This document shows positions 1 to 55,937 of a stretch of DNA of 55,937 nt, one piece after another. Below the pieces are notes generated by a model. It was not told where the DNA came from and made no database searches. It was given only the letters and a program-made list of their open reading frames with translations. Source of the stretch: a virus; IMG/VR virus record IMGVR_UViG_3300046115_000049, positions 1 to 55,937 of that record; one strand, 5' to 3'. Positions within the stretch are counted from its first letter, which is position 1, and each line of letters begins with the position of its first letter. A program made the position numbers and the translations under genes.

Positions 1-127
1 TAGTAGTGGCCGGATCATACAACGCGGTGTCTTACGCCACAATAGTAGATACGCGTATGGGACTGGGGATATTCGCCCCGTCCACGCCTAGCTCCGGACC
101 CGGACCCGGACCTGTGGAGCCGCCCCC
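1..127. repeat. Terminal direct repeat, identical to 55811-55937 (circular closure or assembly overlap)
   Basis: Read directly: tagtagtggccggatcatac...cctgtggagccgccccc occurs at both ends of the window. The unique genome length is therefore 55810 bp. Confidence 0.95.
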
Positions 128-263
128 GCCCCCACCACCGCCACCCCCGCCTCCGCCCCCGCCTGTCGAGGAGAATCCTGCCGAGGAGCCGCCTGTACCG
201 CCGCCGTCTAAGCCGTCTATTTTCAACGTCCGCGCATGGTTGCGCCGTTGGTTCGGAATCTGA
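1..263 (+). CDS. C-terminal part of the wrap-around CDS that starts at 55000 (beta-propeller-like protein with a poly-proline tract)
   Basis: It is in the same frame as 55000-55937 once position 55811 is equated with position 1. It encodes ...SGPGPGPVE, a run of 15 Pro, then VEENPAEEPPVPPPSKPSIFNVRAWLRRWFGI, with the stop at 261-263. Confidence 0.75.
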   Translation, partial: VVAGSYNAVSYATIVDTRMGLGIFAPSTPSSGPGPGPVEPPPPPPPPPPPPPPPVEENPAEEPPVPPPSKPSIFNVRAWLRRWFGI

Positions 264-269
264 GAGGGG

Positions 270-1586
270 ATGATGACACGTAAACCGATTACCATTGTTG
301 TGGGCGGTCAATACGGCAGTGAGGCCAAGGGGGCGATTGCTGCGTACTTATGCCTAAATGAGTCCGTAGATTACGCCATCCGCACCGGCGCTACTAATGC
401 GGGTCACACCGTCGAGTATCGCGACCGCCGATACGCGATGCAGCAGCTGCCGGTAGGCTGGGTCAATCCTAAGACCGCGCTGGTCATCGGGGCAGGCGCA
501 CTTATTAACCCCGCCATCCTCGTCCGCGAGATCGACAACATCAAGGCGGCTACCGGCGTGGATCCGCGTTCGCGTATCTATATCGACCCTCGCGCCTACA
601 TCCACCGCACTATTCACGCCGCTCGTTCCGCTGAGTCCGGCCGTCATCACGGCATCGGCGCGACCGGCAAGGGCTGTAGTGAGGCGCTGATCGACCGTAT
701 CCGGCTGCGCGGCGGCGAGAATTGGACGGTCGAAGCGGCCATGGTGCGCGGGGGTACCGATGCTGAACCGTTCGCGGGCTGCAACATCGTCGATACCGAA
801 GAGATGCTCAACAACGCGGTAGATAACGGTGACAAGTTGTTACTTGAGGGATGCCAAGGTACGCTACTTGACCTAGTACTTGGTCCCTACCCCTACACTA
901 CTCACAAACAGACCACCCCGGCCCAATGGATGTCGGAAGTAGGGCTGTCTCCGGCGCTCGGGACGGACATAGTGATGGTGCTGCGCACTTTCCCCATTCG
1001 TGTTGCTGGTAATAGCGGCCCCATGGGCGCGGAGATGTCGTGGCCGCAGTTAGCGCGCCGCATTAACGGCTATCGTTCCGCTCACGCTCTTGCTTCTATC
1101 GTGCCCGACGTAGCGATTTCCGGCTTCGAGAACGCTGTACGTGAGGCGGCTAAGAAGTTCGATATGCCGATACGCGGGGATTACGGTCCGAGCGACGGCC
1201 TTGATATGCACGAGTGGAATCCGAACCTGCGTCAGCGCTACCAGCGCCCGCTATCCGAATTGCACCGCGAGGCCTTAAAGTTGTTGCCGGACGGTCTGTT
1301 CGCGTCCCTAATGAACCTATTCGAGATGACCACAGTTACACAGAAGCTGCGCCGCATAGCCAATATCACGCATTACGAGACTAGCACCGCCATTCGTCAG
1401 GTTCGTCCTCATCGCATCGCGGTCACCTTCATGAACTACGTGTTTCCGCACCTATGGCACTCGGTATCGCCGATCACCGATGCCGAATGTACGTGGCTAT
1501 ACGACAATATCGGTTCCATCACCCCGGCACCGATCTTAGCCATCAATCGCGGGCCTGCGATGAAGCATATATTGCCGGTCGCCTAG
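270..1586 (+). CDS. purZ: Adenylosuccinate synthetase family protein (PurA-like), probably PurZ (2-aminoadenine pathway)
   Basis: 438 aa. PurA motifs occur in the expected order: VVGGQYGSEAKG (compare PurA GTQWGDEGKGK), TNAGHT, GIGATGKG, LLEGCQGTLLDLVLGPYPYTT (compare [21 protein letters not shown]) and RTFPIRVAG. The P-loop Asp is replaced by Ser, and the gene sits in a phage next to HD, MazG-like and PolA genes. Confidence 0.7.
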   Translation: MMTRKPITIVVGGQYGSEAKGAIAAYLCLNESVDYAIRTGATNAGHTVEYRDRRYAMQQLPVGWVNPKTALVIGAGALINPAILVREIDNIKAATGVDPRSRIYIDPRAYIHRTIHAARSAESGRHHGIGATGKGCSEALIDRIRLRGGENWTVEAAMVRGGTDAEPFAGCNIVDTEEMLNNAVDNGDKLLLEGCQGTLLDLVLGPYPYTTHKQTTPAQWMSEVGLSPALGTDIVMVLRTFPIRVAGNSGPMGAEMSWPQLARRINGYRSAHALASIVPDVAISGFENAVREAAKKFDMPIRGDYGPSDGLDMHEWNPNLRQRYQRPLSELHREALKLLPDGLFASLMNLFEMTTVTQKLRRIANITHYETSTAIRQVRPHRIAVTFMNYVFPHLWHSVSPITDAECTWLYDNIGSITPAPILAINRGPAMKHILPVA

Positions 1587-1613
1587 GCATCGAGTTACAA
1601 TTGGGCGGCGCGA

Positions 1614-2339
1614 ATGATCATTATAGACGATAGGGCCGGGTCAGATCGGCTAATGCTATATCCGGCACTGTCGGGGGTAGCTGAGTTGTCACGACTAGAA
1701 TTCGGCGACGCCGCGTTCGCGGGTAACGGACCAGATGGGCCGATACTCGTAGGCGTGGAGGTCAAGTCGATCTTCGACCTGATTAGCTCGATGAACACGG
1801 GTAGGTTGCAGGGGACGCAAATTCCCGGCCTGCTTGCGAACTACGACGAAAGCTGGCTCCTCTACTACGGCGCATACCGCCCCGGTACGGACGGACACCT
1901 TGAGGTGCGTCGCCGGGGACAGTGGCGACGGCACCGGCTAGGCACCCGCGACGTGCCGTACGGCTACGTCGAGGCATTCTTGCTGGACCTAGTAGCGGTG
2001 GGCGTCCACGTGAAACGCGTGTACGACGAAGGCGAAGCGGTCGCGTGGTTGATGTGCGCGTATCGGTGGTGGTCGAAGCCGTGGGAGAAGCATCACGGAT
2101 TGCGCGCATTCGATAAGTCAAAGTCGGGGCCATCGCTGCTACCCGATATAGATGATGACGTTAGATTCCGCGCGATGGTAGCGAAGGAGCTACCGGGACT
2201 GGGATTCGAACGAGCGGTCGCCGCTGCGCGACACTTTCCATCGGTAAGCGCCATGGTGAACGCGAGTGTGGAGGACTGGTCGCACGTAAAAGGGGTAGGG
2301 AAGGTGATCGCAAAGGCCGTACACTCGGCCGTAAGGTAG
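1614..2339 (+). CDS. ERCC4/Mus81-type structure-specific nuclease with a C-terminal helix-hairpin-helix
   Basis: 241 aa. It shows the pattern IIIDDR ... GDAAF ... VEVKSIFDLISS..GRL.GQ (a PD-(D/E)XK / ERKxxxD-like core) and a C-terminal VKGVGKVIAKAV HhH motif. Confidence 0.6.
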   Translation: MIIIDDRAGSDRLMLYPALSGVAELSRLEFGDAAFAGNGPDGPILVGVEVKSIFDLISSMNTGRLQGTQIPGLLANYDESWLLYYGAYRPGTDGHLEVRRRGQWRRHRLGTRDVPYGYVEAFLLDLVAVGVHVKRVYDEGEAVAWLMCAYRWWSKPWEKHHGLRAFDKSKSGPSLLPDIDDDVRFRAMVAKELPGLGFERAVAAARHFPSVSAMVNASVEDWSHVKGVGKVIAKAVHSAVR

Positions 2340-2343
2340 CGAT

Positions 2344-2544
2344 GTGAGGTATAGTGATCATTGTCGTAAGTACCAAACAGTGCGACGAAGCAGGTTGCGC
2401 GCAGCGGGGCGATGCACCGGATGTACGGAACTGAACGATCGCCCGAATAAGAGCGAGTGCAGCGGGTGCGCCGAGATACGAAAATTCAAGCTGGCGGCTA
2501 GAGAAATGAGGAACGATGGCGACAGACGACAAGGACAAGGATAG
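2344..2544 (+). CDS. Small basic Cys-rich (zinc-ribbon-like) protein
   Basis: 66 aa with a GTG start. It has paired cysteines (GRCTGC ... CSGC) and is Arg/Lys rich. Its 3' end overlaps the next gene start. Confidence 0.45.
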   Translation: MRYSDHCRKYQTVRRSRLRAAGRCTGCTELNDRPNKSECSGCAEIRKFKLAAREMRNDGDRRQGQG

Positions 2545-3331
2545 AGATAAAGGTAAGACTGGTGCCACTCCCGGGATGCCGGGTGATGAACACGTGTTCG
2601 GGTCAGGCGCGAAGCGATCAGAGGTGATGCCATTCTACTCGGCTATCCCAGTGGTGTCGCTCCGGCGAGTAGCGCTTCGCGCAACTGGTGCTCCAAAAGG
2701 CGGTGCACCCCTATTGGCCGAGGGGTTCAAATACGAAGGAGGTAGTCGCGGGTACGGGTACGGAAATTGGCGACGTGGCCTACCCATGGAAGACACCTTG
2801 AACCACATATACAACCATCTCGGCAAGTGGCGTACTGCCATCGAGTCGGGTAAGCCGCCCAACGATGATGATCTCGCCGCGATCGCTTGGGGCGTGCTGA
2901 TGCCGCTGATGACGTTCGAGCGCGACTATGCTGACCAGTATGCTATGCGCAATTCGCTACTGGGCGCGGGGAAGACGGCCGACGTCATCGATGCGGAGAT
3001 GCAGGAAAGATGGGGAGCTAAGCTACTAATTCACCCGCTGGCACCCGAGAAGCGGATGGGCACCGAGGGCGCGGCACTGAAAGCGGAAGACGAGCAGTGC
3101 GCGCCTCGGCTATCTGATATCGTCCCGGTTCGTCCGCTTGACTGGTGTGGGTGCACACGTACTGAGCGAGACAGGAACCGCGCTAGTATTCCCGCCAATC
3201 GTCGCATCGTGGAACAGGACGCCGGGGGCAATCTTCGCACTGCTGCTACGAACTGTGAAGACTGCATCGGGACAGGCAGGCTGTACCTCAAGCCGCCGGT
3301 TAGTGGAGGAGATGATGAACGACAACACTAG
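2516..3331 (+). CDS. Hypothetical protein with a DUF5664-like / dATP-dGTP diphosphohydrolase N-terminal-type domain
   Basis: 271 aa with SD gaggaa. The block GSGAKRSEVMPFY..IPVVSLRRVA..GYGYGNWRRGLP..LNHIYNHL..ESGKPP.DDDLAAIAWGVLM resembles the phage domain pattern K..L.P...L..VA....KY...NW..G......RH......ESG..HL. This pattern is recalled from memory and was not searched. The C-terminus is Cys-rich. Confidence 0.4.
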   Translation: MATDDKDKDRDKGKTGATPGMPGDEHVFGSGAKRSEVMPFYSAIPVVSLRRVALRATGAPKGGAPLLAEGFKYEGGSRGYGYGNWRRGLPMEDTLNHIYNHLGKWRTAIESGKPPNDDDLAAIAWGVLMPLMTFERDYADQYAMRNSLLGAGKTADVIDAEMQERWGAKLLIHPLAPEKRMGTEGAALKAEDEQCAPRLSDIVPVRPLDWCGCTRTERDRNRASIPANRRIVEQDAGGNLRTAATNCEDCIGTGRLYLKPPVSGGDDERQH

Positions 3332-3638
3332 AGACGATGATGCCTACTGGCCGATAAATGCGATACCGGATCCCGAGCGACAGGAAGGCGAGACGCATGC
3401 CGAATCGCCGGATCTCGAAGTGATGATGGAACTAACCAAGATGCTCCAGCTGACCTGTACGACTCAGCCTGTGGAGATTAGTCGCGCTACCCAATGCGCG
3501 GCACTCGCGGTAGCGTTGTTCCAGCAGGTCAATGGTCGCATGCCGAATGACCTGAACCACCTCGTCAGCATTATCTCCACGCTGACCGCTACGTCTATCG
3601 AGTTAGGCGACATCAGGCCCGACGATGCCCCCGAGTAA
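3312..3638 (+). CDS. Hypothetical acidic protein
   Basis: ATG at 3312 is preceded by ggagga. It is the in-frame part of ORF 3138-3638 that does not overlap the upstream gene. 108 aa. Confidence 0.5.
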   Translation: MMNDNTRDDDAYWPINAIPDPERQEGETHAESPDLEVMMELTKMLQLTCTTQPVEISRATQCAALAVALFQQVNGRMPNDLNHLVSIISTLTATSIELGDIRPDDAPE

Positions 3639-3888
3639 CATCGCCGTATTCCGCGACGAGAACGGACACGGACTCATGTTCGTAGTTCACGGTGGGCACC
3701 CCTCTTATGGGCCGTGGGTATGTTGCGCGTGTCACTCCGTCATCCGTGCTCTAGACGAGGTACGGATACATGTGGTCAAAATGCGCCCAGTGCACAATAA
3801 GACGTGGTGCAACGTCGTGAGTAGCAGTGATGTGGAGTTCCTGCTAGATATAGGGATTGTGGCGGAGATGCCATGGCCGAAATCGTAG
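3625..3888 (+). CDS. Hypothetical protein
   Basis: 87-aa ORF that overlaps both neighbours by a few codons (operon-style packing). Confidence 0.45.
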   Translation: MPPSNIAVFRDENGHGLMFVVHGGHPSYGPWVCCACHSVIRALDEVRIHVVKMRPVHNKTWCNVVSSSDVEFLLDIGIVAEMPWPKS

Positions 3889-6533
3889 TACTCGGGCGCG
3901 GTCGCGTACCTAACGACGTCGTGATCCTCGGCGAGGGTCCCGGCGAGAGCGAGGCACGTCGAGGGCAACCGTTCGTAGGTCGTGCCGGTAGTGAACTAGA
4001 TAATTATCTCGCGATTGCGGGTGGGGCTTCGTCGCGCTCGTACTACGTTACTAACATCAACAAGACATACGTGGAGGGTAATCCCGACCCTACCCCCGCG
4101 CTAATAGAACGGTGGACCCCCCACCTCCTCGACGAATTGAAGCGTGTAAACCCTCGTTTCATTATCGCCGCTGGCCTCCACGCCACCCGGTGGCTCCTTG
4201 GGGACTGGACTACCATGGAGCTTGTGCACGGAATTCCTCACCGCAGTGACCGCGTACCGGGCGCGGTCGTACTCCCGTGCCACCATCCCGCAGCAGGCTT
4301 CTACGATGACGAGGCACGGGCGCTGTGTATGTACGACTTCCGCGTTGCCGTAGCGGCGATAAAGGGCAAGATGAAGAATCTTGCTCCCCCGGTAGATGAG
4401 TTTGAGGGGCAGGAAGAGTATTACGACGTCACCGGGCTGCAGACCGTCCACGTGCTACGCGAGGCGCGTAAGTCGGGGCTTACAGTCATCTCGCTCGACA
4501 CGGAAGGAATCCCGGGCGAGGAGTGGTCCATCCAGTTCTCGCTCGTTCCCGGCACCGGGTATGTGCTCCGCTGCCAGCACGTCGATTTCGTCGCTGGTAT
4601 CAACGCGATCGTCCAGTTTTGTCACTACCCCGAAGTCGTAGTGGTGATGCAGAACTCCATGTACGATCTGGAGATGTGTCGCGGCATGGGTGCGGACCTG
4701 TTCGACGTCCGCCTATATGATACCCGCTATTCGGCTTACGCGATGAGGCTCGAGCCGCAAGCGTTGAAGCCACTTCTCTATCGCTGGTGCGGCATGAGGC
4801 AGGCGTCGTACGAGGATACGGTCGGGCCAGCCGGGCTAGCTAAACAGCTCGACTATCTCGACCGCGTGGCCATGATGGAGTGGCCTGTACCCGAAATGCG
4901 GATCGAGTACAAGAATGACGGGACGTTCCATCCTTACACGCCTCAACCAGTTACGAAGAGGGCGCTGGCCATACTTAACGACTACTACTCCGGGAAATTG
5001 GACAAGGACGGCGATCGTACTGACCCGCTTGCGCGTTGGAAGAAGGTGGACACGATACAGCGCCGCATGGTCGAGGCGATGATAGGGCGGATGCCGATAG
5101 GGACGTTGGCTGATATTCCCCTGAAGGAGGCTATTCACTATGCCGCCCGCGACGCTGATGGTACTCTGCGGTTATATTACCGCCAGCTTGGCGCTAACAA
5201 GGCCCAAGGACTCGTATCCCTAGTACAGGATGGTAATGGCGTACTTCCTGTGTTCGAGGAGATGCAGTCTACTGGGATGCGCCCTAAACGCGACTACTGC
5301 GTCGCTAAACAGGAGGAGATGACCGTCTACATGAACAAGGTCGGCGCCCGCATCTCCGTAAAGTACTACGGTGGGCAGCCGTTCAACCCCAACTCGCCCG
5401 ATAAGGTCGCAGCCTTGATGAGGCGCAGGGGACTGGTGGGCGAGAAGCGCAGCAAGATTACCAGGAAGATGTCTACCGGTAAGAAGTCGATAGAGCACTT
5501 GCGCTACTCCGACGACGCGATGAAGGACGTCATCGACTGGCGTGAGCACCAGAAGATGCGGGATTCGTTCTACGGGCCAATCGTGGAGCGGATAGATGAC
5601 GCGGTTGCGGCGGGGGCGAACCCGGCTACGTTCCGCATCCGCACCAAGATTAACCCCTACAAGGTCGTCAGTCGCCGAATCAGCAGCAGTGATCCTAACC
5701 TTACCGCCATCCCCGTCCGCAATGAGCTAGGAACGGAAGTGCGTGACGGGTTCGAGGCGGAGGAGGGATGTGAACTCGGCTCGTGGGACCTGAGTCAAAT
5801 CGAGATGCGCTACATGGCGCACGTCTCGCGCGATCCTCTACTTGTTAAGTTCTTCGGCGATCCTAAACTAGACGTCCACTGCGAGACTGCCGCTCGCATA
5901 TTCGGGCTCAAGATTAACGATAAGGCCGATAATAAAGCGGAGCGATACGCCAATATCGACGAGATGGAGCACCGCTACCCGTCTAAACGCGCAGGATTCG
6001 GCATCATCACGAACATACAGGGGATGGGACTACTTGACCAGTTACGTATGTTCGGCTGCAAGGGCTGGACCGAAGATCGCTGCGACGAGCTTATTGATAA
6101 CTGGCTCGGTGTATACAAAGGCGTCAAGGTGTTCATGGACGAATCGAAGCGCGAGGCGCAGCAGTTCGGGGTGATACGGGATGCATGGGGTATGCCGCGC
6201 TATCTCCCCGGTGTGTGGTCCCCGGATGCCAAGGTCCGCGCCGAAGCCGAGAGGGCAGCGTCGTCCATGAGGATTCAGGGCGGCGCACAGGGTATGATCC
6301 AGAAGTCGATGATCTGGCTCAAGCCGTACGTCCGCGCCATGCAACAAGCCGGACTTCGCGTACGCTGGGTGCTGCAGATCCACGACGAGATCATCATGGA
6401 GTTTCAAGAGGACCTGTGGGATACGATCAACCCACTCATCATTGAGGGTCTTACCGAGCACAGTCTCAAGCTTATCGTCCCTGTTAAGGCGTCGGGTTCG
6501 CACGCCAAGACGTGGGGTAAATTGAAAGGATAA
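3873..6533 (+). CDS. polA: Family-A DNA polymerase with a 3'-5' exonuclease and an N-terminal uracil-DNA-glycosylase-like (family 4 type) domain
   Basis: 886 aa. UDG-like motifs: GEGPGESEARRGQPFVGRAGSEL and HHPAA. Exonuclease motifs: ISLDTEG, NSMYDLEM, YAARDAD. Pol A motifs: DLSQIEMRYMAH (A), RYPSKRAGFGIITNIQG (B), LQIHDEII (C). Confidence 0.85.
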   Translation: MAEIVVLGRGRVPNDVVILGEGPGESEARRGQPFVGRAGSELDNYLAIAGGASSRSYYVTNINKTYVEGNPDPTPALIERWTPHLLDELKRVNPRFIIAAGLHATRWLLGDWTTMELVHGIPHRSDRVPGAVVLPCHHPAAGFYDDEARALCMYDFRVAVAAIKGKMKNLAPPVDEFEGQEEYYDVTGLQTVHVLREARKSGLTVISLDTEGIPGEEWSIQFSLVPGTGYVLRCQHVDFVAGINAIVQFCHYPEVVVVMQNSMYDLEMCRGMGADLFDVRLYDTRYSAYAMRLEPQALKPLLYRWCGMRQASYEDTVGPAGLAKQLDYLDRVAMMEWPVPEMRIEYKNDGTFHPYTPQPVTKRALAILNDYYSGKLDKDGDRTDPLARWKKVDTIQRRMVEAMIGRMPIGTLADIPLKEAIHYAARDADGTLRLYYRQLGANKAQGLVSLVQDGNGVLPVFEEMQSTGMRPKRDYCVAKQEEMTVYMNKVGARISVKYYGGQPFNPNSPDKVAALMRRRGLVGEKRSKITRKMSTGKKSIEHLRYSDDAMKDVIDWREHQKMRDSFYGPIVERIDDAVAAGANPATFRIRTKINPYKVVSRRISSSDPNLTAIPVRNELGTEVRDGFEAEEGCELGSWDLSQIEMRYMAHVSRDPLLVKFFGDPKLDVHCETAARIFGLKINDKADNKAERYANIDEMEHRYPSKRAGFGIITNIQGMGLLDQLRMFGCKGWTEDRCDELIDNWLGVYKGVKVFMDESKREAQQFGVIRDAWGMPRYLPGVWSPDAKVRAEAERAASSMRIQGGAQGMIQKSMIWLKPYVRAMQQAGLRVRWVLQIHDEIIMEFQEDLWDTINPLIIEGLTEHSLKLIVPVKASGSHAKTWGKLKG

Positions 6534-6538
6534 CCGCG

Positions 6539-7345
6539 ATGTGGCCATTCGAACGACGACGTACTAAACCGATGGGATCGGCCGAGTGGTGGAAGGCCCC
6601 CGGGGAAGAGGCAGCTAGAACCATGCCTCCTATTATCAATAAGGAAGTAGATGAACGTATAGCCGACATGGACACCGCGCCGTTACGATTTAAGCTTCGC
6701 GAAATGGAGCAGGACGGCACTCTCAAGGACGGCGTACTACGCATGAAGCCACCGCCTCAGTACTTTCCCGGCACTATCAGCGACCCGGGTCCCGTACCCG
6801 AGGTACCACGCGGGGTACATGTAGCCGGGTTAGACGCGTTAATTCGTTTAGGTCGTAACATCGACAAACCGGATACAGACACAGTTAAGGTCCGCATTCC
6901 GCCGCGCTTCAATGATATGGAGGACCCCCTTAGGTGCATCAAGGAACTCAACAAGGAGTTCGCCGATACGTTTAAATCTGCTCCCCCTGTGCGCGAGGTG
7001 AATCTAGGCCAGCCGCCTCCGCCGCCACTCCATTCGCTTTCGACCGTTCACGCCGAACTCGCTAACATCATCGTCGTCCTAACCGACCTTAAAGGAGATA
7101 CCGCCGATGTCACCGCAGCCCTTGAAGAAATCCGTCAAGCCTTCACCATCTTCGCCGACTTCCGCGAAGTCATCACCCGTGCATGGGGTCGTGAAATCGA
7201 CTTCCGCGCAGCCGAGCGCCAAGTCCGAGCGCGCCGTCGCAAAGGCAAAGGCGGATCGCGACCGCGAGTACGAGTCAAAGTCCGTCCCCGTAGAAGAGTT
7301 TCCCGAACTCGTCGAAGCCGGAATCCCCGAACTCGCCGTCCGTAG
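6539..7345 (+). CDS. Hypothetical protein; the 3' end is uncertain because coding signal switches frame near 7200
   Basis: ATG lies 9 nt after aaagga. Codon third positions look coding up to about 7215. After that the frame becomes CGA/AGA rich (RARRRKGKGGSRPRVRV...), while the frame of ORF 7107-7613 becomes coding-like. Confidence 0.5.
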   Translation: MWPFERRRTKPMGSAEWWKAPGEEAARTMPPIINKEVDERIADMDTAPLRFKLREMEQDGTLKDGVLRMKPPPQYFPGTISDPGPVPEVPRGVHVAGLDALIRLGRNIDKPDTDTVKVRIPPRFNDMEDPLRCIKELNKEFADTFKSAPPVREVNLGQPPPPPLHSLSTVHAELANIIVVLTDLKGDTADVTAALEEIRQAFTIFADFREVITRAWGREIDFRAAERQVRARRRKGKGGSRPRVRVKVRPRRRVSRTRRSRNPRTRRP

Positions 7346-7613
7346 TCGCGAACTCGCCGTCATCATCGCTGAGGCAGAGGAGGAGCGCAAGGCCATCAAT
7401 GCTGAGATTAAGTCCGCCATGATCGAGGCGGGTGCCGAGTCGATCAAGTCGGAAGAGGATGACTGGTGTGCCGTTCGCGCAGAGGGGCACGGACCAGCTA
7501 AGATTAGTCCGGAGCTGCTCCTCAAGAACGGCGTCTCGATGAAGGTGATCGAGCGCTCGACCGAGCCGGGCGGCACATACGAGTACGTTCAGGTCCGCAA
7601 GTTAACGAGTTAA
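7107..7613 (+). CDS. Hypothetical coiled-coil protein; the start is uncertain (ATG 7107, or GTG 7179 / 7191)
   Basis: The C-terminal two-thirds (KSERAVAKAKADRDREYESK...ELAVIIAEAEEERKAINAEIKSAMIEAG...) have good coding character. The N-terminal part overlaps ORF 6539-7345. Confidence 0.55.
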   Translation: MSPQPLKKSVKPSPSSPTSAKSSPVHGVVKSTSAQPSAKSERAVAKAKADRDREYESKSVPVEEFPELVEAGIPELAVRSRELAVIIAEAEEERKAINAEIKSAMIEAGAESIKSEEDDWCAVRAEGHGPAKISPELLLKNGVSMKVIERSTEPGGTYEYVQVRKLTS

Positions 7614-7624
7614 CCGAGGATACC

Positions 7625-8281
7625 ATGGCTGATACTTCCGATCCCCTCATCTCCTGTACCAGCGGCATGGACGACAATGCCGCCTCTCGTATGAACGATA
7701 CCTTGGCGCTCTCGCACGTGCCGCGATGGTGCATCGTTCCTCACTTTCGCCCGCAATCCGTGGCGGACCACACCTTCCGCGTTCTCGTCATCGTGCGGGA
7801 GCTAGCTCATATGGTCGGAGTGCCACTCACGATGGACGATTTCTTGGCTATCCTCACTCACGATAGTGCTGAGTCCAAGTCCGGCGACATTTCTTCCCCG
7901 TTCAAGCGGGCGCTGCTCCGGTCAGACAGGGATACGTCCGTCGCCGGTGCCATCACGACCGCCGAGCTGGAGGCGTGTGACTGGTTAAATTACGAGCCCG
8001 TCATGGAGTACGCGTCTACCGGTCCTGTCCCTCGTGCGGGGGACGTGTTTAAAGCCGCCGATCTTATCGAGGCGTATACCTTCATCTCTACCTACGGCGT
8101 CGGCCGTCATGCCGCGTTCGTCGCAGATAACATGATGACCAACGCCATCATGGAAATTCATCCGCCTACATTACAGACGGCGGCGCTCACGGCCATTCGT
8201 AACATCAATAGTGATAGGGGGCGGCTATGGGACGGGCAAGTAGTGGCGCGTGTCACGACGGGTCGAGGGCGACGCAGCTAG
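7625..8281 (+). CDS. HD-domain phosphohydrolase (YfbR / 5'-deoxynucleotidase-like); candidate DatZ-type dATPase
   Basis: 218 aa. HD-superfamily ligands are present in HVPRW...SVADHTFRV and ILTHDSAESKSGDISSP. Confidence 0.65.
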   Translation: MADTSDPLISCTSGMDDNAASRMNDTLALSHVPRWCIVPHFRPQSVADHTFRVLVIVRELAHMVGVPLTMDDFLAILTHDSAESKSGDISSPFKRALLRSDRDTSVAGAITTAELEACDWLNYEPVMEYASTGPVPRAGDVFKAADLIEAYTFISTYGVGRHAAFVADNMMTNAIMEIHPPTLQTAALTAIRNINSDRGRLWDGQVVARVTTGRGRRS

Positions 8282-8283
8282 CC

Positions 8284-8535
8284 ATGTCGGGGCGCGCTAT
8301 CGCGGTAGTAGAGCGAATCTGGCGCGGAGACTACGAAGCCTCATGCAGCAGGGGACATAAGTGGTACGTTAGTGGGCCGGAAGTGGCGGATAAACGATCA
8401 CTGCGAAGCGGCATTGTTCACTACTATATGTTCGAATGCCCAGAGTGTAGAAGGTTACAAGAGGAGTTCGAACGACAGCAACGTGAGCGCTGGGACGACC
8501 CCGACTACCTGCGGGTACCGGGGTCGTCCGAGTAG
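8284..8535 (+). CDS. Small zinc-ribbon-like protein
   Basis: ATG at 8284 falls immediately after the HD gene stop. 83 aa with C..GH...CPEC. It is the last gene of the + arm. Confidence 0.45.
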   Translation: MSGRAIAVVERIWRGDYEASCSRGHKWYVSGPEVADKRSLRSGIVHYYMFECPECRRLQEEFERQQRERWDDPDYLRVPGSSE

Positions 8536-8538
8536 CGG

Positions 8539-9126
8539 TTACAGGAATTCGAGCGCCCGGCTCACCCAGCCGTTAAGATTCTCAAGGTTCGTAGTTGCGT
8601 TCGTCTCGCGGAATTTAGCGACATCCGCATCCCGCAGCGCCACCTTAATATAGAAGCTGACCCGCATCTTGGCCACCAATTTGTAGACCGTCTTGGTGAG
8701 CCCGCTGTTCGACTCCATCCGTTCGCGCAGCGCCCGATGCGTCTCTGCGCCGTAGTGACCGTCCACTAATACTTTGTCCGCTCCCATCGTCCGCAGCACT
8801 GACTGTATGGCCTTAGTCGGGTCGTCCGGTCCAGATGTCGTAGCCCAGTCGAACATGAGCACGAACAGGTCCTCATTCAGCTGGCGTACCGGCATTATAG
8901 GTCCGGCTATCGAGTCGGTCAGGAATTCGTGTGCCTGCTTCTCGGTCAGCTTCGGGAAGTCGATCGGCGTAATCGGTGACCGTCCGCGAGTTCGCGCCCA
9001 CGCCGCGTAGTTCGAGAACGTGATTCCGCCCTTGGTAAGTCCACCGTCATCTGCTGGCCGATTCGTGACTTCGGGCCAGCCCTCGCGATGCAAAATATCG
9101 ACAATGATGGAGTCGAGCGCAATCAT
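8539..9126 (-). CDS. Endolysin, glycoside hydrolase family 108-like muramidase with a PG_binding_3-like C-terminus
   Basis: The motif HREGWPEVTNRPADDGGLTKGGIT matches the GH108 EGG...D.GG.T..GI pattern, and VLVDGHYGAETHRAL resembles the peptidoglycan-binding repeat. ATG at 9126 lies 2 nt after the upstream stop. Confidence 0.7.
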   Translation of the reverse strand: MIALDSIIVDILHREGWPEVTNRPADDGGLTKGGITFSNYAAWARTRGRSPITPIDFPKLTEKQAHEFLTDSIAGPIMPVRQLNEDLFVLMFDWATTSGPDDPTKAIQSVLRTMGADKVLVDGHYGAETHRALRERMESNSGLTKTVYKLVAKMRVSFYIKVALRDADVAKFRETNATTNLENLNGWVSRALEFL

Positions 9127-9128
9127 GG

Positions 9129-9743
9129 CTACGACGCCTTGAATAAGACGGTGAACGCGATATTCCAATCGTCGGTAGCGGCGGAGAAGGCACTACCGTT
9201 AGGGTGAGTGATGGTAATAAACGTGCCGCTCGCAGCTACCTGACAGACACCATCGATGGTGAGCGCGGTAGTGGATGTCTGGCCGACTAGGCACGCGTCG
9301 GCGACGGCCTCCTGCGCGGTGAGGGAATTGGGCAACGTGATACGTAGCTCATTGGGTGGACCAGCGGTAGTCGTATTGTTGAGTTTAACCGTCCAGTACA
9401 GCGTATCGCCGACCATGCGGTACGAGTCGGTTGCCACGTCGCCCGAGGCGACTGTCCACGAGCCGGTATCCGCGGTGAAATTACCCGCCACGAATGCACG
9501 AGTCTGCGTCGCCCCCATCGCGAATCCGCGACTACGCTCCGAAATCGTGGATGACGACGCGATCAGACCAGACCTGATGCCGCCAGTGCACGTCGACGAG
9601 GTAACTGCGCACCCTACCTTTAGTGATTCCGAGCTGGTGGAGATGGTATTGACGGTCGAGAATACGCCCGGTCGCTGCTGCGCGAACAGCACAGCGACAG
9701 CGGCGAATACGAACACGATAGCGAGTAGCGTCGTCTTACGCAT
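9129..9743 (-). CDS. Predicted secreted protein (Sec signal peptide), beta-rich
   Basis: The N-terminus is MRKTTLLAIVFVFAAVAVLFA|QQ. The rest is Thr/Ser/Gly rich. The gene lies between the tail fibre and the endolysin. Confidence 0.55.
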   Translation of the reverse strand: MRKTTLLAIVFVFAAVAVLFAQQRPGVFSTVNTISTSSESLKVGCAVTSSTCTGGIRSGLIASSSTISERSRGFAMGATQTRAFVAGNFTADTGSWTVASGDVATDSYRMVGDTLYWTVKLNNTTTAGPPNELRITLPNSLTAQEAVADACLVGQTSTTALTIDGVCQVAASGTFITITHPNGSAFSAATDDWNIAFTVLFKAS

Positions 9744-9761
9744 CGATAAGCCCCTTTCGAA

Positions 9762-10463
9762 CTAGCTAACCTTGATGATCTTGAAGTTCCACAGGTACGC
9801 AGCCCCTGCCGCTACGCCTACCCGCGTCTTGATACCAAACCGGACCGGTGAACCGCCTGATCCGAGCGCGGCGGGAGCGAATGCGGCGGACTGCGCAAGT
9901 ACGCCAACCGTCGAGCTCGACGAGATCTCCGCGATGGAGCCAGCTGGGTTGCCATCGAGATTGACCAGTTTGCCTAGCCCCACCAGTGGTCCAGCGCCAT
10001 CCAGCATGACCATGCCCTCGATAATGTACGTACCGGTAGGCAGATCGTCCGGGTCGATGGACCAGATACCCGTACCGGCGTGGCAATCGGTATACGTACC
10101 CCCGGCCGTATACGACGCGGAAGTAACCGGAGACTCGGGGGAGCCGCCGAAGCTGAAGAATTCGCCCAGCCCTTGAGCGCCCATGAAGTTGCTGGCCGGG
10201 ATGTCATCCTGCGTGCGCACTAGTGTATCATCTGAACGGCGAAGGGTATACTTGTACGAGTTTCCGTCCGCCAAGTACACTACGCAACGTCCAGCGGCGT
10301 CAAGTATGATAGGGTTGGCATTCGGGGTAGAAAGGGCAACATCCGAATGCGTGGTTTTGGGAGTCGTGGTGCCGGGGACGTAGGTGTATAGCTTGCCGCC
10401 CGCGAGGATGGAACCATCATCGTCAAGAAACGTAAGCCATGGGACAGGGGAGAGAGTTGACAT
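9762..10463 (-). CDS. Tail fibre / tail spike N-terminal-type protein
   Basis: The N-terminus is PWLTFLDDDGSILAGGKLYTYVPGTTTPKTTHSD...NPIILDAAGR.VVYL, the widespread podovirus fibre N-terminal pattern (F.D..G.PL.GG.LYTY.AGTTTP...NP..LD..G). Confidence 0.65.
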   Translation of the reverse strand: MSTLSPVPWLTFLDDDGSILAGGKLYTYVPGTTTPKTTHSDVALSTPNANPIILDAAGRCVVYLADGNSYKYTLRRSDDTLVRTQDDIPASNFMGAQGLGEFFSFGGSPESPVTSASYTAGGTYTDCHAGTGIWSIDPDDLPTGTYIIEGMVMLDGAGPLVGLGKLVNLDGNPAGSIAEISSSSTVGVLAQSAAFAPAALGSGGSPVRFGIKTRVGVAAGAAYLWNFKIIKVS

Positions 10464-10466
10464 CGC

Positions 10467-13349
10467 CTATTTACCTTTGCCCTTCTTGGTCACTACATTC
10501 AATGGTGCGCCCCACGGTGTCTTCAGCTTAGTGCCGGGCATCACCGCATAGGCAGGAGACTGATGATCGAAGCCGGGACCGATATAGCGCACCGCGCCCA
10601 CTCTAATTTTCTTGATAAGATCGGTTCCTAGTATAGGTAAATCGTGTTGATCCATGATCTCGTTGCGTAGCTCATACCCATCGAAGTCCCCTGATTCCAA
10701 CTTATCGAGCAGGCCGCGCACCTCACGTTGCCGCTCAATGCCTACCTTGCTGTGTGGGTTCTTGATGATCCGCTCAAACTCTGCACGAATAGCGTCGGCG
10801 TATTTCTTGGGGACCTTGGTTCCTCCCCCTGTCAAGTCCAGCACATCTACCCCCGAGATTAGTACCGGGGTAACGTTGGCGCCGGGTTTATTCCCTGCCC
10901 ATGCGCTAGCCGGAACCGCATCTTCTGCGAAATGAACGGCACCCGGCAAAAAACTAGAGGTTCCTCCGGGATAAATATTCCCCACTATCTCAACAGGGGC
11001 ACCGTGATAAGCGCGCTTACCGGCCAACTCGGTCGCGGCGGACTTGTGAAGCGTTGGCTTATTCCCAAGATCCAATTGATCCTTCGTCGATACAGGCTCC
11101 AGAATCGACTGGTCCAGCACATGCGTACTCCATCTACCCCAAGTCTTCCTGCGAACTAGTTTGTATCCCGCTCGCTTTAGGTGCAGCATCTCGCGGTGCC
11201 GTAACCCCGGTAAGACTTCTAATAACGTGTCGTAACTGATGCCCCCCTTAACTTTACGCAATCCTTCGTCAACTCCTACATTGCGCACCGCCGCATTAAT
11301 ATCCGAGATTATAGAATTGACTGCTTTCCTAGCCGTATTAGCGGCGTCCATCAAGGTAGCCGACACCCCGCCTACCTCGTCGGTTATACCTTGCAGCGGT
11401 CCAGATTCTACAGCTGCGATAATCTTCTTGGCGTCCTCCACACTAACAACTGCGTTCCGCACATCTGTAGTGTACTCTTTGGTTGAGTCATGGTAGTGCT
11501 TGTGCGTCTCTCTGGTGACTTCCTCACGGATAATAAGTGTCTCACCGGGAGCGGCATCCTTAACGTGGTACTTGTGAACATACCGCTGCCCCCGTGATTC
11601 GCTCATTAGTACACTTGTGTGGACATCCAGTTCATTGAAATCACCCTTATTGATAGGGGCATTGGGATCGATGCTCTCACTGACACTGTACATCGTAATC
11701 GGGTCCTTGACCCGCCGCTTGGTCCCCTTGGTAGGCGGGAGGGCCGCGTTACCCGACCGGATAGTGGTGCTTGATTCCACCTCTATAGGTACGAATTTAC
11801 GCGCTGCGTAATCGAACGTTGTTGTATTACCCCTAATACTATCCTCCGCACTTCTCCCTGTTGTAATGATGACTTTTTCACCGCCCGGTCCTCTACCGGT
11901 GATCGTGACTCGCGGAGTCATGAAGGCCACTCCCTTAGAGCCCTTAAGTTTTTCCACTTTTGCTACTACATTGGTAAGCGCATCCCCTGTGGCCTTGGTG
12001 TACTCTTTAGCGGTAGCGCGGATCAGCCCCTCCATATCACCGGCTCTCGCACTATCCATAGTGTACGCCGGTAAGCTAATCTCTCTAATCCGTGAATCAG
12101 TACTAGTCTTGGTGTACGCATTAGACCAACGAGGATTAGGATAATACGCCGTTTCTACCTTAGCGCTTACGCCTTCAGCTAATAGCTTCTCCGCTTTGGC
12201 TGTAGTCTCAGTGGCCCCGAATGTGCGCGCCTTGCCTGGGTCTGATACCCACGACGAGTGCGCCCCAAGGTACTTACCGGTTTCCTCGTTCTTAAAGATG
12301 TATCCGGTCGTGGCCGGGCGCACCTTATCGTGCCCCTCAGCATACAACGACCGTGACAACCCGCGTCTCCATCCTTCGCGCACACGAGTACTAGCTGTTG
12401 TAGTAGAACTGCCTAGTGGATTAGCGGCAGCGCTAGCCGCTGTTAGCTCCTTCCACCCTACCGCCTTGGCTAACGTGGCGTTAGCCTTTACTAGGCTCGC
12501 CTTTGCCGCTTCTAGCGGGACAACCGTACCTACCGTAGTAGCACCCGTCGTAGCGGCCGTTGCTACCGCCGTCTCCGCCGACTTGATCGCCTTCGTCAGC
12601 CGTGCCACCAATTTCGCTACCGCTCGTGCCTCCTGCGCGTTGGTCCACTTTACTACTCCAGTGATAATAGGAGCAATGGGAGCCATCGGCGGTGCTACCG
12701 CTGCTATCGCTGCGGGTAGCTCCATCGCTAATACGGCCTTCACTGCAGTAGGGGCGGTGGCAGCAGTCTGAATAAATTTGCGTCGCGTCATTTCACCTAG
12801 CGGTCCGCCCGCCTTGTCGCCCAATTCGGTAGCGGCAGACGCGGCGTGGGCGGATTCCGGCATCGCGACTCGCTTGACGGCCTCCTCAGCTGGTTTAAAC
12901 AACTTGGAGAAGAACCCGCGACGCGATTCCAGATCCGTAGCGGCGGTGCGCTTAATCTCGGCCTTGACTACATCGGCTGGAATGATGACATCGCCAGCCT
13001 TGTTGACATACGCACCGCGCGGCGCATCCGGGGGCAGTGCGCCGCCCTCGTTCTTAGCGCGACCCGGGTTCTCCCCGCCGACCAATCGGGATAGCGTGGA
13101 CTGTGGCGGACGAGGAGTTGGTAGATCGAACTCGCGGGGCGGATCGATCTTGCGCTCCGCCGTCGCTACTACTGGCTCTATGTTCGACGGCTCTTCCCAG
13201 TCAGTCCAGTCAATCGTTACCGACTTGTCCTTGCGCATGTCGGTGACTTGGATACCTGCTGCCTTTAGCCGCTCCAGCGGATTGTATTCGGAGGGTGAGT
13301 CTACTGCACGACTAACGGCGGGGTAGGCGCGTTCGTCTAGCACGTCCAC
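10467..13349 (-). CDS. Large virion-associated (ejection / polyvalent-type) protein with a possible ART-like C-terminal domain
   Basis: 960 aa, GTG start after gagga. Size and position fit podovirus internal/ejection proteins. The C-terminal block AYHGAP...LPGAVHFAED...ASAWAG...VTPVLISGVDVLDLTGGG resembles the YHG..hF...A..YA...V..lDl pattern of polyvalent-protein ADP-ribosyltransferase-like domains (recalled, not searched). Confidence 0.45.
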   Translation of the reverse strand: MDVLDERAYPAVSRAVDSPSEYNPLERLKAAGIQVTDMRKDKSVTIDWTDWEEPSNIEPVVATAERKIDPPREFDLPTPRPPQSTLSRLVGGENPGRAKNEGGALPPDAPRGAYVNKAGDVIIPADVVKAEIKRTAATDLESRRGFFSKLFKPAEEAVKRVAMPESAHAASAATELGDKAGGPLGEMTRRKFIQTAATAPTAVKAVLAMELPAAIAAVAPPMAPIAPIITGVVKWTNAQEARAVAKLVARLTKAIKSAETAVATAATTGATTVGTVVPLEAAKASLVKANATLAKAVGWKELTAASAAANPLGSSTTTASTRVREGWRRGLSRSLYAEGHDKVRPATTGYIFKNEETGKYLGAHSSWVSDPGKARTFGATETTAKAEKLLAEGVSAKVETAYYPNPRWSNAYTKTSTDSRIREISLPAYTMDSARAGDMEGLIRATAKEYTKATGDALTNVVAKVEKLKGSKGVAFMTPRVTITGRGPGGEKVIITTGRSAEDSIRGNTTTFDYAARKFVPIEVESSTTIRSGNAALPPTKGTKRRVKDPITMYSVSESIDPNAPINKGDFNELDVHTSVLMSESRGQRYVHKYHVKDAAPGETLIIREEVTRETHKHYHDSTKEYTTDVRNAVVSVEDAKKIIAAVESGPLQGITDEVGGVSATLMDAANTARKAVNSIISDINAAVRNVGVDEGLRKVKGGISYDTLLEVLPGLRHREMLHLKRAGYKLVRRKTWGRWSTHVLDQSILEPVSTKDQLDLGNKPTLHKSAATELAGKRAYHGAPVEIVGNIYPGGTSSFLPGAVHFAEDAVPASAWAGNKPGANVTPVLISGVDVLDLTGGGTKVPKKYADAIRAEFERIIKNPHSKVGIERQREVRGLLDKLESGDFDGYELRNEIMDQHDLPILGTDLIKKIRVGAVRYIGPGFDHQSPAYAVMPGTKLKTPWGAPLNVVTKKGKGK

Positions 13350-13456
13350 GCTGCCGTCCTCACGGATAAGAACAACAGTATCGCGTTTGCCAGCTGGAGT
13401 GCGCTGTATCGGTTGGGTTGTTTCTCCGCCAGCGGCCCCCTCGGGCTCGGTGGCGG

Positions 13457-15775
13457 CTACCGTTTTGGGAGTTCGACCTTACTCCCATCTGGCTTGATAA
13501 TACGGATACCTCTTGCGTCCGCGCCCATGTACTCACGAGCGCGCTTCATCGCGGCGTTCATGTCGTCGAACGTACCAACTACGCGGGTCGGGGATACAGC
13601 GAAGTCGATTTCTACGCCGAACTTACCTGTCGTCTTGCCGGATTTCGCGGTCAGCTGATCGGCGGCGGTCGCCTTCTTACCGCTACCCGACAATCCTTCC
13701 ACCAACCCGCCGCTAAACGTATCCGTCAGTTGTGATCCTACCACACTGACCTTATATCCATTGCCCTCCAACGCCTCAACCGCCGATTTCACGTCACGAA
13801 TACTGGCGTCTGACAGAATGCCGCTTACCTCACGACCATCCGCCGCCTTGAAGTGCAGGTCCGGTCCGAACTCGGTAACGCCCTCACCTACCTGAATCTG
13901 TACACTCTTGGGTCGAGTCTTCTCCCTGCCGGTGTTGATAGCGTCGTCCGGACTAACGTAGGTAATATTCGTCTTGCCGGGTCCCGGTACGCTACCCGCC
14001 TCGTTGTCGCTTCGCCGGATTCGCGCCGCTGCCGCTCTTACCGCCTCTTTCATCTCCTTCGTTACGTTCATACCCAATGTCTTCGAGATTCGCGACAGTT
14101 CGAATTCCGCCAGCGCCCCCTTATTGCGACGCAGTGCGTCGGCCATCCTCGCGAGTGCGCGAGACACCCCCACCTGCGAGGTTACCCCGGATGTAGCCGC
14201 AGCGTCAATAATCGGGAGAAGCACTACTCCAGCTATAGCCCCGGGCACGCCACCGTACGCTCCACCAGCGATGCCTCCAGCAATCGCCTCCACAGTGCGG
14301 CGTCCGGTAGCGGGTTGCACAGTTCGTGCCTCCTCAGCCGCGTCCATTACCGACTGCGCTGACCGGTACAGGTGGTATCTCGTATTGGCAGGTTTCAGAC
14401 TCGGGTGAACGCTGACTACCGCGTCTCGCAGCGCCTGTTCCGCCGCCGCCCATCCGTGTCCCTCACCGCGCAACGCGAGGTAGTCCGCAGCGGTCTGCGG
14501 CGTATAAACCTTCTTAGCGCCATCGCCCCACGCCATCGCCAAGTTACGGGCATCGACGGGATTCATGCGGTCGCCCTGATGGGTGATCTCGGCAAGCGCC
14601 GTATTCAGTGCCTTTATCCTCTCCGTCCGCATGGCTGGGGTGATGGTGACTTCCATCTCCTTCGCGAACGGTGCCTTCTCGCCCGTCTTTCCGGCAGGTA
14701 AGTCTACCACCCCCTCGTATTGCGCCTTAGGCTGCAGCCTCGCGATTTCCGCCTTGATCGCCGCCCTGATTGGCGCGAGCGGAATAGAGTTAGCTGGGGT
14801 GGCGGGAATCTCCTCGTACGCGCGGTTCAACTCCGTAACCGCCTCTTCGGCCTTGATGGTCACCTTCTCGTGTAACTGGGCACGGCTGGTCGCACCGAGA
14901 TCCGGATCGCGGAGTAGCGCGGGCGCGTCCTTCTTCGCCATGCGGCCGAACATGACCTTATCCTTGCCGGTAGTCGGGGCCATTACCTTCGCCATGCCCG
15001 TATTCGCCACACGGTCCATCGCGTTGGCGACCTTGGGGATGGCCGCAGCGCCCTTATGAACCGCGCCCACCGCGCTAGATGGCGATACCGACGTGGCGAG
15101 AAGTCCAACCGCTTCTCCTAGTCCCCCCGCCACGTCCCCCGATACGATCTTCTCCGCCGCTGCCGCTGCCGGGGGTCCAACCAACGGTGTTAGCGCTGCT
15201 GCTGCGTGCCCCGCCGCCCGCATTATTCCCGCATTCCGTCCCATCGACCCTTCCGGCTGCAGCATCGCTTCCTTATACAACCGCTGCGCCGTCGTCATCT
15301 CCCCTACCTGTGCCGCCCCCATTCGCACGGCCAGCTTAGTGCTCATTCGTGTTGCTGCCATTCCGGGCGTCCACAGATCCTTCATCCCCTCCGCGAACAA
15401 GTCCTTCATCAGGGGGATCGGGTTCATCGAGTTCACGATACCGCCGAGGAATCGCTTGATCGGTCCGGCCTGCTCCTCGGGCAGGTCGAGATCAATGTCG
15501 ATGTCCAGCGACGAGAGTGGGTCGTCCGGACCGGCTACCCCCGCCGTTCCCGCGCCTTGAGGGCGACCCGCACCGCTGCCGCCCCCACCTGCACCGGGAC
15601 CCGGGCCTCCCGTGCGTCCTCCCGGAATTGGGGTAACGCCGCTGGGGCCAGCGGGACCGGGAGCCGGTGGTACCTGCGAGGTGGGGGCGGTAGGGGCCTT
15701 AGGTGCGAATATCGGTCGCCCATTCGCGTCGTAACCTAGGAACTGACCCGGATCTTGAGAAGTGTCAATCGCCAC
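13457..15775 (-). CDS. Internal virion / ejection protein (Gly/Pro-rich N-terminus, Ala-rich hydrophobic core region)
   Basis: 772-aa ORF within the run of large genes downstream of the head-completion genes. No enzymatic motif was recognised. Confidence 0.5.
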   Translation of the reverse strand: MAIDTSQDPGQFLGYDANGRPIFAPKAPTAPTSQVPPAPGPAGPSGVTPIPGGRTGGPGPGAGGGGSGAGRPQGAGTAGVAGPDDPLSSLDIDIDLDLPEEQAGPIKRFLGGIVNSMNPIPLMKDLFAEGMKDLWTPGMAATRMSTKLAVRMGAAQVGEMTTAQRLYKEAMLQPEGSMGRNAGIMRAAGHAAAALTPLVGPPAAAAAEKIVSGDVAGGLGEAVGLLATSVSPSSAVGAVHKGAAAIPKVANAMDRVANTGMAKVMAPTTGKDKVMFGRMAKKDAPALLRDPDLGATSRAQLHEKVTIKAEEAVTELNRAYEEIPATPANSIPLAPIRAAIKAEIARLQPKAQYEGVVDLPAGKTGEKAPFAKEMEVTITPAMRTERIKALNTALAEITHQGDRMNPVDARNLAMAWGDGAKKVYTPQTAADYLALRGEGHGWAAAEQALRDAVVSVHPSLKPANTRYHLYRSAQSVMDAAEEARTVQPATGRRTVEAIAGGIAGGAYGGVPGAIAGVVLLPIIDAAATSGVTSQVGVSRALARMADALRRNKGALAEFELSRISKTLGMNVTKEMKEAVRAAAARIRRSDNEAGSVPGPGKTNITYVSPDDAINTGREKTRPKSVQIQVGEGVTEFGPDLHFKAADGREVSGILSDASIRDVKSAVEALEGNGYKVSVVGSQLTDTFSGGLVEGLSGSGKKATAADQLTAKSGKTTGKFGVEIDFAVSPTRVVGTFDDMNAAMKRAREYMGADARGIRIIKPDGSKVELPKR

Positions 15776-15778
15776 GCG

Positions 15779-17440
15779 TTACTCCTGTACTCCTGCGGGA
15801 ACCCAACGACCGACGGTAGCGTCCCATTTCATACGACCACGGGGAGAGTTCCAGATCTGGGTCTTATCGGCTGGGGGAGTCGCCTCGATAGTCGGGCCGA
15901 TGGTGACGTTGCCGCCCGTACCGGTAGCTCCGCTATCCGGAGCGAACGTAGACGGGGTTTCGGTGATGCGGGCACGGATGGCGTTGATCTGCTGCTGGGT
16001 AGACTCTTTACGGTTGCGGGCATCACGAAGAAGAATTCGCGCAACCGAGTATACCTGCCGCAGCGTGTAATCCGACTTGAGAATCTGCTCGATCTCATTA
16101 CGGCCGGTATCGGTAAGCTGGCCAACGAGACGCGGGTTCTGAATGATGCGGGCGAACTCAGGAATGATGACGCTGCGAGCGGCGTTGACCGCCGCCTGTT
16201 CGGGGCTACCCAATAGATTCACATCAATAGCCCGAAGCGGACGATTGATGAGTGGGGAACCGGCATCAATCATTTTCTTGGCCGCGCCGAGATAGACGTT
16301 GAGATTCTTCTCGGCGGTCTGCTCGAACGCGGTGATGGCATCTAGCATCTTCTGCATTTCACCGAGCGCGAGGTTGTTGGCGCGGAATGCGGCCTGCTGA
16401 TCGGCGAGATTAAGATTGGCGTACGCATCACTGGCGCGGTTGATGATCTGCGCCTTCATCTTCTTGGCGCCCTCACCGTACCCTAGCGCCGGTAGTACCC
16501 CTGTTCGCGCGAACTGATTCGCCATCATGTCGATCGATGCTTGAGTAAGATTGGTAGCGTCGAGTTCGCTCTTTTCCTCTTTAGCCTGCCGCGACCACTC
16601 CTGTGACTCGTTTGTTCGCTGCGCCTGCGTCATGCCCAGCAACCGCGCCTTCTCGACCGCCCCTCTAGAGAAGGCGGGGTCGAACTTATCAATGATGGAC
16701 TTACGAATGCCGGTTGGGACACCGGTCATGGCGACTTCAAAGATCTGGAATCCCTGCTTCCAATCCTCTTCATTCGTGGCCAGCGACATGTACTCGCTCA
16801 TATCGGTGGTCCACTTACTGACCAGCTCTGGTACCTTTGTTTCCCAATCTTGTGCGTCCTTCGCCGCGTTGCGCGTCCATTCGATAGTCTGGCCGATACG
16901 CTCGAATACAGCCTTCTGAGCGGCCATCTGTTCAGTAGCAGTACGTCCGGCTGACACTAGTTGGGTCATGACGTCACGATCGAACGTAGGTCCCATCATA
17001 GAGGAGTACTTCTCACCGACCAGATCCTTGATCTGAGGTTGTACTCTAGCAAACGCGGTGTCGGGGTCCGGAGAGTCGAGGACCGACTGAGCAAGCTGGG
17101 AGGCTAGGGACAATCTAGACTTGTTGGCTTCAAGAGTAGACTTGTACTCGTCGGCCATCCCCTTCTTCCATGTGTACAGCCGCGTCTGGAAGTCCGCTGC
17201 TGCATTCCCTCGCCCCAGCGAGTAGAGATCGTACAGCACGGCATCGTAGTCGATATCCGTGCCGTTCTGCTTGGCCATCGCCGCGTGACGTTTGAGGGCG
17301 GCACCGATGATGGCGTCGTCCTTCATCTTCTCGTCGCGCTCACGAGTCTGAGATTCGACCTCGCGGATACGGGTCATGCCCGCTTTCATATTCATCAGGT
17401 CGCCGACGAGCGCGAGTGGATTCTGCTGCTGCTCTGGCAT
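15779..17440 (-). CDS. Internal virion / ejection protein (helical, coiled-coil rich)
   Basis: 553-aa ORF, tightly packed with its neighbours. Confidence 0.5.
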   Translation of the reverse strand: MPEQQQNPLALVGDLMNMKAGMTRIREVESQTRERDEKMKDDAIIGAALKRHAAMAKQNGTDIDYDAVLYDLYSLGRGNAAADFQTRLYTWKKGMADEYKSTLEANKSRLSLASQLAQSVLDSPDPDTAFARVQPQIKDLVGEKYSSMMGPTFDRDVMTQLVSAGRTATEQMAAQKAVFERIGQTIEWTRNAAKDAQDWETKVPELVSKWTTDMSEYMSLATNEEDWKQGFQIFEVAMTGVPTGIRKSIIDKFDPAFSRGAVEKARLLGMTQAQRTNESQEWSRQAKEEKSELDATNLTQASIDMMANQFARTGVLPALGYGEGAKKMKAQIINRASDAYANLNLADQQAAFRANNLALGEMQKMLDAITAFEQTAEKNLNVYLGAAKKMIDAGSPLINRPLRAIDVNLLGSPEQAAVNAARSVIIPEFARIIQNPRLVGQLTDTGRNEIEQILKSDYTLRQVYSVARILLRDARNRKESTQQQINAIRARITETPSTFAPDSGATGTGGNVTIGPTIEATPPADKTQIWNSPRGRMKWDATVGRWVPAGVQE

Positions 17441-17451
17441 GGATTATCCGC

Positions 17452-18423
17452 CTAGCTAGGAACACCAAACAATGTCGGGTCAACGTACGGGAGTCCGGGA
17501 GGCTGACCGCCGGGGCCGAGAATGTTGCTAGCCAGCGGAATCGTTCCCCACTGACTGCCTGCGTTGCCGAACATGTTGCCCCACAACGTCCCTTGTGCTA
17601 CCTGACTACCGGCGGTAGAGCGACCGCTATTTAGCCACAAGTCGCTCATCGTGCCGTGAGTCGCAGAGCCGAGTTGGTCTAGGTTACCGAGCGCGTTCGA
17701 CCCTACCCCCATCAGTGCCAGCAGCCGCGCGAACTGGTCATTCTGGTTAGAACGGAACGAGGCCTCGTCCATCGCGTACGCCTGCGTCCCCATCTGCCAG
17801 TCCATACCAGCGGAGCGGAAGATGTTTTCGGCATCAGCGAGATACGCGTTGAACTCGCGATCGCGATCGTCGATGTAGGTACGGTACTCGCGATCAAAGA
17901 CCTTTGAGTACTCGGACGAGGCGTAGTCCTGCGCGTAGTCCTCGAACGCCTTAGCGACGTCGCCGCCGCGAATGCCTTGTGCACTCGCCCGATTCTGTAA
18001 GGTATCGAGTCCTTGCTCCAACCGGAACTTGTAGCCCGGATCGTTCGTCTCACTCAGCACCGGTGCCTCGAAATCGGCGAACGTGAATGGGGCGATATGG
18101 GGCGCATGGTACACCGGGGCCTCGCGATCCCACGGCGTCATCAGTGATCCCATCGTATAGTCGAATTGACCACCCGGTAAGTCGGGTTGCACACCTTGAC
18201 CGGGGATAGGGTTACCGAAGTACGCCCGATTCCTTTCAACCGGTAACCCGTACATGTCATTGTCGGACATGCCACCATTGGGAATAACTCCCGGCATCCG
18301 ACGAGGCCCACCGGGACCGGCGTCGTATGGGTTATCCCCTACCGTGGACGGCGCGTACATACGACGAATGCTCGTCGCGTTGTCGTCGCGGTAGTCCAGC
18401 ATAGAGTCAACGTCGTACGCCAT
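17452..18423 (-). CDS. Virion internal protein
   Basis: Start chosen at ATG 18423 (MAYDVDSMLDY...), which overlaps the upstream stop by 1 nt (TAATG). 323 aa. The block DPGYKFRLEQGLDTLQNRASAQGIRGGDVAKAFEDYAQDYASSEY resembles blocks seen in podovirus internal proteins. Confidence 0.5.
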   Translation of the reverse strand: MAYDVDSMLDYRDDNATSIRRMYAPSTVGDNPYDAGPGGPRRMPGVIPNGGMSDNDMYGLPVERNRAYFGNPIPGQGVQPDLPGGQFDYTMGSLMTPWDREAPVYHAPHIAPFTFADFEAPVLSETNDPGYKFRLEQGLDTLQNRASAQGIRGGDVAKAFEDYAQDYASSEYSKVFDREYRTYIDDRDREFNAYLADAENIFRSAGMDWQMGTQAYAMDEASFRSNQNDQFARLLALMGVGSNALGNLDQLGSATHGTMSDLWLNSGRSTAGSQVAQGTLWGNMFGNAGSQWGTIPLASNILGPGGQPPGLPYVDPTLFGVPS

Positions 18424-18785
18424 TAGTTCACCCGTCCGTACAGCGCCCGGTTGCCCCCACTCATGAACCGAGGTACTGCCATTCCGGGACCTTGCTGCAT
18501 CGACGGCATCGGCGGCGGTCCCCCTTGTGGCATCATACCGGGCGGAAGCATCAGTCGTCCCATCAACGATGCCGCGCCTTGGCCTAAGTTGATGTACGGC
18601 GAATATGCCTCTCGCTGTTGGCCCCAAAGCTGTTGCTGCAGCGACATGGCTCGGTTGATCGCGGCCTGTTGCGACTTGTTCGCGTTACTGGCCGCACGTG
18701 ATTGCATTGCGGACGACGCTACCGACCCAGCGGTACTCGCCGCTGCCAACCCGACTAACGCCATCGTAGTGCCGATCATGACCAC
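18423..18785 (-). CDS. Small membrane-anchored virion/ejection-module protein
   Basis: 120 aa with the N-terminal hydrophobic helix MVMIGTTMALVGLAAASTAGSVA and a Gln/Pro/Met-rich tail. Confidence 0.45.
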   Translation of the reverse strand: MVMIGTTMALVGLAAASTAGSVASSAMQSRAASNANKSQQAAINRAMSLQQQLWGQQREAYSPYINLGQGAASLMGRLMLPPGMMPQGGPPPMPSMQQGPGMAVPRFMSGGNRALYGRVN

Positions 18786-19222
18786 AACTCCTTCTTGTAG
18801 GAGACTTCTACCTTCTTATACTTGAGAGCCGAATACAGCTTCTCGATGTCATCGGTCGGCGCTATCATAAACAATGTCCTAGCGCCGCGCTCGGTAGCCC
18901 ACGCCTCCCCCACCTTTAGTAGTCTCAAACCCGTCATCCCTCGGAATGCCGGGTCCACCCACCAGAATATCTCTCCGCACACCGTATGGCCCGAGACAGG
19001 GTGGACGTATGTGCGCAATCCTAACACACCGACCATACGCCCGTCTAGTTCTGCCACGAAGACGACGCTATCGCTACCACCGATGAGGGCAGACATGCTG
19101 TTAACCAATGCCATCTCGTCGAACTCGATCAAGGAGTTGTATGGCGGCGATGATAGAAACCGCGTTACCATCCCGACGGCTGAGGCGACATCAGTAGGGA
19201 CGGCTTCACGGATAGTCGTCAT
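18776..19222 (-). CDS. GNAT-family N-acetyltransferase
   Basis: 148 aa. It has an acetyl-CoA-binding-type block, GEIFWWVDPAFRGMTGLRLLKVGEAWATERGA, with typical GNAT length and layout. It overlaps both neighbours. Confidence 0.6.
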   Translation of the reverse strand: MTTIREAVPTDVASAVGMVTRFLSSPPYNSLIEFDEMALVNSMSALIGGSDSVVFVAELDGRMVGVLGLRTYVHPVSGHTVCGEIFWWVDPAFRGMTGLRLLKVGEAWATERGARTLFMIAPTDDIEKLYSALKYKKVEVSYKKELWS

Positions 19223-19704
19223 CGGATGGACTCTACTACTGCGATGAACGTATATTGCATCGTCGTCTCCCCACTGGACGCGTAGGTAATTTCGTAGTCA
19301 ATCGTCGTCCCCTCGTCGATCTCGACTACGAGTGCCGCCTGACCGAGTGTGGTCGTAGTGTTGCCGGTCAACGCCGTCGCTACTATAGATTGCGCGACCC
19401 CCCCGTGTGTAAAATGGATTGTAACAGTTAGCGATGACGACGTGGTAGCCGCCCGCGTCACTCGGGCGAAGTAATTGATGCGGTAGGTCCCGGCCGCAAG
19501 AGGAGACGGAAGCGCGAAGGGTGTCTGCGCGATCGTCGCGGACTGATCTTCGAGTTCCGCTTCTCCGAGCAGTAATGGTATGTGTCGTTCTGCTAACCCT
19601 CGTAGCCACTGTTCCCATTCCTTCAACACCTCACCCGTCCCGAAATTCGGCTTGACAGCCGCAATCGGAATACGACTGGGGATGGGTTGGTACTGATGTG
19701 ACAT
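19219..19704 (-). CDS. Beta-rich structural protein (tail needle/plug position in a P22-type order)
   Basis: 161-aa ORF immediately downstream of the gp10-like gene. No motif was recognised. Confidence 0.4.
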   Translation of the reverse strand: MSHQYQPIPSRIPIAAVKPNFGTGEVLKEWEQWLRGLAERHIPLLLGEAELEDQSATIAQTPFALPSPLAAGTYRINYFARVTRAATTSSSLTVTIHFTHGGVAQSIVATALTGNTTTTLGQAALVVEIDEGTTIDYEITYASSGETTMQYTFIAVVESIR

Positions 19705-21149
19705 TATGACACCCGTAGATATGCGTTAATGATATGCCACGGGACTGGATCACTCATGGCGATCTCGAATACGCGGCGATCGGATTGGCCGAGTTTGTTG
19801 AACTCTACGCGCGTTTTCCACTTTCCTATTGCCCCGGACGAGCGGGTATGTTCGTTACCCCACGTAACGGCACCGTTATTCGACATCCGCATCATCACGA
19901 GTGGATTCGAGCCCTGTCCACTCTCCAGCCCTCGTCCTACGGCCATGTCGATACCCAGCTGGTGATAGCGAATGCGTCGTCCGGCAGCGGCGACGTGGGG
20001 AAAGCGCCGCACCCTGCGTATTTCGGCATCCGCCACGTCAGAGTGATGCTGCATTCCTACCGCATAGATGTTACCTCCATGTAGATCACAGAACAAGTGC
20101 TTGTCGAAGGCGAACGCGTGATGCGTGAATCGCCACGCTCGCTCGCGCGTGTTATTCGCATCCCAATACATGCGCTCATGCCACATTCCCGTAGACCGAT
20201 CGAGTGTCCACGTCGCGTCGGCGTCCGGGAAGGTAAGAACGTAATGCTCATGTCCGTCCATCTCATGAACGGTGCCGATCGCGTCGTCAATCGTGGCACC
20301 GGCGCGGACGTAATCCTGTATCGCCGCCTCCACGGCGTGGTTACTTACTCGGGCGGGAGCGTATTGGGTAGCCTGCATAACTACGCCGCCACCCTTATCT
20401 CCTTTAGCTAGCCAGATGACGCCGGTGCCGAATTCGGCTATCGATGCGCGAGCGGCGATGCCCTCAGTGTGGTACGCGCCTTGAATCGGCAAGAATGGGA
20501 ACGGGTGCGCCCCCGCATTGTACCATACTTCATACGACTTGGTGCCTAGCAGCCAGATTTCACGATGAATGACCACCATTGCGACCCACTTGTCTGACCC
20601 GATAGCGCGAACGCGAAATTGGGTAGGGTCCCACGTAGTGCCATCGGCGTAAGCGCTAATCTTCAATTCGCTATTCTCGGTCAGCACGAGGAAGAATCCG
20701 TCGAGGTACGCTCCCGCTATCGCTGAGTCTATATCGGCAATTCGGGTGAACGTATTGGCAACGAGATCGAACAGGTACGCCGAGCCCCCCGACGTGACGA
20801 GAAGCTCTTGTCCGATTTCGCCACTAGAGCTGATGGTGACAGGATGGTTATTAACGTCGACGGGTCCGTAATCGACGAGGATTCCGGCGGAGGTGAACTC
20901 ATAGAAGATTCCTCCAATAACCGTGAAGCCTCTACCATCTTGATGAAATATACCGCGCCCATGAGAGTTCGAGGACGTTGCGAACGTAGTAGCGCCCGGA
21001 GTCGGCACCAATGATAGTTGGTTCTTACCATTAGGGACCTCAACTATTTCAGGAAACAGATTTACGCAGCGCTCAGCATCGGCGACGCCGAAGCGGGTTT
21101 TGTAAGTCGGACCAACGAAGCCGGGGAACGGGATGGCGCCTTTAACCAT
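19704..21149 (-). CDS. P22 gp10-like packaged-DNA stabilisation / tail hub protein
   Basis: 481 aa. It shows the patterns CVNLFPE....GKNQLSLVPTPG...GRG...DGRGFTVIGGIFYEF and SAYADGTTWDP.QF..A.GSD....V..HREIWLLGTKSYEVWYNAG, as in gp10-type beta-propeller proteins. Confidence 0.55.
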   Translation of the reverse strand: MVKGAIPFPGFVGPTYKTRFGVADAERCVNLFPEIVEVPNGKNQLSLVPTPGATTFATSSNSHGRGIFHQDGRGFTVIGGIFYEFTSAGILVDYGPVDVNNHPVTISSSGEIGQELLVTSGGSAYLFDLVANTFTRIADIDSAIAGAYLDGFFLVLTENSELKISAYADGTTWDPTQFRVRAIGSDKWVAMVVIHREIWLLGTKSYEVWYNAGAHPFPFLPIQGAYHTEGIAARASIAEFGTGVIWLAKGDKGGGVVMQATQYAPARVSNHAVEAAIQDYVRAGATIDDAIGTVHEMDGHEHYVLTFPDADATWTLDRSTGMWHERMYWDANNTRERAWRFTHHAFAFDKHLFCDLHGGNIYAVGMQHHSDVADAEIRRVRRFPHVAAAGRRIRYHQLGIDMAVGRGLESGQGSNPLVMMRMSNNGAVTWGNEHTRSSGAIGKWKTRVEFNKLGQSDRRVFEIAMSDPVPWHIINAYLRVS

Positions 21150-21865
21150 TAGTGTCCGGTCCGGTAATCGAATCCGCTACCGCCAGTGCGGCGGTTGCCG
21201 CGAGTAATGGCGGTATCGACCGGCACAACCTCGGGAATGATGTTCTGGATCATGATGTCGGCCTTCGAATCCTCGGCCTGTTTGATCAAGCGCTGCGAAG
21301 GCTCGATCTCATAGCCGGGGGCTAGCTCGACGGCGAGATTCGTGCGAATCGCCCGAGCGTAACCGGGCGGGAAGGCGTATAAGGTCGTCGGGGTAGTGAA
21401 CTGGGACAACACCAGCGGACAATACAGGATAAGGTTGACGCTAACACTCGGCACCGGGTACAGATACAGATTGCTGAGCGGGTTGGCACGATCGTTATAC
21501 AGCAGGTGTGGAATGGACGACTGCGTTGCCTTCAACGGTACTCGCTGCCATTCAGCCACGTCATCCGTCACATACAGCGGGGTCTCGTGCCCTTCGTGCA
21601 CGATGCTGGCTTTATTCATGAACACAGGGCGAGCACGATTAAAGTTGCCGCCCACACCGATGGTGCGGGTGGACGCGCCGCCTGTCCACGTCAGCGGTAC
21701 TCGTTCGGTCGTGTAGACGATGAGACGGTCGATGGCCCAGGCGTCAATCATATCATTGAGATCGGCGAACCCATCGGCTAGGTCTTCCGCCTCAAGCGTC
21801 TCACCGGCGGCGACAACGCCAATGGACTTGAGCGCCCGAGTTATGAACGATTGAGCGTGAGGCAT
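21149..21865 (-). CDS. P22 gp4-like head-completion / tail adaptor protein
   Basis: The N-terminus FITRALKSIGVVAAGETLEAEDLADGFADLNDMIDAW matches the gp4-type pattern (AL..LGV....L..E......L..M...W). It sits directly upstream of the gp10-like gene. Confidence 0.55.
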   Translation of the reverse strand: MPHAQSFITRALKSIGVVAAGETLEAEDLADGFADLNDMIDAWAIDRLIVYTTERVPLTWTGGASTRTIGVGGNFNRARPVFMNKASIVHEGHETPLYVTDDVAEWQRVPLKATQSSIPHLLYNDRANPLSNLYLYPVPSVSVNLILYCPLVLSQFTTPTTLYAFPPGYARAIRTNLAVELAPGYEIEPSQRLIKQAEDSKADIMIQNIIPEVVPVDTAITRGNRRTGGSGFDYRTGH

Positions 21866-21877
21866 CGACCGTCTCCT

Positions 21878-22234
21878 TTACTTGTCCAGCTGCTTCTGCA
21901 GCTTGGTGACCTGCTTGATCAGCTCGGACCGCGCCCTGTCGGACGCTTCGAGTTCCTCGGATAGCGACGTAACCTTCGTGGTAGCGACGGACAGCGCCTC
22001 TTCGAGTTCGTCGATTCGGGCAAGAGCGGCAGCATCAGCCCCGTCACCGCTAGCCGATGTTGACGATGCGACCGGCTCGCAGTCATCCGGTGACTCGACC
22101 CAGCCGTCGCGAATTGCTGCCGCCAGCGCCTCCATCGTCTTCACTACCTGATTCTCGACGCCCGATGCCGTCCGCTTGAACAGGTACTTCGGGAGGTGAT
22201 CCTTCACCTCGTCTTCCTTCTTCTTAGTAGTCAT
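21878..22234 (-). CDS. Hypothetical coiled-coil protein
   Basis: 118-aa acidic protein with a C-terminal heptad-like region. Confidence 0.4.
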   Translation of the reverse strand: MTTKKKEDEVKDHLPKYLFKRTASGVENQVVKTMEALAAAIRDGWVESPDDCEPVASSTSASGDGADAAALARIDELEEALSVATTKVTSLSEELEASDRARSELIKQVTKLQKQLDK

Positions 22235-22239
22235 ACGGC

Positions 22240-22578
22240 TTACCTGCCCCCTTCTTCTTTGCCTTTTTCTTTTTCTTTGCCATCGATCACCGCCTTTGAT
22301 TTCTTGCCGGTGCGCGCATCGAGCTTCTCGCCCGGGTTTGCCTTAGCGTAGAGCGATTCGAGTGCCTTGATTGCTGCTTCGTACACGACGCCGACGTCCG
22401 CTACTTCTCCTTTGACGAAGCGTGACTGGAGGAGCTGGGCCTCGCCAAGCTGCTTATTACAGTGACCAAGTTCATCCAGCTTCTGTCCCAGTAGCGCCTT
22501 GTAATCCACGGTCGTCTGTGCGGACAAGGCCACGAACATCAGTGCTGTCGTTACTACCGTCGCTACTCTGTGCCTCAT
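22240..22578 (-). CDS. Small secreted protein (Sec signal peptide); possibly a spanin-like lysis component
   Basis: ATG at 22578 gives MRHRVATVVTTALMFVALSA|QTT. The C-terminus is Lys/Glu rich. Confidence 0.45.
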   Translation of the reverse strand: MRHRVATVVTTALMFVALSAQTTVDYKALLGQKLDELGHCNKQLGEAQLLQSRFVKGEVADVGVVYEAAIKALESLYAKANPGEKLDARTGKKSKAVIDGKEKEKGKEEGGR

Positions 22579-22626
22579 TTCTGCCCCTATAGAGGATACC
22601 ACACTATGACTACTACGGCAAGACGC

Positions 22627-22974
22627 CTACGTCGTACGATTCTTGTTCCCGTCATCTACCGGGTACGAGATCTGGGGAATGTGGTCGGTTGGGGTTGAAG
22701 CCGGGGCGAACGTCCCCTCCTTCGCGATCAGATCCTTCACGCCCTCATACGTCCAGCCCGGAGGGAGCGCCAGCGATGTGTTAACGAGGCGTCGATCCTT
22801 CACCTTGTTCCACGCAATCCACGCAGTGCCCCCTACCGCCAGTGTGATGCCAGTAACCAGCTGCGGCACTTGATCCTCTTTTAAAACACCTTCCTGAATC
22901 AAATACCCGATGACTCCCCCGAGAGCCAGCCGTACCAAGCCTCCAATGATTGAGATCCAGATCGTCGGCATCAC
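22627..22974 (-). CDS. Two-TMD membrane protein, holin candidate
   Basis: 115 aa with two hydrophobic helices (IWISIIGGLVRLALGGVIGYLI and LVTGITLAVGGTAWIAW) and a charged tail. Confidence 0.45.
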   Translation of the reverse strand: MMPTIWISIIGGLVRLALGGVIGYLIQEGVLKEDQVPQLVTGITLAVGGTAWIAWNKVKDRRLVNTSLALPPGWTYEGVKDLIAKEGTFAPASTPTDHIPQISYPVDDGNKNRTT

Positions 22975-22983
22975 TCACTCCTT

Positions 22984-23202
22984 CTATTTAGGTACGTGCG
23001 TCCAGCAGGCATCGACCGGCTGCGTACCAGCCCGGATGCAGGCTCGGACCTGACCTTCCGAAATCTCACCAACTTGCACTTTAATCGCCTGAATCTCAAA
23101 GAAGTAGGTATAGGTCATCACACCGGCAAGTACAAGTGCGACAACAGCCCACAGGCCATCTTTAGACCAGACCTGCTCCAAGATCCGTACGTACCAAGGC
23201 AT
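22984..23202 (-). CDS. Single-TMD small membrane protein (holin/antiholin candidate)
   Basis: 72 aa with the helix GLWAVVALVLAGVMTYTYFF. Confidence 0.4.
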   Translation of the reverse strand: MPWYVRILEQVWSKDGLWAVVALVLAGVMTYTYFFEIQAIKVQVGEISEGQVRACIRAGTQPVDACWTHVPK

Positions 23203-23597
23203 CAGCGTACGTAGCGCAATCTCCCGGAGGCGATGTCCTCACAGGTCTTGCGCGATCGGTCGGCCGTTTCGTTTCCAGAGATGCAGGCTTCTAGCATCAG
23301 GTTCACCGAGAGCAATTCGCGCTCCTCCGCCCGTTTCGCCCGTACGTCCGCCTCTACCGCCAAGACTTCCAGTCGCTCCATCCGTTTCGCCGCCACTTGG
23401 TCGCTTTCCACGTGCGCCAGATGCGCCTTTTCTGCACGGAGATCCGCTCCGATGTAGGCTGAGAGCCACTGGAATCCAGCGAAGAACGTCGCGAGGATGA
23501 ACACGTTCTTCCACCCACCTAGCGCCTTCGTGAGTTTACCGAATGACTCCAGTTCTTTCCCGAAAGCTGTAGCAAACACCGCCCAGATAGGCATCAT
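23202..23597 (-). CDS. Membrane protein with a coiled-coil domain (i-spanin-like candidate)
   Basis: 131 aa with hydrophobic segments (MMPIWAVFATAF, VFILATFFAGFQWL) followed by a charged helical region. Confidence 0.4.
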   Translation of the reverse strand: MMPIWAVFATAFGKELESFGKLTKALGGWKNVFILATFFAGFQWLSAYIGADLRAEKAHLAHVESDQVAAKRMERLEVLAVEADVRAKRAEERELLSVNLMLEACISGNETADRSRKTCEDIASGRLRYVR

Positions 23598-25220
23598 CTA
23601 CCTCTTTGCAGCCCCAAACGTACGATCCAAGAACGGTACCGGTGCCGACGCTGCAGGAATGTTTGCGCGCGGGATGCGGACGAAGTATGCGTCCATGCGA
23701 TCTGTCCCGCCGTTCGTCATCACTAGCAGCCAGCGCCCGTCGCTAGACATCGGCGGCTTCGGTGCGCCATAGTAGGGAGCCGTCTCGTCGCCACCCTTAC
23801 CGGCCGCGTCGAAGTCCGTCATCGACGGCCCGACCACTAGCCACTGTGCCGCACCCCAGAACCCACACACTAGCTCGCGCTCGATCGTCCAGTCGTTATC
23901 TGGCGCCGGAGACGTGGTTAACGTGCAGGCGATCTGTTGATTGAACGGCAACACGGCCGTGTCCTGCGCCGTGAGCATCGTTGGCTGGACGAAGCTGTTC
24001 GAGCCGAACTCCACGTTGTGATAGACGGACGGCGGCGCGGTGCCCATCGCCGGCATCGACAGGAATTGGTTATGTCGCAGATCTTGCCCGAGCGAGCTGT
24101 GATTATCTTCCGCGACGTAGCCCTGCCACACCGGGCTCAAGTGGCCTGGCGCACCGTCCTGGTCGCACCAGATCGTCGTCGTATCGAGGGTGAAGTCGCG
24201 GACGTACATGTCCGCGCCGTGCGCGCCAGGGTTCGTCGGATGCGACTCGCACTCTACGGCTTGATTGATCCATGTGCCGAAACGCCCATCAGGCGTGATG
24301 CCCGAGTCGCCGCCACCCATGCCGAAGTACGTTGTTGTGTTCGCCGTGGACCAATCGTCGATGAACGCATTGCAGATGAACCCGTCGTCCGGGTCGAGCA
24401 CGTAGAACGTCGCGACGATCTTCCCCGCAGACGCGGTGTAGCCGTTATTGGCGATGTAGAACGACCAGACGTTCGCATTCGCAATCGAGGCCGCGGTCAC
24501 GCCGCAATTCGTCGCCACGAGATCGCGAAAGGTCGAGTTCTGAATGTCGAGCAGCAGCTCGCAGTCGCCTGCGTCGGTTGAGTCGAGCGGCAGGTTAGCC
24601 GTGGCCGCGTTGCAACGACGAATCTCGCTGTCTACCGTGATGTACAGGATGTCGGCCTCGGTCGGGGACACCATCCAGTTATCCGTGCGGCTGTTGACCC
24701 CGGCCAGCCGATCACCCGTACCGAACAACCGCGTCTTGGTCCGCACGGCTGGCTGCTGCGAGAAGTCCACGCAGACCTTGAACGCGCCCGAGTACGCCAG
24801 CACGATGACCGCGCACACCGGCGTGCCGGGGTCCGCGTCCTGCTGCCGTCCGCGCGAGAAGAACTGCGCCTTATTGCTGTACCACGCCTGCCGTACGCAG
24901 TCATCGACCGTGCCTTCAAGGTCCGGGTCAATCGTCCCGTCAACGCAGTCGTTCGCGTCCGTCAGGCGGTACCATAGCGTCCCGTATGGACTGCCCATCG
25001 TGAACGCGCCATGCGTGGCCGGAACACCCATCGTCGCCCAATCGAAGGCGTCCTGATCGCGCTTCGCGCCGGGCGAGGCCACCGTGAACACGATACCGCC
25101 CGTGCTGTCGGACAGCTGCTCGCCACCAGCATTGATGACAATGCCGATCCGGATCTGTGCCGCTACAGGTGACGACAGCACCAAGATTAGCGCCGCGATC
25201 ATCAACCTAAAAATTCGCAT
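23598..25220 (-). CDS. Predicted secreted beta-propeller-like protein (possible polysaccharide-degrading enzyme)
   Basis: 540 aa. The signal peptide is MRIFRLMIAALILVLSSPVAA|QI. The C-terminal SSDGRWLLVMTNGGTDRMDAYFVRIP is a TolB/propeller-type blade motif. Confidence 0.5.
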   Translation of the reverse strand: MRIFRLMIAALILVLSSPVAAQIRIGIVINAGGEQLSDSTGGIVFTVASPGAKRDQDAFDWATMGVPATHGAFTMGSPYGTLWYRLTDANDCVDGTIDPDLEGTVDDCVRQAWYSNKAQFFSRGRQQDADPGTPVCAVIVLAYSGAFKVCVDFSQQPAVRTKTRLFGTGDRLAGVNSRTDNWMVSPTEADILYITVDSEIRRCNAATANLPLDSTDAGDCELLLDIQNSTFRDLVATNCGVTAASIANANVWSFYIANNGYTASAGKIVATFYVLDPDDGFICNAFIDDWSTANTTTYFGMGGGDSGITPDGRFGTWINQAVECESHPTNPGAHGADMYVRDFTLDTTTIWCDQDGAPGHLSPVWQGYVAEDNHSSLGQDLRHNQFLSMPAMGTAPPSVYHNVEFGSNSFVQPTMLTAQDTAVLPFNQQIACTLTTSPAPDNDWTIERELVCGFWGAAQWLVVGPSMTDFDAAGKGGDETAPYYGAPKPPMSSDGRWLLVMTNGGTDRMDAYFVRIPRANIPAASAPVPFLDRTFGAAKR

Positions 25221-26041
25221 TACCAGCTCCTCCAGCCAGTCCGTTGTGCGGGTCTACCTACCTTGATATTACCATTGGGCAGTCGCGTAACGCTAGGCAG
25301 CAGGTACGACCACCCGCCGCCGCGAAGCGGAAAATTGGGCACGATGCCCGGGACGAACGACGCCCCGCTGCCATCCTCACTGATCGCCCACCCTATGTCG
25401 AATGCCGCCTGCGTCCCGGAGAATGTCCACGTGAAATTGTATGACTCCGCACCGGTCGCGCGCCGATGCGCACAATTTACGTATACCGTGCCATCGTTGC
25501 CATTCATGTTGGTTTCAGATGTCGCACCGCTAGACGTAACAGTAGAGACGGCGGTAGCGGCAAGACACCCGATCATCAACGCTGGACCCGTCGAGGTAAT
25601 CGTCACACCGGTATATGGAGCACCGGTAGCGGACCCGTTGGAAGATCCGGTCGGTGTGTGCTGAATACAGGGTGACGCGACGATACCGGAGAAGATCGGC
25701 GCAACTAGCACCGATGCCGTGCCGCCGGGATCGTCAATCGTATGTAGCGTCGAACCGCCAGCGGCGCGGCACAATATCCAGCCGTTAACGCTGCTGCCGA
25801 GCGCCTGCACGGAGTTAATCGCCGAGTAGGTATTCCCGGAGGATGAAGGCGTACCATCCGACTGGATACCCAGTTTTACCACGAACAACATGACCGTCTC
25901 GTCCGCGTTCGGGCTGTTCGTGATTTCGTAGTCGTCCGGATCACCGGTGACCGGCGTCGGCGCAGACACGAAGGCGTACGCGGCGAGTAGCACCGCAGTA
26001 GCCGACATGCACAACAATAGCGATAATACGAATTTCTTCAT
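25220..26041 (-). CDS. Predicted secreted protein, paralog of 26038-26679
   Basis: The start ATG at 26041 overlaps the upstream stop (ATGA). The signal peptide is MKKFVLSLLLCMSATAVLLAAYA|F. It shares a C-terminal PGIVPNFPLRG motif with its neighbour (PGIIPNFIWRG). Confidence 0.5.
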   Translation of the reverse strand: MKKFVLSLLLCMSATAVLLAAYAFVSAPTPVTGDPDDYEITNSPNADETVMLFVVKLGIQSDGTPSSSGNTYSAINSVQALGSSVNGWILCRAAGGSTLHTIDDPGGTASVLVAPIFSGIVASPCIQHTPTGSSNGSATGAPYTGVTITSTGPALMIGCLAATAVSTVTSSGATSETNMNGNDGTVYVNCAHRRATGAESYNFTWTFSGTQAAFDIGWAISEDGSGASFVPGIVPNFPLRGGGWSYLLPSVTRLPNGNIKVGRPAQRTGWRSW

Positions 26042-26679
26042 CGCTGCGCTCTCCGCACTTGACGCATATTCGGCAACTGGAACCCGAATACCGGCTTGCT
26101 TCCTCGCCAAATAAAATTAGGGATGATACCCGGCGATGATACACTATACTCGACCGCCATGCGCGTGAAATCCACCGCCAGTGTGTTAGTCGCGTCAGTA
26201 GACCAGATGACCCCACTAAATGTTCCTGAATTGATCATCGCTGCCGTGATCGCCGCGCTCCACAAGTCCGCGATTCCACCATTAGAGGATACTACCTTTG
26301 TTGTCCCATTAACTGTAACCGCCGACTTGGCCGACCCGATTAGCGTGGGCGTCGTATTCGAAGCAAGTTGTGGAATGTAGTTCGAGTTACCCGTACCCGT
26401 CTCACTCGCTTCGATGTCGAATGTTACACCGCCAACCGTCGCCCCAGCCGGTATAGAGAAGGAGAAGTTGCACACTAGGTAGTCGGACGGCACTACTACC
26501 GTCGCATCGGTCGCGTTATCGGACGCAGCGTTAGTAGGATTCGTCCATGCGGTCTGCGCGGCACGGTCGACGTTAGCACAGGTAGTCGGAAATACATTAC
26601 CCGTACTGGTCGCCAGTAATACGGCGGTCGCCAGTAGCAATGCTAACACGACTACGGCCCCTTTGTGCTTAAACGCCAT
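26038..26679 (-). CDS. Predicted secreted or membrane-anchored protein
   Basis: 213 aa. The N-terminus is MAFKHKGAVVVLALLLATAVLLATSTG. The C-terminal motif is PGIIPNFIWRG. Confidence 0.5.
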   Translation of the reverse strand: MAFKHKGAVVVLALLLATAVLLATSTGNVFPTTCANVDRAAQTAWTNPTNAASDNATDATVVVPSDYLVCNFSFSIPAGATVGGVTFDIEASETGTGNSNYIPQLASNTTPTLIGSAKSAVTVNGTTKVVSSNGGIADLWSAAITAAMINSGTFSGVIWSTDATNTLAVDFTRMAVEYSVSSPGIIPNFIWRGSKPVFGFQLPNMRQVRRAQR

Positions 26680-26684
26680 GTCAT

Positions 26685-29042
26685 CTACTTAATGGTGCGA
26701 TAGCGCCACGAGAGCGCGATAAGGTCAGCATCCACATTGATCGTGTCAGAGCCATCAGCGGGTTCGTGATATAGCCTCACATACCACTGCTGATTAGCCG
26801 AACACGTAACTAGTGGCTTATCCGCCGTAGCCTCAACTGTCAATGTTGCGTCGTTCAGATCCTGCACCGCATTCTCGGCCGCATCGGTCACTGAGCTCGG
26901 CGACGTGCTATATGCGGTGGGAATTTGTGCGCTGTTACCAGCGCATATGCCCTGCACCTTCCACAGCACGTTACCGCTGGTAGCGTTCGCCTTCCATCGG
27001 AGCAGGAACTCGACTGCCTTAGTAAGGTCGATGTCAGGCGGCAAGGGGACCGTAAGTTGTACCTCCTGCGTACCCGAGTCGGCGAAACGGACGATAGGCT
27101 GGACGACGGTGGTACCGGTGAACGTCGCGGTAGCTGCACCGGAAGTGTTAGTATTGAAGCCGAGACTCGACGTACCGTTCTGCGTAGCGGCGGGGGTAAA
27201 GATGGAAATGATAGGAATGGTGATCGTGTTGCCGGATGCCTCAGCATCGATCGTCTTCTCGGTCAAGGTGGCGGTATTCGACGAAGTTAGGGCAAGTACC
27301 CCTTCAATCGTCATCTGCCCTGCTGCCGATCGCGCGAGCGTGGTGTCCGTGTTATTCAGTTCAATCGTGGGAATGGTCTGCGCCCCGACGAACGTCTGTG
27401 CCGCGTCAATCCGGGCCAGTGAGAACGCCGCATCCGGTACGGTCCACGTTCGCGCGGCCGTGGGGCCGGTCACGGTGATGATCTGCGGGATGATCGGAAT
27501 CGACGTGTTTGAGTCGGGCGCGGTCCACACGCGGATGTTCGCCGTAGTCAGCCCGTCTACCTCGATCCGCACTTCCTTAGTGTTATCTCCAGAACCCTCG
27601 ACTAGCGACGTCGTGTCGGTGAACGGTGCCGCTGCCGCAGAGGCCGACAGCGTACCGCCCGAGAAGGACAGCCCGCTACCGATTATCGCGGCCTTGATCA
27701 AGTCGTCGGCGTTGTCGAAGTAGAGTAGTTCGATCACCGACCCGCCAGCCGGGGTAAATGATGGCAGCGCGTTACCCCCGAACGTCGTCCCAGCCGGTAG
27801 AGCTACCGTGTGGCTACTGATGTCGAACGACGCGGGAATCGTAATGGTCGGGTTGCCCGAGCAGTTGCCGTTCGAGACTTCGATCTTGCTAGCCGTCCCG
27901 GTTACGGTGCGCGCGGCTAGATCGCCCGAAGTGGTCGTCACCCCGAGACAGCCCGTGGAGAGCGAACCTAGCGCGAATTCGGCCGACAGCGACCCATTCG
28001 CTGTCTTGGTAATGTACGTCGCATCGGTTGGCGCTCCTGCACCACCCGCACCGAGTGCCACGTTCGCGCCATTGATCCGCGCCGTCATCTCGTTGGCCGT
28101 CGAGTCGTACCATATATCCCCGTTGGTGGGCGTGCTGGGGTCACCCGCTAACGATCCGATGTTCAACCCCGCCACCGTAGCGCCGGGGTTGAACGTAACG
28201 CGGATGTTGTCCTCGAAACTTACCGTCCCTGTGAGCGACAGCAGGTTAACCACGGGGCTATCGATATTCGGAGCCGTCTCCCGTACCGCGCCACCCGCTC
28301 CAGTAGCGGCGGAACCAAACAACGTGTCCACCATCGCCGCTACGGTCACATCATCGAGTACCGTGCGTGCGACTGCGGTAATGGTCGCTGTCTCGGGGAC
28401 ACCGGTCGAGGCGGTAATGCGGCCGATGAACTGATCCTGCGCTAGATCGGCCAACATCGCCAGCGTGACCCCGGCCGTCGCGATCTGTACGTCGTTGGCG
28501 TTAACCGTGATTCCTGCACCAGCAATAACGTTGAGCGTCACCGTACCCGTGGTGCCGCCTCCCGTCATGCCCGCACCAGCAGTTACGCCCTCGATGTCGC
28601 CAACGCCTCCGCCGCCTCCACCGGGGGGATTCGCCCCCATTGCCGCGCCACGCGTGACTGTGACGATAGCCGTGCCCGACGTCCACGCAGTAGCGCGGAG
28701 ACGGACGCGGAGGATGCCGACGTTTGACCGGTAGTACTGGCCGGTAGCGGTAATAGTCGTAGTGGCGGCGTCGTCCACCAACCCGTACAACTGCGTTTCC
28801 ACCCACGTCACACCGTCGCTGGTAGTCTCGATGGTCAGCGTACCGGTGAACGTTCCGCCTACCTGAACAGTGAATGAGGGTGTGTTGTTGTTGCCTAGGA
28901 CGAACGACGCGCACGTTGGTGCAGCCGTGTTCTCGACGCAGGTCCCGCCTGATACCGTGTTAATCGGCTTGGTGTCGATCACCTGAGCCGAAACGGTAAC
29001 CGGCACCGCTAGCGCCAGCAGGAGCACTAAAAGTCGCTTCAT
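26685..29042 (-). CDS. Large fibre-like protein with a Sec signal peptide
   Basis: ATG at 29042 lies 5 nt after aaggaga. The signal peptide is MKRLLVLLLALAVPVTVSA|QV. 785 aa, Thr/Ala/Gly-rich beta repeats, a GGGGGG hinge and a GDIWYDSTANEM fibre-like motif. Confidence 0.6.
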   Translation of the reverse strand: MKRLLVLLLALAVPVTVSAQVIDTKPINTVSGGTCVENTAAPTCASFVLGNNNTPSFTVQVGGTFTGTLTIETTSDGVTWVETQLYGLVDDAATTTITATGQYYRSNVGILRVRLRATAWTSGTAIVTVTRGAAMGANPPGGGGGGVGDIEGVTAGAGMTGGGTTGTVTLNVIAGAGITVNANDVQIATAGVTLAMLADLAQDQFIGRITASTGVPETATITAVARTVLDDVTVAAMVDTLFGSAATGAGGAVRETAPNIDSPVVNLLSLTGTVSFEDNIRVTFNPGATVAGLNIGSLAGDPSTPTNGDIWYDSTANEMTARINGANVALGAGGAGAPTDATYITKTANGSLSAEFALGSLSTGCLGVTTTSGDLAARTVTGTASKIEVSNGNCSGNPTITIPASFDISSHTVALPAGTTFGGNALPSFTPAGGSVIELLYFDNADDLIKAAIIGSGLSFSGGTLSASAAAAPFTDTTSLVEGSGDNTKEVRIEVDGLTTANIRVWTAPDSNTSIPIIPQIITVTGPTAARTWTVPDAAFSLARIDAAQTFVGAQTIPTIELNNTDTTLARSAAGQMTIEGVLALTSSNTATLTEKTIDAEASGNTITIPIISIFTPAATQNGTSSLGFNTNTSGAATATFTGTTVVQPIVRFADSGTQEVQLTVPLPPDIDLTKAVEFLLRWKANATSGNVLWKVQGICAGNSAQIPTAYSTSPSSVTDAAENAVQDLNDATLTVEATADKPLVTCSANQQWYVRLYHEPADGSDTINVDADLIALSWRYRTIK

Positions 29043-29103
29043 ATTGTCTCCTTGGATAGGGATGTGGACCGGAACACGATGTCCCGGCCCATCCCCTAGC
29101 GCC

Positions 29104-29874
29104 TTAGCTGAGGGTGCAGTTACGCGCCGAGACGATGTACCAGTTGCCGCCCGATGCGCGGACGGAAATCTGGTTACCGATCGCGGCAGTGAACGTGCAA
29201 AGGTCAGTGGCGGTCGAACCGGCATTGAAGCCGATGGTGGTCGCCGTGACCGTGTGTGCCTGTGCGGTGATGGCCGAGATGTCCAGCACCATGCCATCCT
29301 GCGCGGATGTCGGAGCCGCTAGCGTCATCGCAATCGCACCGCCCGACCCGAGCAAGTGCAGCCCGGGCATGACGGTGATTGCGCCCGACGCGGTGTAGGT
29401 CTGGGTCGGCCCCGGCAGCGGTGCCGAGAATCCGTTCAGCCTCCAACGGTTGACGCCCGCTGTCGTGCCCTTGCAATCGTATACGCTGCCAAACGCTGTT
29501 ACCGCAGGCAGCGCGACGAATGCAGTGGCCGTACACGGGCCGGGTGAAAGATCGGCGGGCAGGAAGTAATTCGCGGGTCCCGCGAACACCACCGCCCCCG
29601 ATGCGTGCAACCCGGCTCGAGATCCGTTCACGCCACGAGAGACGGTAATCGTCGTCCCCGAGACGGACTGGATCTGGAACATCTCCCCGTCCACGACGGC
29701 GAAGTAACCCGCCACGAACCCGGTCGCGGATGCGACCCTGAACGTGTTGGCACCTGTCGATGTGACTGCAGCTGCAAGCGTCGTCTGCGTGGTCGTGGAC
29801 TGCGTGCTCACCGGCACCGACATAGCGATGAGGGCAAGGAGAGCGATCGCGAAACGGGTAAAGATCTTCTTCAA
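29104..29874 (-). CDS. Predicted secreted protein with a phage fibre/decoration-type N-domain
   Basis: TTG start after gggggaga. The N-terminus is (M)KKIFTRFAIALLALIAMSVPVST|QS. It is followed by VASATGFVAGYFAVVDGEMFQIQSVSGTTITVSRGVNGSRAGLHASGAVV, matching the common phage E.m.v.sv.g.tltV.RG..gt.a..H motif. Confidence 0.55.
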   Translation of the reverse strand: MKKIFTRFAIALLALIAMSVPVSTQSTTTQTTLAAAVTSTGANTFRVASATGFVAGYFAVVDGEMFQIQSVSGTTITVSRGVNGSRAGLHASGAVVFAGPANYFLPADLSPGPCTATAFVALPAVTAFGSVYDCKGTTAGVNRWRLNGFSAPLPGPTQTYTASGAITVMPGLHLLGSGGAIAMTLAAPTSAQDGMVLDISAITAQAHTVTATTIGFNAGSTATDLCTFTAAIGNQISVRASGGNWYIVSARNCTLS

Positions 29875-29884
29875 TGTCTCCCCC

Positions 29885-31087
29885 CTACGCCGCCACGCGG
29901 CAAATGAGCTCGGGCCGGAGGAGACGGATTCCGTAGAATACGTCCAACCGACACGGCATGTTGTTTGTGTTGATGTCGTACTGGCGAATCATACGAATCG
30001 CGAGTCCCGACTGCTTGGACGACGCACGCCCGGCCATGTCGACGCCGCCCGGGAGCGGGAGATCGACAGAGGCGAACGCGATGGCGTCCGGGTGAAGTGC
30101 GAGACCCTGACGAGACACAGCACCGGTTGCGCCGAGCACGGTGATCGGCGCGTTGTCAGCCGGTGAGCCGCTGACGGTCTTCTGCTGCGGAACGATGACG
30201 ATCGACGGCGAGATCTTGATCGTCATAGCGCCAGCGGTGTCACTGATCAACTCGCGAACCACGAATCGCTGGAGCTGCTCCGTGTTCTCGCGGGACTGCA
30301 TGTTGATCTTGTACACGCCTGCCAAGGTGAATACATCGCCCTTGTTGAGAGTCGACGCACCCGAGCTCCATCCGTCCGTGATCAGTTCGTTGCCGATCTG
30401 GTTTGCGCCATTGACGAGCGGTGTACCAGCGTACACACCGTACGTGTGAGTCTTCAGGTTCTGACTCGTGTACCACGTGAAGCCAGCCGCCCTAGTGATA
30501 CGACCCTTGACGTACTGCTTCGAGATCTGTTCAGCATCCTCGGTCAGGCCGCGCAGACCGTTGACGATCTTTGCACCCATGTAGGGGGAGATGAACATAC
30601 CCCGACTGTCATCATCGGGAGCGGAGTTGTCATCGAGCGCAACGCCCGCCATGAGATACGTTTCCAGATCCGTGATGGGCGTGCCGGGAGTGCCGACGTG
30701 CTCATACACCTGATCGTAGATGGCCGCGATGTCCGAGTCGATCTTGTTGGCGATAGCGGCGACGGCAGGTGAAATGAATCGCTTGCTGAAGTCGTCGATC
30801 GACAGCACGAGATCGGCCTGCGAAAAGACGAGATCGACGCCAAACGGCACATCGATCGCGACAGACACCAACTCTTCCTGCGCATCCTCAGGCGAAAGAC
30901 CCCAACCCGAACGGCCGATGTAACGCGGCGGTTTGCGAACGTTGACTACCGCACCAGCCTTGGCCCCCTCGACCGCGAACTCCTTCGAGTATGCGCGGTT
31001 GGTGTGGCGGAGAAGAACGAGCTTGTTCTCCAGCACCTTGAGGGCTTCGCGCGTGATGATGGTAGATGTTAGAAGCGTGTTTGCCAT
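29885..31087 (-). CDS. Major capsid protein, P22-type coat (HK97 fold)
   Basis: 400 aa. The N-terminus is TREALKVLENKLVLLRHTNRAYSKEF and the C-terminus is RLDVFYGIRLLRPELICRV, both typical of P22-coat-family proteins. It sits directly after the scaffold gene. Confidence 0.8.
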   Translation of the reverse strand: MANTLLTSTIITREALKVLENKLVLLRHTNRAYSKEFAVEGAKAGAVVNVRKPPRYIGRSGWGLSPEDAQEELVSVAIDVPFGVDLVFSQADLVLSIDDFSKRFISPAVAAIANKIDSDIAAIYDQVYEHVGTPGTPITDLETYLMAGVALDDNSAPDDDSRGMFISPYMGAKIVNGLRGLTEDAEQISKQYVKGRITRAAGFTWYTSQNLKTHTYGVYAGTPLVNGANQIGNELITDGWSSGASTLNKGDVFTLAGVYKINMQSRENTEQLQRFVVRELISDTAGAMTIKISPSIVIVPQQKTVSGSPADNAPITVLGATGAVSRQGLALHPDAIAFASVDLPLPGGVDMAGRASSKQSGLAIRMIRQYDINTNNMPCRLDVFYGIRLLRPELICRVAA

Positions 31088-31098
31088 TCTCTACCTAT

Positions 31099-32091
31099 CT
31101 ATCTACCGCCCCCGGCATCCCTCCAAGCATTGTACTCCTCTTGAGTCATGCTGTCGGGATCCTTGACAGTGGCGGCTGCGTTGCCCCCTCCACCCAGCGG
31201 CGCAATTGGAGGTGGAGGTGGTGTGGTGATTGCGGGAACGCCAGCGGGGCGCGGTGCTGGCGGCGGATTTCCCCCCGCCGGAGGTACAGCTGGAGCGTTC
31301 CCGTTGCCGTCGGCCGGAGCCGCTGGCGTGGACAGACGTGCTTGCAGGATACCAATTTCGACAAGAGCGGCGACGGGCGGCAGAGCGGCGATGCGCTTCA
31401 TCTCGTCCATGTTCTTCGCCAGATGGTATAGAATCGTCGGACCCATCTCCGAAGTAACGAGGTGTTGCTGCACTTCCGGCCCAACCGAAATACCGCTTTC
31501 CATGATGACGTTGGCTAGCTGGTCGAAATCCGGGTGAGATTCGCGGAACTTGTTGATACGAGAGATGTGAGAGTTGACGACGGTCGCCTGCTCGGTCGCG
31601 CGCCTGTCAGCCTCCGTCTTGGCGGTTACGGAAGTGATGGCGTGCTGGACATTGTGGGCGACTAGCCGGGAGGTGTAACCGTTGTACGCCTCCGCCCATT
31701 CCTGCGCAGTTTCGAAATCGTCAAGCTTGGGTGCTGCTTCAGCGAACGCGGGAGCGCCGGGAGCGGCGGCAGGAGTAGGAGTAGGACGACGAACGATTTC
31801 CGCCTCCAGCTCCTTGACCTTCGCTTCAGCCGCAGCGGCACGGGTATCAGACTGCGCTCGCTCGTATCGCATCCGTGCGATGCGCCGTTCGACGCGATCC
31901 TGTTCGCGCTCGCTTTCAGGTGGCGTAGTCGTGCCATCGGCGGGCGGTGGCGTGTCAGCAGGCGGCGTTATCGCGGGCGGAGTTACCGGTGGAACGGTTG
32001 GTGCATCAGGTTGGAGGTCGGCTATCGCCTCCGCCACCTGTTCGGGGGTGTCAGTCGTTGATGCGACGGAGATTTCGTCGGGCATCGGCAT
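31099..32091 (-). CDS. Scaffolding protein
   Basis: Its position is between portal and coat. It is helical and acidic with Pro/Ala-rich linkers. The start is set at ATG 32091 or 32085 after aaaggtg; the longer ORF-track start at 32184 has no SD. Confidence 0.6.
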   Translation of the reverse strand: MPMPDEISVASTTDTPEQVAEAIADLQPDAPTVPPVTPPAITPPADTPPPADGTTTPPESEREQDRVERRIARMRYERAQSDTRAAAAEAKVKELEAEIVRRPTPTPAAAPGAPAFAEAAPKLDDFETAQEWAEAYNGYTSRLVAHNVQHAITSVTAKTEADRRATEQATVVNSHISRINKFRESHPDFDQLANVIMESGISVGPEVQQHLVTSEMGPTILYHLAKNMDEMKRIAALPPVAALVEIGILQARLSTPAAPADGNGNAPAVPPAGGNPPPAPRPAGVPAITTPPPPPIAPLGGGGNAAATVKDPDSMTQEEYNAWRDAGGGR

Positions 32092-32108
32092 CACCTTTGA
32101 CTTATCTG

Positions 32109-32142
32109 GCTGAAGAGTATAACATGCTGAAGAGTATAACAT
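32109..32142. repeat. Perfect tandem duplication of a 17-bp unit (GCTGAAGAGTATAACAT x2) in the portal-scaffold intergenic region
   Basis: Read directly. On the minus strand each unit carries TATACT. The upstream unit lies 18 nt downstream of TAGACA (32162-32157), giving a sigma70-like promoter for the scaffold/coat genes. Confidence 0.8.
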
Positions 32143-32198
32143 GGACCAGACCAGCCTGTCTAGTACATGTCCGTCGGGCACCATGCTCGACGAGTCGC

Positions 32199-34481
32199 CT
32201 ATTGCATAGTCGGAGCCACATCTGCGGGAGCGGGAGGCGCGGCCTCGGGACCCGGAGGTGCGATACCGGGAGGCGGTACAGGTGGTGCGGCCTCCTCAAC
32301 AGGCGGCGTAGCCAGCGCCTCCAGCATCGCCTGCGCCCGGTCGATCTCGGCTTGAGTGAGCTGAATGGCGCGATCTGCATTGATCTTGGCCTCCGTCTGC
32401 ATTAGCCTGACCAGATTCTCCATTGCCGCGATCCGGATCTTCGCCTCCATCTCGGCCTTCTTGATGCGCTCATTCGATGCAGCCTTGACCGCATCCGTAT
32501 CAACGGCCTTCTGTAGTTCTTGATACGCGTTCTGCATCTTCTGAATCATCGCGGCGACCTGTGGCGGCAGCGGACCCGGGTCGAGGATGTGTGGCGGTAC
32601 CATCGAGCGCAGCCGCTCAGCAACCTTGGGCGCATCCGGCCAATCCATGTTCTGGACGAGCAGGTCAGCGATGAGAGGCGCGGCGTCCGGGTACATACGG
32701 ATCAGCTGTAGCATCGACTCGACCGCCTCTTGGCGCTTGGTGCCCGGGTTAGAGCGTGCGCTGACCGACACGTCGTAGCGGCCAACCGAAATATCGTATA
32801 CTCCCTCGATACCCGCCTTAAGAAGCACATCCTTCTTGTCGGGCGCGACTGGACCGATGGCGATTCGTCGTTCGCTTCCCGTCTCCCCGAGCACACGAAG
32901 AATACGGGATGGGGTGTAAATCTTAGGGATCAGATCGATGACGATACGGCCAGCGAGGCGAACCGAGCGGGCCAGATTGTCCGAGTAATTCGACGTGCCC
33001 AGTTCGGCCTGCTTCTGCAGCGCCAATACCTGTCTTCCCGATGTCTCCGGCCCGGCTTGACCTAGCGACGGGTTGTACATCCCCATCGCATTCTTCAGGG
33101 AGGTGTCGGATAGCTGGAACGCGGCGACGACAGCGCTGATATCGGGCGCGAATGGTTGTCGAGCGGGGATGGGCGCGAGCTGACCGCCCACCGTAACATG
33201 AGCGACTTCGAGAAACGGGAAGTTGCGCAGGTGCGCCTGATTCCACTTAGTCTCGTGTCCCTTGAATTGACCGGCGTAGCCGATATACGGGGCACGCGGG
33301 GAGATCGCAATTAGCTCCGTGAGCGCCGACATCCAGAATGAGATCATACGGGCCGGGTCACGTGCATCTCGGACCATGCCGCGAAGATTGCGCTTGCCAT
33401 CGATGTAGGCTTCGTCACCGATTACAGGGACAATCGGGATATAGCTACCCGGCCAGACACGGCCTTCAGTGTTGTTCTCGCGACCATTGTTACCCTCGAG
33501 AATCTGGAAGCCGGTGATCTTGGCCCACTTGACCGTTACGTGCTCGATGATACGGCGGTTCGTCTCTTTGTAGGTAGCGGGAAACGGCTTAGGGACGTCC
33601 TTCGCGGGCATCGAGTGACGAACAACGATGCCGTCCGCGCCTACAAATTCTACCTCGACAAACTCCTCCTTCTCGATCTCTTTGTACCAATACTCAGCAA
33701 TGCGAATAGTTTGAGTGTCACCGCCTCCCCAGCCACACGTGGCATCGTACGCGCCCTCGAAAATGCGGGAGTTGGTGATAGCGGCCTTACCGAAATCATT
33801 CTCGAAACGGTCAACAGGCACGTCCTCAACTATGAACTTGAAATGACCATCCTGCCCCTCCGGCTGCACGTGATCCGGGTCCTCGTAGACGGAGAACGCA
33901 TTCGGGATACGGCGCAGAACGATGACCTGATCGAAGCCATCATCAGCCGCGTACTCAGTGAGAATGCGAAAATATCCGCGCCCCATCGTAAGCTGCTGCT
34001 CACACGCCGTCGAATACGCTACGTCGGCGTCCGACCCGCGCTCGATGGTACGAACCATATCGCGAAGGACGTCGGCGATGCTCATGGAAGCGCGATTGTT
34101 AGCTGGGTCAACCGCGATGGATGGACGAGAGGCGCGTTGACCGTTGGCGATCTGGCGAATGTATTGAGGGATATGGTTGACGGTGAGACAAGGACGGCCG
34201 TCGGCTTGGCGATTATCGCGCGATGCCTTGTCCCAGTGGTCGGATTGCTCGAAGCGACGATCCTCCATCATCTCGGCGCGTAGATCGGACTCCGCATCGA
34301 TGACGGACTGGAAGCGCTTGATGGCCTTATCAAGGAACGCGCGTACCTTGGCGGCGTTGGTCGCCGTCTCGCGCAGTTCCTTGTTGGTAGACGTGCCCTC
34401 AGCCGTCTCAACGGTGATAGTGTCGGTTGACGGATGGGGGTCTTCGATAGTCGGAGGACGACGGCGGTTACGTGGGGCCAT
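32199..34481 (-). CDS. Portal protein (P22-portal-like)
   Basis: 760 aa. The block DHWDKASRDNRQADGRPCLTVNHIPQYIRQIANGQRASRPSIAV.P...ADVLRDMVRTIERGSDADVAYSTA...GRGYFRILTEY follows the P22-type portal pattern. It lies between the terminase and scaffold genes. Confidence 0.8.
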   Translation of the reverse strand: MAPRNRRRPPTIEDPHPSTDTITVETAEGTSTNKELRETATNAAKVRAFLDKAIKRFQSVIDAESDLRAEMMEDRRFEQSDHWDKASRDNRQADGRPCLTVNHIPQYIRQIANGQRASRPSIAVDPANNRASMSIADVLRDMVRTIERGSDADVAYSTACEQQLTMGRGYFRILTEYAADDGFDQVIVLRRIPNAFSVYEDPDHVQPEGQDGHFKFIVEDVPVDRFENDFGKAAITNSRIFEGAYDATCGWGGGDTQTIRIAEYWYKEIEKEEFVEVEFVGADGIVVRHSMPAKDVPKPFPATYKETNRRIIEHVTVKWAKITGFQILEGNNGRENNTEGRVWPGSYIPIVPVIGDEAYIDGKRNLRGMVRDARDPARMISFWMSALTELIAISPRAPYIGYAGQFKGHETKWNQAHLRNFPFLEVAHVTVGGQLAPIPARQPFAPDISAVVAAFQLSDTSLKNAMGMYNPSLGQAGPETSGRQVLALQKQAELGTSNYSDNLARSVRLAGRIVIDLIPKIYTPSRILRVLGETGSERRIAIGPVAPDKKDVLLKAGIEGVYDISVGRYDVSVSARSNPGTKRQEAVESMLQLIRMYPDAAPLIADLLVQNMDWPDAPKVAERLRSMVPPHILDPGPLPPQVAAMIQKMQNAYQELQKAVDTDAVKAASNERIKKAEMEAKIRIAAMENLVRLMQTEAKINADRAIQLTQAEIDRAQAMLEALATPPVEEAAPPVPPPGIAPPGPEAAPPAPADVAPTMQ

Positions 34482-34484
34482 CAG

Positions 34485-34847
34485 CTAGTCGCCTTTCCAG
34501 TACAGAATGCGATGAGGGTGAAACTTCTTGCCCATAGTAACCTGGGCCTTGAGGATGTTGTAGATGCGCGCAAAGTCCTCGATCTTCATCTGGTGACGCG
34601 CTAGCTGGTACCTGCACACGCGAATAAATTCGTCTCGACCGGGCGTGACGTGTTCGCGTAGCTCAGCTAGTGTGTTGTTCTTCGATAGTAAGGCTGCAAG
34701 GACGAGCGACCAGCGGCGGCGATCAGCGACATCACCGGGATCCTTGTCGAGCATCGGATCGCGGCGAGCGAAGACGGTAAGACCCGGCCCTTTGTCTCCC
34801 GGTCTGCGAATATCGAATGCGTCGTCCGACATTGCCTTACTTGTCAT
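34485..34847 (-). CDS. Hypothetical protein
   Basis: 120-aa ORF between the terminase and portal genes. Confidence 0.4.
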   Translation of the reverse strand: MTSKAMSDDAFDIRRPGDKGPGLTVFARRDPMLDKDPGDVADRRRWSLVLAALLSKNNTLAELREHVTPGRDEFIRVCRYQLARHQMKIEDFARIYNILKAQVTMGKKFHPHRILYWKGD

Positions 34848-35082
34848 TCTTGCCGAGCTTCTTCGAGATGAAGTCGATTACCTCATCGATGGTAGCGAAT
34901 GCGAGCCTCGTCGGCACAACGTATCCCGAAGAGTCGCTCATGTCGTGATGGCACGTGCCGATGTAACCACCGTTGTCGGCTGGCTCGATCTCGATGCGGG
35001 TAATCGCGCCCGGCTTACCCTTCTTTTTTCCGGATGCGGTCGTTCCACCTCCGGGCATTGGCGTCGCGTAGTCGGCTGACAT
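34837..35082 (-). CDS. Hypothetical protein
   Basis: 81-aa ORF downstream of terL. Confidence 0.4.
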   Translation of the reverse strand: MSADYATPMPGGGTTASGKKKGKPGAITRIEIEPADNGGYIGTCHHDMSDSSGYVVPTRLAFATIDEVIDFISKKLGKNDK

Positions 35083-35100
35083 AACGTGTCTCCTATCCGT

Positions 35101-36669
35101 TTACCCCATCCACCCTGTGGACGACGGTCGCTGCCCCGCGTATGGACCAGATGATACACTAATCTCGGGTTTTCGCGCAAGCCACTCGATCCCGGCCGCT
35201 ATCATATATCGCATCGCGTCCATCAAGTGATCATTCTTCTTAACCACGCGTCCCTTGGAATCACGTCGATACATGCGATATTCACTGAAGAAGTTGCGCA
35301 GAGTCTTGCGGACACGAATGCGCTGGCCAGTAATGAGGGTCCACACCTCGAATATGCCCGCCTCTACGCCGTTAGGAGCGAAATCGAGCTCCAGACCCAG
35401 AGACGTATATAGCTCCATTAACTGCTTGCCGTCGGCCTGCGAGCGTCCATTGGCGGCGGGGTCGATACGCCCGGGTATCCACGCGCCAGCTGCCTTGATA
35501 CCAGTTGCGTGAACAGACGGCTCGGCATGCGAACCGTAATGCTCGTGATACAGATGCCACGTCGCTGTGTCCGGGTCATACGCCCCCCAGATTGCAGCAG
35601 TCCAGTTCCATCCGACATCAAGGCCATACCCTCGCGGCCAGTGCGGCGGGATCTCGAACACATCCTCCTTGACCTCCTCCTCAGATACGGGGTAGATAAT
35701 ACCGGCACCCAGCGCAGGTATACCTCGCGTACGCGCGTTACGCTGATATTCAGGGATGGACGAAATCATCTGCTGTCGTGCCTGCTCCGATAGGTGCGGA
35801 ACTTCGTCCCATGCAATTATGGTAACGGACTTATTGCGCAGCTCTAAGGGAGTGGCCTTCTTCTCAGCTGGGTCGACGACCGCATCAGGCAGTACAGGGT
35901 CATCCTCGTCGTTCAGGCTACCTAGAATCGCTTGGTCGGCGGGAACACGGTCGCCACGACCTACATTCGTGACGACGACCGCTTGCTTCAACCACGCGTC
36001 CACGAAAGGGGTCAATCCCTCAATCGGCGTGAACGTGACCATGAGGATACCTTCACACGTAAGCGTACGCATTAGACATTCGGTATATATATCCTCAGGA
36101 CATTCCTCATCCAGCCAGATGAGGTGCTTCGCCGTTCCTTGAAACGCCTCGCGGCGCTGATCGTAAGACTTGAACTGGATGGTCGAGGTGCCGCTCGTGA
36201 TATGCGTTACATAGATCGACTCAACAGCGTGAGGTATCGAATTCTTCGCGGGCGCGTGCTTGATCAGGTGCGCGGGTATAAATCCTGTCTTAGGAGCGGA
36301 CGGTATCTGACCATACAGCGCCAACTGCTGAATGTCGCGAGTAGTTGTAGCCGTATCTCCGGCGGTCCACGCGTCGATGGGGTGGTTGAACTTCCGTCCC
36401 TCCCACCATGGTGGGTAGATACCTGTCATATGGGCCGAAGTTTCGTAGGCCGCATCATCGGTCTTGCCGACGCGATTGCCCCCGATAAGTAGGCGCTCCG
36501 GGAATGTCAATCCCAGTCGGAAGTACTCCACCGCACCTAGGTATAGGTCGCGGCGAAGCGGGCCGTCATCCAAGAAGTACCGGGCGGACTTGTAGTTAAG
36601 GCGCCTAGCTAGTTCCGCCTCAAGGACGGAAACGTCATTAATGATAGCTACACGGTCCTTAAGGTTCAT
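35101..36669 (-). CDS. terL: Terminase large subunit
   Basis: 522 aa. Walker A is LIGGNRVGKTD, Walker B is HLIWLDEECPEDIY, and TGIYPPWWEGRKF is the terminase N-domain pattern. The C-terminal half is nuclease-like. Confidence 0.85.
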   Translation of the reverse strand: MNLKDRVAIINDVSVLEAELARRLNYKSARYFLDDGPLRRDLYLGAVEYFRLGLTFPERLLIGGNRVGKTDDAAYETSAHMTGIYPPWWEGRKFNHPIDAWTAGDTATTTRDIQQLALYGQIPSAPKTGFIPAHLIKHAPAKNSIPHAVESIYVTHITSGTSTIQFKSYDQRREAFQGTAKHLIWLDEECPEDIYTECLMRTLTCEGILMVTFTPIEGLTPFVDAWLKQAVVVTNVGRGDRVPADQAILGSLNDEDDPVLPDAVVDPAEKKATPLELRNKSVTIIAWDEVPHLSEQARQQMISSIPEYQRNARTRGIPALGAGIIYPVSEEEVKEDVFEIPPHWPRGYGLDVGWNWTAAIWGAYDPDTATWHLYHEHYGSHAEPSVHATGIKAAGAWIPGRIDPAANGRSQADGKQLMELYTSLGLELDFAPNGVEAGIFEVWTLITGQRIRVRKTLRNFFSEYRMYRRDSKGRVVKKNDHLMDAMRYMIAAGIEWLARKPEISVSSGPYAGQRPSSTGWMG

Positions 36670-37286
36670 TACTCTACCTTCACCGCAATCGCCTCGATCG
36701 CGAGAGGTTTAGTAACTGCGACGCGATTGGCCAAGGCCGCAATGCGGTCCTTGAGTTCGTCATCACTAAGCTTAGCGGCTTCCTCGGGGGTGATGGAGAC
36801 GAGCGCACCTAGAACCTCCTGTTTAGTGGGGGCATCTAAGCCCAGTAGACGGCTGCGTCGTTCCATCACCCTCAAGACTGTTGCGACCGATGCTACGTCA
36901 CCCTTGACGGCGAATTTCCATAAACCGGCCATCATTTCGTCGCACCGCTGCAGCTCCATTTCGCGCACCGAAGTAACATCTTCAGCTGTCTGCTCGCGAA
37001 GAGCCATGAGTTCAGCCATGATGTACTCGTATGCCGTAGTTACGGACACCTTCAGGGCTGCGCCTATCTGCCGATAAGACTGGCCCTGCTTGCGCAATTC
37101 GAAGGCAATGGCGCGAGCCTCGGTAAGGCGAGCTTGCTCGGACTTAGGGACGCCGCTGCGCTTATCCTTGCGTTTACGAATTTGATGGCGCGGGCGCACG
37201 GGCGGAACGAGCGCCAACGTAGCGGCCGTCTTCTTGCCCGGCCTAGAGGAGCTGGAGTTGCCCACGCGTCCTCCGTCCCTGCACAT
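36669..37286 (-). CDS. terS: Terminase small subunit (HTH-containing); start uncertain (ATG 37286 or GTG 37265)
   Basis: The HTH is QGQSYRQIGAALKVSVTTAYEYI, followed by a helical oligomerisation-like region. Its stop overlaps the terL start. Confidence 0.65.
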   Translation of the reverse strand: MCRDGGRVGNSSSSRPGKKTAATLALVPPVRPRHQIRKRKDKRSGVPKSEQARLTEARAIAFELRKQGQSYRQIGAALKVSVTTAYEYIMAELMALREQTAEDVTSVREMELQRCDEMMAGLWKFAVKGDVASVATVLRVMERRSRLLGLDAPTKQEVLGALVSITPEEAAKLSDDELKDRIAALANRVAVTKPLAIEAIAVKVE

Positions 37287-37524
37287 GGTATGTAGGTTGA
37301 TCTAGAATGTAGCCGTATAGGCCGTCGAGCGTTACATCCGCCGCGATAGCGATACGGTAAGCTACGTGAAGAGATGCGCCCTTGCGACCCTGTAGGACTC
37401 GTGATACGTGCTGTGGGGATAGCCCCGCCTTACGCGCAATCCGGCGATACTGGCCCCCAGCTAGCGCAACGTTAGGGTCGCGCCCTCGACGCCGCACGAA
37501 CTGACGAGCTAATCTAGATTTCAT
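37243..37524 (-). CDS. XRE/Cro-type helix-turn-helix transcriptional regulator
   Basis: The HTH is QYRRIARKAGLSPQHVSRVLQGRKGASLHVAYRIA. ATG 37524 is preferred over GTG 37542 because a promoter-like element lies immediately upstream. Confidence 0.6.
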   Translation of the reverse strand: MKSRLARQFVRRRGRDPNVALAGGQYRRIARKAGLSPQHVSRVLQGRKGASLHVAYRIAIAADVTLDGLYGYILDQPTYHVQGRRTRGQLQLL

Positions 37525-37739
37525 AGCCCAGCAGCGTACCACAATGAGGGGGTGTCCGTCAAGCTACGTATCTTCGAGGCACCTCTGTGCGCATCCTGGC
37601 GCCAAGGTTCGTTCGCCCATTCGAGATTATCCTAATTCCCGTAATGTCGGACGCTGCGCGTCCCACATTACATAAGTGTAAGGGCGATAACACTTATCGG
37701 TGGTTCCCCCCATACCCCCTTCCCGCCGCAGGCGGATCT

Positions 37740-37769
37740 ATTGTAACACGGGGGTGGTCGGCCTGTCAA
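37740..37769 (-). promoter_or_regulatory. Near-consensus sigma70-type leftward promoter (TTGACA-N18-TACAAT)
   Basis: The minus strand reads cctaTTGACAggccgaccacccccgtgtTACAATaga. It points towards the HTH/terminase arm. Confidence 0.55.
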
Positions 37770-37811
37770 TAGGTATGATTAATGCACCCGCGTAACCGAT
37801 ATCGTCATTGC

Positions 37812-37840
37812 GTGATGCAGGCGCGAAGCGCCTGCATCAC
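37812..37840. promoter_or_regulatory. Perfect 13-bp stem / 3-nt loop hairpin (gtgatgcaggcgc-gaa-gcgcctgcatcac)
   Basis: Read directly. It lies in the divergent control region next to an AT-rich stretch with GGTATA/TATACC inverted repeats. There is no U-tract on either side. Confidence 0.7.
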
Positions 37841-38131
37841 TTATTAAGATCGTATGATAATGTGGGCTTGCGTTGCGATAAAGTGAAAGAATGTGCGTTT
37901 GGCGGGTTATATATGGGGAGGTGGTATATGGACTATATACCCGGGGGGTATCCCTAGGTATAGGTCGGTCATTGTTTTTGCTAAGGGGGACTATCCATCG
38001 CGAGGACCGACCGCCGAATACCCAGATCTAGGAATGCGGCGAATGCAAGCCTCGTGCCCGCGATGGTTGGCACGCGTCTTGTTCGCCTCGATGGTGCGCC
38101 TTGCGCTTTCAAGATTCGTGCCAAGATCGGT

Positions 38132-38147
38132 TGGCATCACTCTTGCA
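38132..38147 (+). promoter_or_regulatory. Sigma54-type -24/-12 element (TGGCATcactcTTGCA)
   Basis: It has GG-N10-GC spacing with TGGCA and TTGCA flanks. The -24 half overlaps the palindrome TGCCAA-N6-TTGGCA (38119-38136). Confidence 0.45.
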
Positions 38148-38175
38148 GGGTTGGCCTTCGTGCGCCGGGGACTGC

Positions 38176-38191
38176 TGGCATCAGGCTTGCA
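38176..38191 (+). promoter_or_regulatory. Sigma54-type -24/-12 element (TGGCATcaggcTTGCA)
   Basis: A second copy 44 bp downstream. The two copies agree at 17 of 19 positions (tggcatcaNNcttgcagg). Confidence 0.45.
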
Positions 38192-38313
38192 GGCTGGCGT
38201 GGCGAATCGGCGCGACCCTGCAACCCTCGTGCCGCTCGTTTGTCTGCAATGCTCGTGCCGTGCGTTTTGCCCCTTTGGTCTTTGCCCTCGCTTTGCCCCT
38301 TGCCGGTCGCTCG

Positions 38314-38334
38314 GGTATGTCAGCCGCTTGACAC
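38314..38334. repeat. 21-bp direct repeat copy 1 (GGTATGTCAGCCGCTTGACAC) containing the dyad TGTCA-N6-TGACA
   Basis: Read directly. An identical copy lies exactly 100 bp downstream. Confidence 0.9.
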
Positions 38335-38413
38335 TGCGTGGCCGCTCGGCCACAGCGAAGCGACAGGCGAAAATCCCGCAAGGACGGGCATCGGCCGCTG
38401 GCACGAGCCTTGA

Positions 38414-38434
38414 GGTATGTCAGCCGCTTGACAC
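38414..38434. repeat. 21-bp direct repeat copy 2 (GGTATGTCAGCCGCTTGACAC)
   Basis: Identical to 38314-38334. Each copy is followed 64-75 bp later by GCCGCTGGCACG(A/G)GCC. Confidence 0.9.
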
Positions 38435-38473
38435 CCCCCTTCGGCGCAGGCCCGGACGACGGGATCGCGCCGC

Positions 38474-38489
38474 TGGCACGGGCCATGCA
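38474..38489 (+). promoter_or_regulatory. Sigma54-type -24/-12 element (TGGCACgggccATGCA) about 83 nt upstream of the first rightward gene
   Basis: It has GG-N10-GC spacing and a TGGCACG -24 box. Weaker copies with GT or GA at -12 lie at 38068-38083 and 38399-38414. Confidence 0.4.
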
Positions 38490-38571
38490 TTCTTGATCGG
38501 TGCCCCCGGCGCTGCGGCGCTCGGGGGTCCGGTCCGGATTCCCCGGATCGGTTCCTGATTGGTGGTCCCTG

Positions 38572-38904
38572 ATGACCTCGATTCCCGCGTCCGCTCTCCC
38601 GAAGCTGCCCGCTCTCCCGCGTCTCCCGCGCAAGCAGAAGGATCCGCGCCCGTGCGCGTGTGGCTGCGGCGCGCCCACCCGATCGACGTGGTTCCCCGGG
38701 CACGACGCGATCGCCCACGCTTGGGCGCTGCGCGTCGTCCGTGGCGCCAAGGGCGCGGACGGCAAGCCGATCACCGCTGCTCCTGCCCCGCTGACCGCCT
38801 GCGTGGCGAGGATCGCCGCGAAGATGCGCGAGGCGGCGAAGTCCGCCGCGCCGAAGTCCGCCCCTGTCGCGCCCGCGCCCGCGCCGGTCGCCAAGGTCGG
38901 CTGA
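38572..38904 (+). CDS. CxCGCG/PGHDA zinc-knuckle protein with Pro/Lys/Ala-rich tails (paralog 1)
   Basis: ATG at 38572 begins MTSIPASALPKLPALPRLPRKQKDPRPCACGCGAPTRSTWFPGHDAIAHAWALRVVRG, followed by an AAPKSAPVAPAPAPVAK tail. Confidence 0.6.
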   Translation: MTSIPASALPKLPALPRLPRKQKDPRPCACGCGAPTRSTWFPGHDAIAHAWALRVVRGAKGADGKPITAAPAPLTACVARIAAKMREAAKSAAPKSAPVAPAPAPVAKVG

Positions 38905-39149
38905 TCGCTCCGCCTCCCGGCCGGGATTGCCGCCCCCGGATCCCGGCCGGGTTCGCCTCTCGGGGGCTCCGTCGGCGGATGTGTGTCCGCCCTGATGAGG
39001 CCGACGAGGCCGAAACGGGACGAGGACTGCTCGACTGCCCGGGGCCGACAGATGAGCATAGAGGGACCGGGCACGCGACTATTCGCGCGGTTTCGGCCGA
39101 TGGCGGATGACCATCGACGAGCGACGAGCGACGAGGCGAGAGGAGAACG

Positions 39150-39209
39150 CGGAGCGTCAGACGTGCTGCGAGGCTTGCGGCCGAACACGCGGCCGTGCTC
39201 CGATTTTTT
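39150..39209 (+). terminator. Putative intrinsic terminator (compound GC hairpin followed by T6)
   Basis: The outer stem is cggagc/gctccg (39150-55 with 39197-202). The inner stem is cggccg/cggccg (39178-83 with 39190-95). TTTTTT follows at 39204-39209. Confidence 0.35.
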
Positions 39210-39280
39210 GCGCGCTTCCGGGCGCGGTGCCCGTCGAGACGCGCGGCTGGTGGGCGGCAGACGAGGAGGGAGACGTGGGT

Positions 39281-39598
39281 ATGCCACACGTTGGAGACGA
39301 TTCGATGACTGACATCACCATACTGTCCCATTCGAACGAGAAGATGGGCACGTTCGTGGCCGTGTACGCGGGCCACTTGACGCTGGATGACGCACTTGCC
39401 GCGTGGGGCGTCAAGAGACGAGCCGGGGTGGCGTATGAAGACGGCGAGTACTTGGACATCGCCACGCGCGCCGACAACTACACGGAGGCGGAGTGGGAGA
39501 GCGAGCTGACCTGCGCGATGCTTAACGGTCAGCCGCGATATGCGTTCGCTGTCTATGTGATTCACACGCAGATGGGGACGCCGGAGGAGGTAGCGTGA
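39281..39598 (+). CDS. Hypothetical protein
   Basis: ATG lies after gaggaggga. 105 aa. Only the part downstream of the T-run looks coding, so the ORF-track start at 39107 is rejected. Confidence 0.5.
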   Translation: MPHVGDDSMTDITILSHSNEKMGTFVAVYAGHLTLDDALAAWGVKRRAGVAYEDGEYLDIATRADNYTEAEWESELTCAMLNGQPRYAFAVYVIHTQMGTPEEVA

Positions 39599-39741
39599 TC
39601 GCACTAATCTTGGCAGGCGCAGGCGCGGTGGCGGCGGTCGTGTTCGCACGTCGCCACGCGGGGCTCGAATGGCACGAGATCAAGCACCTGACGTACATCG
39701 GCGTACTCGGGGCGACGATCCTCGTGCTGCTCATACTGTAG
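39595..39741 (+). CDS. 48-aa two-helix membrane peptide (not in the ORF track)
   Basis: The GTG start overlaps the upstream stop (GTGA), and ggaggagg lies 6 nt upstream. It encodes VIALILAGAGAVAAVVFARRHAGLEWHEIKHLTYIGVLGATILVLLIL. Confidence 0.5.
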   Translation: MIALILAGAGAVAAVVFARRHAGLEWHEIKHLTYIGVLGATILVLLIL

Positions 39742-39762
39742 ACCGGAAGGGGAGATACGACG

Positions 39763-40422
39763 ATGGCAGCAGTGATCTACGTGTCCATGAAGGACGAGAA
39801 GCGGACGCCGCCATTCGTGGTGGTGTTCGACGACCCGCGACAGGCGCGACACTGGAGGAGAGCGGCGGAGGCGCTGGACGAGCACGGCGCGTTCGAGTTC
39901 GACGAGCGTAGGTCGTCTTCGCCGCACACGGTGCTGGACTTCATCAAGGAGCAGCAGCAATGGCGTACCACTACAGCGACCCGGGCAAGGAAGACAACCC
40001 GTACGCACTACCGGACATCGAGGTATTCGAGGTGGTCGACGCCACACCATACGACGAATGTCCGGCGTGCCAGAGCGAGGAGACGGAGCGCGGTGTGTGG
40101 AAGCCGAACCACGACGACCATTGCCGCAAGCACACGGGTTGGTACTGGTGGATGTGCTCACCCGGCTACATGCCGAATGGGGAGGCGGATGGCCCCTTTT
40201 CATCTGAAGAGGCGGCGCTGGGAGCGGCGAGGGCGGACGCGGAATAGAACACGTTCGCCGTTTCACCGCGCTTTCGCTTGTGGCGGGGAATGCGCCCGTG
40301 GTTTAATCTGGGCGTGCCCCCCGCTCCGTCGCTCCGTCTCACGCGCGCTCGGGGGGCGCGCACGCGCGATTGAATTCGTGGAATGCTCGAGATTCGGAGG
40401 TGCAGAGTGCGAATGCGAATAG
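39763..40422 (+). CDS. Hypothetical protein; only the first ~66 codons look coding and the rest overlaps the next gene and a promoter
   Basis: MAAVIYVSMKDEKRTPPFVVVFDDPRQARHWRRAAEALDEHGAFEFDE... looks genuine. Beyond ~39960 the frame becomes Arg/Thr rich, and no stop occurs until 40422. Confidence 0.4.
   Translation: MAAVIYVSMKDEKRTPPFVVVFDDPRQARHWRRAAEALDEHGAFEFDERRSSSPHTVLDFIKEQQQWRTTTATRARKTTRTHYRTSRYSRWSTPHHTTNVRRARARRRSAVCGSRTTTTIAASTRVGTGGCAHPATCRMGRRMAPFHLKRRRWERRGRTRNRTRSPFHRAFACGGECARGLIWACPPLRRSVSRALGGRARAIEFVECSRFGGAECECE
39960..40247 (+). CDS. Hypothetical protein with a GWYWW.C.PG...GPF motif
   Basis: ATG lies 9 nt after aaggag. 95 aa. It contains ECPACQ...HTGWYWWMCSPGYMPNGEADGPFSSEEAALGAA. 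Confidence 0.6.
   Translation: MAYHYSDPGKEDNPYALPDIEVFEVVDATPYDECPACQSEETERGVWKPNHDDHCRKHTGWYWWMCSPGYMPNGEADGPFSSEEAALGAARADAE
40278..40307 (+). promoter_or_regulatory. Sigma70-type promoter with extended -10 (TTGTGG-N18-TTTAAT, TGg immediately upstream of the -10)
   Basis: gcTTGTGGcggggAATGCgcCCGTGGTTTAATctgg shares the AATGC..CCGTGGTTTAAT block with the element at 42566-42595. Confidence 0.5.
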
Positions 40423-40637
40423 CGGAAGCATGGAACCACTGCGAGAGGATCGCGGAGATGCACGCAGTAGGCGCGGCTGCTGATGCCGGGTTCGATGGCG
40501 GTGAATTCAGCGGTCCCGCACACCTGAGGGCAGAATCGCGACAGCTCGACACGACGGCGCGGGAGTACGGATTCCGCGACTACGAGGCGCTTAGGGACAG
40601 GGCGATCGATCTCGGCATCGTGAGATACGACTCATGA
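40407..40637 (+). CDS. Hypothetical protein
   Basis: GTG at 40407 lies 6 nt after ggagg. ATG 40383 has no SD. About 76 aa. Confidence 0.45.
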   Translation: MRMRIAEAWNHCERIAEMHAVGAAADAGFDGGEFSGPAHLRAESRQLDTTAREYGFRDYEALRDRAIDLGIVRYDS

Positions 40638-40798
40638 GGGCCGGGCATCGCACGACGTGCTCGGCCTGCGGGCTGTGCCGCGGCCGCGGGCGTGGCGATG
40701 CGCGCTCCATCGTCATCATCGCGCACGGCCTGCGCACGAAGTGGTTTCGACTCGCGAAGGCGGCGGACGATCCGGTCCGCCTTGAGACCGGGACGTAG
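40634..40798 (+). CDS. 54-aa Cys-rich basic peptide (not in the ORF track)
   Basis: ATGA start/stop overlap with the upstream gene. It encodes MRAGHRTTCSACGLCRGRGRGDARSIVIIAHGLRTKWFRLAKAADDPVRLETGT. Confidence 0.35.
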   Translation: MRAGHRTTCSACGLCRGRGRGDARSIVIIAHGLRTKWFRLAKAADDPVRLETGT

Positions 40799-40810
40799 GA
40801 GGAGCGAGCC

Positions 40811-41125
40811 ATGGCAAAGCCGAAGATTTATGTGTTCTGCAACCAGAAGGGCTGCGACGGGCGCGGCGACTGGCACAACGGCATCGCGATTGCCGAGGAC
40901 GGAACCGGGCTGGCCGGTCACGTGAGTTCAAACCATTACTTTCTGCGCTCCGATCTCGGTGACGGACAACTCGGCTACGACGGATTCCGGCGCGAGGAGT
41001 ATGGGAAGCACTACCCGGACGGCTACGAGGTGATGTTTCTGGAGGGCGACGAGATCACGCGAGTCGTGAGCGCGTTGCCGAAGCCGCTGGAGGTGTCTGA
41101 CGGCAAGCCCGTGGAGGCCAAGTGA
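40811..41125 (+). CDS. Hypothetical protein
   Basis: ATG lies after aggagg. 104 aa with good coding character. Confidence 0.55.
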   Translation: MAKPKIYVFCNQKGCDGRGDWHNGIAIAEDGTGLAGHVSSNHYFLRSDLGDGQLGYDGFRREEYGKHYPDGYEVMFLEGDEITRVVSALPKPLEVSDGKPVEAK

Positions 41126-41258
41126 TCACCATCGAGCGCGGCAACACGTTCCAACTGAACCGCACCGGCACGCAGCTCGTCTGCGGGTACGGAGGATATC
41201 CGCAACGGTGATATCCCGGCTGAGTTCCGGATCGATGATATTTACATCTCGGAGGCAC

Positions 41259-41498
41259 ATGAGCCGGAAGATCAAGACCATCATCGTTAATGGGGTGACG
41301 CTGCCGTCTCTCCCGCCGATGCGGGCGCGGTTGCCGCTGGACCCGGGGCGATGGAAGCAGGCTACTAAGCTGGAGACGCGCAAGCACGACGCGGCGTGGG
41401 TCGGGCGATGCGGGAAGTGTGGACAGGTGAAGGCGGCGACACTACTGGTGCCGCCCGTCAAGCCGGGGGACGGGTGGAAGTGCAAGAATGGGTGCTAA
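41259..41498 (+). CDS. Small zinc-ribbon protein
   Basis: ATG lies after cggagg. 79 aa with CGKCG...WKCKNGC. Confidence 0.5.
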   Translation: MSRKIKTIIVNGVTLPSLPPMRARLPLDPGRWKQATKLETRKHDAAWVGRCGKCGQVKAATLLVPPVKPGDGWKCKNGC

Positions 41499-41508
41499 GG
41501 AGGGCGAC

Positions 41509-41724
41509 ATGGACGTAGCAATGATTGCAGAGGCAATCGAAGCGGCGCGGGTGCGCAAGATCGATACCATGAATCGTGCACAGTTGGTCACGGCGATCAA
41601 CGGCGCACGCGCGACGAGGGGGCAGGGACCGCAGACGTACTGGGTCCTGAGCGAAACGCAGCTGCGGACGATGCTGGCGCGGATGACGCGACCCGCGCAG
41701 AAGGCGGAGGAGGTGCGGGTGTGA
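41509..41724 (+). CDS. Hypothetical protein
   Basis: ATG lies after aaggaggg. 71 aa. Confidence 0.5.
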   Translation: MDVAMIAEAIEAARVRKIDTMNRAQLVTAINGARATRGQGPQTYWVLSETQLRTMLARMTRPAQKAEEVRV

Positions 41725-42038
41725 CGATCCAAGTGTGGACCTTCTATCGCATCGACTGGGACCTGCTACGCGACGATCAGGACAGCGCTAGCACCATCGC
41801 ACCCGGCCTATACTGGACGTCGCGGGAGGCAGTCATCGAGGCGGTCATCGAGGAGTTGAAGGAGGAGTACGAGGAGTACGACGAGGCCGCAAAGGACGAT
41901 CCCGCATGGGCGGAGCAGGTCGGGCCGTTCGGGGTCGAGTTCGTGCACGAGAAGACGCCCGGAATCATCAACGTCCGAGCGCCGTGGCTGACAGAGGACG
42001 ACGAGATCGTGGTCTACAAGATGGAGGTGGCGAAGTGA
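41721..42038 (+). CDS. Hypothetical acidic protein
   Basis: The GTG start overlaps the upstream stop. 105 aa. Confidence 0.5.
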   Translation: MTIQVWTFYRIDWDLLRDDQDSASTIAPGLYWTSREAVIEAVIEELKEEYEEYDEAAKDDPAWAEQVGPFGVEFVHEKTPGIINVRAPWLTEDDEIVVYKMEVAK

Positions 42039-42211
42039 CGACTATCTATCACGTGGTCATGGCGGACGGCACGACGACGTTCCTGTCGCACGCCGATATG
42101 GTGAACTTCGTGCGCGACATGGACCCAGTGATCTACGTGCTGTGCCGATCGGAAGTCGGTCCGGCGGAATACGAAATGCTGACACGGCTCGCTAGCCGAT
42201 TCGACGAGTAA
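42035..42211 (+). CDS. Hypothetical protein (58 aa)
   Basis: The GTG start overlaps the upstream stop (GTGA). It is the in-frame tail of ORF 41906-42211. Confidence 0.45.
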   Translation: MTTIYHVVMADGTTTFLSHADMVNFVRDMDPVIYVLCRSEVGPAEYEMLTRLASRFDE

Positions 42212-42267
42212 GGCGCAAGACAGGCGCGGCTACCGCGCTTGAACCGAATCGTACTGAGGTGCTAATC

Positions 42268-42468
42268 ATGGAATCCCGAATCATCAGTTTCGCCCGCGAG
42301 AAGGAAACCAAGAACGCCGTCCGCTTCCAGGAGGTGCCCGAGGAGGGTCAGCCGGAGGCGATCGGCTCCCTCTACATCAAGAAGTGGGTGGTCGGAGACG
42401 CGCAGACCCTGACCATCGAGATCTCGGGCGACGCCCCGAAGAGCGGCAGCGGCAAGCCGAAGAAGTAG
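42268..42468 (+). CDS. Hypothetical small protein
   Basis: ATG lies 6 nt after tgaggtg. It encodes MESRIISFAREKETKNAVRFQEV...LYIKKWVVGDAQTLTIEI. Confidence 0.55.
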   Translation: MESRIISFAREKETKNAVRFQEVPEEGQPEAIGSLYIKKWVVGDAQTLTIEISGDAPKSGSGKPKK

Positions 42469-42565
42469 CGACGTCAGGCGACGCGACAGGTACGGCTGGT
42501 GGGTGCGATGTGCTCCACCGGCCTCGACCTGTCGGGAGAGGCGACATGTGGACCTATGCAGGGGC

Positions 42566-42595
42566 TTGCAAGCGCCAATGCAGCCGTGGTTTAAT
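42566..42595 (+). promoter_or_regulatory. Sigma70-type promoter with extended -10 (TTGCAA-N18-TTTAAT)
   Basis: gcTTGCAAgcgccAATGCagCCGTGGTTTAATtgcc has the same architecture as 40278-40307. Confidence 0.5.
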
Positions 42596-42695
42596 TGCCC
42601 CGTTGATTGCGGCAGCGGTGCCCGTCCGACACCGCCTGTCCGATGCTCGAAGCGTGGATTCGGACATCGTTAACCGAACCGACCGAGGTGATACC

Positions 42696-43154
42696 ATGAA
42701 GATCAAGACGCAACCCACCGCCATTCCCGCTGCCGATCCCGTCGTCCCGGCAGAGGTTGTTGACACCGTTCGCCCGTCCGCCGAGACGGATCGCAAGCTG
42801 GCGAACTTCGCTCACCGCAAGACGCAGCTCGAAAAGGCGGGTGCGCGAGCCAAGTCGGCGAAGTCGACCGCCGTGTACCCGCCCACTCGCGCGATCAAGC
42901 GCGATGCTGCTTCGACCCACGGCCTCCCGGCGCTCCCGAAGCTCCCCAAGGCTGCTCGGAAGCCGAAGCCGCCCAAGCCGTGTGAGTGCGGCTGTGGCGG
43001 ACAGACGCGCGGCGGTCGCTTCCTTCCGGGACATGATGCCCGTCTCCACGCTTGGGCGCTTCGGGTCGAGCGGGGGCACATGAAGGCGAACGAGGTTCCT
43101 GCCCCGCATACCGCTGCGGTGGCGGCGTATCTCAAGACGCGGAAGGCCAAGTAA
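42696..43154 (+). CDS. CxCGCG/PGHDA zinc-knuckle protein (paralog 2)
   Basis: ATG at 42696 lies after gaggtg. It contains ...HGLPALPKLPKAARKPKPPKPCECGCGGQTRGGRFLPGHDARLHAWALRVERG. Confidence 0.6.
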   Translation: MKIKTQPTAIPAADPVVPAEVVDTVRPSAETDRKLANFAHRKTQLEKAGARAKSAKSTAVYPPTRAIKRDAASTHGLPALPKLPKAARKPKPPKPCECGCGGQTRGGRFLPGHDARLHAWALRVERGHMKANEVPAPHTAAVAAYLKTRKAK

Positions 43155-43171
43155 GTTAGGTCGAGGGCGTC

Positions 43172-43855
43172 ATGCACTGCGCAACGTATCTCGAACAAGC
43201 ACTGAACTACGCGCAGCGACGGCATATCATCGCCGTCGCTGCGCGTAAGCTGCGCTACGCGATTAGGCGTAGACCGTTCGACGCCATCGCGTGCATCGGC
43301 ACCTCGGGGTTACTTATCGCCCCGAGTGTTGCGGACCGGTTGAAAGTGAACTTGGTGGTAGTCCGTAAGGAGAAAGACGCAGGCTGGCAGAACCACAGTG
43401 ATTATCACGTGGAGGGGCCGGTACTCGTCAATCGATTCGTGTTCCTTGATGATCAGGTGTCGAGCGGACGAACATTGACACGCGTTCTGAAGAAAGTACG
43501 CGTCACGTATGGTGCGTGCGCGCAATTCTATGGGGCGTATTGCTACAATTCGCTCTATGGGAAGTTACATCGGCCGACCGTCGTTCGAACGTGGCTAAAT
43601 TCGTTGCGCTCGGTTGACATTGCTAAAGATGGCTACATCAGCATCAACGAGTATGATGTTGAGTGGCCTGAATCGCAAGCCCCGAGTGGGCACGTTGAGC
43701 CTATTGACAGCCGGGCACCGTCTGTGGTCCAATCGGGCGAAGGTGCGGACCGCATTCCGGCTGCGATCGTGGACCCATTGACTGGGATAGCGGAACGACT
43801 AATGCCGGAATACAGGTTCGAGATGGTGGACTGCTGGGGACCGCCACTGGAGTAA
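43172..43855 (+). CDS. Type I phosphoribosyltransferase-fold protein (APRT-like core) with a ~90-aa C-terminal extension
   Basis: The PRPP-binding-type motif is RFVFLDDQVSSGRTL. Upstream is FDAIACIGTSGLLIAPSVADRLKVNLVVVRKE (compare the APRT G..G..fg..lA..L.....iRK pattern). Confidence 0.55.
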   Translation: MHCATYLEQALNYAQRRHIIAVAARKLRYAIRRRPFDAIACIGTSGLLIAPSVADRLKVNLVVVRKEKDAGWQNHSDYHVEGPVLVNRFVFLDDQVSSGRTLTRVLKKVRVTYGACAQFYGAYCYNSLYGKLHRPTVVRTWLNSLRSVDIAKDGYISINEYDVEWPESQAPSGHVEPIDSRAPSVVQSGEGADRIPAAIVDPLTGIAERLMPEYRFEMVDCWGPPLE

Positions 43856-43873
43856 GCGAGGAGGGTCGCTAAA

Positions 43874-44833
43874 ATGGCAGCATCACAGGCGCAAACACGG
43901 AAGTCCAGAACGTCGCCGTATTCGCGTTCAGCTCCACCGCCCATGCCCCCGAAAGCGGCATCGGTGGCAGCGGCGCGGGTACGGGCGAAACTCAATAAGG
44001 TCGCCGCGATTGATCGGTTCCTGACCCCGCCCCTACGATCCAAGGTGATGGTCGTGTCCGATCGGGTGGAGCGAATGCCGTACGCGCCGATCGAGGAGGG
44101 GCGGATCGTCAATTGGGATGGACGCGTGTGGTTCGTAGGGCTGGTTAACGCCTCGCGTGCGCGACTAGACCCGGTGATGGCGAATCGCGTCGTTCAGGCC
44201 GATCCAGTGAGCGGCCGTACGTTCCTGTCATACGGATCGTCGGTCAACATCTGTCCCACTTCCACGCTGGAGGACGCAGAACTCGAAGAGTTAGACGAGC
44301 TTGCTCTCAACCGTCTGGTCCGGTTGCAGGAGCAGCACGAATCCGAGCAGACCAGACGAATGTCGGGCGTAACCCGACGAGAGCGAACCCTCGAATTCAA
44401 CGAGGAAGAAGAAGGAGAAGAGAACATGGAGTCAGCGGCACGAACGACACCGCGTAAGGGGGCAACCAATGCGGTTCCCCTCCCCGTGGCGACGCAGACG
44501 AAGACGGACAAGTCCCGGGCGCAGCGCGTCCGCGAACTCGCAGCGGCGAAGGCGGGAACGACCAAGGCGAAGGCGGCGAAGTCGAAGGGTCCGGCCGAGC
44601 GCGACAAGGAGTGCAAGTGTGGCTGCGGCGAAGCGACATCGAAATACTTCGTCCCCGGTCACGATGCGCGCTTCAAGGGCTGGATGCTCAAGATCGAGCG
44701 CGGCACGGCGAAGCGCGAGGAGCTGCTCGCCGCCGAGGTGATCGCCCAATACAAGTGGGTGAAGCGCGGCGAGGGCATGGTCACCACGACCAACTACAAG
44801 GGCGAGTCCCATCAGGGCTACGCCGCGAAGTAG
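43874..44833 (+). CDS. Hypothetical protein with a C-terminal CxCGCG/PGHDA zinc knuckle (paralog 3)
   Basis: 319 aa. It has an acidic middle region, a Lys/Ala-rich stretch, then DKECKCGCGEATSKYFVPGHDARFKGWMLKIERG. Confidence 0.6.
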   Translation: MAASQAQTRKSRTSPYSRSAPPPMPPKAASVAAARVRAKLNKVAAIDRFLTPPLRSKVMVVSDRVERMPYAPIEEGRIVNWDGRVWFVGLVNASRARLDPVMANRVVQADPVSGRTFLSYGSSVNICPTSTLEDAELEELDELALNRLVRLQEQHESEQTRRMSGVTRRERTLEFNEEEEGEENMESAARTTPRKGATNAVPLPVATQTKTDKSRAQRVRELAAAKAGTTKAKAAKSKGPAERDKECKCGCGEATSKYFVPGHDARFKGWMLKIERGTAKREELLAAEVIAQYKWVKRGEGMVTTTNYKGESHQGYAAK

Positions 44834-44985
44834 TCGAATGCGACGGTCGGCGCACACCTAGTAGGGCTCGACCTGCGACTGAGGGGAAGTCTCGCAGGAC
44901 CAGACGCCGGGCTGGTGTAGGGTGAAATTCCCAACGATTCTAGTGGGCACGGAACCACGAGTAACCCGGAGTGATTAGGTGGACC

Positions 44986-45189
44986 ATGCTTGAAGAGCCT
45001 AGACCTTACCTCGTCGACGCCGCCAAACAGCTAGAGTCGGCGGCACGACGGTTGCGCCGTATCGGACTGGGCGGTGAATATACGCCGGTAGCGATACGTA
45101 TGATGCGTGAAGCGATCTCGCTAATCGACGCGGCCGAAGCCCGAATTAGGGGTGCCGCTGACGAAATGGTGGCGCGGACGCGGCCTTGA
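44986..45189 (+). CDS. Hypothetical helical protein
   Basis: ATG lies 4 nt after aggtgg. 67 aa. Confidence 0.45.
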   Translation: MLEEPRPYLVDAAKQLESAARRLRRIGLGGEYTPVAIRMMREAISLIDAAEARIRGAADEMVARTRP

Positions 45190-45338
45190 CGCGGGCGAGG
45201 ACGTGACTGGGAGGCGGGGGTGAGGCGGACCGGGCGGTCGCGTCGTCTACGCGGTCCCGGCCGCGTTCAGGAGCGGGTTATCCCGGGCGGACCGGGCGAT
45301 GGATCGGGCGGACTGGGGCCGAACGTGGGTAGGAGGAT

Positions 45339-45452
45339 ATGATGCCAGTAGCAGTAAGCGTGCAGGCGTGCATCGCGTGGGTGATGGTCGGTCTGTGCGT
45401 TGGACTAGGGTGGGCGGTCGCGCACTGGTTGATGAGCAAGGTGTTAAAGTAG
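45339..45452 (+). CDS. 37-aa single-helix membrane peptide (not in the ORF track)
   Basis: ATG lies directly after gtaggaggat. It encodes MMPVAVSVQACIAWVMVGLCVGLGWAVAHWLMSKVLK. Confidence 0.45.
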   Translation: MMPVAVSVQACIAWVMVGLCVGLGWAVAHWLMSKVLK

Positions 45453-45656
45453 AAGGAGCTTGAGAAGGGCCGGACTCAGCGAAACGCGCTGTACCAACCT
45501 GCGTCAATCCCGGCCGTCCACCCCGGGACCCTCCGAGGATGGAGGCGCGAGACGCGGGTCCGGCCCCCTGAATTATGGTAACGGAGAACGACCGACCGAA
45601 CCGAGATGACGAATGGCGATGGATAGGCAAGCGATCTTCAACAGGAGGGTAACACG

Positions 45657-45956
45657 ATGGACGCAAGAGTGATACGCACGTATGGCCCGATCGAACTGCG
45701 CAGGAAGGCGGAGGGTACACAGGACATCCCGATGCCGCGAGACGCGATCATCCTCGATCTGGCGGGGGACTATGATAGAGAGGCGATGGTAGGTATCGCC
45801 GCCATCGTAGACCCGGAGAAGCCACTGGCTATGCGAAGATTCCGCGTATGTAAAGAGGACGCGGCGATACCGCGTTACCCCGGCCGCTACATCGGCAACG
45901 TATACGGACGAGCGTTCGTGTTCGAAGTCGAAGTGCCGACCGTGATGAAGGACTAG
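45657..45956 (+). CDS. Hypothetical protein
   Basis: ATG lies after caggaggg. 99 aa. Confidence 0.55.
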   Translation: MDARVIRTYGPIELRRKAEGTQDIPMPRDAIILDLAGDYDREAMVGIAAIVDPEKPLAMRRFRVCKEDAAIPRYPGRYIGNVYGRAFVFEVEVPTVMKD

Positions 45957-45959
45957 GCC

Positions 45960-46286
45960 GTGTGCATCGAGTGCGCCCACGTCGTCCTCGCCGTCGCTGC
46001 CGCCGCGTCGTCCCCGATAAGTCGGGCACGTCTCGGCGGTCGCCTCAGCGGTCGCCTCAGCGGTATTCGGCGATTTCTGCCTCCTGCGCGGAGCGGGCGA
46101 GACTTGCTCGGCCGCACGTTCGATATCACCGGCCGTAAGCACTTCGCCGTCGCTATTACCGGTCCGACGCGAATGCACACGGTTACGCTCAAACCCAAGT
46201 ATCCTGTTAGCAACGCTGACCGCCTGACCGTGCGGATAGGTCTGTTCTATTCGGCGCTAGACGCCGGACTTATCGAGGAGGTGTGA
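45960..46286 (+). CDS. Hypothetical protein (weak call)
   Basis: GTG lies 9 nt after aagga, and the stop abuts the next start. It contains a tandem 12-bp repeat (ggtcgcctcagc x2). The antisense ORF 45573-46178 competes with it. Confidence 0.3.
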   Translation: MCIECAHVVLAVAAAASSPISRARLGGRLSGRLSGIRRFLPPARSGRDLLGRTFDITGRKHFAVAITGPTRMHTVTLKPKYPVSNADRLTVRIGLFYSALDAGLIEEV

Positions 46287-46287
46287 C

Positions 46288-46758
46288 ATGCGACCATCCA
46301 AGGCCGACATCATTCACAATAAGATCAGCCGCGTGGCGAATGCTGCCGCTGAGATCCAGACCGAATTGAAGCGCATGGTTACGGCGCTGAACGACGAGGT
46401 ATCTAGGCAGCGCGTACAGATCGTGGCTGCGGAGATGGACAGGAAGGCGATGCTCGAGCGCATCCGCGACCTAGAAGCCGTGATGCGCGGAAGCTGGAAG
46501 ACGCGACTACGATGGCTCGTACTAGGGGCACCGATCCCGGTGATCGTTGTACCGACGCCCACGCTCAAGGGGATACCCGCAACAAAGCCGACTCTGGTGC
46601 CCGGTCCGAAGATGGCATCATCGTCAACACCGACCCGAACCGAGGTGACAAATGACCATAAGGAAGCTACTCACAAAGCTGCGCAAGCAGCGCGACCAAC
46701 TGGATGCGACGATCGTCGTGCTGATGCCGTACGTCGAGACGCTAGAGACGGCAGCTAA
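46288..46758 (+). CDS. Hypothetical coiled-coil protein with a hydrophobic segment; its 3' end overlaps the next gene
   Basis: ATG lies after gaggagg. 156 aa. Confidence 0.5.
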   Translation: MRPSKADIIHNKISRVANAAAEIQTELKRMVTALNDEVSRQRVQIVAAEMDRKAMLERIRDLEAVMRGSWKTRLRWLVLGAPIPVIVVPTPTLKGIPATKPTLVPGPKMASSSTPTRTEVTNDHKEATHKAAQAARPTGCDDRRADAVRRDARDGS

Positions 46759-46921
46759 GATCGTCAAGCGCGTCAAGGCGACGAAGGCGACGAAGGCGCA
46801 GTCGAAGTCCATCAAGCGCATTAAGCCCGGTCGTCGTCACTGGACGCATACGCCCGAGGGGAAGGAGCGCCTAGCTACCAATGCACGCAAACAGTGGGCT
46901 GGTAGAAAGAGGACCACATGA
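46652..46921 (+). CDS. Hypothetical basic protein
   Basis: ATG lies after gaggtg. 89 aa, Lys rich. Confidence 0.5.
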   Translation: MTIRKLLTKLRKQRDQLDATIVVLMPYVETLETAAKIVKRVKATKATKAQSKSIKRIKPGRRHWTHTPEGKERLATNARKQWAGRKRTT

Positions 46922-47160
46922 GCCGCCCTCATTCGCCACGTCGCCGCCGGTCGCCCGGAAAACGCACGATCCGGCGGCAGCGGCCAATCCCGGGGGGGCG
47001 CGACCCTCTTTTCTCGTGTGTCATGCCGGTCATCCGCGACGCGGTTCAAGCCGAGGCTGACAGGTACGGCGTAACTCGGTCATTCGTGACAGCAGTACGA
47101 ATGGCGGAATCATTCGGCATCGACATCGAGCACTACATTGCGAAGAAGAGGGACCGATGA
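46918..47160 (+). CDS. Hypothetical protein, possibly ribbon-helix-helix-like in the C-terminal half
   Basis: ATGA overlap with the upstream stop. The C-terminal half is VIRDAVQAEADRYGVTRSFVTAVRMAESFGI. Confidence 0.4.
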   Translation: MSRPHSPRRRRSPGKRTIRRQRPIPGGRDPLFSCVMPVIRDAVQAEADRYGVTRSFVTAVRMAESFGIDIEHYIAKKRDR

Positions 47161-47378
47161 GCAACTGGCGTGTAGCTAAGGGTGGCGCCCTACTCAACCT
47201 AGACGCAGTTGCTGTGATATTTCCGCAGCACGACGACAAGCGCGGGGATCTGGGTGAGTGGGTGATCGTATTCAACATGTGCGATGGTGACCAGATAGCC
47301 GAGAGGTACGACACCGAGGCGGAGCGGGACAAGAAGATGGCCGAAATGCGCCGTAATCTGCAGCCATCATTACCGTGA
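47157..47378 (+). CDS. Hypothetical protein
   Basis: ATGA overlap. 73 aa. Confidence 0.45.
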   Translation: MSNWRVAKGGALLNLDAVAVIFPQHDDKRGDLGEWVIVFNMCDGDQIAERYDTEAERDKKMAEMRRNLQPSLP

Positions 47379-49048
47379 TCACCCCGGCCGACTTGGAATT
47401 ACCTGATAAGTTCTCGGCCTACCGGAAGGGGCAGGGCGAGGCGGTAATCGACATCGCCGCAAGCGACAAGCGATTCACGCTCGTCTCTGCCCCAACCGGG
47501 TCGGGTAAGTCGATTACGTACGTGTCGGTTGCGCGAATACTGGGGGGCCGCACACTAATTGTGACCGGAACCAAGGGACTACAAGGTCAGCTGTTGGCCG
47601 ACTTCGCGCCTATCGGCATGAACGATATTCGCGGCATGAACAACTACAAGTGTATCGCGCTCGACCAAGGCGGTATGTTTTGGGGTAAGAACATGGGATC
47701 CCCGGGTACGATGTGCAACGACGCCCCCTGTCGGTCGGGGGTGGAATGTGATCACCGCGAAGGCGGCGGGTGCTTGTACTACGATGCACTGAAGGTGGCG
47801 AGGAAAGCCAAACTCGTAGTTACGAACTACCGATACTGGATGACGATGAACCGATACTCGGAGCCCGACTCACTGGGGCGGTTCGACCTGCTCATACTGG
47901 ATGAGGCGCACTCGGCTCCAGATGAATTGGCGGACTTCTGTAGCGTGCGGCTGGAAGAGGATGAGGTGCGTAGACTGATAAGTACGACGTTACCGCCGGT
48001 AGACGAGGGGGTGGACTCGTGGGTAGACTGGGCGAAACTGGCGCTGCGAGAATGCCGCATACGGCGATCGCAGGTCGAAGTAGCCATGCCGAAGACCGAC
48101 TACAAACGCGCACGCCTACTCAAGCGTTACACCGATCTCGAAAATAGTCTCGTCGTACTCGCCGCCGCGCATCAATGGCGACGAAGTGAGCCATCGATCC
48201 CCACGGTACGGATGCCGGGGATGCAGACCGACTGGGTGGCCGAAAAGACGCACAACGGGGTCGCATTCTCACCGGTATGGGCGCATCCGTACGCCGAGAG
48301 CTACTTGTTCAACAATATACAGAGAGTAGTACTGACCAGCGCGACGTTGCAACCGGCCGTAGGACGGTACTTGGGAATCGACTCGACGAAGAGCGAATTC
48401 AAGGAGTACGCATCGACATTCCTACCTACTAGACGTCCGCTGATTCACGTACCCACGACTAATGTGGATCGCCGCATGACGGACGGACAGGTGCGCGTGT
48501 GGATGAACCGAATAGACGCTATCATCACCGGGCGACCGAATTGGAAGGGAATAATCCACACCCGCAGCTATGAGCGGGCGCAGCATATCTACGCCACAAG
48601 TCGCCACCGTGGTATCATGATCGCGCACGGCCGCAGCAACGCACGTGAGGTAGTGGCGCGGTTCAAGGCGGCGAAGGCACCGTGCGTACTCGTATCGCCG
48701 GTCATGGAGGAAGGGTACGACTTCCCGTATGACGAATGCAGATACCAGATAATCGTGAAGGTACCGTTTGTGGACACGCGGTCGCTGATAACGCAGGCAC
48801 GAGCGGCAAGCGACAAGGGATACTTGAACTACTTAACGGCGCTGAGCCTGATTCAGATGGTCGGACGCGGGATGCGCGCGGAGGACGACTCATGCGAGAC
48901 GTTCATAATCGACGATCACTGGGACTGGTTTAGACCGGCAGCGGACAAGATGGGACTGTGGCCGCGATGGTTTAAGGCGTCGTTCAAGCGGCACCCGGGT
49001 GTGCCGAAAGCGATGATGGAGCGCGAGAACGCAGGAGGCGCGAACTAG
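47375..49048 (+). CDS. DinG/XPD(Rad3)-like superfamily-2 DNA helicase with a Cys-rich (Fe-S-type) insert
   Basis: 557 aa. Walker A is VSAPTGSGKS and the DEAH box is LILDEAHS. Five Cys lie between them (YKC..TMC..APC..VEC..GGC). The C-terminal SPVMEEGYDFPYDECRYQIIVKVPF is a helicase C_2-type block. Confidence 0.75.
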   Translation: MITPADLELPDKFSAYRKGQGEAVIDIAASDKRFTLVSAPTGSGKSITYVSVARILGGRTLIVTGTKGLQGQLLADFAPIGMNDIRGMNNYKCIALDQGGMFWGKNMGSPGTMCNDAPCRSGVECDHREGGGCLYYDALKVARKAKLVVTNYRYWMTMNRYSEPDSLGRFDLLILDEAHSAPDELADFCSVRLEEDEVRRLISTTLPPVDEGVDSWVDWAKLALRECRIRRSQVEVAMPKTDYKRARLLKRYTDLENSLVVLAAAHQWRRSEPSIPTVRMPGMQTDWVAEKTHNGVAFSPVWAHPYAESYLFNNIQRVVLTSATLQPAVGRYLGIDSTKSEFKEYASTFLPTRRPLIHVPTTNVDRRMTDGQVRVWMNRIDAIITGRPNWKGIIHTRSYERAQHIYATSRHRGIMIAHGRSNAREVVARFKAAKAPCVLVSPVMEEGYDFPYDECRYQIIVKVPFVDTRSLITQARAASDKGYLNYLTALSLIQMVGRGMRAEDDSCETFIIDDHWDWFRPAADKMGLWPRWFKASFKRHPGVPKAMMERENAGGAN

Positions 49049-49106
49049 TGGCTGACCAGAAATCTACCGCGGCTGTGTGATTTCTTGAACAAGTCAGAGG
49101 TGTAAA

Positions 49107-49319
49107 GTGCCAAAGAGCGATCCTGAGCCGGTGACGGCCGTGTGGGTGCGAACGGCAGGCCCTAAGGACAGCGGCTACATTGAGACGCTGGCTGAGATCG
49201 ACGGCGCATGGCGTCTCATCGCCCGTGACTATCTCGGGCCGCGCGATAACGAGATCGGGCACATCATCGAAGGCCGTTCATTCCGTGGTGCTCCGGCTGA
49301 TCCGCTTGAGGCGCGCTGA
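49107..49319 (+). CDS. Hypothetical protein
   Basis: GTG lies after agaggtg. 70 aa. Confidence 0.45.
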   Translation: MPKSDPEPVTAVWVRTAGPKDSGYIETLAEIDGAWRLIARDYLGPRDNEIGHIIEGRSFRGAPADPLEAR

Positions 49320-49323
49320 CGCC

Positions 49324-49500
49324 GTGGAGGAAAGCCGCAATGACGCGTGGACTCACCCAACCGAGCAGGAGGCAATCGCCCGTGCTCGTGAGATTATCGA
49401 ATCGGAGGAGCGTGATACGGTCATCGTTGTCCGCATCATTGCTGTGGTGCGGCGCAGGCCAATCCCGGTCAAGGAAGTCATCACTGTGGAAAAAGTCTAA
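49324..49500 (+). CDS. Hypothetical protein (start uncertain)
   Basis: This is the in-frame GTG just after the upstream stop. Only this part of ORF 49180-49500 avoids overlap. Confidence 0.35.
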   Translation: MEESRNDAWTHPTEQEAIARAREIIESEERDTVIVVRIIAVVRRRPIPVKEVITVEKV

Positions 49501-49504
49501 TAGC

Positions 49505-49762
49505 ATGACGACCCCTAACACGATCAGCGCTCGTGCTGACCTAGCCGAGCATCGTCGCGGCGATACACATCATCAGTACTCAGGTGCGCGTATCAATGAT
49601 GAGGCATTCGATGTCCGCGCTGCGATTCGTTCGATGCGCGACGATGTTTATGATCCCGCGCCCGAAGCTGTGAAATCGTGGGTATTGCGGCTAATTCAGG
49701 CATGTGGTCTAATCGCCCGGCGCTGGTGGCTCGAATCGCGGGGCACGATGCGCGAGCGCTGA
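49505..49762 (+). CDS. Hypothetical protein
   Basis: ATG at 49505. It is the in-frame tail of ORF 49340-49762. 85 aa. Confidence 0.45.
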   Translation: MTTPNTISARADLAEHRRGDTHHQYSGARINDEAFDVRAAIRSMRDDVYDPAPEAVKSWVLRLIQACGLIARRWWLESRGTMRER

Positions 49763-49795
49763 TTCGGCGCAACTGAACCGAACCGGGGGTGGTGA

Positions 49796-50119
49796 GTGCG
49801 GGTTGACAGACGCGGGTTCCTATCCACAATAGTCGCGGCAACGGTGGTCACACCGCTTGCCCGATTCATACCCGCGCACATGCGGTACCGCCCGCCACCC
49901 TCCATCCCCTACCCCGTTTCCGGCATGAGTCTCCGCTTAGTGCGGGACTACGACATCGCCGCCGCTTCTCACGTTACCCGTATCGACATCTTCTACGGTA
50001 CTTCACTGCTTCGCCCCGAATTCGCATGTCGCGTTGTTCAGGGCGATCGTCAGGCGTTCCTCGGGCGACTCCGCGCCTACGTCCGAGATTTCACGTCGTC
50101 ACTCGATAGGCGCAATTAG
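49796..50119 (+). CDS. Mini-protein with a twin-arginine (Tat) signal-like N-terminus and a coat-protein C-terminus-like segment
   Basis: GTG start. The N-terminus is VRVDRRGFLSTIVAATVV. The segment SGMSLRLVRDYDIAAASHVTRIDIFYGTSLLRPEFACRVV aligns with the coat C-terminus SGLAIRMIRQYDINTNNMPCRLDVFYGIRLLRPELICRVA at roughly half identical positions. Confidence 0.55.
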   Translation: MRVDRRGFLSTIVAATVVTPLARFIPAHMRYRPPPSIPYPVSGMSLRLVRDYDIAAASHVTRIDIFYGTSLLRPEFACRVVQGDRQAFLGRLRAYVRDFTSSLDRRN

Positions 50120-50132
50120 GAGCACTACGCGT

Positions 50133-51077
50133 ATGGCACCAGTACAGACCCGAGGCAAGGCAGCCCCCGCGAAGGCATCCGGACCCGTCAACGCTGTCAG
50201 CATGAATCCCGATGACATGCTGCAGGGCGGACTAATGGATGACTTCGACGGGACCATCACCAAGGCTCGTTTCGTTCCGTGGGACTACAACGGCAGCATC
50301 GATCATCACATCCTCGCTGTCGCCGTGGAGATCACTCCTGACGAGGGTCAGGGCGATCCGTTCACCCAGCATTACTCGGCAGGCGATCTCGAGCACTTCG
50401 CACCATCGGTCGACGGCGTAGATCCCGTCGATCTGGAGTCATGGGATCCGAAGAAGGATGCCATCGACGCGGTAGAGGGCGAGTACGCCGTCCGTACCGG
50501 CCGCAAGGAGCAGATGAACAACAACACAAACTGGGCATCGTTCATCTCAGCTGGGCTGGATGCCGGGTTCGACAAGGCCGCTCTCTCCGCATCGGTGGCG
50601 TGCTTCGAAGATACGCACGGTCACTTCAACCGCGTACCGCAGAAGAAGCGGTCGGGGCTCGTGACGCAGGCGGCGGCAGATGGTCAGAAGGCGCGGTCCA
50701 ACGACATCCTCGTCCTGACCGAGATCAGCGAAGCAGCGAAGGGCGCGAAGAGCGCGAAGGGTAAGCCGAATGGCGCGGCCGGTCGCCCAGCGGCGGCGTC
50801 ACCGAAGGTCGGGGCGAAAGCGGCACCAGCAGCGGCGGCAGCGGGCGGCGATCTCGATGAGACGCTTTTCGCTCTCATCGCGGCGGCGATGACCGAGGCG
50901 GAGGGCGAACTTCCGAAGGCGAAGCTTGGCGCGATCGCGCTCAAGGGACTGACGGGCAAGGAGAAGGCGCTTGGCCTCAAGCGGGTACAGGACCCGGAAT
51001 TCCTGAACTCGGGCGGCGAGGACGGGACGCAGTGGATGTACGATGAGGAGAATGCGACGCTCCTAGCGGCGGAGTAG
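50133..51077 (+). CDS. Hypothetical protein (Lys/Ala-rich linker, acidic C-terminal tail; an SSB-like role is possible but unproven)
   Basis: ATG lies after aggagc. 314 aa. It ends ...QWMYDEENATLLAAE. Confidence 0.5.
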   Translation: MAPVQTRGKAAPAKASGPVNAVSMNPDDMLQGGLMDDFDGTITKARFVPWDYNGSIDHHILAVAVEITPDEGQGDPFTQHYSAGDLEHFAPSVDGVDPVDLESWDPKKDAIDAVEGEYAVRTGRKEQMNNNTNWASFISAGLDAGFDKAALSASVACFEDTHGHFNRVPQKKRSGLVTQAAADGQKARSNDILVLTEISEAAKGAKSAKGKPNGAAGRPAAASPKVGAKAAPAAAAAGGDLDETLFALIAAAMTEAEGELPKAKLGAIALKGLTGKEKALGLKRVQDPEFLNSGGEDGTQWMYDEENATLLAAE

Positions 51078-51203
51078 CCGAATCTAGAATTACCGATCCT
51101 GCAAGCGTCCTACATCCCAGTGGCGCTAAGAACCGTCGGTATGCGCAACCCGACTCTGGGAGCAGGCCAGAGTCGGAATTTACTGAACCGAACCGAGGAC
51201 CAT

Positions 51204-51470
51204 ATGGTGGGAGACAATTACGACCGGGGGCTACGACGCACGCATTTCAATTTCGATGAGACTACACGGCTTAGGTTGTTACCATCCAGCTGGCCTACGC
51301 GAGAAGAACTGGCGTACCTGAATTTCGGCTCCGTGGTGGCGACGGGGAGAGCGATACTGAATACGGCACCGTGCGTGCGGTCACTCGGGGACGCAAGCCG
51401 CGAACCGATGCAGCATGGGGATACGGGGTTCATACCTAGAGGGCACGAGGATAGTGATGGACGCAAATAG
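51204..51470 (+). CDS. Hypothetical protein
   Basis: ATG lies 7 nt after the CTGAACCGAACCGAGG motif. 88 aa. Confidence 0.4.
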   Translation: MVGDNYDRGLRRTHFNFDETTRLRLLPSSWPTREELAYLNFGSVVATGRAILNTAPCVRSLGDASREPMQHGDTGFIPRGHEDSDGRK

Positions 51471-51801
51471 ACGCGGGTTCCTCAAGGCACTAACAGCGAC
51501 GGCGGTCGCGATGACGGTGGACCCGGAGCGGCTGCTGTGGGTACCGGGGGCGAAGACCATATTCCTGCCACCCGTTAAGCCTGTATCAATAGTAGTAATA
51601 CAGGAAGGGGGCTTGTTCACTCCGGTTACGTTTCTCCCGGGGATCGTCATCCAGCTTAAGGCCATCGCGGGTCACTGGTACATCATAACTGATAAGGCGG
51701 CAAACGGTAAAATAGGCCTAGAGTCTATTCACGCCCCCGGGAAACTAGAAATATCGTCATCTCAGATGGGCAGGTTCGAGCGCGCCGGGAGGGCGTGGTA
51801 A
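51457..51801 (+). CDS. Mini-protein with a consensus Tat signal (RRGFLK)
   Basis: It begins MDANRRGFLKALTATAVAMTV, followed by DPERLLWVPGAKTIFLPP. 114 aa. Confidence 0.55.
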   Translation: MDANRRGFLKALTATAVAMTVDPERLLWVPGAKTIFLPPVKPVSIVVIQEGGLFTPVTFLPGIVIQLKAIAGHWYIITDKAANGKIGLESIHAPGKLEISSSQMGRFERAGRAW

Positions 51802-52041
51802 GTGGACCGCCGCAGGTTCCTAGGTGCGCTGGCGACGTTCGCGGTCGGCGCGGCACTGGACCCGGAGCTACTGGTCTGGAAGCCGGGTGCGAAGACGATA
51901 TTCCTACCATCAATAGTTGCGTTTTCTCAGTCCGACATGGATAAGGCTATCGCAGCAGTAGTAAAGGCACTAGCCGACGCTATCGATAGGGATATATACA
52001 GGCATTGGGCGTTGGCCGCAGCGGGGCAACGATGGAACTAG
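51802..52041 (+). CDS. Mini-protein with a Tat signal-like N-terminus, paralog of 51457-51801
   Basis: GTG falls directly after the upstream stop. It begins VDRRRFLGALATFAVGAAL, followed by DPELLVWKPGAKTIFLPS. 79 aa. Confidence 0.55.
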   Translation: MDRRRFLGALATFAVGAALDPELLVWKPGAKTIFLPSIVAFSQSDMDKAIAAVVKALADAIDRDIYRHWALAAAGQRWN

Positions 52042-52787
52042 TCCGCCAAGGAATTCACGAACTTCTTCCCATGAACCGGACTGGGGATGAGAATCGCCAT
52101 ATCTCCACCATCATACGGTCGTTGTGCTTGAAACTCGGCCACTTCGAGGACGAGGATAGTTCCTCGATGACCGACGATGCCAAGTCGGTACGTCAGACGC
52201 GATGGGAACTAGGGTCGGCATTCGAAGAGGCCGTCCGTCACGGGCTGGCCCGTCGCTATTCGCAGGACGAGCCCGACAAGTACATGGTCATCGGCGAACT
52301 TGAAGACGATGGACTTATTGGCTCACCAGATTTAGCCGACCTGACCGAACCGGCCGTTCACGAGATCAAGCTTACGTGGATGTCGAACCGGCGTGGCCCG
52401 GAGGACGAGAAGTTCTGGAAATATCTAGTCCAATTGAAGGCGTACGTGCGCATGTTCAAGCAGTCTCGCGTAGGGTATCTGCACGTGTGCTTCCTCAACG
52501 GAGATTACTCGTACCGCGGCGGCAATAGCGGTCCCGACTACCGTGTGTGGCGAGCCGAGTTTACGCAACAGGAGTTAGATGAGAATTGGCGCATGCTGCA
52601 AATCGAGGGGCGGCAGCTGCGAGAAGAGGCGAAACGTGGGAGTGATACGGCGAAGATGGAACAGCGAAATTCGTCACATGGACGCAGTAAGAATGCTGGC
52701 GTCTCTACCGGCATCATCGGTCGGCGCGGTGGTATCCGACCCGCCCTTCTTCGTGGGAATACGGCGGGACGAAGGCGGGGTAGGTAG
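52032..52787 (+). CDS. PD-(D/E)XK nuclease (YqaJ / lambda-exonuclease / Cas4-like fold)
   Basis: The motifs are GSPDLADL ... HEIKLTW ... QLKAYV (D...ExK...QxxxY). The 3' end overlaps the methyltransferase gene. Confidence 0.55.
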   Translation: MELVRQGIHELLPMNRTGDENRHISTIIRSLCLKLGHFEDEDSSSMTDDAKSVRQTRWELGSAFEEAVRHGLARRYSQDEPDKYMVIGELEDDGLIGSPDLADLTEPAVHEIKLTWMSNRRGPEDEKFWKYLVQLKAYVRMFKQSRVGYLHVCFLNGDYSYRGGNSGPDYRVWRAEFTQQELDENWRMLQIEGRQLREEAKRGSDTAKMEQRNSSHGRSKNAGVSTGIIGRRGGIRPALLRGNTAGRRRGR

Positions 52788-53424
52788 GGACCCATGGGCG
52801 CTAAAGGTAGGAGCGAATGGGGGTGGCGGGGTAATGGCGATGGCCGACTGGTACAGGCCGATAGCCGCGCAGGTCGCGCGGGTATTGCGTCCCGGTGGAG
52901 CGAGTATCGTCATGGGCGGGTCGCATTCGACAGCGGCGTGGGAGGTAGCAGTAGGGCGGTCGGGGCTACCGTGGATGGCCGAACTGACGGTACTGTGGAA
53001 CATGGGCAAGCCTCGCGTTCGCAATTTCGGGTCATTATCCATGCCGATTAAGTGGCATATCAAGCCGGGCGCGCGGCATACGTTCAACTCGGGCAGCGTT
53101 CGCTCGATCTACTCGAATGTGATCGTCGCTACCAAGGTTCCGGTGCACGACCGCGTTCATATCGCACAGAAACCCGTCGAGCTAACGAATTTTCTAATAA
53201 GTCTATTGACGGAGCGAGACGATCTGATCGTGGACCCGTTCTGTGGGAGCGGCTCGACCCTCGTCAGCGCAGCCATATGCGGGCGACCGTGGCTCGGATG
53301 TGACACAGATAAGACGCAGTGCGATATAGCCGCGACTCGCACGATGCGGCACGAATTGGAGGAAGCGGAATTGCGGCCGCTGCATCTGTGGGTAAACGGG
53401 CGACTACAGGAGGTATCGGCATGA
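52636..53424 (+). CDS. DNA methyltransferase, beta-class amino-MTase (N6-adenine or N4-cytosine); start uncertain (52579-52642)
   Basis: Motif IV (VVSDPPFF) precedes motif I (VDPFCGSGSTLV). The N-terminus EIRHMDAVRMLASLPASSV is typical of the family. Confidence 0.75.
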   Translation: MGVIRRRWNSEIRHMDAVRMLASLPASSVGAVVSDPPFFVGIRRDEGGVGRDPWALKVGANGGGGVMAMADWYRPIAAQVARVLRPGGASIVMGGSHSTAAWEVAVGRSGLPWMAELTVLWNMGKPRVRNFGSLSMPIKWHIKPGARHTFNSGSVRSIYSNVIVATKVPVHDRVHIAQKPVELTNFLISLLTERDDLIVDPFCGSGSTLVSAAICGRPWLGCDTDKTQCDIAATRTMRHELEEAELRPLHLWVNGRLQEVSA

Positions 53425-53642
53425 GTAGTAAGTATATCCGCATCGTCGTGACCGTGTGGGACGGCCCTAACGCCACATGGGCGGAAGGATTAATTCTACG
53501 CGCCGAACTACCCAATTTGACGATGAGTGAGATGGTGAAGCGCGAGGTAGTACCGGCGTTCGCGACGGCGCTGGAGGTATCGAGGCTAGACTACAAGAGG
53601 CGAGAACGACTAACCGAACCGACGGGCGGAGGCACCGAATGA
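53421..53642 (+). CDS. Hypothetical protein
   Basis: ATGA overlap, with ggaggt upstream. 73 aa. Confidence 0.5.
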   Translation: MSSKYIRIVVTVWDGPNATWAEGLILRAELPNLTMSEMVKREVVPAFATALEVSRLDYKRRERLTEPTGGGTE

Positions 53643-53863
53643 GTAGACTTCAAGGCAGAGTAGAGCGGAAGCTGGAATCATACGGCTTCATACGGGATGA
53701 GCGCGGTGTATGCCGCTTCTTCATCCCCTCGGGCATCGAGTCCCCGGAACACGTATTCGACGATTTCGTCGAGGGGACTAGAGTAGACCTGATTCCGATC
53801 GAGGGCCATAAAGGGCCACGGGCGGACAAAATTCGCATGGTCGCAGCGCCGGGTGAGGAGTAA
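53639..53863 (+). CDS. Cold-shock-domain (CspA/S1-like OB fold) nucleic-acid-binding protein
   Basis: GRVERKLESYGFIRDERGVCRFFIPSGIES...FVEGTRVDLIPIEGHKGPRADKIRMV parallels CspA G.V.WF...KGFGFI....G.DVFVH.S.I......L.EGQ.V.F......KGP.A..V. Confidence 0.6.
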   Translation: MSRLQGRVERKLESYGFIRDERGVCRFFIPSGIESPEHVFDDFVEGTRVDLIPIEGHKGPRADKIRMVAAPGEE

Positions 53864-53865
53864 CG

Positions 53866-54675
53866 ATGGCGATCATACGAAGAGGCGTTGTAGCGCGGCC
53901 CACGGTAAGTAGGTCATCTAACGGGTGGGAGGATGCCCCTACCGAGATTACTCGCCGCGTCGTGTTCATGGACATCTACGGCGATACGGGAACCGGGCGA
54001 ACGTCTCTCGCTCTCACCGCCCCTGGCCCTATCGGCCTCGCTCATACGGCTGAGAAGATCGACGGTATCGTCCAGAAGTACACCAAGAAGAAGAAGGTGA
54101 TCCGTACCATCAATTTCGGTGGCGCGTATACCGGCACTCCACAGGAGATTGGTGCCAAGGCCGCACCAGTGTGGAACAAGATGTACGCCCTGTGGACGCA
54201 GGCCATGGGTGATTGGGCCAAGTCACTGGTCATGGACACGGCGTACGAGGGCTGGGAGATGATACGGCTGGCGCGGTTCGGGACAGTCAAGCCACAGGGG
54301 CGCGTCGATAACATGTACGGCCCGGTCAATGCGGAGTGGCGATCGCTGTTCAAGCCATTTCGTATGCAAGAGACGACCAACGTTATTACCATCCATACAG
54401 TCAAGGAGGAGTACGTCGAGAAGCCCAGCAAGACTAGAGGGGTTACCGAGTCCGTTCGTACCGGGCGGCTGGTTCACGCCGGGATGAAGGAGATGAGATA
54501 TATGGCGGACGTCGTAGTCCGTATGACCCGCGATCCAGATTACACCGTCGTCGCGACCATCGAGAAGGGCTGGTTCAACCCTGACGTGATGGGTATGGAG
54601 TTTCGTGGCGACGATGTTAATTTCGCCTTCATCATGGCGACGATCACTGACACCAATGAGAAGGAGTGGCGGTAG
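53866..54675 (+). CDS. Sak4-like / AAA_24 RecA-fold ATPase (recombination mediator)
   Basis: Walker A-like is IYGDTGTGRTSLALTAPGP and Walker B-like is SLVMDTAYEGW. Its size and its context next to a nuclease fit the call. Confidence 0.55.
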   Translation: MAIIRRGVVARPTVSRSSNGWEDAPTEITRRVVFMDIYGDTGTGRTSLALTAPGPIGLAHTAEKIDGIVQKYTKKKKVIRTINFGGAYTGTPQEIGAKAAPVWNKMYALWTQAMGDWAKSLVMDTAYEGWEMIRLARFGTVKPQGRVDNMYGPVNAEWRSLFKPFRMQETTNVITIHTVKEEYVEKPSKTRGVTESVRTGRLVHAGMKEMRYMADVVVRMTRDPDYTVVATIEKGWFNPDVMGMEFRGDDVNFAFIMATITDTNEKEWR

Positions 54676-54677
54676 CG

Positions 54678-55022
54678 ATGTTGTATGTTACCAGAGATGA
54701 GCTATTGGCGGTATTTAATCCCGCTATATTCGCCAATGACTTAGTAATGCACGACGTATGGAGATGTATCGAGAATTCGCTATCGGCGCACCCTCGCGGC
54801 GTGCCCACCGACCCTCTACGACAGGCGGCGCTGGTCGCGGAGGAGGCAGGGGAAGTAGTGAAAGCGGCGCTCGATGCTACCCGTGGAAATTTACAGAATT
54901 GGCAGGAAGAAGGTGCACTGGGGGACATGGAAGAGGAGTTAGCTCAGTGCGCGGCCATGGCAATCCTAGTATTAGTCGCTATTCAGTGCAGGAGGCAACA
55001 TGGAACGACTACAGATTCCTAA
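54678..55022 (+). CDS. MazG-like all-alpha NTP pyrophosphohydrolase; candidate MazZ
   Basis: ATG lies after aaggag. LVAEEAGEVVKAAL ... MEEELAQCAAMAILVL parallels the MazG EE.GE ... EE.gDvl..L..la pattern, with Gln in place of the final Asp. Confidence 0.5.
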   Translation: MLYVTRDELLAVFNPAIFANDLVMHDVWRCIENSLSAHPRGVPTDPLRQAALVAEEAGEVVKAALDATRGNLQNWQEEGALGDMEEELAQCAAMAILVLVAIQCRRQHGTTTDS

Positions 55023-55937
55023 CGGCATCAACATTACGCTGTCGCCTGACGGCAGGTATGCGTCAGTCGGCAACGATCGTTCACAGCTCGTGGAGCTGGC
55101 GTACGATTCGACCGATATTCGCGTGATCGAGCACCGCGTCATCGGTGAATCCGCTCCCTCTCCTGTCCAATCGTATTTCGGTCAGTGGCTCGACAATCGG
55201 AAACTGGTATTCTATCAGGATGGCTATGACGGTATCCCCGGTAGACGCCGATTCCGCGTTTACGATACGATTACCGCTGGAGTTAGTGACCTGATGGTAG
55301 CGCCGGGAGTCGATCTACTCGCCGTCCGTGACAATCAGGTATTTGAGACGCACGTCGGTATGTATCGCCATGTAACATGTGAGAGATGGCAATTCTGGTG
55401 CAACCACGCGAACAATGTGCTGCACGCGCGGAGCCCAACCGGCGTAGACTATATGAAAGCGGTTACCGAGCAGCCGGGAATGGTAGATGGAATCCGTCAT
55501 CTCATCGCTGCCCCAGGCGGCAATGCGCTGTTCTTCGACGGCTACCATATCCAAGTGTGGCACCCGCAGACCGGCCTGAACAGGTCGGTGTCGATCGTCA
55601 CTCGCAGTGACCGATACCCGTGGGGCGAGGGGCTCGGATGGTGCTGGCGGCGACCCGCTGATGGGACCGCATGGCTGGCCACGTGGGTGACGGACCAGCC
55701 GTGGGGACGAACGTTCATACTCATCCGTCCTATGGGCGCGGGGCTGTGCATCTGGCAGGAGTTCGGAGGAGTAGATTGGCTGCACGCCGCGACGATGGAC
55801 CACGACCGGGTAGTAGTGGCCGGATCATACAACGCGGTGTCTTACGCCACAATAGTAGATACGCGTATGGGACTGGGGATATTCGCCCCGTCCACGCCTA
55901 GCTCCGGACCCGGACCCGGACCTGTGGAGCCGCCCCC
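55000..55937 (+). CDS. Wrap-around CDS (357 aa in total; continues as 1-263): beta-propeller-like protein with a 15-Pro tract and an amphipathic C-terminal tail
   Basis: ATG lies 5 nt after aggagg. I translated it by hand with no stop up to the window end, and the frame is continuous with ORF 6-263 after collapsing the 127-nt overlap. The N-terminus is MERLQIPNGINITLSPDGRY. It is absent from the ORF track because it has no stop inside the window. Confidence 0.75.
   Translation, partial: MERLQIPNGINITLSPDGRYASVGNDRSQLVELAYDSTDIRVIEHRVIGESAPSPVQSYFGQWLDNRKLVFYQDGYDGIPGRRRFRVYDTITAGVSDLMVAPGVDLLAVRDNQVFETHVGMYRHVTCERWQFWCNHANNVLHARSPTGVDYMKAVTEQPGMVDGIRHLIAAPGGNALFFDGYHIQVWHPQTGLNRSVSIVTRSDRYPWGEGLGWCWRRPADGTAWLATWVTDQPWGRTFILIRPMGAGLCIWQEFGGVDWLHAATMDHDRVVVAGSYNAVSYATIVDTRMGLGIFAPSTPSSGPGPGPVEPP
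55811..55937. repeat. Terminal direct repeat (second copy of nt 1-127)
   Basis: Identical sequence read at both window ends. Confidence 0.95.

Follow-up and report, generated by a model that had tools for sequence, protein, structure and literature searches.

Three short open reading frames in an uncultured phage raise the question of why a virus would join an export-type signal to a piece of its own capsid. The window analysed here is the whole 55,937-nucleotide stretch of record IMGVR_UViG_3300046115_000049. An earlier note on it described ORFs A, B and C (Table 1), whose N-termini resemble twin-arginine translocation (Tat) signals, and proposed that one of them continues with a copy of the C-terminus of the phage's P22-type coat protein. 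The ORFs and their N-termini lie where the note placed them, and the union of a Tat-type leader with a coat C-terminal copy is real and beyond chance. We are highly confident that A, B and C are predicted small proteins built from two modules, a twin-arginine leader and a payload. The note knew of no described function that fits a Tat leader together with a capsid module, and we likewise found nothing comparable in Pfam, PHROGs, PADLOC, GenBank phages or the literature searched.

Table 1. Positions in the window of the three leader genes, the coat gene and their matching parts
Feature	Position	Strand	Description
ORF A	49796..50119	+	107 aa: leader (VRVDRRGFLSTIVAATVVTPLA), Pro-rich linker, copy of the coat C-terminus, 27-aa tail
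ORF A payload, aa 42-80	49919..50035	+	Diverged copy of coat residues 360-398
ORF B	51457..51801	+	114 aa: full leader (aa 1-39), then 75-aa payload
Family motif DPERLLWVPGAKTIFLPP in ORF B	51520..51573	+	Nearly invariant in 150 members
ORF C	51802..52041	+	79 aa: full leader (aa 1-36), then 43-aa payload
ORF C motif DPELLVWKPGAKTIFLP	51859-51909	+	Within the leader
ORF C payload core, aa 47-68, AIAAVVKALADAIDRDIYRHW	51940..52005	+	Coat spine-helix-type piece
P22-type major capsid (coat) gene	29885..31087	-	400 aa; Pfam P22_CoatProtein E 2.9e-42, PHROG 283 E 4e-81
Coat residues 360-398	29894-30010	-	Counterpart of the ORF A payload
Coat residues 97-127	30707-30799	-	Counterpart of the ORF C payload core

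A leader family with twin arginines

Each of the three genes has a plausible start. ORF A begins with a GTG that immediately follows an in-frame TGA and is preceded at 6 nt by GGGGG, ORF B with an ATG at 51457 preceded by GAGGA, and ORF C with a GTG at 51802 preceded by GGGAGGG. Since the ORF C start abuts the ORF B stop, the two genes are probably translationally coupled. The JGI gene caller predicted products for all three (P0001, P0002 and P0126, the last being that of ORF C), with ORF B called in a longer, 128-aa form. An identical copy of the ORF A gene is present in a second sample (L006), and a homologue search with ORF A returned itself as the sole match. The genes had been described as early. 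In the window that reading comes from their position in the replication module, where, like those of one relative (L001), they are far from the head genes; the label does not extend to the family, many members of which sit between terminase and portal.

The motif DPE(R/L)L(L/V)W(V/K)PGAKTIFLP is common to ORFs B and C, as reported earlier, and conservation of the ORF motifs in related phages, which the earlier note had named as a test, is present in more than 1000 clusters. The genes, first described from one phage, are thus not confined to it but form a family of small proteins in uncultured relatives. A leader profile of 43 positions, searched among 1.84 billion representatives of clusters at 50% identity, matched 3351 clusters at E<=1e-3 and at least 1036 at E<=1e-10, and ORFs B and C are members of the latter family. 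ORF B is the top match of the profile (87 bits). The short Tat-type leader of ORF A lacks the DPERLLWVPGAKTIFLP motif, and the profile matches this ORF at positions 2-17 only (E 0.0047). Members share a layout in which an xRRxFL leader is followed by a stretch of 12-15 residues rich in A, G and L, then, in the main subfamily, by the near-invariant DPERLLWVPGAKTIFLP, and by a variable C-terminus, with payloads of about 20-150 aa. The 150 best leader matches are all 46-201 aa long and carry the leader at or near the N-terminus; in 150 members the two arginines and the residues F, D, W and G do not vary. Exactly 15 residues separate RR from DPE in 143 of 207 members, and mean column identity reaches 52% in the leader versus 8-10% over whole proteins.

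We found no description of this widespread gene family, which has no entry in Pfam or PHROGs and no account in the literature searched. PADLOC models matched neither ORFs A-C nor three relatives, and ORFs B and C had no PHROG match. Neither blastn nor tblastn with the leader found a close relative of this phage or region among GenBank phages. A search of one genome per GTDB species confirmed no member, which leaves no evidence for prophages or for a named host.

Several other accounts of the conserved leader were tried and set aside. A mobile cassette or recombination site acting at the DNA level was rejected because leader copies differ at synonymous sites; between ORFs B and C, 7 of 22 identical residues are encoded by different codons, so that conservation acts on the protein. 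A shufflon or invertible segment is a poor fit, as the constant part is repeated and each copy has its own start. Fusion of the leader to a full-length coat was rejected on length, no protein among the 150 best matches exceeding 201 aa. Likenesses seen by eye to a RiPP-type leader, a translational arrest peptide and a TonB-box-like strand (KTIFLPP) found nothing to support them.

How closely the leader resembles a Tat signal differs between the three ORFs. All carry a twin-arginine consensus near the N-terminus (DRRGFLS in A, NRRGFLK in B and DRRRFLG in C). Scored with the NCBI curated model TIGR01409, which has a cut-off of 16.7 bits, ORF B reached 22.6 and ORF C 13.3, with no match to ORF A; P0004, P0013, P0010 and P0057 also passed. 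The Pfam model TAT_signal (PF10518) gave ORF B 17.7 bits, below its cut-off of 22.7, and matched 32 of 150 members at E<=0.01. When compared with PDB sequences, the leader profile found mainly twin-arginine-type N-termini (PsbU, the NapA signal peptide 2pq4_B and sulfide dehydrogenase), which align to leader positions 2-19 only. The uncharged stretch spans 11 residues after the K of RRGFLK in ORF B, with a family median of 15; counted by eye, it runs for about 14 residues after RRR in ORF C and about 16 after RR in ORF A. Its sequence varies and its character is constant (A 32%, L 22%, G 15%), and its mean Kyte-Doolittle value of 1.82 is, in an approximate comparison, as high as that of Sec signals, a point against the Tat reading. 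In 199 of 207 members a small-x-small pattern can be seen towards the end of this stretch, a trivial property of Ala/Gly-rich sequence.

Like the Tat signal peptides of NapA, TorA and PsbU that TIGR01409 and PF10518 describe, then, the phage leader combines an N-terminal xRRxFL with a short Ala/Gly-rich uncharged stretch. It differs in the addition of the invariant DPERLLWVPGAKTIFLP, which is held at a fixed spacing, matches no known signal and is a conserved element new to Tat-like signals. No clear AxA cleavage site is apparent, the residues after the hydrophobic stretch are acidic (DPE), which is unusual for Tat signals, and ORFs A and C are not accepted by the curated models. The cargo also differs, being a presumably non-folding fragment of 20-150 aa and not a cofactor-containing enzyme. 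The RRxFL motif may have a function other than export, and the fixed spacing together with the invariant 17-residue motif could instead reflect a structural or binding role.

Capsid-like payloads

The payload of ORF A gives the clearest link to the capsid. The earlier estimate that it is about half identical to the phage's own coat agrees with BLASTP, which aligned 20 of 39 residues as identical (51%) and 28 as similar, without gaps (E 9e-13). Curated models concur: Pfam P22_CoatProtein (PF11651) scored ORF A at 25.0 bits against a cut-off of 24, over profile positions 382-421 of 423 only, and PHROG 283 (major head protein) matched at E 2.3e-8. Compared with all 462 stop-to-stop ORFs in the window, ORF A matched the coat alone (E 3.5e-10), and a profile made from the C-terminal payloads of other phages also matches its payload (E 8.7e-15). 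The payload scored 48.5 bits with its own coat and 16.9 with the best of seven other P22-type coats. The suggestion that the DNA is diverged and not recently duplicated also stands, with 51% nucleotide identity between the two copies (0.54, 0.74 and 0.26 at the three codon positions) and different codons behind 12 of the 20 identical residues. As third codon positions are saturated, the payload is an old duplicate kept by selection on the protein.

The note had assigned a coat piece to one ORF, which is right for ORF A but an undercount, as at least two of the three carry one. We built a spine-helix profile from six payload segments of other phages, and it matched residues 97-127 of the window coat (E 1.7e-8) and residues 47-68 of ORF C (E 7.7e-6), with no other window ORF below E 0.7. 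Direct comparison of ORF C with the coat is weak and aligns the same location (E 0.079; hhalign E 0.14). Judged on these alignments, the source of the copied pieces is the phage's own coat gene, whose PDB relatives include the P22 coat (2xyy/5uu5) and the isolated I-domain (6mnt, covering residues 243-319). With 39 coat-like residues in ORF A and about 22 in ORF C, neither has the whole HK97-type fold (N-arm, E-loop, P-, A- and I-domains) that could form a shell, and both are fragments and not coat proteins. The ORF B payload had no match to the coat in sequence or profile comparison; it weakly matches an Ig-like gene at 29104-29874, beside the coat gene (E 0.003-0.007). An AlphaFold2 model of ORF B built with 101 sequences has helices at residues 5-20 and 23-28 and low confidence elsewhere (pTM 0.26).

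The same relationship recurs across the family. A profile of nine P22-type coats matched 78 of 205 payloads (38%) at E<=0.01 and none of 1025 shuffled controls, while for about 60% of payloads, including that of ORF B, no capsid origin was detected. The matches cluster on coat segments 2-56, 74-133, 231-315 and 328-399. The C-terminus singled out earlier is therefore one of several sources, alongside the N-arm, the spine helix and the I-domain; N-arm pieces are the commonest class (35 segments) and I-domain pieces the second. When 150 members were compared with Pfam and PHROG, every match to a phage structural family was to a capsid family except one terminase. All capsid-matching payloads are in frame and in sense orientation, and some of the pieces are rearranged (P0065, P0075).

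Wherever a payload gave a match and its contig included the capsid gene, the match was to the phage's own capsid protein, and three unrelated capsid families are represented. The payload of L003 matches its own Phage_capsid_4-type protein at E 8e-21, that of L028 its own PHROG 14242 capsid protein at E 1.2e-11, and an N-arm payload of L025 its own coat at E 2.9e-8. For L019 and for ORF A of the window, the own coat was the best of eight P22-type coats compared, and for L007 it tied with the coat of L016. Five loci (L011, L013, L016, L022 and L024) have their own coat nearby and a payload without a match to it. Genomes may hold more than one copy, two each in L004, L007 and L028 and three in the window, and L025 carries N-arm, I-domain and C-terminal payloads in a single genome. 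Together this shows, with high confidence, that in a large share of members the payload is a diverged, sub-domain piece of the carrier's own major capsid protein, maintained by selection on the protein.

A possible role as capsid-mimicking decoys

Among the roles offered in the earlier note, our best guess is that these proteins are Tat-targeted capsid-mimic peptides that serve as decoy ligands. Plain jamming of the Tat pathway, another of those options, explains neither the selected capsid-like residues nor the match to the own capsid. We speculate that the host Tat receptor would recognise the leader, and that the protein would go to or through the inner membrane. The payload, presumably unable to fold alone, would act as a linear mimic of one capsid-protein surface and compete for whatever normally binds that surface. 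The likeliest target would be a factor hostile to the phage, either a host immune protein that senses capsids or a competitor phage or satellite that uses them. Because Tat exports folded complexes, the leader may also remove a bound partner from the cytoplasm, and a panel of two or three genes per genome would present different capsid pieces. Taken as a whole, this mechanism of Tat export and capsid mimicry is possible rather than probable. That the export-tagged own-capsid peptides form a protein-level decoy set, with Tat removing the peptide and possibly a bound factor, is a tentative proposal that we regard as somewhat doubtful.

Head genes aside, the 24 loci have no neighbouring gene family in common, and a host-encoded partner of the leader would agree with this. 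The Gol peptide of T4 gp23 activates the host protein Lit. Bacterial immunity is also set off directly by capsid proteins, as when CapRel(SJ46) senses a major capsid protein (PMC9712102). Both cases show that host systems can directly read capsid proteins or short linear pieces of them, on which the decoy reading is premised. In both of these systems the sensor belongs to the host, the capsid protein is full length, and binding activates the sensor rather than blocking it. We know of no earlier case of a phage-encoded, export-tagged capsid piece, nor of a capsid sensor in the periplasm or at the Tat translocon. A phage that makes a mimic of its own capsid could also risk poisoning its own assembly.

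Parallels with other systems are partial. In Tat hitchhiker export (hydrogenase small and large subunits, DmsAB), a signal-less partner is exported with a signal-bearing one; a likeness to this would explain the use of Tat rather than Sec, although it is an analogy only. T4 internal proteins share the architecture alone, having a conserved N-terminal tag, hypervariable cargo and fast-evolving, multi-copy small genes. Their capsid-targeting sequence sends them to the inside of the prohead, where the prohead protease cleaves it off; that tag lacks twin arginines and a hydrophobic stretch, and the cargo is not capsid-derived. To our knowledge P22-type phages lack a prohead protease, and none was found among the window proteins scanned, a subset of the ORFs. 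Family 4 'A-domain' encapsulins are truncated HK97-fold proteins encoded by stand-alone genes, and so likewise keep a piece of a capsid-type protein as an independent gene. They are whole, self-folding domains in cellular operons without an export leader, whereas the phage pieces are sub-domain, sometimes rearranged, and copied from the carrier's capsid gene.

Whatever their role, these genes make up a large phage family whose two-part design is open to testing. Selected own-capsid copies behind an export-type tag, in at least three unrelated capsid families, would imply that something in the infected cell reads linear capsid segments and that the phage benefits when it provides more of them. 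Whether the partner belongs to the immune system, the assembly machinery or the Tat system itself, or is a hijacker, its identity would point to a new aspect of phage-host or phage-phage conflict, and the payloads would be natural peptide ligands that mark functionally important surfaces of capsid proteins. If the decoy set is true, it would represent both a new counter-defence principle and a new viral use of the Tat pathway.

Other roles for the leader proteins

The proteins could instead be capsid-assembly factors, a role that we consider unlikely. Here the payload would bind the coat, scaffolding or portal protein of its own phage and take the place of the corresponding segment or complement it, while the leader anchors the complex at the membrane or the Tat receptor, so that procapsid assembly is nucleated, timed, checked or coupled to lysis. 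Gene position is consistent with this, since L017, L019 and L021 have the leader gene between terminase and portal, and L007, L016 and L026 have it just upstream of the terminase gene; placement in the head-assembly module in many relatives is as compatible with assembly as with a decoy. Sub-domain pieces could gain structure only by docking onto a partner, the match to the own capsid protein is as expected, and the prevalent N-arm payloads correspond to the region of the P22 coat that contacts the scaffolding protein. Against this, the genes of the window and of L001 are distant from the head genes, and the assembly of P22-type capsids, a well-studied process, does not require a factor of this kind. 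The leader hardly differs between phages of three unrelated capsid families and is thus not adapted to one capsid, and the usual orientation of insertion would place the payload in the periplasm, away from the assembling capsid.

Another reading is that the proteins are located in the envelope and act in the periplasm after export, in superinfection exclusion or lysis control, for instance by blocking the ejection proteins of an incoming related phage, which have evolved to contact the inner capsid surface, or by timing the holin. We judge this quite unlikely. The Tat-type signal and the early-type operon of the window agree with it, and small, fast-evolving, multi-copy genes are usual for exclusion. 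The position upstream of terminase resembles that of the lysis genes in lambdoid phages. There is also a precedent in a host defence system that blocks phage DNA entry in the periplasm (PMC13128918). The abundant I-domain payloads argue the other way, as does the absence of a holin or spanin gene beside the leader genes of the window, whose endolysin gene is at 8539-9168. The P22 I-domain faces the outside of the capsid and not the inside, and we know of no capsid protein that enters the periplasm.

It is improbable that the leader alone is functional, for instance by occupying or blocking the Tat receptor or by binding a periplasmic host protein through its 17-residue motif, with the payload a passenger captured from nearby DNA. 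The much stronger conservation of the leader, the large share of payloads without an identified origin and the frequent proximity of head genes, which could bias capture, would all be accommodated. The payload, however, is under purifying selection for capsid-like residues, as the saturated third codon positions indicate, and curated capsid profiles still recognise it. What is enriched is capsid proteins in particular and not neighbouring genes in general, different genes of one genome hold different capsid pieces, and about 20 kb separate the leader genes of the window from the coat gene, which is on the opposite strand.

Finally, non-functional debris, in which recombination left gene fragments in frame behind a start codon, would account for short ORFs of no known function seen in metagenomes only, but it is highly improbable given an invariant leader in more than 1000 clusters, different codons behind identical residues, ribosome-binding sites with start-stop coupling, and capsid matches that are all in frame and in sense, with none in the shuffled controls.

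Leader genes and the leader family

ORFs A, B and C, which the earlier note had singled out, were all found at its coordinates. They lie in the plus-strand replication module, about 20 kb from the coat gene on the opposite strand, and are exactly the three leader genes of the window genome. We use leader for the conserved N-terminal part (xRRxFL, a hydrophobic stretch and DPERLLWVPGAKTIFLP) and payload for the variable remainder. ORFs B and C do have the motif DPE(R/L)L(L/V)W(V/K)PGAKTIFLP in common, as had been claimed, and use different codons at 7 of 22 identical leader residues, indicating that leader conservation acts on the protein. The 14-mer ACTGAACCGAACCG also recurs with one or two mismatches at three more sites, including 41154 and 46629 (0.42 expected), and three of its four plus-strand sites finish with a Shine-Dalgarno-like GAGG/GGGG lying a few bases ahead of a start codon. 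We looked for a family match to the 88-aa gene upstream of ORF B and found none.

Coordinates of features in the window and in metagenomic loci (L numbers) that carry leader genes
Feature	Source	Position	Strand	Details
ORF A	window	49796-50119	+	107 aa; N-terminus VRVDRRGFLSTIVAATVV; GTG start right after in-frame TGA; GGGGG 6 nt upstream
ORF B	window	51457-51801	+	114 aa; N-terminus MDANRRGFLKALTATAVAM; ATG start; GAGGA upstream
ORF C	window	51802-52041	+	79 aa; N-terminus VDRRRFLGALATFAVGAAL; GTG start is the base after the ORF B stop; GGGAGGG upstream
Helicase gene	window	47375-49048	+	upstream flank of ORFs A-C
PD-(D/E)xK nuclease gene	window	52005-52787	+	downstream flank of ORFs A-C
Methyltransferase gene	window	52579-53424	+	next after nuclease gene
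Probable 88-aa gene	window	51204-51470	+	GAGGA 6 nt upstream, 14-mer ahead; 14-nt overlap with ORF B start
14-mer ACTGAACCGAACCG, exact copies	window	49772-49785; 51182-51195	+
Coat gene	window	29885-31087	-	400 aa
Ig-like gene	window	29104-29874	-	directly after coat gene; tail-fibre-type PHROG matches, aa 24-105
2-aminooxy adenylosuccinate synthetase	window	270-1586	+	PHROG annotation
Family-A DNA polymerase	window	3873-6533	+	PHROG match
dATP triphosphohydrolase (DatZ-type)	window	7625-8281	+	PHROG match
960-aa ORF	window	10467-13349	-	structural module
Most GC-rich stretch (67%)	window	~38000-40500		long overlapping ORFs, both strands
Short-leader gene	L004	1976-2182		directly beside full-leader gene
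Short-leader gene	L025	8508-8771	-	directly beside full-leader gene
Short-leader gene	L028	1092-1319		directly beside full-leader gene
Large terminase gene	L027	12277-15543		split by intein with LAGLIDADG domain
Another 214-aa protein	L027	7570-8211		generic Tat-like N-terminus
Acb2/Tad1-type anti-defence gene	L001	3709-3921

A search with ORF B returned 17 metagenomic proteins, with resemblance restricted to the first ~40 residues. The search of other genomes for the leader motif that the earlier note had proposed was run with a 43-position leader profile against 1.84 billion cluster representatives, and matched 3351 clusters at E ≤ 1e-3, of which 1036 reached E ≤ 1e-10. The proteins have a two-module design. 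The best 150 matches are all 46-201 aa long and have the leader at, or close to, the N-terminus. Across 150 members both arginines, F, D, W and G never vary, and conservation reaches 90% or more at L, P, E, L, L, P, K, T, I and P, while the non-leader remainder is unalignable (mean column identity 8%). In 143 of 207 members the RR-to-DPE distance is exactly 15 residues; the stretch in between varies in sequence, its Ala content being 32%, Leu 22% and Gly 15%. Leader genes occur at 18 loci in IMG/VR, and other family members come from metagenome assemblies; there were none in 50,697 GenBank phage records and no confirmed case in GTDB at one genome per species. No model for the family was found in Pfam, PHROG, NCBIfam or PADLOC, and our literature search found no paper describing it.

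The earlier note had read all three N-termini as twin-arginine (Tat) signals. ORF B passes the curated NCBI Tat model TIGR01409 (22.6 bits, cut-off 16.7), as do the family proteins P0004, P0013, P0010 and P0057; ORF C falls under the cut-off (13.3 bits) and ORF A gave no match. At E ≤ 0.01, Pfam TAT_signal recognised 32 of the 150 members scanned; ORF B was under its gathering score. When the leader profile was compared with all PDB sequences, the best matches were twin-arginine-type N-termini (PsbU, the NapA signal peptide in 2pq4 and a sulfide dehydrogenase subunit), over leader positions 2-19 only, and the DPERLLWVPGAKTIFLP half had no match. AlphaFold2 (101 sequences, pTM 0.26) predicted a helix at residues 5-20 of ORF B and a short one at 23-28 (PERLLW), the rest being extended or of low confidence. 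Judged from sequence, the leader is a putatively working Tat signal, although it fits such signals less well in having no clear AxA site, acidic residues after the hydrophobic stretch and fixed spacing, and in being as hydrophobic as the Sec signals compared. Elements like the Tat-like half are already known; its fusion to pieces duplicated from the carrier phage's capsid protein and the invariant second half are not.

Capsid origin of many payloads

ORF A had been described as about half identical to the C-terminus of the coat, the phage's own major capsid protein, through a duplication that was not recent because the DNA is diverged. Both statements were borne out. ORF A residues 42-80 align ungapped with coat residues 360-398 (20 of 39 identical, 28 of 39 similar, E 9e-13), at a nucleotide identity of 51% (0.54, 0.74 and 0.26 at codon positions 1, 2 and 3) and with different codons at 12 of the 20 identical residues. 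Since third positions are at random level and second positions are conserved, the payload is an old coat duplicate maintained by selection on the protein. The coat is clearly P22-type (Pfam E 2.9e-42), and ORF A alone exceeds the gathering score of that Pfam family (25.0 bits vs 24, last 40 profile positions) and matches PHROG 283 (E 2.3e-8). Of the window's 462 stop-to-stop ORFs, ORF A matched the coat only, and against eight P22-type coats its own scored 48.5 bits and the runner-up 16.9. Among 5.8 billion proteins, no homologue was found besides ORF A itself.

Many other payloads derive from capsid proteins. Capsid motifs recurred when 150 sequences were read, and a profile of nine P22-type coats matched 78 of 205 payloads (38%) at E ≤ 0.01, 54 at E ≤ 1e-5, and none of 1025 shuffled payloads. 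Scans of 150 members matched PHROG 283 (major head protein) 15 times and the Phage_capsid_4, GP7 and SU10 capsid families and a capsid-protease family once each; one terminase was the sole match to another phage structural family. With phmmer, the window coat had 58 matches at E ≤ 1 among 153 leaderless payloads, clustered on coat residues 2-56, 74-133, 231-315 and 328-399. By the known HK97 fold order, these segments correspond to the N-arm, spine-helix region, part of the I-domain and C-terminal strands; the I-domain assignment is based on PDB 6mnt, an isolated I-domain, which spans coat residues 243-319. In some payloads the joined pieces depart from coat order (P0065, C-terminus then spine helix; P0075, spine helix then N-arm end; P0013, N-arm plus C-terminus).

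A spine-helix profile of six payloads, all from other phages, was run against all window ORFs; its matches were residues 97-127 of the coat (E 1.7e-8) and residues 47-68 of ORF C (E 7.7e-6), with nothing else below E 0.7. ORF C thus carries a spine-helix piece of the coat; direct comparison gave a weak alignment at the same place. For the N-arm, I-domain and C-terminal classes of payload, profiles found only the coat in the window, besides ORF A with the C-terminal class (E 8.7e-15). The ORF B payload matched none of these profiles, its sole lead being a stretch of 16 residues that resembles the C-terminal part of the Ig-like gene product (E 0.003), where ISVRASGGNWYIVSAR is weakly similar to IQLKAIAGHWYIITDK of ORF B. 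The Ig-like gene is conserved at L011, L019 and L025, where it likewise follows the coat gene.

Payloads match the capsid protein of the phage that carries them. At L003, P0010 matches residues 167-248 of its own Phage_capsid_4-type capsid protein (E 8e-21; core ~70% identical by eye), and at L028 the payload matches its own capsid protein (PHROG 14242) at E 1.2e-11. For L019, as for ORF A, its own coat was the best of the eight P22-type coats; the L007 payload scored 48.9 bits with its own coat, a tie with the L016 coat (49.3 bits), and the L025 N-arm payload matched its own at E 2.9e-8. Together, the L003, L028 and P22-type cases show that the rule holds in at least three capsid families without detectable mutual sequence similarity. 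The match is not universal: L011, L013, L016, L022 and L024 have their own coat nearby and no payload match to it.

A genome can carry several leader genes with different pieces, three at L025 (N-arm, I-domain and C-terminal payloads) and two each at L004, L007 and L028. ORF A belongs to a short-leader subtype, in which the RRxFL motif and a hydrophobic stretch are present but DPERLLWVPGAKTIFLP is absent; by eye, the short-leader payloads at L004, L025 and L028 are pieces of the capsid C-terminal third.

Possible roles of the leader proteins

The payloads are probably too short to fold by themselves, so we infer that each works as a linear mimic of a capsid surface. Our favoured, though tentative, reading is that they are decoy ligands for something that reads capsid protein, and the leader would remove the decoy, perhaps with its bound partner, from the cytoplasm. 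Tat carries folded complexes, so removal with a bound partner would account for the choice of Tat. Capsid proteins are direct triggers of bacterial immunity (PMC9712102).

A function in the phage's own capsid assembly, for which gene position in many relatives speaks, seems somewhat unlikely. At L017, L019 and L021 the leader gene is flanked by the terminase and portal genes, and at L007, L016 and L026 it is immediately upstream of the terminase gene; at L001 its position resembles that in the window, in the replication module. Besides head genes, no companion gene family was found across loci. We consider periplasmic exclusion or lysis control unlikely, and a leader that functions alone with the payload as passenger quite improbable, given the evidence for selection. 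Non-functional debris is very unlikely.

The window phage

The window ends (1-127 and 55811-55937) overlap exactly over 127 bp, and the window is therefore a complete genome of ~55.8 kb, circularly assembled or terminally redundant. Its podovirus-like head module (P22-type coat, portal, scaffold, terminase), its GH108 endolysin and the nearest relatives of its coat, found in phages of Proteobacteria, make a Gram-negative host likely. The gene set at 270-8281, including the synthetase that we take to be PurZ, suggests a phage with 2-aminoadenine in its DNA (Z-genome). Two ORFs scanned in the most GC-rich stretch had no family match. Two twin-arginine-like motifs occur inside the 960-aa ORF, which has no PHROG match: SRRGFFSKLF and MTRRKFIQTAATAPTAVKAVLAM, the latter followed by an Ala/Pro-rich hydrophobic stretch. 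The ORF may encode an ejection protein that inserts into membranes, or the internal Met may be the true start.
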